A stretch of 50,916 nt of DNA from Sphaeroforma arctica JP610. Lineage: Eukaryota. This document shows, piece by piece, positions 1-50,916 of this stretch. Numbering within the stretch: position 1 is the stretch's first letter; each line of letters starts with the position of its first letter. The notes beneath the pieces are model-generated. The model ran no database searches and was not told where the DNA came from. It saw only the letters and a program-made list of their open reading frames with translations. Location of the stretch: the NCBI RefSeq assembly GCF_001186125.1, contig NW_014040396.1:42800-93715 (forward strand), read 5' to 3'. Made by a program: the position numbers and the translations under genes.

Positions 1-1694
1 GTCCGGATTGGTATCAGACATCAAACGATAATGTCCATGCTACTCACAGAGCGCGATTGTTAACAAACGCTCAAAATCGGGCACAAACAATTCCGACCCC
101 TGATGAGATGCCGCCTAATGGTCCGAATTTGTATCAGGACTCGAAAACCTTGGGGAAATCGCCTGATAGATTTTTTTTTTGGAACCAGCGGATTTACACT
201 TGGACATGGACACTCCTCGTAATTTATCGTCGTCGGCAAAGCGTTCCTTTGATGCCTTCCGCAGAGTAATGAAGTTATCGCAGCAACAGATGAACCAGAG
301 TCATGTGGCAACGAACTTATTTCGTGATAAGTTGCAATATCACCGTAAACCACGTTCACCAGATGAGTTGCAGGAGAATTCTCAGGATGCGGCGAATGTC
401 CCTATTGATGCAATTGCATACCGCAAGCACCTTCCTGTTCATCACGACCGCTACTTGGAAGACCCACAGGCAGTGAAACGTCATAAAGACTCGGAACCTA
501 CGGAGCCTAGCAATACTGCATCGACAGCGGCCGCGATGAAACTGCAAGTTTTTCAACTGACCCAACGAATGATGCAGGCAGAAGCGGACGGACGCATAGA
601 CGATGTGCGTGCGCTACAGGGTCTAATTCGTGCGTCGAATGAGACACTGAAGACGTGTTCAATAACGGTCGACAAACGAACACCGAAGGAATGGCCACCC
701 AACCCACATGGTAACTATTATTTGGACAATCCGCAGAAGATACAGTTACACGCTTTTATCTTGGACTGGCACAAGAATGCGCGATTCCACAAGCTAGAAC
801 CGATTCATATGCAAATGGGTTTACACCGAGCTCTACAGCATGAAAGGGCTCCTAAGGCGCTATTGGATTTTATTGTGGAAAACGAGCAAAAATTACAGTC
901 TATGACCTTTGAGGCTGCCACTACTTTTATTGTACGTACACAAGAGCAAGACCTGGAAGATAATGCATACCGCCAGGTGTTAGCATGCATGAAGCTGAAG
1001 CCATCGGTACCGCTTGATACTCAGATTCGTGATTTTGAACGCCAGGTGGAGTTCATGGAAATGCGACAATATGAGAACCCCCTAAAAGTATACCGCAACC
1101 ATGGTGTACTTAATCTTATACGCCAAGCTGCAGGTGGGGCGTACTACCGGGATACTTTTCGAATGCAACCCCTAAAACTACTCGTCTGAAAAGATACGCG
1201 ATGCATTCCGTGTGAACATTGACAAATCAGAAGAAAATCGCCAAGACAAGTTTTCGCGACCTCTACGAATTCCGGGGAACTCGCGATCACGCTCAAATTT
1301 GCGTATGCACCGCCTACGTCGAACCCACGGGTTCGTTGTTGGTCATGTGAACAAAACATTTCGCCGACATGCGAGTCGTTGTCTTAACTTACAACAAGTA
1401 CCGGTCCAGACTAGCACAGGTAGCCGCACACAAAATGGTGGGGCTACAGTTCAATGTACATCGGCTACAAGCACATCGACACGCGGGACTCACGGATCGG
1501 GTACTAATTTCCGACCCTGTGTTAACTTTGTGGACGGTGATATCATGCCTGATCAACCAACCACCGAGACGGGGGAGACTGAAGTGATGCACATTCATGA
1601 TTTGGTCAATGAGTCGTATGTGCAGAGTGACGATGAGTTGATGGAAGAAGAGCAGACACCCGATGGTTGGGAAGTTGGAACAGATTCGGACTGA
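1..1694 (+). pseudogene. gag: gag-like ORF of element A, frameshifted
   Basis: ORFs 57-269, 179-1189 and 1212-1694 are collinear with B ORFs at 15877-18092. A zinc-knuckle remnant (RCWSCEQN..HASRC) lies directly upstream of the protease. Confidence 0.75.
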
Positions 1695-4560
1695 CAGGCT
1701 GGGGTGCCTGATGTGAACATGTGTATGTCATTTAGTCGTACGGCAACAAGAATATTTGCAGTAAAAGATAAATTGTTTCCTACTGACAACCGTGTATATG
1801 TTACTTTGCAAGTGAACGGACGTGATATGTGCACCCTTGTTGACACAGGGGCCAACCGTTCAGTCATCGCTCAGGCATCCGCAGCTAATGCATACCTCTC
1901 TATTACACCACCGGCCAAGGATAGTTACATATACTTGGCGGACAAAGCCTTCAGGACTCCACGCTTGGGGAAAACACAAGCGACAAAGGTCCAGTACGGG
2001 TCAGCTGCTACTGAGGGTTGTACATTTGAACTTATGAACCTACCGGATAACATTGATATAATATTGGGTATGGATATTATGGGTGAGTTGGGATTAGGCT
2101 TAACCGGATTAGTATCTCCATTTCCAGAGATTAATCATAATGTTATGGATGAACTACTAGAACCAATCAATATTCGAATGGCCCCAAACTTGTCCGAGCC
2201 AGGTGATAAACGCGCACGCCTACGCCAATACCTGGATGCTAATGACACTATTCTGGATGCAGCTCGCTGCACACTCCCGGGTAGTGAGGTGTCACTCCCT
2301 ATTCCTCGGGATAAACTCCTGGGCCTACGTCGGCAGACAAGAAATTTTGTATCTGACAAATACAAACCACATGTAACGAAGCAAGTAGACAAATGGGAAT
2401 ACGAACTGGTCACCAATCGTCGAACATCGGCGTCGATCGCTAACCTTCCTTTGTTGGCAGTACCATCATTCACACCGTCGGGTGAACCTATTAAGGTGCG
2501 CGTGTGCTTGAACCTGCGGCAGATTAACACTCCTATTCCGGGCGATCAGTTTACGTTTCCAAAGGTCAACGAAATCATCAGCAACTTGAAGGGCAAACGT
2601 TACTACAGGTGCACGTCGATTCGCAGCACATGTTTTCGTTTACATGGAACAGTCAGCAGTACTCGTTTACGTCGGCTTCCTTTGGATTGACGACACTCAC
2701 GTCACAATTTCAACGTACAATCAGAAATTTGATGGCAGGACTGGACGTGCAATGATATGTTGATGATCTAATAATTGCATCGGACGATTACGAGGAGCAC
2801 ATTGCTACGGTTCAAGAGGTCATTCGACTCTTGACGGAGAAAAGCTTCAAACTTAATCAGAAGAAATGTCACTTTGCGGTGCGAGAGGTGATGGTCCTGG
2901 GAAAGAAGATATCAGCTAATGACATTGACGTGGATCATGAGAAGCAGCAACGTTTAATTGACTGGCCAGTTCCAAGATGTCAAAGGGATATTGCCTCTGC
3001 GTTAGGATTAGCAAAATTTCTACATGAGCATCTACCGAACTTTGCACACAAGATAGCTCCACTCCGAACATTCTCTAAACTTAAGCCAAAGGAGCCCAAT
3101 GGGGATCGTTGGAAGCCAGAACATCAATTGGCGTGGGATCAGATGAAGGAGGCTATCGTATCGGCAGTCAGGTTGAACTTTTCTGTTGATGGTGTACCAC
3201 TTGAGTTAGAGGCGGATGCAAGCGATTATGGAATTGGTGGCGCATTGTTTCAATTGATTGACGGACGCAAACATTACCTGATATTCTTCTCGAAAACTCT
3301 CAACAAGGCACAGCAGGCATATGCAACCCCGATGAAAGAATTATTAGCACTTACCTATGTTTTGGTTCACTTCCATGATCATTTCATTGGACAACGGTTT
3401 ACTGTACATATAGCTGAATAGCATGTTGCAGCGATGGCATCATATTATTGTACAGTTCAATTTTACTATTACACATGTACCTGGAGAACTGAACAAGTTG
3501 TCAGACCTGTGGAGTAGTTTTCATGAGGGCACGGCGGATATCAACTACCCCGTGGTGTTCTATACGTCATGTTGAAAGTTGTTTCCGGATTTCTTTGACC
3601 AGATCCAGAAGCACTTTGGACCAACGACGTCGACGCTTTTGCCTCGAGTCCTAACGCTCAGCTTCGCCAATACTGGTCGTACGACAAGGATGGCGGGGCG
3701 TTTAAATTTGACTGGAGTAAATACAACGCATGGATGAACCCACCGTGGCGTCTTATACATAAGGTGTTGCGTAAGGTGTTGAAGGACAGGGCGTCGGCAA
3801 CAATATGTTTACCGTTGAATACACGTGCGCCATGATTCCCTTTACTTCTATCGATGATACAAGCAGAACGTACGGCTCACACATTCTTGAAGCACGGCTC
3901 CCAGGCTTGTCTAAAACCCTAAACCCTAAAACCATCGTGGTACGTATTGGCCCTCCATCTAGGTACAAAGTCAATCCATCATTTTGGTGTGGCTTAGGCT
4001 TGAAGGTACCTGTATTTGAAGACGCTAGTACACATTATCAAGAAGATTGGGCACAATCGTTGATGACGAAACGAACGCGACAGATCCCTGCACAAATTCC
4101 TGAGATATGTGCGGGTGCTACAGTGATGAATCATCCAGGGCACGAGGAAGCAAACCGTCGTGTACAGTTGACATGCCAATTCCATGAACAAGGACATTCG
4201 GCCCCAGCAGTTACAGTACAACAGATGCGCGACGATGGACATAACTGGGACCAGATGCTTCCAATCACAGAAGTGGTCCGCAAGTTATGTCGCACATGCT
4301 TGGGCAACGATACGATGAAAAAAGGTTTTCATCCTTTAATGAATATTACCGCTCGGTATCCCTGGGATCACATACAAATGGATCCCATTCCTATGGCGGT
4401 CACATCCACTAAAGAAACCAAATTTATTTTACATGTGCTTGATGTGGCGTCGGGCTACTCTATTATACGGGCGATACCTGCGAAGGATGCAAAGACAGTG
4501 GCGGCAGAGTTAGTGTCAGTGTTTGGTGAGCATGGATTTCCTCTTAAGATTCAAAGTGAC
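1695..4560 (+). pseudogene. pol: pol of element A, N-terminal part: aspartic protease, RT, RNase H, MTase, integrase Zn finger and core start
   Basis: LVDTGAN protease; RVCLNLRQIN and YVDD (about 2756) RT; LEADASDYGIGGALFQ and KELLAL RNase H; H-x3-H...C-x2-C and PWDHIQMD integrase. Several stops and frameshifts. Confidence 0.92.
3573..3955 (+). pseudogene. Dam-like DNA N6-adenine methyltransferase domain within pol of element A
   Basis: Manual translation, not in the ORF track: *KLFPDFFDQIQKHFGP / VDAFASSPNAQLRQYWSYDKDGGAFKFDWSKYNAWMNPPWRLIHKVLRKVLKDRASATICLP. NPPW at 3737-3748. Confidence 0.88.
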
Positions 4561-4944
4561 TGTGGTCAAAACCAAGTAACACTTAATAAGGAGTGTTAAG
4601 TCTGAAATAAGTGAACTCAGTCAAAAGTGTCGTTATGATCGGCGCGTCTGCTGTATTTATTTATCACGTTCCTGTGTGGAACGAGATTTTCTCTAACAAC
4701 GGGTAATTATGAAAATACCCGTATCTATGGTTTTCGTCTCCTGGTTACTAAATTATGATGATACCTCTTGAGTCATCAATCATTCATATTAAATTCTCTG
4801 TCTTAATATTAGGTCCGGTCCCTCTGAGTACGGTCCTGAAATATTTTACTTAGGTCCGGTCCTCTGGTCCGGTCCTAAAATTACACTTGTAGGTTGGGCC
4901 CTCTGGTCCAGTCCTAAATGTCCGTCCAGGGTACTTTGTCCACA
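4561..4944 (-). repeat. 3' LTR of element B (384 bp)
   Basis: Direct repeat of 18375-18758 (about 20 mismatches by eye). TGTGG...CCACA termini. PPT-like TGGCGGGGC is adjacent on the - strand. Confidence 0.95.
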
Positions 4945-7440
4945 GCCCCGCCAAGTTGGGTGTTGGTGTGTTTCAATAATCTTTGAGAGTCTCTGTAATA
5001 AAATCTGTATTTGAAATAAAAATATAAAGGAAATATCCTACACGGATCGTGGGTTATTGTATCGTCGGAGATGTTCTTTACAGTTTCATCAGAGTGTCGT
5101 AAATATAAGGAAACAACCAGCAATACACAACTGTAAATAGACAAAAGTATCCCCACAAAATAAAGATTTTTTTTTTTAAAGATCCAAAAATGTGTCAGAA
5201 TTTATGATATAGTATCGCTTTTACTTTGTCGTGTGTCGTAAATATCCATTATGCTATATATTTATGCCACGCAACTAGTATGCGTACGTCACTGCGTCCC
5301 TATTTAACACATTGTGCAATCTTACTGTCGTAAAGTTGTTATAGCCGCTGTCTATATGGTTCTTTATATATTATAAAATTGATTGGTTCTTACTACGATT
5401 GAGTATGACTCGTGTGCCATATTTATACAAGTTGAATCCGTTAATACGTTTATAGTCTTTATGAAATATGGTTAGGTGTGTGTTGATCTGTATGTAACGT
5501 TTTCTAATACATATCGGTAAAACGTTTCAACGGGTTCAGTTATATAATGAAGCCGTGAATGCTATATGTTGATAGAAAATTAACAGTAAGACCCGATTAT
5601 ATGTGTGCGTATTATGGTGCTTTATGTGTTCATTAATTACTAGTTAGTATAGATATGGTTACTTTTCATTAGGTGTCGATTTGTCGATTGTAAAATGTCT
5701 GAGTGGCCATCTGCCATCCTAATGCTACTATGTGGATGACCTCCCGCAGTGTTTCCGAGTTTAAGTATTTAATGTATTAGTAATCTCATCTATTTTATAT
5801 TTAACGTACTGCGATTCATTGTAAATGGAAATGTCTTTTGTTGTAACATACTTCTAATATCACTACCTGTATCATTCTCTTCTATGCTAATACTGGTAAT
5901 ATTTGGACAGCTAATTATGGTATTCCTGTATATGTTGTGTAGTGCAAATATATATGTGTATATGTGTATCTGTTTTCCGTGATATTCTTCGATTCAATTC
6001 GTGTAATGTTTGCAATGTTGTAGCAATTTTATATGTGTATATTCGGAATATATGTCCCTATACATGTAAGTGAGTGTCTCTAAACCCGTGCTGTTAGAAT
6101 GTGTCATGTCACTATTCGTTGTTGTGCTCACTATCATTTGTTTATTAATTATGTCTAGGTAATCGTACATTAAATCACGAACGAATCTTGGTTGTAAATA
6201 TTTGTAAATTCATAAGATGGTTATAAGGTACTACGTATACTTTGTTTATAGTAATAATGATTAGTGTCTACGCGCATGAAATATATGTTCATGTTGACGT
6301 GTCGTGTTACTTGTATAGTACCATTTGGGTATTGTATTACCCAGTACAGTGCGTAATGGCATCAATTTGTGTGATTTCCAATTTATCCTTCCTATACTAT
6401 TGTATTATACCACGGAAGAGGTAATTATATATTGTGTATGTCAATTTATATCCCTGAGTGTCTTTGCCTCCAAGATGTTAGAGGATATATCTTATATTAG
6501 CACTGTCTGGTAGTTAACGAGCCTGTGTGCGTGGTCAATGTGAAATGTTCGTGTGTATTAGTGATTCTATGTTAGATCTTTGCGCTTTTAGTAAAATCGC
6601 CGTTGTATATCTTTATTTTGTAATTATGATAAGTTTAGAACTTCTATTATGTGTACTGATAACACACAACTCCAAAATCTCGTAAAATCACTATCCATTT
6701 GTAGTAAATGTGTGACATCTTAAGTCACGTTATCGTGCCATCTCAAGTATCCGTGTGCGTGATTCAAGTAGAGTTAGGTGTGCGGAAGCCATGTAATTGC
6801 TAAGCTACTGACTTCCTTTATTGTGTCAAAATATGCGTGCCTTAGCATGCTTATTTCCCGATATATACGAATTTACATGTATGTTATATGTTGGTTATTA
6901 CCTGTTTATGTTTGTTAACGTGTATATAAAAACGTTGAGCGTATTTTAAACGTAAACGTTTTTAAAACGCTTTTATTTATTTTTTAAAATGAAAAATTAG
7001 GCCCATTTTTAGTCCCCATTTTTCTGGAAAAATACATAAACGCATCAGACTATAAGCGTAAAACGCGTTAGACTGAAAGAAATACGTTTATGACAGATAT
7101 TATATTTTCATGCCTATTTGCCTCCGATGGTGCAGAAGCCTGTCAGTATACTTGGTGATTGTTCTAATGTTAGTATATCCTCTTCCTTCCTTGTTTTATC
7201 ACAGGTTTGACGAAGCAAATAGAGGCCTGTCTTGTTAATAAACAATGGTTATAGGTGACCTCTACCTGCCCTGCGTATCCAACCCCTTCATATGTGTTGT
7301 ATAATTATCTTCTCGGTTATAAATATTAATTACTTTTTGATGTGTTGTTAAATGTGTGTGTGTGTGTGCGATTGTGGTGTGGTGTCCTCTGAAGCATACT
7401 CGAGTTGGGCGCGCATTCGGCGACTCCGTCACAGCGCCTT

Positions 7441-7620
7441 ACACGTTCCGACTTCTACGTAATAGTGATACATGTTCCGACTCTTGCGTAGTAATGTTAT
7501 ACATGGTCCGCCTCCTACGTAATAATGCCTGCATGTTCCGACTCTTGCGTAATGACGTTGTACAAGTTCCGCCTCTTACGTAATGATGTAACACGTTCCG
7601 ACTTTTACGTAATAATGTTA
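7441..7620. repeat. About six 29-30 bp tandem units (ACATGTTCCGACTCTTACGTAATAATG-like) in the 3' non-coding region of B
   Basis: Visible array; a diverged counterpart is present in A at about 20455-20605. Confidence 0.85.
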
Positions 7621-8371
7621 TCCAGCTCAATACCATTCAGGGCGGCTATGCAACACGCTCGAAGCTGCGGTTGCTCACCGACTGTAATGCTCACGCAAAA
7701 TTTAATGCGCCGTGTCCTCAGGGTTGCTCGCCTCTGAGTAAAAATAAACGGGGTGCTCGCCCGTATTCTCAGCATCTAAATTAAACATACATAATCTATT
7801 CTGTCAACTGGGTGCCACGCAACACGTTCGAAGCTGCGGCTAATAACCGAGCTCACACAAAATTCAATGCGCCGTGTCCTCAGGGTTGCTCGCCACTGAG
7901 TTAGAGTCACCAGGGTGCTCGCTTATACTCTTAAGCATATAGATATCCTTGCCACACACAACCACCACTCATTGTGTAACGACTTCGTGCGTCGTATGTG
8001 TCATGTTCAAAGGTTTATTTCATGCCTAAGCATATATAGTGTTGCGTTATAATATTCTTGTCGCATCAAAGACAATGTACCACATCACCAACATATCACT
8101 GGGATGTACTTTACTTACTTGCAATTGTGCTGTATTGCCGGTGTCGTTGTACTTGATCTATTTGAATGATACATGATATATAAGACTATTGTAATGTGAA
8201 GTAGTATACTATCCTATCTATGTCGTGCAAGTACTGTGTGCATGTCTCAAAGTCTATGTAAGTTTACTTTATTAATAATCACGTTTGTGTGTGTCTCCTC
8301 TCGTGCAGTTGTCACTCATGCATGCAGTAAGGACGCAGCCCCGGCCAGACATACCATCGACCAAGGCCGCT

Positions 8372-8503
8372 CTAACCTTGGACCAGCCGTCGCTGTCGTC
8401 GACTCTCACGAGTTTGGATTCGCTTACGGTATGCAGTCACCACATTCGGATCATCAAAGGCATCCGCTGTCAGCCATGTGGGAGAGCCCTCTAACCGGCG
8501 TAC
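8372..8503 (-). pseudogene. pol: C-terminal half of the chromodomain of element B pol
   Basis: RRLEGSPTWLTADAFDDPNVVTAYRKRIQTRESRQRRLVQG*. Joins EYLV at about 14055 across element C. Confidence 0.88.
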
Positions 8504-9405
8504 TGTAAAAGTCGGTCTCGTCTTGGCTGACTATACGATACCAATGCGTTTACGTTAATAAGAAAATACGTTATTACGTTAAAATGTAAAAAATTAAATA
8601 AGTTTAGCTTCAGCCCTTGGTAATGAGCAAAAGATTAGGGGATTTTAGACTGAGACTATTGTCTATATGCTCCGCTCTAATCACTCACTACTCCGGTCTA
8701 GATTTATTTATGTTTTAGTTACTAAGACTAGATATCATTTCATTGGACGCATAGTTTACATTTCACGCCTCGAAACAATTACCTAATCAAACTAACCAAT
8801 AAAATACCTCTAAGCCCAACTTAAGAAAATAAAAATAAAATCAAAACACCAAGCTGGTGCAGTATATATCTGCACCTAAACCCCATCACTTGGTACCTAG
8901 CTCCCCATCCCATTTAAGGCATAGACGGGCACATCTAGTTGGCTGGCTAGGAGGAATCAAAACCATATTGTCCTAAATTCTAACAACTCTGATCCTGTCC
9001 TTTTCTCAGTGGATTATCTTACTCTGAGATCATTATCGAATTATACCATAGGCTTGTACCAACAACCATTTCATGCCTTAGACCCTCTCTCATGGTACTC
9101 CCATTAATTAGAGATTCCCAAAGTGTCATTTTCAGGTGTCAGATTGGTGTCGTTCCTATATTATGTACAATTCTAATTTCAGTGGAAAACCCAATCATTA
9201 TTTTGAAAACCACCTAATTGTCCACAGTAGAGTCCCATACTCTACTGAGTACTGTCACATGTTCAGAATCTTGAATTTCTCAGTTCTTGTTCATGTCCAA
9301 TTCGTTAAACGTATTCCAGTATTATTAATATAATCGTTAATACATTTATACAGTAATAATATACGTTAACTGTGCAACTACTATTAGGAACCCGCTATTT
9401 TTACA
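8504..9405 (-). repeat. 3' LTR of element C (902 bp)
   Basis: About 9185-9405 is nearly identical to 13830-14051. TG...CA ends, adjacent PPT. Confidence 0.9.
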
Positions 9406-9541
9406 TAGCCCCCCCTCAGCTTGAAAATTACAATGTTGGCTTATACGTGGTATTAGCACATGGACTCAAAAAGCTCACATGAATTGTATAAGCGAAAAGA
9501 ATGAAACGGGTTTCGATCATTGAACGGCCTCAATGCCTATG

Positions 9542-12500
9542 TTATATCCTCTTAGACAAAGTTGGGCTTTGGTCCTTTTGGTCCCCGATGGTGGATGGTA
9601 CGTTTCTTAATGCCTTTTGGAGGTACGTACATTCCATGCTGTTTAAAGCTGGCAATGTATGATGTCTGTGGATAGATCTTAACCACTTCGGGTCGCTTAT
9701 TCGATGGTAAGATTGTTTCTGCATCAGCCTTATTTTTGTGTAAGCGTTTGCGAAACTTCTTATTAAAAGCCTTTAGTACATCCGGATCATCAAATGCTGA
9801 TGGTGGAAGATCATGCTGTGCTCCATCGGCGAACTCCGTAGTTTAATATGTCATATCCTCATGTTTGTACTTCCCTAGAATCTTCTTAACCTCGTAAGAC
9901 ATAAGAGGTGTAGTAGCTTCACGTGTGCGACGAAGGATGATCTCTGTCGTAGGGATTCGATGTGACCCGATATTTAAGGCACTAGAGCCGTCAACGTTGT
10001 TAACTTCAAACGTTTCGCTCTTCTTATCGGCCACAGATATCATAAATGGTCCAATATATTTAGCCGTAAGCACAGTTGTATCGGAGTTGCGAGCCATAAT
10101 GTTGACTATATCACCTACCTCAACTCGACTATTTTCTTGGTATCATTCCATTGCTTTTGTCTCTTCTTGAGAGCGATGTCCTTCATCTTCCTTAAGCAAG
10201 GATAGACCACATCTCTGGTCCGACGCATCTTCTCTAACCATGGTAACACATGATCATCTTGAGACTCCTTGTTGAAGGGGATATGTAATTCACTATAACG
10301 GCCCCGGAAATAGTGTGCGGGTGTTGTACCAGTGACTGAATCAGGGGATTCGTTCATCTGTGTCTGTACCCAATTGATTGAGTACGGCCACATGTCAGCA
10401 TCATCAAGTAGTGCTCATCGCATGAACTCCTTCATCCTTCCGTGTCGTACCTCGTTTGCACCTTGTGTCTGAGGCTTGTAAGGTACACCCATCTTATGGC
10501 ATGATCCCGCAACGAGTAACAGTGTCGTCATGACATCTCCTGTAAACTCACTACCGTTGTCGAAACATACAATAGCTCAGCCGAAATCTGCGAAGCACTT
10601 AAATATGCACTCAGCCACAGTTTGTGTCGATTTATCTTTCAGCGGATACAATATATTATATCTTGATGCGACATCAAACACGTGGCAGACATATTTATCC
10701 TTCGTGTGTTCGGACGTGGGTAGCTCAACCAAATCAATGATAACCAGGCGCCACGGCTCGTCTTCTGATACGCTGCGTAAAGATGCGTATCCGTAGCGCT
10801 TGATCCGGTTAACTTCGCAGTTGTTACATTCGTGATACACCTGAGATATATATTGCTTGAGGTTCGGGGGTACGATTCCGTACCTCTTGCAATCTTTCTC
10901 AGTTCAAACCCTAAAACGCATGTGCTTAAGAGCATGATTTTGTCTTAACCACTTCAGAATCGCCTCCTGTGATTTACTTGTTACATTGAAATCAGGAGGT
11001 GAGGATTTCACAGCGTCATCACCCGGACTCGAAGACTCGTCTTGTCCAATCTCGCCTAAAGCTGCTACATCGTGAATCCGACTAATGTTTGATCTGTCCA
11101 TTAGTTGAGTCACATAATCATATACCTCGGAAAAGTCATTCATCAATTGCTTAAGCAATCGAGTTTCTGCTTGGTATGCAGTTTCCCTGTCAGACCGTAT
11201 CTTGTTGTAGAGGCTTTCATTAGGGTTGCGCTCCTCTTTGATTCCTTTGAATTTGGCTGTATCTCGGAAACACATACTGCAGGTGCTTGTGTTGTCCCAG
11301 TCTCTGATTGAGACTTAGGATTCAAGAGTGGAATCTTGGATTCATCAACCTTCTGTTTGAAAGTCTCGGATGGCGTCCACTTGGTTGTTCCAACTGGTCC
11401 TATTCGACATATAATAGTATGTCGCCAAGGCGTCTTTTGGACTGCACGGATACCCTGGTAGAGAAAAGTATCTACCTCTCTATCCACATAGATCGGCTCA
11501 CATTGTATCATTGAGATCAACTGTGGTAGCCATTTATCTGAGTATCTTAGGAGACAACAAAACGTGATGGTAGTATCTTGAATATGTACATAATTTAGCA
11601 ACTGTGGTATTAATAGCCATGAAGGATTTGCCCAGGGATTCTCGTGAGGCAAGTATATCTGGAATCCGTCTCCTTCCGGATGTTTCAGTGTCCGGTACCT
11701 CCGCAGTTGCGCATTATGATGAGCGACAAACATATCTATGGTATGTGGTCCATATATGTTGTCAGCGATCTTAAACCACCTAGGATTGGCCATCCAATCT
11801 GTAGCTAGTAACTCCCTAACCATCGTGCTAAAGTCAGGTACGAAGCGAGACAACATGTCGGGTAAGTGATTGTGAATACCCGGTATATGTGTTATGTCGA
11901 AAGAAAATTTCGCGATCGTGTCATACCACTGACTGACTAACTGTCAGTTAGGTTTCATGTCCTTTAGGTGTTGCAATGACTTCTGATCACATAGCACGTT
12001 AAAGTGTGTGCCATATAGATTGTCCTTAAAACGAGTGAGTGCAGTAACAATAGCCAAAAGCTCTTGTTTCACGGTTGGGTAATTGATCTGAGACGAATTC
12101 ATAGCCCTGCTAAAGAACTGTACATATCTTGGTTTCCCATCAATTATTTGATACAAGACGCCGCCGAGTGCCATGTCGGACGCGTCTGTTGCTACCATGA
12201 ATGGAATACCATCCTTTGGTGGCTGGACTACTGGTGCCTGATGAACCACTGTTTTGAGCTGCTTAAATGCGTCATCACAGTCTTTGGTCCACAGTGCGCC
12301 TAGTTTGCCTTTATGACATCTCAAATGTCCAAAGGGCTTTAAATAACTTGCCAGGTGTGGTACTCCGTCAGACAAAAAGTTGACGAATCCGCACATGCTG
12401 TTGACATCCTTACCCGTGGTAGAAGTTCTCCAGTCTTGCAAGTGGCCGACCTTCCCGGGATCGATCATGATTCCATCCCCGAATACTCGGTAACCCAACA

Positions 12501-13691
12501 GCTGAATCTCGTTAACACCGAAGTGACATTTCTTACTGTTGACCTTAAAGTTGTGCTTGTCGAGTCTGTCTAGAACCTCTCGCACAACCCTTACGTGCTC
12601 CTCTTTGGTTTTGGTGAATACCACAATGTCATCAATGTATACTTGTACATTGTCCATGTCCCTAAACAAGTCTTGCATAATTTGTTGAAAGAACGCAGGT
12701 AACATGTGTAACCCAAAGAGGGCACCTTTGAACGAATATTGCTGACCCTCCCAGGTAAAGGTGAAATACTTCCGATGTGGTTTGTAGATCTTCATCTGGT
12801 GGTAGCCCTGCTTCAGGTCGATAGTGGAGAATATCTTAGCTCCCTCCATGCGCCTGAGTAGTTCGTTTATCCTTGGTAAGTGAAAATTGTGTGTCGGTAT
12901 CAAAGCGTTAATTGGGCTCATATCCAAACACACCCGAACTACTTCAGCGTCCCGTCAGAGTTGAATTGGTCGACGGCTAAAAGCGCTAGGTTGACGGGAG
13001 TCGGCTCGTAATTGACTGCGATCACTCCGTCATCTAATTATGCTTTAACCTGTTCTCGTACGACCTGCTCATGACGCCATGCAACATAGTTACGTGTTGG
13101 ACACTTCAGCTTCGAGAAATCTACTCTCGTCAGGTCTAGACTAACGAATCCGTTATTGAATTTGAACTTAGCTCAGTCAGTGATCTGAATCTTGTCGTTC
13201 TCGAAAATCAAGTCCTTGAGTTTCTCTGTGAAGTGAGGGATCATCTCCTTCACAGTCTTCGAAGGTTTATATACCGGTTTCAACAAGTTGTCGTCCGACT
13301 GATCCTTCTGTGGTTCAATGTTAGTAGGTAAGCCTGTAATTGTGATACCTAATGGCAATAAATCACTCATACCTACTATGAGATCATAGTCTGGTGAAGT
13401 ATTACATATGACTGCCTTAGTAACTATAGTACGTTGGTCTGTCAATATAAACCTAAGATCGATTGCCATTTCCCTGCAAGTGATCTCTCTTTCATCAGCC
13501 AGTTTCAACATAGTTGGCTCTGACTTACGAGTTACGTCTGTCATTTTACAGAATCTAGAGGATATACATGAAATTTGCAAGCCCGGATCCAGCAGCACTT
13601 TTATTTCATGTCCGTTAACTCGTATATCTAGGATTACACGCTCGTCTTGAGGTGCGTCCTTTTGTCTTAGTGACAAGACCCGGTATGTTTG
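9542..13691 (-). pseudogene. pol: pol of element C: PR, RT, RNase H, MTase, integrase, chromodomain
   Basis: VLLDPG protease; STIDLKQGYHQ and YIDD RT; ATDASDMALGG RNase H; CNNC and PWRLVIIDLVEL integrase; KYIGPF; YEVKKILG..SAFDDPDVL chromodomain. Stops and frameshifts throughout. Confidence 0.93.
11396..11799 (-). pseudogene. Dam-like DNA N6-adenine methyltransferase domain within pol of element C
   Basis: DWMANPRWF...GPHTIDMFVAHHNAQLRRY...DGF...NPWANPSWLLIPQLL...PWRHTIICRIGP, in frame just after the RNase H end (IPGIHNHLPDMLSR). Confidence 0.87.
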
Positions 13692-13829
13692 TCACTTAAC
13701 TTCAACTTTTGGTTTCACCTTGCATGTATGCTTGTGGTAACCTCCAGTCCCGATACAGTCGGCACACTTCTCGATAAAGTGCATACACTTTTCTGCGTGC
13801 CTTCCATTCCATCTGCCATTCGGCTCATG
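13692..13829 (-). pseudogene. gag: gag C-terminal remnant of element C with zinc knuckle
   Basis: HAEKCMHFIEKCADCIGTGGYHKHTCKVKPKVEVK* (C-x2-C-x6-H-x3-C). Confidence 0.75.
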
Positions 13830-14051
13830 TGAAAAACCAATCTTTATTTTGAAAACCACCTAATTGTCCACAGTAGAGTCCCATACTCTACTGAGTACTG
13901 TCACATGTTCAGAATCTTGAATTTCTCAGTTCTTGTTCATGTCCAATTCGTTAAACGTATTCCAGTATTATTAATATAATCGTTAATACATTTATACATT
14001 AATAATATATGTTAACTGTGCAACTACTATTAGGAACCCGCTATTTTTACA
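13830..14051 (-). repeat. Truncated 5' LTR of element C
   Basis: Matches about 9185-9405. The inner part of the LTR, the PBS and most of gag are deleted. Confidence 0.9.
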
Positions 14052-14055
14052 GTAC

Positions 14056-15876
14056 TAGGTACTCCGATTTCTGAGTCGCCTCATTGTGGCGGTGTGATAT
14101 GATGTGCCGGAATGTCGATACCCTTCTCTCCAAAGTGACTCGTCTAGTTGTGGCTCCGTAGCCCGGTGAACTAGCCGAATATTCTCCACATTAACTGGGC
14201 GATCTCTGAGTTCCGGCGGTTTGCTGCCATCCTTGTCTCGTAGATGGTAACTCTGGTTCACACAACTATGAATTACATACGGACCCAGCAAAGGCTTCTT
14301 GGCTTTGGTAGTCGCTCCTTGTGCGAGTATCATGACAACGTCCCATGGCTTAAATTCAATTAAATCAAACTTCCGCATCTGGTCAATGGCCTCCGCCATA
14401 GCACCAGTGTACTTGATAGTTTTCTGATGAATTTTTGGCAGAATCGTCTTCTCAAGGTCATCCAATCGCTTAAGCCGTGCATCATTCGTGGTCGGAATAT
14501 GATCAGGTAAGTCATCAGTCATGTCCGCAAATGGAACATGGCGGCGCCCAAAGTAAACACTAAATGGTGTTGACTTGTGTCGACGTGATATCCGGAGGTT
14601 CTGGTAAAGCATAGTAAAAGGTAGGCGTTCATCCCACAATTCCGGACAGCCCACACAAAGCGCGCGCACACATATGTGAATTTCTTTGTGTCGGTGCTCT
14701 GCCGCACCCAATGTTTGAGGACAATATGGTTAAGATGTCTTGTGTATAATTCCGAGTGCTCGTGTTATAGACCTGACAATGTTGTTGAAAAATTCAGTCC
14801 GCTCATCACTCTGAATTTTCCGAGGAAAGCCACGCTCACCAAATACCGATACTTACTCTGTCGCCACCGTTTTAGCATTTTTTGCAGGCAGCGCCCGTAG
14901 AATAGAGTATCCGGATGCCACATCCAAGACATGTAGAATAAACTTGTTGCCTTTAGTAGATGTTATTGCCATCGGAATGAGATCCATTTGAATGTGATCC
15001 CAGGGATAACATGCCGTAATACTCATTAAAGGATGAAATCCTTTCTTCATAGTGCCATTACCTAAACATGTGCGACATAATTTCCGGTCCTCTTCCGTTA
15101 TTAGAAGCATTTGGTCCCATTTGTGTCCATAAGTTGACCACTGACGCCGACGTACGACGTTTGATCACCAATTCATATTCCCATTTATGTACCTGTTGCG
15201 TGACGTGTGGTTTGTACTTGTCTGACACAAAGTACCGTGTTTGTCGTCGAAGGCCCAAAAGTTTTTCGCGAGGTATGGGGAGGGATACTTCGCTGCCTGG
15301 TAGAGTTCATCGAGCCGCATCCAAAATGGTCTCGTTGGCATCTAAATACTGACGTAGTCGTTGCCGTAATCCTCAGGTTCGGATAAGTCTGGTGCCGTTC
15401 GAGTGTCGATCGGTTCGAGTAGCTCATCCATAACATTACGATTGATTTCTGGAAACGGAGTTGATAGACCAGTAAGACCTAAGCCCAATTCGCCCATAAT
15501 ATACATTCCCAGAATTACATCAATATTATCGGGTAAATTCATATGTTCAAACGTACAACCTGTAGCAGACTTTGTACCATATTGAACCGTCGTGGCGTGT
15601 GTCTTGCCAAGGCGCGGAGTGCGAAAAGCTTTGTCCGCTAAGTATATGTAACTGTCCTTAGCTGGTGGTGTAATAGACAGGTGCGCCATTGCTGCGGATG
15701 TCTGAGTAATAACGGAACGGTTCGCCCCCGTATCAATGAGTGTGCGCATGTCCGTTGACTTGTAACGTAACATATACCCGGTTGTCAGTAGGGAACAATT
15801 TATCTTTTACTGCAAATATTCGTGTTGCCGTTCGACCAAACGTCACGCACACGTTTAACTCAGACACCCCAACATC
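14056..15876 (-). pseudogene. pol: pol of element B: PR, then integrase; most of RT, RH and MTase deleted at about 15131
   Basis: LIDTGAN protease; RT N-terminus (SASVVNL) fused to the integrase Zn finger (GHKWDQML..CRTC); PWDHIQMD; LLGPY. Confidence 0.9.
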
Positions 15877-18329
15877 TCAATTTGAGCTTGGCTCATCTTC
15901 CCACTCGGCTGGACCTTGCTCGGCCTCCATCAACTCATTTTCACTGTCAACATACGACTCGTCGACCAAATCATGAATATGCATCACCTCACTCTCTCCT
16001 ACCTCATCTGGCGTCTGACCAGGCATCTGATCATCCCCATCCACGAGATTAACTCGAGCACGGAAGTTGTTACCCAACGCCTGTTGTGTGCGCGTGGATG
16101 TTCCCCCAGCCGATGTACGGTGTGGTGGCGCACCCCTACGTTGCGTATGGCTGCCCGTGTTCGTTGCTGTCGGTGCTCGCATTAACTTAGGGTAACGTGG
16201 TGCGTGTGCTGAGCCAGGAGGGAGATTCTGCTCACAGGACCGACATCGAGCCCTAGGGTTCGATGCTGGCGGTGCATGCGGATTAGCTCGTGTGTTGGCC
16301 TCCACACGTATTCGTGTGCATGAATGTGAACCCCCGGGGATTTGCAGTGGTCGGGAAGGTTTGCCCGACGGTGTTCTTCCGCCTTATCAATACTCACCCG
16401 AAATACATCACGCATTTGTGCCGCGGAATATTCTCGCCAATTAGGGTGCATACGAAGAATACCACGGTAATATGCACCCCCCGCAGCTTGATTGATTAGG
16501 TTGAGCATACCATGGTTGCGGTATACTTGTAGTGGATTCTCATACTGTCGCATCTCCATAAAGTCTACTTTGGTTCAAAATCACGAAGTTGTGTCTCTAG
16601 TGGCACCGAAGGATTTAACTTCACGCAAGCCAATACATTTCTGTGCGTTGTCCTCCAGATCTTGTTCGTGTGTGCGTACAATATAAGCAGTGGCGTCCTG
16701 AAACGACATGGACTGCAATTTTTGTTCGTTCTCCACAATAAAATCCAAAAGCGCCTTGGGTGCTCCTTCTTTCTGTAGTACCATATGTAGGCCCATCTGC
16801 ATATGAATCGGGTCTAATTTGTGAAATTTTGCATTCTTATCCCAATCCAAGATAAACACATGCAGCTGTATCTTCTGTGGATTATCCAAATAATAGCTGA
16901 CCTGTGGATTAGGTGGCCATTCCTTGGGTGACCGTTTATCTACCGTTATTGAGCAAGTCTTCAACGTCTCGTTAGACGTGCGAATTAAACCCTGCAACGA
17001 ACGAGCTTCCTCGGTGTGCCCCTCAGCTTCTGCTTGTATCATACGTTGGGTGAGAAAAGTCTTCAACGTCTCGTTAGACGTGCGAATTAAACCCTGCAAC
17101 GAACGAGCTTCCTCGGTGTGCCCCTCAGCTTCTGCTTGTATCATACGTTGGGTGAGAAGGAATACCTGCGTTTTCATCTCTGCCGCAGTAGATTCCGTCA
17201 TGAACGCCTCAGTAGGTGGTGATAACTTACATCGTTTCACATCCTGCGGGTCTTCTAGGTAGCGATCGTGGTGAACAGGAAAGTGCTTACGGTATGCAAG
17301 CGTATCGATAGATACATTTGCATTATCCTGTCAATTCTTCTTTCTTTCTTCTGGAGATTGCGGACGACGATGCTGTTGTAATTTGTTCCTGAATAAATTC
17401 GCTGCCACTTGACTGTGAGTAGGCTGTTGGCGTGGCGATTTCATCACTCTGCGAAATGCCTCAAAAGATCGCTTCGCCGATGATGACAAATTTCGAGGGG
17501 TAGCCATGTCCAAATGTAAGTCCGCTGGGTCCAAAAAATCTCTACCAGGTGATTTCACCAAAGTACTTGATTCCTGATACCAATCTAGACCATCAGCCGG
17601 CATCTCATCAGGAGTCGGAATTGTCTGGGCTCGATTTTGAGCGTTCTTCAGCAACCGCTCTCTACGCGTAACATGGACATTCTTGTAAGGAGCCACTTGA
17701 GGTACGGGCTTCGTGCGGCCAATACCGCGTTTCACCGGGCTAATTTGCTTCATGTCGATAGCCTCGCTGTCAGGTGATTTGTCGGTTGGTGTCAACTCTG
17801 CCTGTGTTGTGTATTGAGGAGCCCAATGTTGTTGCACTGTTGGTTCGGCCTCAGTCTCAGAAAAATCATCATTCACTGTTGTCTGGGTCGTGTCCTGGGG
17901 CATAGACGTGTCAATATCTGCCAGTGACAATTGACGGAGTTGGCGGAGTTGCTCTTGAATGAGGCGACTCATTTCCTTTGCCTCCTTTACATGCAGCAAC
18001 GTATTCAAGAGTCCTGCTTGATCCGCAATCCATGCTGGGGCTCGGCTAAGCCTACCCAAGGTTTGGATTGAGTACTGGGCCTCCAAAAGCAAATGTTATA
18101 ATTCCAAATGGATCCCCACCTTCTCGTCGTCGTCGGGTGCAGGTTTCTTGGCACGTGCTGTATCCACCTTATCGCATAGCTCGGTTAAATGGCGAATCGT
18201 TCCAAGCAACCGTTTCAGCAGCTGGTCACAGGGTAGCTTACCCACTGTAGGCAACGGTCTAGTCTCGGGTCCCGTCATTGTTGTAAAAAATAATTTTATA
18301 CTAAGTTGTTTCTTAGTTAATTTAACCAT
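15877..18329 (-). pseudogene. gag: gag-like ORF of element B (about 815 codons, frameshifted)
   Basis: Starts MVKLTKKQ 45 nt inside the 5' LTR edge; homologous to A gag; CRSCEQNLPPGSAH knuckle. Confidence 0.78.
16955..17158. repeat. Exact 102-bp (34-codon) tandem duplication in B gag
   Basis: LTQRMIQAEAEGHTEEARSLQGLIRTSNETLKT occurs twice; single copy in A. Confidence 0.9.
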
Positions 18330-18374
18330 GAAAGAACGCAGTATAATAAATACAGTAGTTCGGTCACATAAAAA

Positions 18375-18758
18375 TGTGGCCAAAACCAAGTAACACTTAA
18401 TAAGGAGTGTCAAGTCTGAAATAAGTGAACTCAGTCAGAAGTGCCGTTATGATCGGCGCGTCTGCTGTATTTATTAATCACGTTCCTATACGGGACGAGA
18501 TTTTCTCTAACAGCGGGTAATTATGAAAATGCCCGTATCTATGGTTTTCGTCTCCTGGTTACTAAATTAAGATGACACCTCTTGAGTCATCCATCTTTCA
18601 TATTAAATCCTCTGTCTTAATATTAGGTCCGGTCCCTCTGAGTCCGGTCCTGAAATATTCTACTTAGGTCCGGTCCTCTGGTCCGGTCCTAAAACTCCAC
18701 TTGTAGGTTGGGCCCTCTGGTCCAGTCCTAAATGTCCGTCCAGGGTACTTTGTCCACA
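18375..18758 (-). repeat. 5' LTR of element B (384 bp)
   Basis: Direct repeat of 4561-4944; contains about 40-bp GGTCCGGTCC subrepeats. Confidence 0.95.
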
Positions 18759-18762
18759 TGAC

Positions 18763-19643
18763 GAGGGCACCGAATTTGTAAACAATATTGTCAAATTCAT
18801 CATACGAGCGTTGGGCATTATACACAAGACGTCCCAACCATACCGCCCGCAGACGTTGGGTGCGGCGGAGCGCCGACATAAGGAAATCCACAAATGCGTG
18901 CGCGCATTGTGTGTTGGTTATCCGGAGTTATGGGATGAATGTCTACCGTTTACTATGTTATACCAGAGCCTTCGGATATCACTACGTCACAAGTCAGCAC
19001 CATTCAGCGTTTATTTTGGTCGACGACATGTCCCGTTTGCAAACATGACTGATGATTTACCTGGTCATATTCCTACCACGAATGATGCATGGTTAAAGAG
19101 GCTGGATGATTTGGAGAAGACTATCTTACCAAAACTTCATCAGAAAACGATTAAGTATACTGATGCCATGGCAGAGGCTACGGATCAAATGCGTAAATTT
19201 GATTTGATTGAATTTAAGACGGGGGACGTCGTCATGATACTCGCTCAGGGAGCAACGACCAAGCCATGAAAACACTCCTTGGTCCGTACGTGATTCATAG
19301 TCGGGAGAATCAGAGTTACCATCAACGAGCAAAGGATGGCAGCAAGTCGCCTGAGCTCAGAGACCGACCCGTGAATGTGGAGATTATTCGGCTTGTACAT
19401 CGGGCTACGGAACCACCACTTGATGAATCTCTATGGAGAGAGGGCGGTTCGACATTTCGACACATCATATCGCACCGTCATAATGAGGCGACTCAACAGT
19501 CGGAATATTTGGTACGCTGGTTGGAAGGATTTCCTACATGGGTGACAGCCGATGCCTTTGACGACCCCAACGTCGTGCCTGCACATCGCAAGCGGATTCA
19601 AACGCGTGAGAGTCGACGACAACGACGTCTGGTACAATGTTAG
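18763..19643 (+). pseudogene. pol: pol of element A, C-terminal part: integrase core, GPY motif, chromodomain
   Basis: EGTEFVN..PYRPQTLGAAERRH; LLGPY; HIISHR..EYLVRWLEGFPTWV chromodomain. Confidence 0.92.
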
Positions 19644-22600
19644 AGCAGTCTGGGTCGATGGTATGTCTGGCCGAGGTTGCGACCTTGCTGCGTGCATGGG
19701 GGATGACAACACATTCATATAACCAATAGTCGATGTTATTAGAGCAGTAATATTCTTTTAATAAAAGCTGTTATATATAGAGTAGATACCTGTATTAGAC
19801 TATATATGATGCACGAGCTGCACAGATCAATATTAGAAGACACATTGCTTACGTACATTACGATAAATAAACATGATACATATTCGACAACAACGGAAAT
19901 GATATAAGTGATTTGCTACATCATACACTATACGAAGACAACACGAACATATAAATATACAAGGGCGTACACTAGTGTCATAATAATATACGTGCAACAC
20001 TAATATAACAGACATCGAAACAAACAAACACACGACGCCAAACGTCGCTAAACACGAGCGGTGGTGGTGAGTGGCAAGTATATATATATGCTTAGGGTAC
20101 AGGCGAGCACCCTGTTGACTCCAACTCAGCGGCGAGCAACCCTGAGGACACGGCGCATTGAACTTTGCGCAGGCACTTTGAAGTCGGTGAGCAACCGCAA
20201 CCTCACTAGCGTGTTGCATGGCACTATCATAGTTGACAGAATAGACCGTGGGGTTATTTAGATGCTGAGAGTGCAGGCGAGCAACCTGTTGACTCTTACT
20301 CAGAGGTGGGCAACCCTGAGGACACGCCGCATTGAACTTTGCGCGAACACTTAAGAGTCGGTAGGAACCCGCAGCCTCAAGCGTGTTGCATAGTCGCTAT
20401 GAGTGGTGTTGATTTGAATCGCATTATTACGTACCCAACGATACCATGGGTAGCACTATTACGTAGACGGCGGAACGTGTACGACATTATTATGCAGCAG
20501 GCGGAACATGTGCGATGTGTTACGCAGGAGGCGATACATTGAGACACTATTACGTAGACGACGGAACCAGCAAAAACCTATTGGTGTGGCAGGCGGAACA
20601 TGTAAGGCGCTGTGACGGAGTCACGGAAAGCGTGCCCACCACGCGCATAGCATACATAACACTTCGAGTCATTAAGAACAAGAGTAGACCAGAGTAAATA
20701 GGTTTAATGGTATAATACGATATGGTCAGGAACAACAGGGAGTTGTCACTGATACCCAGGATTGGTGAGCGTCACATACAAGGGTGTCGCACGCGGTCAA
20801 CCCTGTGATGATAGAATAAAGAGGATAGTACAATGTTATTAGAGTCATTATATAGCATAGTGGCAACCGCCCGCACTATAGGCGGACGGGAGGCGAACAA
20901 TAATTGTTAACATTCATAAACGTTATGCTTTTAGTCATATGCGGGTACGTATATAAACACAAAAAACGGGGCCTAGAAATGGGCCTATTTTTATTTTTAT
21001 TTTTCAGAAAAACAATAAAAGTTTTCACAATACGTTTATTTTTATCGTTAACATTCGTAAACATACCATAACCAACATGTAACACATAACTAAAACACGG
21101 ATATCTCAGCAAATACACATGCTACACCGCTCAAAATTTTACATATATTAGAGGTCATGTGCGGTATAGATACATGGCTTCCGCTACACACAACACAACA
21201 GAGTCACTCGCATGCCTACACGAAATGTTGAGATCACATTCAATTGAATGTGATCTCATTTAATGAAAAAACATAATAATGTACGGNNNNNNNNNNNNNN
21301 NNNNNNNNNNNNNNNNNNNNNNNNNNNNNNNNNNNNNNNNNNNNNNNNNNNNNNNNNNNNNNNNNNNNNNNNNNNNNNNNNNNNNNNNNNNNNNNNNNNN
21401 NNNNNNNNNNNNNNNNNNNNNNNNNNNNNNNNNNNNNNNNNNNNNNNNNNNNNNNNNNNNNNNNNNNNNNNNNNNNNNNNNNNNNNNNNNNNNNNNNNNN
21501 NNNNNNNNNNNNNNNNNNNNNNNNNNNNNNNNNNNNNNNNNNNNNNNNNNNNNNNNNNNNNNNNNNNNNNNNNNNNNNNNNNNNNNNNNNNNNNNNNNNN
21601 NNNNNNNNNNNNNNNNNNNNNNNNNNNNNNNNNNNNNNNNNNNNNNNNNNNNNNNNNNNNNNNNNNNNNNNNNNNNNNNNNNNNNNNNNNNNNNNNNNNN
21701 NNNNNNNNNNNNNNNNNNNNNNNNNNNNNNNNNNNNNNNNNNNNNNNNNNNNNNNNNNNNNNNNNNNNNNNNNNNNNNNNNNNNNNNNNNNNNNNNNNNN
21801 NNNNNNNNNNNNNNNNNNNNNNNNNNNNNNNNNNNNNNNNNNNNNNNNNNNNNNNNNNNNNNNNNNNNNNNNNNNNNNNNNNNNNNNNNNNNNNNNNNNN
21901 NNNNNNNNNNNNNNNNNNNNNNNNNNNNNNNNNNNNNNNNNNNNNNNNNNNNNNNNNNNNNNNNNNNNNNNNNNNNNNNNNNNNNNNNNNNNNNNNNNNN
22001 NNNNNNNNNNNNNNNNNNNNNNNNNNNNNNNNNNNNNNNNNNNNNNNNNNNNNNNNNNNNNNNNNNNNNNNNNNNNNNNNNNNNNNNNNNNNNNNNNNCA
22101 TAACAACACTATACGTAGGATATGACATCATATAACAATACAAATGTCATGCAAGGAATTTAATTCAACAATTTTCGGAATTTTAATCACTACAACACGA
22201 TATGTCATACACATTCACACGGTATAATAGTTTTAATATATGAATGGGGGTAGAGACGTACGTAGACAGATATTAAAGCAAATACACATCTATAATACTA
22301 TACCATTACAAATATTAATTTAAATCGATTTAAAGATTTCACAATTATATAGACACTCCCAAGTATGTATACACGCCAAATACAACGCAAGACAATAGGA
22401 TAATACATATAATATATCGTTGGAACGTTAGACATTGATGAATCGAAAGCGATTTCATTACATTCACAACATACGAGCGAAATCGATCTTGTAATAAAAG
22501 ATCTACACACTTAACAACGTTATACACACACTGATACAGAAAGACAGATACCTTGGTTGTAATATAGCGGTGGTACACGACAGGTTATCCACTTCACGAA

Positions 22601-24070
22601 CTTGCAAATCACGGTATCAGGAATAAGGCCCCAGATACTCTTCTTTATGCAGGAATTAATGAACCATACACACACAAACGACGAGAACATTTAGGTGGTT
22701 TACACAGTTTGCTTCACAGTGGTTTGATACTACTTAGACAATAGAATACAAAAGGCACCAAAGGTTGACATAGCGTTTACAAAACGTTAAACGAAATACA
22801 TATATACACAGAGTTTGAATACTATAACGTATTGTTTAAACGTTTTACGGATTCGACAACAAGCAACACATAGTCAGACGCGAGACACGTGCCAAATTAG
22901 GATATATATATAGTGCACGACAATACGTTGTGCGAGACACAGAGGCTATTATAAATAGTGACCAATTTAAACCAATTATCGATAATAGTTGGAAATATGG
23001 GTCGTAATGTAATAAATATACTGTTAAATATGTATACGTATAAGGTATAAAAATAAGAATAAAACGACAGAGTGGATATTTACGACCATGGGTTTGATAT
23101 ATAAAATAAAAATACTAGGGATAATATTATTTATTTCAAGAAAAAAGATAAGCTACAAAGTACGAATGTTACAATGTATGAAGACATATGGTATGGCTCT
23201 CATAGCCGTTGTAGTGGTTCGGGAAAGATCGATGGGAAGAAGTGGTCAGTAAATTCCCGTTTGAAGCTTGGGCCAAGTGAGTCGACGATGGAGGATATGC
23301 GCTGAGTCATTTCGGACCGGTGCTGACAAAACACTGATACCATCGAATGTGTCATGTATTCGCTTGCTGACCTACTAAGTAGCGTACCCACCTCTGTGGT
23401 ACGGATCGAGTCTGCGCCGTGGAGTGCCGTGGAATGGGTTAGTGCAGAGTACGAAATACCGAGTAGGACCAGGTTATCCGTCATAATTCGGTCGAGGAGC
23501 AAGGATGGGGGGGTATGTGCTGTCTGGCCTGAGTCGGAAGTATCATAGGCGAGACCAACAAGCGCGATGATCGGTTTGAACCGAAATTTGGAAGTAGTAC
23601 TTCAACAGCGTGATTAGCCGGGGTATGGGGAATATCTGTTGATGTATCAGAGACGGGTGAGGGTACGGTGGTTCTTCTACATGCTGGAAAAAAGATCCAA
23701 GGTGTTCGTGGAGGGTCCAGATACCGTGGAAATCGTGGCACTCCTGTAATTGCTGGAGGAGGTCAGGGCCAATGGGCGGATAGTTTATTTATGATTTTAT
23801 TTTTATTACATTTGATAGATTTCCAACACGGATTTTATATATAGATAATTCAATACAAAACAGGTACTTTAGTCTGTTTACAGTTGCCTGGGTGATATTT
23901 TAGCCACAATTATTTACGACATATATAATATTTGATAAATAAGATATTCTAACGATGCAATAACTCCACGGTTCGTGTAGGATATTACCGTTATATTTTT
24001 ATCCATAAATTATCACAAAATTATGGCTTAAATAATCATTGAAAAATACCAGCACTCAACCTGGCGGGGC

Positions 24071-24487
24071 TGTGAACAAAGTACCGTGACGGGAATTTAG
24101 GACAGGACCAGAGAACCGGACTGACAAGAGGAATTTAGGACCGGACCAGAGGACCGAACCTAAGGGAAATATCTAGGACCGAATCAGAGACTCGGGCCTA
24201 AGAGGATTTTATTGAAGGGCGGACCCGAGGACTGGACTAGATAGGGGAATATATAAGTTAGTGAGAAAGAATGATGACTCATCAGATATTCATTATATAG
24301 TAACTAGGAGACCATAATCTTAGATACGGAGATTTTCACAATCTGCCGTTGTTAGAGAAAGTCTCGTCCCATATAGGAACGTGATTAATAAATACAGCAG
24401 ACGCGCCATTCATAACGGCACTTCTGACTGAGTTCACTTATTTTAGACTTAACACTCTTTATTGAGTATCGCTTGGTTTTGACTATA
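24071..24487 (+). repeat. 3' LTR of element A (about 417 bp)
   Basis: Diverged reverse complement of the B LTR with one extra subrepeat. Begins TGTGAACAAAGTACC and ends GGTTTTGACTATA (decayed GACCACA). Confidence 0.88.
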
Positions 24488-24770
24488 GCATCATTCACAA
24501 AGTTCATGACTACCAGGATATGAAAGATTCCATTGAAGACTTCCCATCCACGATCATTAGGGAGCAAGGGCGGTTAATTGTAAAGTGCTCATAAGAGGAT
24601 AGGCCCAGACTTTTACGCCTGAAGCGATAACAGTTCTCTATATAAATCATGTGACGAAAGATGCACAGGACGATAACAGCAAGACCTGTGATCGAGCTGC
24701 AACTATCTGTACACACAGAAGCACACAATTTTTATTTATTAGTCTAGCATACAATTTGCTAATCGTCACA

Positions 24771-25405
24771 CATCCATTTAATTGATTGTAGATTTGAGTT
24801 CCTGTTTAATATAGGTATACTGGCTGGCTAAACATAGTTTGGCAGTTTATCGCATATAGGTGTGAACTGGCATACGAGTACAGCAATTAGTTGAAAGATA
24901 TAAATACCTATGAAGATTAAGTAGTCACGCATCTATTTAATTGATTGTAGAATAGATTTGCTGTTTAATGCTTGTATACCGGCTGGCTAAACGCAGTTTG
25001 GCGGTTTATCGCATATAGATGTGAACTGGCGTACGAGTACAGCAACTAGTTGGAAGATATAAGTACTTATGAAGATTGAGTAGTTACGCATCTATCTAAT
25101 CGATTGTAGAACGGATTTGTTGTTTAATGCATACATACCGGCTGGCTAAACGCAGTTTGGCGGTTTATCGCATATAGGTGTGAACTGACGTACGAGTACA
25201 GCAAAAAGTTGGAAGATATAATTACATACTTATGAAGATTAAGTAGTCACGCATCTATTTAATTGATTGTAGAATGTACTTTCTCTTTAATACATGTATA
25301 CCCGCTGGCTTAACGCAGTTTGGCGGTTTATTGAATATGGGTGTAAACCATTGTACGAGTATTGCAAGTAGTTAGAAGATATAAATAATTCTGAAGATTA
25401 AGTAT
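24771..25405. repeat. Tandem repeat, four units of about 159-163 bp
   Basis: CATC(C/T)ATTTAATTGATTGTAG-like starts recur at 24771, 24930, 25089 and 25252. Confidence 0.9.
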
Positions 25406-27609
25406 TTAAGCAATGTCAGTATGTAAGTTAGCTTATAGATTCAGGATAATTAGAATTTAGAATGAGTCTTCAGCTGGGCGACAACCTGCTCTTATGAGTC
25501 GTGGCGTCATCAGGGTTCGTTTATTTAGTATTTCTACTCTTCTAGTCAAAGTGAACGATTGGCACTTGAGCGCCGAGCGAATCCCTTCCGATGAGTAGAC
25601 ACATTTTAAAAAACTATGTTAATAAGTTATCAATTTATAACAACCATCAGGTTTATCTTTTAAAAATATAGTGAACCCTTAAATATCCTTCAGCTTTTAA
25701 GAGGTTCTCATCTGCTCGAAATTTGCAAATTACAAGCAGTAAGAAGGACTCTATCCTCTTCCGTCTCTAACCTGTACATTTTCTTCTCTTTTGATAAAAA
25801 CATACCCTTGAGAAACTAGGAGGAGGGGTGTCATTCCCTGATCAGAGAACTCCTCGAGGTCTACGAATTGGCATTTGTACANNNNNNNNNNNNNNNNNNN
25901 NNNNNNNNNNNNNNNNNNNNNNNNNNNNNNNNNNNNNNNNNNNNNNNNNNNNNNNNNNNNNNNNNNNNNNNNNNNNNNNNNNNNNNNNNNNNNNNNNNNN
26001 NNNNNNNNNNNNNNNNNNNNNNNNNNNNNNNNNNNNNNNNNNNNNNNNNNNNNNNNNNNNNNNNNNNNNNNNNNNNNNNNNNNNNNNNNNNNNNNNNNNN
26101 NNNNNNNNNNNATATGTGTGTGTGTTGGAGGAGAAACTAGTAAATAACCAACCTCGTGGAGTAGGAATCAAAGTAGTAAATATTTGTAGAGAGCTTATTC
26201 AATGCATATAATACGGAAACGGACCTGGCATACAGCGATTTCAGGAACTTCAGTTATTAATAAGATTTCTTCTAACAATTTTACACGCGCGGAAATTTTA
26301 GTCCAGAGTCGTTCCTGTCCGCCAAGAATGACCGTGGATGTATTTCTACATAAATTCAAGCTTGCGTGCTTTGAGTACGATTGCGAGACAGTTGAACAGG
26401 TGGTTCCAGTTGTTAGTACAACCCAAAAGAAGAAAGCAAGCTATCTGGATGTGATGATAGAATCTGATAATGTCTATCTACCACCTTTACACAGCGTGGT
26501 AAACTATGGAGTAAACGAGTAATATAATATTGTGATTAATAATCTACAATCTATGAAAGTTGTAATTGGGAGGCACAACTACGCAGGGGATCTAAATGTC
26601 AAGAATATGTCCTTTGTTCTCAAATGCATCGATGGGCAGTACAACAAGTTCAGCACGAGGATAGGCGTCGATCCGATTCTATATGCCTTTAAACATGTAA
26701 ACAAGGAAATTCACATGTTCCGATCGGGCATCTTTTGACTAATGCCGAAAAGGAAACGTGGGCTTCAGTGGAAGCAGACTTTCGTGCATTACTATACTAT
26801 TTCGGCAAACAACTGGAAAAGTAACTAATACAATCATGCATCAATTGAAATCAATTGTTGAAGAGAAAAAATGTTTAACATAAATACATAACTATCGACG
26901 ATGCAATTTAAAATGTTACGCCGTACACCCCTATTGGGGTTACCGATTATGCGCTTGCTATGCCGCAGCAGCGCCCCGGATGCTACAAGAACGTGTGTAC
27001 ATCAGTCGACAAGATGCTCAATTTAAAAATCATGGCGAAATATTCCGGCGCAGTATTTGGTGTTCAAATTACCAGAGGACTTGAACCGATCGGAAGTTGA
27101 GACCTGTCTAGCCAATACATCGTACTTTCAGAACTTGGGACTATTTTTAGACCACACGAAAGATTAGACGCAATATGAAGAAACTAGTCTCGGCATGTGC
27201 AAACAAGCGAAGGGAAGTAGTCGATACAGTGTATCAATGTATCAATGATGATATTACAGGACTCAAGAAACAGAACGAAATATACAATGACCTTAAACTA
27301 GCCTACGAGGGCGATATCGACGAGTAAGGTCTTCGAAAGGTAGTAAGAGTTAACAATCGTGCTCGTTGTTGTAGAATTGATACATTCCTAGAAGCTGCCA
27401 AGATTCACCTTCATACACAGGCAAGTGGAGTGAGCGTCGACATGGAGCTGCTATACACATATATGAAGCGGTGTCGGTAAAATATACTGCGGACCACCTC
27501 GTGCAGTATCTTATCGAGAAAGATCTGTTGTATTTCAAAGATAAGACTCAATTTTTTTAAGTTAAGTGAACTATGTATTATTAATGATACATAGTAAAAC
27601 TTGTTATAA

Positions 27610-28698
27610 CTTTAACTCCAGAGCCTACTATGATATTATTAGTGGAAAATACTGGCAACTAAAAATATAGATCTGATTTCAAATCCACAGAATTGCATAA
27701 ACGAGCACCACGCTACATCTGATAATCTGTAGCATGAACGGTAGCTTCAATGGTCTTTAACATCAAACAATACACAAGGGTCTAGTCACATACGACAGCA
27801 ATATGATTAATGTGGGATGTTCCAGCGGCACTCTTTTTCACACAATTGCATAAACGAGCACCACGCTACATCTGATAATCTGTAGCATAAACGGTAGCTT
27901 CAATGGTCTTCAACATCAAACAATGAACAAGGGCCTAGTCACATACGACAGCAATACGTCAGATGTTCCAGCGGCACTCTTTTTGATATGTATGGCGGAC
28001 CAGATAGCCCTGGAAAGCGAGAAAGATACTTGACGGGAAACTGACCGAAATGTTCGATCAATACGTTGTCTGCGAGAGGCTTGCGAAGATAGCAAACTTA
28101 CTCTGTGATCTATTCTGGACAGTTTCCGGCGGAATCTTGATGAGGTTCACAGGATTGATATTCTGACAATTAAAATTGCTCGGAGTGAAATGGAGTGTTG
28201 ACGTCGCCGCTTGTACGAGAGACGCTTATTTTGTTAATTCATTTCATAGCAGACGCAATAGCTACACCAAAGAATATCAATAAGATTGTGTTGGTAAGTG
28301 ACGCTACCCACATGACAAGGGTTCAGAATACGCTGAGCAATATATTTTGTGCAGACAAGATCTCTATAGCCGGTAGCACAGACGATGGCGTTGCGATCGG
28401 TATGGCAATTCACAGTGTGTTGATGAGTGGCAAAAAGGGTAAGTCCATCGAATCCTTGGCACTTGCGGACGTCACATCTCTAGCATTAGGCTATGTAACA
28501 AATATATTTTGGACCCAATCATCAAACGCAATACTGAGTTAAGTTGCTTGCCAGCGAGTTCCAAATATTCATCACAGATGAGAAATAAATCAAGAATACG
28601 TTGTATTCAACGTATATGAAGGTAAGAATGTCCTGGTCACTAAATATATATATTACTTGAGCGGGTCCGTGCTGGAGAATACTCAGCAAACACCTAGA
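27610..28698 (+). pseudogene. Highly decayed, apparently intronless Hsp70-family pseudogene
   Basis: RSIRCLREACEDSKLTL, IVLVSDATHMTRVQ, TDDGVAIGMAIHS, LADVTSLALG and FNVYEGKNVL occur in Hsp70 order. Confidence 0.8.
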
Positions 28699-28753
28699 TG
28701 TAAAGGTCGGTCTCTTCTAGGCTGACTATACGATACCAAAACGTTTACGTTAG
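28699..28753 (-). repeat. Terminal fragment of a C-family LTR
   Basis: TGTAAAGGTCGGTCTCTTCTAGGCTGACTATACGATACCAA matches 8504 onward and starts exactly at the LTR terminus. Confidence 0.8.
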
Positions 28754-31167
28754 TGGTACGTATGGGACAGTAGACGTTCAACCGATGACAAGGCGAGGGA
28801 CGTTTAATTGTTTACATGTATAGCCTCTAGTTCAAATATCCCTATCAGCTGTACAGAAGAAAGGTACATCGCTTTATCGACCTCTTTATTTATATGAATC
28901 GTGGCAGCATTGATTCTTTGGTTGTCATGTTTTGTTCTATTTGAGCACTTGCTACAGTTCACTTAAAATAAAGTTGAACATCTTCTGAGATTTAGAATTC
29001 CATACCCAGTAGTTCTACAGGGGTATCTTGCAGGTCTGCTATTGCTCTACTTTTGCTTATGTGGGGCTTTATACGCAGACGACTTTTTCTGTCTGTGGGC
29101 TTCCTTATTTTGGTTTGGATAAAAAAGCCCAGTTCCAATTAGTGAAGGTAGTTTCCATGTAATCGCAGTAGTCGCAGTTTGATTGAGTGAGAGTAGTGGG
29201 GAGTCGTTGTTCTTTTGGGTGAGGGTGACACACCTGTAGTCCCAATTCTAATGGACGAGAATAGGACATCTGCCGTCCTGTCAAACTGGTGACGGAAAGG
29301 TGGTATACCTGTAGTCTCAGTTCCAACGGATGATGATAGCATACCTGCAGCTCTGGTTCCAAAGGACAAGTGTAGTGCAGATGGACACCCGGTGCTAGTG
29401 CGTGGGAGAAATATATTGTGTAGTCTCAGTTTTGACTGTTAAGGGTAGCGCGAGTGTAGTCATGGTCCCAAGGAGTGAGGGTAGTCCGAACGCAATCGCA
29501 GTTCTTTTGGATGAGGCTAGGGTGACTGGGAAGAGTGAAAATGAAGAACGGTCTTAGGCCGGTTTTGATTCAAATCTGAGCAACGATTTACAAGACTTTT
29601 TTTTGATAGCGATATAGAAGTCAATAGTTTCTAAAACCATATGTATATAAAGATCTCGGTTTTCTATAATCTTTTGTACGAGGAAAAATAAATGAAAACT
29701 CGACAAGAAAGGATTAAAAGCAACTCTGCTATGTACCGATATCGATTATACTGCTGATAAATTGTTGTTGAACTTTAAGTCTGTTGAGAAACATGGGCGT
29801 GTAAGGATGTACTGGGGTGTAAGGCTGTACTTTTGTTCTGCGTCTACAGTAGTACCCCAAATCCTTGTCTTTTCCGTTCGACTATCATATTACCCCCAAT
29901 CCCTTTGTTGTTACCCCGTGACTACAGCTTTATTTTAAACCCTCGTCTTTCCCCGTGAAAATAGTGAAACCCTTTATCTTTTTCCCACGTGACTGTAAAG
30001 TACAGCTGAGGGTAGCGGAGAACAAAGTCCAAGGTTTGTCGTAAACAAACGAGTATGAAGAAGCTGTGCTTTGAGGAAAATCAAAATTGAAGAAAGTACA
30101 AGAATAGGCGCCGAAAAAGGCCTTATACAAGAAAAACAAGGCTAGAAGCAGAAGTCAGCGATGAATTATCGGAACAACGGGTTATTTAGAAAAAGCGAAA
30201 CGAGAAGAGTTATTGACGGCACATGGAGATCAAGGAAATGTAAGTTTATGAACACGTGACGAGGAATGTTTCTTAGAACTACGTGCTGGGTAGACAACAC
30301 AACAAGAAGGGGCAAGGAGAGATGTTCCACACCGATCAAAAAAGACAAAGCAGTTGAAAAAACAACACAGATAACAAGCGCCACACGAAAACAGAGCAAA
30401 TGAAACCTTGGAAGAACACCAAAAATAGAGGTGCCAAAGAAGCTGAGGAAAGAAAAAGTTAACAGCACGACAAAAGCGGAGGGTTGAAGGCGCATTAAGA
30501 AAGGAATACGAAGGTAAATCCCAGAGAAGGATGAACGATCGCGTGACGCAAATTAGAAGAGGGTCTCGTCCAGACAATTGATTTGGCTTTCATAAGGAAA
30601 CGTGAAGAGTTCGACGAAAAACTTTGTTTGACATATTCTGACTTCTGACGCCTAGCGTTTTTAAAGTAGCAAAAAAAAAGTACATGGATATAGAATGATC
30701 TCGATATGGATGTATGGACGGAGACTGAATGCATAATAAGCGATCATGAACATGAACTCACAAACGTAGATATTGTGGTCTCATATATCAAGATTTATGC
30801 TCGCATAGGTGTTTTGTGTAGTCAGCGAAAACTTTAATCGAGCTACAATTCGATTAATCCAAAGCACGAGTATGGCCAAATTTGAAGTCGTTTTGAAGTT
30901 CTTTCATACACCTGCTGTTTCTATTTCATTAAACAACCTAGGGTGTATCGCGATAAGGTTTTAAAGTAATTGCGAGTGGATTGTAATTCTTTAATACTGA
31001 GGGCTGTATAAGCCACTAAACTAATTTGATTACTATATGATTGGATGCCTAAGTTTTTGCATCCGGTGCGGCAGGTTCAGAAACGCTGGGCATGATCGCT
31101 ATATTCGATTGTGACTAATATGTGTACGTGTAGATTGAAGATCGGCGGGAACACGTCTTATAACATC

Positions 31168-32650
31168 TCAAGACCTGCGTTGGCTGGTGGTGCTGAACAG
31201 AACCTGTTTGCTGCGTTTCCCTCCTTTCTTCTTCTTACCCTGGTGAGCCTGGTCCGCTGGTACTTGTATCGTGTCACTGAATGTTATTAAAGTAGAACAT
31301 ATATCTGTTAGATAAAACAAGCCTTTGGAACACGCATATCGTCGGGTGTATTTGTACCTTATCCATACTGCCTGTGCTTGTATGTGATTGAATCACGCTA
31401 AAAGCGTCAGACTAATACGGCTTGGCGAACATCTACCAGACGCACCCAAAAATACGCTGTGCGAAGACTATAAGTTTAACTCGGCGGATGCACTGCTAGT
31501 TCCATCCAGGTCACCCCCGACTGATACACCTAATGAAAGAGATTGATAATCACACATGATCATGGACAGAAACAACATATCCAGCCCACACTAGACTAAT
31601 ACACCCAATGAAAGATACTGATGATTACACATGATCATGGACAGAAATAACGTATCCAGCCCACACTAGACTAATACACCCAATAAAAGATACTAATAAC
31701 TACAAATGATCATGGACAGAAATAACGTATCCAGCCCACACTAGACTAATACACCCAATGAAAGATACTAATAACTACAAATGATCATGCACATGAACTA
31801 CATATCCAGCTCACAATAGACAGATACACCCAATGAAAGATACTAATCACTACAAATGATCATGTACAGCAACAACATATCCAGCCCACCGTAGACAGAT
31901 ACACCAAATGGAAGTTACAGATAATTACACATGATCATGCACAAGGACAACATATCCAGCCCACCCTAAAAGATACACCCAATGAAAGATACTAATCACT
32001 ACAAATGATCATACACAGGAAGAACATATCCAGCCCACCCTAGACAGATACACCAAATGGAAGTTACAGATAATTACACATGATCATGCACAAGGACAAC
32101 ATACAGGTCTACGAAGGCTTTATTCAGCGAGTCTTGGAACGACGTTTGGAAATCTGGAGCCCATTCTGAGTTGACTGATGCCGTTTGTAGTGGTTCCATT
32201 GGCGGAGCCTGGTAGTATGAAAGTATCAACAAATTCATATCAATACATATAGTGTTCATATAACAAAACCCAAAGCATGGCGAAACTCGAATAAAACGTA
32301 CACTTGGTGAACGATAATAGAGCACAAGTGGACTTTAATAGTGAAGCCACAGCGAAAAACACACGAGTGCGGGAGGAGAGTGTGCGCAACAAAGACATGT
32401 GCAAATCAAAGGCACAAAAGATACAGAGAAGATAGCTACACAGTACCAAATGCGTTGAACACAGGGTTGTCCACTAAAAGTGTACTGAACGCGTGTATGA
32501 CCGTACGACCCAACCGCAACGAGTACAGCTGAACTCAGCACTATTGAAACATCGGACGAAACATTACAACTCCCTGGCATGCATAGGCGTAAACGACAGA
32601 AGGCGAGTCAACTGCACACTCTGTAACTCTCAAAGCCAAACTATACTATG

Positions 32651-32695
<45 letters not shown>

Positions 32696-33609
32696 GACAC
32701 GAATACTCGTACACTCACCTTCAGCGTCATTCAACATACAAACGCAAACGAACTATCTACGATAAAAAAACACACACTTTGGGTACCGAGACAGGCGGTG
32801 GCGAGAAAAACGTTTTACGCCTTGTGTCTGAAGGGGGTGATACTTCTTTGGTTGAGCTTGTGCTCGACGTTTGGGTGAACAGAAGAGCGGTGCTTGTCGC
32901 GGGTGAGCCAATTGTGGGCCAATCAAAATCGTCCGATGCAGCCTTGTTCTTACCGGCGCTCTGGAGAACAATACATACGAGGTAGGGTCAGGCTGAAGGA
33001 TACCCGGTGGGTGGGGTCAGGCTTAAGAATACCCGGTGGGTGGGGTCAGGCTTAAGGATACCCGGTGGGTGGGGTCAGGCTTAAGGATACCCATTGGGTG
33101 GGGAAGACTACCGAGATAACATGATATGAAACGCATGCGAGAAAGGCTACCAAGCTAATATGATATGCAACACATGCGAGAAAGACTGAGTGAATGTCAA
33201 CACGATTAACGTACTTGAAACACGATGAGATGTTCTTTTGCTTGTTTTTTTTCAAGCTAAGGAATTTCTATCCTTTCCAGAAATGCTACACTACGGAATT
33301 GAGAGTACACTCTCTGTGGATATACTTACTAGATCGAATAGACATATCACAACATTTCACACTCACTGGTAGCAGCCTATGTGCATGTACTTGCTAGATC
33401 GAATAGACGTGTCACACTCACCGGTAGCAGTCTATGCGCATTGGTATTCCTCGTAGCACCAGCGAAGGAGAAGGAGAGTTCGTTTGCGGCCGTGCGTTTG
33501 GACTCTTCCAACACAGCCATAAACACCGCATCTTCTGGGGACATACCTGTGTACAGGAGGGGTGTGGTTTCAGAATAGATAGATATGAATATGAATATAT
33601 GTATATACG

Positions 33610-33642
<33 letters not shown>

Positions 33643-36600
33643 GCATACTTATACATATACATACACATATACATACACACACACACGCACACGCACACAC
33701 ACACACATATATATATATTATATGTATACATACAAACAACATTTAACATACAACAAGATACAAGAATTCTAGACAAGATGGTCAGCAGAAGCATCAGATG
33801 CATGCCAAGAACTAATCCTCATACACATATATCAAACGAAATGCATGCCTCAACCTATGGGCATATAGCACATATGAAATACATGGCAAAAACTGTGAGG
33901 ACACATCACATCTGGCACGTGCTGAAACGACTGGCAAAAGTATCGTGGGTGAGTGTGGGTGTGCGGTAGAGGTAGCCATTAGAGAGTATGTCCAGGTCTG
34001 CATTGAGCCTACCCACCACCAGACTACCGCCCAGTATAGAGACCGGACACACACGGAACCATACAGAAGTACTATCTATACATGTGTGCGTAAGATAGGT
34101 GCTGGTACTTACTGGGAAACGCGTCGTGCGTGGGTGTGGGTGTGCGGTTCAGGTGTCCGTTGGAGGGTATATCCAGATCTGCACTGGTAGAGCCCCTTAT
34201 CAGATTATCACTCAGCGCCAAAGGAAACGCGTTCTCATCGTTCACATCGTGCTTAAACGCTTTGCTGAGTGCCAGTGCTTCCTGAAACGGGGCAGATAGA
34301 GCAGTATATATATAAATATATCAGCTGAGATGAATAGTTAACATATAAATATATAAGCTGAGATGAATAGTTAACATATAAATATATAAGCTGAGATGAA
34401 TAGTTAACATATAAATATATAAGCTGAGATGAATAGTTAACATATAAATATATAAGCTGAGATAAATAGTTAACACATATAGGTGATGGTCATGTACTCG
34501 TACTCCCGGGATGGATATGGATAGACTTAGATATATATAAATTGAGAAAGAATACATCTAAACATGTCGCAAAGTTATGTATATACATTTCCTTCAAATA
34601 GGATAAGTAGGCGTATAAGACAACAATCTTGAACGTGATCGAGAGCTTCATATGTGCGCCAATTTTCCAACCCATCACTAGCACGAAGCAGTATCATGTT
34701 ACAGCATCCATCAGCGTTCGTGGACGGCCGGTGTCTAGTACGACGAATAGTCCTGAGCGCTTAAGTGTTGAGATGGTAAATGTACATCACCAGCAAATAC
34801 ATGTATGCACGCAGATACGTACAAATGGATTTTGACATATGCAGGCATATCGAATAACACGAACGGATGCCTTGGTATATGCGATATACCTATCAGCAAT
34901 ATGTACATAAATGAACACAACACGTAAGAAAGATACTATACTATATGGACACATACTGTGATCAGCACAAGTATACCTATAAGCAATATATATATATACA
35001 TACATCGAAATATGCCATTTCAGAAACTTGAGTATAAACTCAGATGATGTGAACAAACGCAACCCTCACAAATATGTGTCATGTACTCAACTGTGCGATC
35101 AATACTCACAGAAACACACACAACCGTCCTCCTAAAACAGAACAAAACAAAAACACACACACACACACAGACAGGGACTGGGACAGGGACAGAGACAGAC
35201 AGACACACACACACACATATATATGTATATATATATATATATACATAATAAAACATACATATATATACATGTATACATACATATGCATATGCGTCAATGG
35301 CGTGCACATTGTTATACCTCTTCCCTGATGATGCGTGTTTCCTCCTGTTTGATACGCTGTGCTTTGCGCTCTCTGTTTTGTTTCAACTTCTGTGTTTCGT
35401 CATGAAACTCGGCGATCACTTCATCCGACTGCACCAAAAGGTAGTGTGACGATCCCGTTAACTAAATTAACGCCGTACACTATAAAACACCGGCAATACA
35501 TTCTGATACTACGGAACGAGAGTGAACGCCCAGGTAACGTTAACGTGTAGAAGTACACCCACTAGCAATGCCAATGAGATATGTGCGATTGTATTGCGAG
35601 CGCACAACAAAGGCAGGGCAAATAAATTGTATATATAAATTATAACCTCTCCCCTCATACCTATGTATGTATGTATGTATGCATGTATGTATGTATATGT
35701 ATATATCAATGACGCTGGAAAAGGGAGCTTTGTGTTAAATACGACCGATGACCCTCCTCCAACACAACACAACACATACCAAGAGATGATCAAGATCCAG
35801 CTCAGCAATGAGGAATTGAGACGACAACGGCAGATGAGAAAGGTACCTCAACTTCTTACGCGTCTCGTGGGTGACAGTCCCCTGTGGATGGAACACGGGG
35901 TTTGGAATGTGATATAGAGTGGACTAACACACTAACACTACATGAGATTGGATAGCTGATATATATATATTAAAATAACATAAGACTCCTACTTTATTGG
36001 AAAGGGGAGATTTGTGTTGAATGGACCTCCTATGCGTTGTCCTAAACGAAAGACACAGGAGGGCTATCGACAGGAGCGACAAGCCGAGTGCTATACAACA
36101 GACGATACAATCCTTCCTGGAAAGTCCGGTAGCAATGCACTCAGGACCGGATCAAGTACTTACCAATGATACAGGTACTTTTTAACAAATGTACCTACTA
36201 ATGGTGTAGGTACGTACAAATGGTGTAAGTACGTACTAATATATGTATTTACTAATGGTGTGAGTACTTATTAATAAAAGTACTTACTAATGGTGTACGT
36301 ACGTACTAATAAATGTATATATTAATGGTGTGAGTACTTATTAAAAAATGTACTTACTAATGGTGTAAGTACATACTAAAAAATGTAACAGCTTATGGTG
36401 TAAATACGTACTAATAAATGTATTTACTAATGGTGTGAGTACTTATTAATAAATGTACTTACTAATGGTGTAAGTACGTACTAATAAATGTACTAACAAA
36501 TGGTGTCAGTACGTACTAATAAACGTACTTACATTATCAGGCGAGCGTAAGTACATAGTACGATTATTTGTAGCGTACACACCTACCAGATACTAAACGC

Positions 36601-39600
36601 TGATTCTCATATACACCCGCACAGGCGTGCATTATATACGTAAACGTAAACTACGTTTACCTGAGCCCAACCCTGCATCTTGCCCAACCGACTGGGCGAT
36701 GGCACACTCATAAATGACTAGGCACGTGTGTTAACCGTTTGGACGTGAAACATACCTCAGACGACAGCCATGACTCATCCTCACTAGATCGTTGGTGGCT
36801 ATGCTCCAAACAAACACCCATGTACAAATAGACATACTACTCACACACCCATGTACACATAGACATACCACCCACACACCCACGTACACATAGACATACC
36901 ACTCACACACCCATGTACACATAGACATACCACCCACACACACAGACACACCAGTCACACACCCATGTACACACAGACACACCAGTCACACACCCATGTA
37001 CACACAGACACACCAGTCACACACCCATGTACACACAGACACACCAGTCACACACCCATGTACACACAGACATACCACACAAACACCCATGCACACACAG
37101 ACATACCACCCACACACCCATGTACACACACACATACCCCCCACACACCCATGAAAACACACACATACCACACACACACTCACATACCACCCACACACCC
37201 ATGTACACACAGACATACCACTCACACACCGATGCACACACAGACATACCACCCACACACCCATGTGCACACCCACATACCACTCACACACCCATGTACA
37301 CACAAATATACCACCCACACGAAGGATGTGTATATATACCTGGGCTAAGTCCAGTATCTTGCCGGTAAGACCGGGTGGGGACGCACTCAGCGAACCAAAC
37401 TGCTTCACCAGACACCGTACGTTGATGGAGTGCATGTATATCCTGCGACCGTCGGTGGCCTGGTACAGAAAGGTGGGTTCTGAGTCTCTCTCACGCTCAA
37501 GCTCATCCCGACCCTATGCGAAGACGTAGTAATGTGATGGGATGTGATATGTTAATTTTTAGTTTAATTCCTGCCACCTCTACGAATACAGCTAGAAATA
37601 AGTAAATAATAATTATGATGTGATGTGTGAGCGTTGAGCCAGATTAGGTACATTTTTGATTGCCGCCAATTGATATATATATATGTAGGTATATACACGT
37701 GCACATATACAGATTACTGGGCAAAGCGCAGCATCCTGAATAGAAACACATGCACACGCGCATATTCAAGACTACCCACCACCTACCCATCCACACACAC
37801 ACACATATATATATATATACACACACACACATATATATATGTATATATGTATATATATATATATGTATATACTATATATATATACATACATATACATACA
37901 CATACATACATACATGCATACATACATACATACATACATACATACATAACCACACTTACAGTACACAGTGCAGTACACATATGTCTATTTATATATGCCT
38001 AATAGCCCTACCTGCTTTGGGGGTGGCAAGTGCTGCGTGTGCTGTGGTTGGTCGGCCTTGTCGTGGTCGTGTGTCTCAGTAGTTGCCACGTGAGCTTCAT
38101 GCAGCGCAACACTTCGTTGGCGCAGTTTCTCGAGCGCAATCTGTTTGTGTCATGCGTTGTGTGAGTACGTGATACGCTCGAGCTATTCCTGTCAATTAGG
38201 TTATGAGTACGTAGTGTAATATGGTACTCGCGTGCAATGGGTATATATACCTAGTGATTGAAGGATACGATATAAAGTAATTGAAGCATAATTAGTATAT
38301 GTGAATCTACGTAAGACTACGTTTAAGGATAGTCGAGCCGGTCTGGTAAAAGTGTGCTCATGATATTACGTAATTTGTTAAATACCAAACGTCCACACAA
38401 ACGCTACTAACAATTGAACCAGAAACACCTTTATCTTGCACCAGCAACACTGATTGCTATGCAAACACGCGTGCACATCAAGCACAGAACGTCTACCTAC
38501 ACAGCACATCTGCCTACACAGCACATCTGCCTACACAGCACAGCTACCTACACAGCACATCTACCTACACAGCACATCTGCCTACACAGCACATCTGCCT
38601 ATATAGTACATCTGCCTATATAGTACATCTGCCTATATAGTACTTCTACTTACACAGCACATCTTCCCTACACAGCACATCTTACCTGCAGATACAAGAC
38701 CTCTTCGGTTTCCCCACAGCTGAGGCTGTCATTCAGTTTGAGCTCCAATTCGCTGCGTTCGCGCGTGACGATGTTGCGCTGTACCTCAACGGCCGATGTC
38801 TGCAGCAGATTGGTGTACTTACGCGCCTCAGGATCACTGTCTCTGCCGATGGAGAGCACCTCGCGCACCCCACCCCCTGACTGGGTGGTAGGTAGATGAA
38901 GGGAAGGGAGTACTTAGTATCACCACACACTCTGCATTGTCCTTCTGACTAACCACGTGTCTCCTGCTGTACGTAGCGTGTGGCTGTACGCTACTCGCAG
39001 GTGTGAATGGTCGTATGCGTTTTAGGGTTCAGGGTTTAGATGCATGCTGTGGCGACAGCTGACAGGTCAATGGTTGCACAACGTCAGAGGGGCTTTGACA
39101 GTTGTTGTTCGAGCTATGATAGGACACCTCCATAGGCGTACGTGGTATATATATCACAGGCAGACCTAATATGGGTATATATATCACAGGCAGACCTACG
39201 ATGAGTATATATATCACAGGCAGACCTACTATGAGAATATATATCACAGACAGACCTACTATGGGTATATATATCACAGGCAGACCTACTATGAGTATAT
39301 GTATCACAGGCAGACCTACTATGAGTGGATATATCACAGGCAGACCTACAATGAGTATGTATATCACAGGCAGACCTACTATGAGAATACATATCACAGG
39401 CAGACTTACTATGAGAATATATATCACAGGTAGACCTACTATGGGTATACATATCACAGGCAGACCTATTATGAATATATATATCACAGGCAGACCTACT
39501 ATGGGTATATATATCACAGGCAGACCTACTACTACTATGGGTATATATATATCACAGGCAGACCTACTACTACTATGGGTATATATATCACAGGCAGACC

Positions 39601-41280
39601 TACTATGATTATATGTATCATAGGCAGACATACTATGAGAATATACATCACAGGCAGACCTACTATGAGTATATATATCACAGACAGACCTACTATGAGT
39701 ATATATATCACAGGCAGACTTACTGTGAGAATATATGTCACACGCAGACCTACTATGAGAATATATATCACAGACAGACGTACTATGAGTATATATATCA
39801 CAGGCAGACCTACTATGAGTACCTGTATCACTTATGAGTATATATATCACAGACAGACTTACTATGAGTATATATATCACAGGCAGACCTACTATGAGTA
39901 TATGTATCACAGGCAGACCTATTATGAGTATATATATCACAGACAGACTTGCTGTACGATGTTGGCTTGAGCAGAGAGAATGAAGAACACATAGCCCAAG
40001 CACAAACACAAAAACAATACACAACACACACATTCATGGCCAACAGTTGGTAGTCTCTATCAGTCACGTACGGCATTTACGTTTAACGGCAAGGGTAAGT
40101 ACAAGAAGCACACAGATCGCAGTCATCTCAACAAATGGCCGCAACGTCCATTGGAAGGACGTGACCGGCAAAACGTAACACAATATATATATATCCATGA
40201 ATCAATTGTTTCACTGACAGCCAAAGGCACAAGCCAAACGATTCCGTTGAGATTTTTACTACCAAGCACCCAGCTTAGATCATTAGACTACACCGTTGCA
40301 TGTGCACTCGTACACACAGTGGTAGCAGCAACATCCACAATACATACAGTGGTAACAGCAACATCCACGGGTGTGGGATAGATGCATGAGCGTCCTTGCT
40401 TGACCAGCAGGCGCATGTCGATGGGTGTGTGGACCTCTACCGACGGATGCTCCACCGGAGTCATGGACCTCAGCTCAGCCGCACAGATGGGTTCGTGACA
40501 GATAGGGCATTCACTCCAGGCACCTGCGCTCATGTGTAGGTAATGCAACACACAGCCGTAGCAGTACACATGGCCACACGGCGTGGTCTTGGCGGGAGAC
40601 GGGGGGGACAGGCAGATGGGGCACAGCATATTCTGGATAATACCGGGATGTTAAAAGCGGGATGCTAAAGTGTGATGTTAAAGCAGGATGTTAAAGTGGG
40701 ATGTTAAAGTGGGATGTTAAAGCGGGATGTTAAAGTGTGATGTTAAAAGCGGGATGTTAAAGAAAGTGTGATGTTAAAGCGGGATGTTAAAGTGTGATGT
40801 TAAAGCGGGATGTCAAAGTGTGATGTTAAAGCGGGATGTCAAAGTGTGATGTTAAAGCGGGATGCTAAAGTGTGATGGTAAAGCGGGATGTTAAAGTGTG
40901 ATGTTAAAGCGGGATGTTAAAGCGGGATGTTAAAGTGTGATGTTAAAGCGGGATATTAAAGCGTGATGTTAAAAGCGGGATGTTAAAGTATGATGTTAAA
41001 GCGGGATATGTTAAAGTGTGATGTCAAAGCGGGATGTTAAAGTGTGATGTTAAAGCGGGATGTTAAAGTGTGATGTTAAAAGCGGGATGTGAGTATTGGA
41101 GTGAGATTGAAGGAGTGTTGTATTGAATGAGTCAAGGAGATACAGCGCTGCAGAAATGGCACACAAATACAGTAGATTGCACACAGCACATCGAGATAGA
41201 TATAGGCAATACACACTGTCATACGAACAGATATACACGTATGAACAAATGGACAATCCTATAGTACGTATATTGGCTGC

Positions 41281-41316
<36 letters not shown>

Positions 41317-50916: not shown

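What the first reader, a model, noticed from the sequence alone, without database searches (positions are those of the whole stretch)
3573..11799. Gypsy chromovirus-like retrotransposons with an N6-adenine DNA methyltransferase fused between RNase H and integrase (two divergent families)
Seen: element A (3573-3955, +) reads W*KLFP..FGP.DVDAFAS.PNAQL..Y...GAF..DW...WMNPPW.LI.KVL, and element C (11396-11799, -) reads DW.ANP..YGPHTIDMFV..HNAQL..Y...DGF....WANPSW.LIPQLL. Both lie at the same pol position, right after RNase H and before the HHCC integrase finger, and both end ..RIGP. Established: this motif series is that of the phage-Dam-like MT domain that follows RT/RH in DIRS-type tyrosine-recombinase retroelements; canonical Ty3/Gypsy pol (PR-RT-RH-IN-chromo) lacks it. 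Inference: an old lineage of DDE-integrase LTR elements kept a 6mA writer, possibly to mark its own cDNA or integrated copy, for example mimicking the ApT 6mA that marks active genes in several unicellular eukaryotes and early-diverging fungi. The copies here are dead, and C has NPSW rather than NPPW. I cannot confirm that this arrangement is unpublished.
Basis: partly seen in the sequence, partly recalled or inferred. Interest (0 to 1): 0.92.

Follow-up and report, generated by a model that had tools for sequence, protein, structure and literature searches.

The report
Gypsy retrotransposons carrying adenine methyltransferase domain
These are broken copies of two families of Gypsy-type jumping genes whose enzyme chain contains a phage-type adenine methyltransferase domain, likely used to mark their own DNA copies; a 2026 preprint already described this design, and the new detail is a faint histone-reader-like domain (chromodomain) in a lineage reported to lack one.

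Summary
Observation confirmed, but already in print. A and C are Ty3/Gypsy LTR elements. C and B (a second copy of A's family) have TG..CA LTRs and 4-bp target duplications; A and C have HHCC zinc-finger integrases and Ty3-like RT. Both carry a Dam-family (PF05869) domain between RNase H and integrase. Intact relatives hold PR-RT-RH-Dam-IN in one ORF. C's domain folds (pLDDT 91) like phage N6-adenine DNA methyltransferases and PCIF1/CAPAM. C's NPSW is private decay: other copies read NPPW, and 11 of 13 variable sites among them are synonymous. The elements are nested: C in B, B in A. Both group with Abeoforma and Sphaeroforma proteins, the ichthyosporean DAM-LTR lineage of bioRxiv 10.64898/2026.05.21.726589. 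That preprint proposes the same 6mA-mimicry model and reports a negative dam- E. coli assay. This scan also noted the design before on other DNA (12 findings, at least 3 genomes). Additions here: a divergent chromodomain fold at the end of family A's integrase, in a lineage described as lacking one; evidence of purifying selection on the domain; and, in passing, a copia-type polyprotein with Dam. Activity and substrate remain unshown.

The parts
170..1694 (+). Element A, gag-like region (two frames; 5' end of the element lies outside the window)
   Evidence: ORFs 170-1189 and 1176-1694; about 72-74% DNA identity to B's gag region; no Pfam gag hit
1695..3520 (+). Element A protease, RT (frameshift/short deletion near 2606, stop before YVDD) and RNase H (stops)
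   Evidence: Pfam gag-asp_proteas E 5e-10, RVT_1 E 3e-8, RT_RNaseH_2 E 3e-24; tblastn pieces
3549..3955 (+). Element A Dam-like N6-adenine methyltransferase domain (DAFA..NAQL, NPPW), broken by two stops and two frameshifts and shortened near its C-terminus
   Evidence: PF05869 E 3.2e-6; alignment with relatives
3960..4560 (+). Element A linker, HHCC finger and first half of the integrase core, cut by insertion of B
   Evidence: rve E 1.4e-5; junction with target duplication TGAC
4561..18758 (-). Element B: a family-A copy inserted in A's integrase; LTRs 18375-18758 and 4561-4944 (384 bp, 20 mismatches); RT-RH-Dam deleted internally
   Evidence: LTR K2P distance 0.054
18763..19640 (+). Element A, rest of the integrase and C-terminal chromodomain-like region (19449-19622)
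   Evidence: reading continues across the target duplication; Pfam Chromo E 0.033; 5 of 5 PDB sequence hits are chromodomain proteins; fold search
24062..24488 (+). Element A polypurine tract and 3' LTR, after about 4.4 kb of non-coding 3' region that includes an assembly gap
   Evidence: about 75% identity to B's LTR and same purine tract
13831..14051 (-). Element C, remnant of 5' LTR (221 bp, 4 mismatches to the 3' LTR); the rest of the LTR and gag are deleted
11947..13691 (-). Element C protease, RT (YIDD) and RNase H
   Evidence: Pfam RVP_2, RVT_1 E 7e-28, RT_RNaseH_2 E 9e-30; best solved relatives 4ol8 and Ty3-G Gag-Pol 7q5b, E about 1e-52
11395..11799 (-). Element C Dam-like domain, open frame (DMFV..NAQL, NPSW in this copy; DMFA and NPPW in other copies)
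10118..10950 (-). Element C integrase: HHCC finger and D,D,E core, with stops
   Evidence: rve E 1.4e-5; frames; colinear with P0002/P0003
9750..9900 (-). Element C putative degenerate chromodomain-like segment (one stop)
   Evidence: position and alignment of its relatives with A's segment only; not detected by the chromodomain profile
8504..9416 (-). Element C polypurine tract and 3' LTR (902 bp, TGTAAAA..TTTTACA), target duplication GTAC, inside B's chromodomain region
   Evidence: contigs of two runs join 8500 to 14057 without C

Best explanation
A and C are dead copies of two Ty3/Gypsy LTR retrotransposon families (DAM-LTRs) whose Pol polyprotein holds a phage-Dam-type methyltransferase domain between RNase H and integrase, which likely writes N6-methyladenine on the element's own reverse-transcribed copy. 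Shown: the domain order in one ORF, LTRs, target duplications and a DDE integrase, the predicted fold, intact DxFA and NPPW motifs in the family, and mostly synonymous variation in the domain. Inferred: Pol is packaged in the particle; the domain, 16-95 residues behind RNase H, acts in cis on cDNA or the RNA-DNA intermediate; after integration the host's ApT maintenance enzyme AMT1 would copy the mark and keep the new insertion transcribable (the preprint's model). The divergent chromodomain would guide integration. One ancestral capture probably accounts for both families.
For: Intact relatives with PR-RT-RH-Dam-IN in a single ORF. RT tree: A and C sit in a 12-row LTR clade (SH-aLRT 95), apart from 30 Dam-terminal DIRS-like rows (100). 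The model has pLDDT 91. Best viral folds are phage DNA N6-adenine methyltransferases, E 2.6e-7, TM 0.73; T4 Dam Z 8.8, rmsd 2.8, 113 aligned. 33 of 35 alignment members hit PF05869 and 28 of 35 hit phrog_111. NPPW/F in 17 of 19 clade rows. 11 of 13 variable sites among other family-C copies are synonymous, against 21% expected, while 0 of 7 changes private to C are. The Dam domains of A, C and 18 others form one side of a branch at 93/96 in the 43-row tree. The preprint reports more 6mA and more expression on DAM-LTR insertions in two ichthyosporeans.
Against: No methyltransferase activity has been shown: the preprint's dam- E. coli assay was negative. Iyer et al. judged DIRS-type domains likely inactive and PCIF1-derived. 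The nearest solved structure is the RNA cap enzyme CAPAM/PCIF1, Z 10.0-10.9, above T4 Dam at 8.8. One intact relative has CPPW (P0002). 6mA enrichment could follow from transcription rather than cause it (inference). In the 90-row Dam tree A fell outside C's 18-row clade, in a polytomy, and the 93/96 branch is not starred. The 13 variable sites are not independent, since several come from the same diverged contigs. No ApT or GATC bias stands out in the elements, apart from GATC 25 vs 15.5 in C pol.
Confidence: 0.55

Rival explanations
1. The domain is active but on RNA: it methylates the element's transcript, for example the cap-adjacent adenosine as PCIF1/CAPAM does.
For: Best solved folds are CAPAM (Z 10.9, rmsd 3.6, 135 aligned), then Erm/KsgA RNA adenine methyltransferases (Z up to 9.4). 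8 of 35 alignment members hit PCIF1_WW. Iyer et al. put DIRS domains in the PCIF1 clade. It would explain the negative DNA assay. The preprint's main text never mentions PCIF1.
Against: Phage DNA methyltransferases are closer than PCIF1-like proteins in sequence (33 vs 8 of 35) and in predicted fold (E 3e-7 vs 8e-4). No solved PF05869 relative was found, so CAPAM leads partly by default. The 150-residue domain has no room for CAPAM's other domains (chains of about 470-490 residues).
Confidence: 0.18
2. The domain is kept for a non-catalytic role: binding SAM, nucleic acid or a host factor during reverse transcription or integration.
For: Negative heterologous assay; the view of Iyer et al.; motif variants CPPW, NIPF and HPPW in some long, apparently intact polyproteins. 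Earlier scan notes report conserved but motif-less versions in other genomes (unchecked).
Against: The SAM-binding aspartate is present in 18 of 19 clade rows (the other starts after it) and NPPW/F in 17 of 19, across deeply diverged families.
Confidence: 0.2
3. The domain is a neutral passenger inherited from a DIRS donor.
For: B moved or persisted without it, although its deletion also removes RT and RNase H.
Against: Synonymous excess among family-C copies (binomial p about 2e-6, sites not independent); retention in families only about 35% identical in RT.
Confidence: 0.05
4. The arrangement is a chimera or assembly artefact: a DIRS RT-RH-MT fragment lying next to an unrelated integrase.
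For: The region is a nest of three insertions, with assembly gaps nearby.
Against: Single-ORF relatives colinear with C. RT-RH is Ty3-like and groups away from DIRS-like rows. LTRs and 4-bp duplications bound C. No Pfam hit, tyrosine recombinase included, in 46 of 46 stop-free segments of the remaining element DNA.
Confidence: 0.02

Closest known systems
DAM-LTR retrotransposons, ichthyosporean lineage (Fernandez-Moreno et al., bioRxiv 10.64898/2026.05.21.726589; whole main text read, figures and supplement not seen)
   Same: Ty3/Gypsy LTR element with a Dam domain in Pol and an Asn-Pro-Pro pocket. Named Abeoforma whisleri (P0005, P0009, P0043) and Sphaeroforma arctica (P0017) proteins fall in the same Dam clade. 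Same functional hypothesis.
   Different: The preprint says this lineage lacks chromodomains. Here family A ends in a chromodomain-like fold, and the A. whisleri member P0009 scores 20.4 bits on a chromodomain profile although Pfam misses it. The preprint says eukaryotic DAMs lack the first catalytic half of T4/E. coli Dam; here the structural alignment runs from T4 Dam residue 7 to 259 (113 aligned; range only).
DIRS1-group tyrosine-recombinase retrotransposons with RT-RH-MT (passages in PMC5890265 and PMC4738411)
   Same: Homologous methyltransferase domain directly after RNase H.
   Different: Here the ORF continues into an HHCC/DDE integrase, there is a protease, the LTRs are direct with target duplications, no recombinase was found, and the RT groups apart.
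Phage DNA N6-adenine methyltransferases, PF05869 / phrog_111
   Same: Closest sequence family and predicted fold.
   Different: 12-19% identity in structural alignments; here a polyprotein domain; target sequence unknown.
PCIF1/CAPAM cap-specific adenosine methyltransferase (6irv-6is0)
   Same: Nearest solved fold, Z 10.0-10.9.
   Different: 10-12% identity; CAPAM is a much larger cellular enzyme acting on RNA.
Chromoviruses (chromodomain-bearing Ty3/Gypsy)
   Same: Chromodomain-like fold at the end of the integrase in family A.
   Different: Far below the Pfam cut-off (14.5 vs 25.1 bits). By eye the aromatic cage is incomplete, as in group II chromodomains (definition from PMC3605345, passages). 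RT membership untested.

Membership tests
Ty3/Gypsy LTR retrotransposon | Pol order PR-RT-RH-IN | tested here: met
Ty3/Gypsy LTR retrotransposon | Direct LTRs with TG..CA ends, polypurine tract and target-site duplication | tested here: met
   C: GTAC, 902-bp 3' LTR, 5' LTR truncated. B (family A): TGAC, 384-bp LTRs. A: 3' LTR only, since its 5' end is outside the window
Ty3/Gypsy LTR retrotransposon | RT related to Ty3 rather than DIRS | tested here: met
   Ty3-G Gag-Pol E 1.5e-52; tree separates them from Dam-terminal rows, SH-aLRT 100
Ty3/Gypsy LTR retrotransposon | tRNA primer binding site or self-priming site | tested here: inconclusive
   Deleted in C, outside the window for A. In B the sequence after the 5' LTR does not begin TGG and has no complement of 7 nt or more in B's LTRs
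DAM-LTR (preprint) | Dam domain within the Pol of a non-DIRS LTR element | tested here: met
DAM-LTR (preprint) | Conserved Asn-Pro-Pro pocket | tested here: met
   A NPPW; family C NPPW in other copies and in P0003, NPSW private to this copy
Ichthyosporean DAM-LTR lineage as worded in the preprint | Dam domain groups with Abeoforma/Sphaeroforma/Pirum elements | tested here: met
   C at 98/91; A and C together at 93/96; names
Ichthyosporean DAM-LTR lineage as worded in the preprint | Lacks a chromodomain | tested here: not met
   Family A has a chromodomain-like fold; family C undecided. Filed under DAM-LTR in general; the stated absence looks like a detection-threshold effect
Ichthyosporean DAM-LTR lineage as worded in the preprint | Host is an ichthyosporean encoding AMT1 | not testable with these tools
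   No genome held; host lineage inferred only from named relatives of the elements
N6-adenine DNA methyltransferase (EC 2.1.1.72) | Rossmann amino-methyltransferase fold with SAM-binding and NPPY-type motifs | tested here: met
N6-adenine DNA methyltransferase (EC 2.1.1.72) | Methylates adenine in DNA | not testable with these tools
   The preprint's heterologous assay on representative DAM-TE proteins was negative
DIRS retrotransposon | Tyrosine recombinase, no DDE integrase or protease | tested here: not met
   rve and protease present; no Pfam hit in 46 other segments of 55 aa or more
Chromovirus | Chromodomain at the integrase C-terminus | tested here: inconclusive
   Fold-level support for A (best Foldseek E 0.079; all 38 listed rows are chromo-fold proteins); none for family C by profile
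Chromovirus | RT falls in the chromovirus clade | not tested
   The RT tree held no reference chromoviruses without Dam

The most novel reading that the evidence does not exclude
This lineage pairs a cryptic chromodomain reader with an active writer whose substrate is the element's own RNA or RNA-DNA intermediate (PCIF1-like) rather than double-stranded DNA. That would explain the negative E. coli assay and recast DAM-LTRs as self-modifying during replication.
Probability: 0.15. Interest if true: 0.7.

Novelty: new member of a known kind. Interest (0 to 1): 0.3.

Why it matters
The class is interesting (a transposon that may write the host's 'active' DNA mark on itself), but it is already described, together with this lineage and this hypothesis. 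What this window adds is modest: a correction (a chromodomain-like fold where none was reported), sequence evidence that the domain was under purifying selection, and natural intact proteins (P0003) with which to test DNA, hybrid and RNA substrates, which is the open question after the negative E. coli assay.

Tried and rejected
No genome is held, so genome-wide copy counts and an AMT1 search could not be done. A sequence search of PDB with C's domain, and with a 35-row profile, found no methyltransferase. Foldseek on PDB gave no match at E 0.001 or better for either model. The wide VIA search and the Atlas search did not complete, so CAPAM's top rank rests on Foldseek's own shortlist. A search for intact family-A polyproteins with A's 78-aa piece returned only one DIRS-like protein; the nearest family-A relative is P0012, 48% in RT-RH. 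No RNA holder was listed; one run laid was only guessed to be RNA, so nothing is claimed on expression. A single family-C C-terminal segment hit no chromodomain in PDB, and the chromodomain profile missed P0002 and P0003. A deeper alignment of the clade's C-terminal segments was not made, so family C's chromodomain stays open. Self-priming in B: no complement found. ApT/GATC bias: nothing notable. Rejected: DIRS chimera, neutral passenger, and NPSW as the family state. The donor of the domain was not tested, because the trees held no phage rows and the hits were chosen by likeness to A and C.
Full report
Observation. Six-frame translation shows both motif series at the stated places. C's domain is one open frame continuous with the end of RNase H. 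A's is split over three frames, with a stop where relatives have the first W. A's central piece hits Pfam Dam PF05869 at E 3.2e-6; C alone hits it at E 0.08-0.12. A and C match each other at 35% over 102 residues, the same level as their RT-RH.

Anatomy. The first 24.5 kb are a nest of three LTR elements. A (+) runs gag, PR, RT, RH, Dam and half of the integrase to 4560. It resumes at 18763 with the rest of the integrase and a C-terminal domain, and ends in a purine tract and 3' LTR at about 24062-24488. B (-, 18758 to 4561) is a second family-A copy with 384-bp LTRs (20 mismatches) and a TGAC duplication; an internal deletion has removed RT, RH and Dam. C (-, 14051 to 8504) sits in B's C-terminal region with a GTAC duplication, a 902-bp 3' LTR and a 221-bp remnant of the 5' LTR; gag is deleted. 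Contigs of 2 of 4 runs laid join 8500 to 14057 without C. LTR distances (B 0.054; C 0.018 over 221 bp) fit the order A, B, C. So each integrase belongs to the element that carries the Dam domain.

Intact relatives. Two Logan proteins, P0002 and P0003, are colinear with C and hold RT-RH-Dam-IN in one ORF, with the protease region in front. A profile of four domain rows matched 4554 cluster representatives at E 0.001 or better; the best 150 were returned. I scanned 28 proteins in Pfam, chosen as the top-scoring or long ones (27 of those 150 plus P0004). The top hits are LTR polyproteins with the same RH-Dam-IN order, and most lower hits end just after Dam, as DIRS ORFs do. Of 10 proteins looked up, 4 carry species names: three Abeoforma whisleri and one Sphaeroforma arctica. 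The host is therefore likely an ichthyosporean; this is inferred, since no genome is held.

Trees. The RT-RH tree used 49 of 65 eligible rows (16 of 46 Dam-terminal rows left out; A read with X at breaks). A and C fall in a 12-row LTR clade (SH-aLRT 95), and all 30 Dam-terminal rows lie on the other side of a branch at 100. The best solved relatives of C's RT-RH are 4ol8 and Ty3-G Gag-Pol. The Dam tree used 90 of 152 rows (62 unclassified rows left out): C is in an 18-row clade at 98/91, while A pairs with P0015 in a polytomy outside it. With 43 rows, A, C and 18 others form one side of a branch at 93/96, not starred. One capture is favoured, not shown. Three chromodomain-type LTR rows group among DIRS-like rows, which agrees with repeated captures. 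No phage rows were included and hits were selected by likeness to A and C, so the donor is untested.

Fold and motifs. AlphaFold2 on a 35-row alignment gave pLDDT 91. Among viral models the best matches are phage DNA N6-adenine methyltransferases (E 2.6e-7, TM 0.73), with PCIF1-like proteins from rank 14. Among solved structures CAPAM/PCIF1 leads (Z 10.0-10.9), ahead of Erm/KsgA (up to 9.4), T4 Dam (8.8) and E. coli Dam (8.2); no solved PF05869 member was found by sequence. By sequence, 33 of 35 rows hit PF05869 and 8 of 35 hit PCIF1_WW. In the clade 15 of 19 rows have NPPW, 2 NPPF, 1 CPPW and 1 NPSW (C).

Selection. Contigs of four runs from four studies were laid on C's domain; these are probably one or two related organisms, and one may be the window's source. 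At the NPSW serine nearly all laid depth in 4 of 4 runs reads proline, and at the DMFV valine alanine. Of 20 listed differences, 7 are private to this copy and all change the residue; 13 vary among other copies and 11 are synonymous, against 21% expected. The sites are not independent and come from collapsed contigs, so this is supportive, not a formal dN/dS.

Chromodomain. A's segment 19449-19622 gives Pfam Chromo E 0.033, and 5 of 5 PDB sequence hits are chromodomain proteins (best E 0.046). Its model (4-row alignment, pLDDT 74) has three strands and a C-terminal helix, and all 38 listed Foldseek rows are chromo-fold proteins, none at E 0.001 or better. A profile from four Pfam-positive chromodomains finds this segment as the only stretch of 3 bits or more in the window's six frames (10.6 bits). 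It places its best stretch behind the integrase in 8 of 10 clade proteins, but only 2 of 10 (P0009 of A. whisleri 20.4, P0026 12.1) beat the best of 500 shuffles (8.9), and it misses both family-C proteins. Family A therefore likely has a divergent chromodomain; family C is undecided.

Prior work. A search for retrotransposon, Gypsy, adenine methyltransferase and DIRS returned 2 papers. The bioRxiv preprint 10.64898/2026.05.21.726589 (whole main text read; figures and supplement not seen) describes DAM-LTRs and names an ichthyosporean lineage that 'lacks chromodomains'. It reports more 6mA and more expression on such insertions, proposes methylation of RNA-DNA intermediates followed by AMT1 maintenance, and found no activity in dam- E. 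coli. Iyer et al. (PMC4738411, passages) place DIRS domains in the PCIF1 clade and think them inactive. PMC5890265, PMC6338049 and PMC3605345 were seen as passages. The preprint's main text has no 'copia', 'PCIF1' or 'CAPAM'. A five-term search for copia with an N6-adenine methyltransferase domain found 0 papers, and a search on Sphaeroforma, chromodomain and Gypsy listed no other paper on these elements among 20 shown; the supplement may bear on all three points. The scan's own index holds 12 earlier findings of this design in at least 3 genomes.

Mechanism and verdict. Most likely the domain travels with Pol in the particle and methylates the element's own cDNA or hybrid, seeding a mark that the host maintains (0.55). 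Rivals are a non-catalytic role (0.2) and an RNA substrate (0.18). The identity as DAM-LTR is near certain; the chemistry is unshown. Real, correctly read, already described; interest 0.3.

Noticed in passing
P0145 (one search hit, Logan, 2098 aa), residues 616-755: Copia-type polyprotein (Retrotran_gag_2, zf-CCHC, Pol_BBD, rve, RVT_2) with a Dam domain (E 1.3e-8, NPPW intact) between the zinc knuckle and the protease. The preprint's main text has no 'copia' and a paper search found none. Single protein, DNA context not seen.
   Followed up: partly
P0025 and P0062: Polyproteins with an APE-type endonuclease, then Dam, then RT, RNase H and an integrase zinc finger in one ORF; may correspond to the preprint's mixed Euglena group.
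   Followed up: no
window 4945-8370 (-) and 19640-24060 (+): Family A has a 3.4-4.4 kb region between pol and the 3' LTR with internal repeats and no Pfam hit in segments of 55 aa or more.
   Followed up: partly
window 18350-18374 (-): The sequence after B's 5' LTR is not a typical tRNA primer site and has no complement in the LTR; priming mode unexplained.
   Followed up: partly
window 16955-17158: Exact 102-bp tandem duplication inside B's gag region; recent duplication or assembly artefact.
   Followed up: no
window 40291-40650 (-), with further open stretches to about 45820: Host gene exon with a C3HC4 RING finger (E 2e-8), amid many tandem repeats of 13-159 bp.
   Followed up: no
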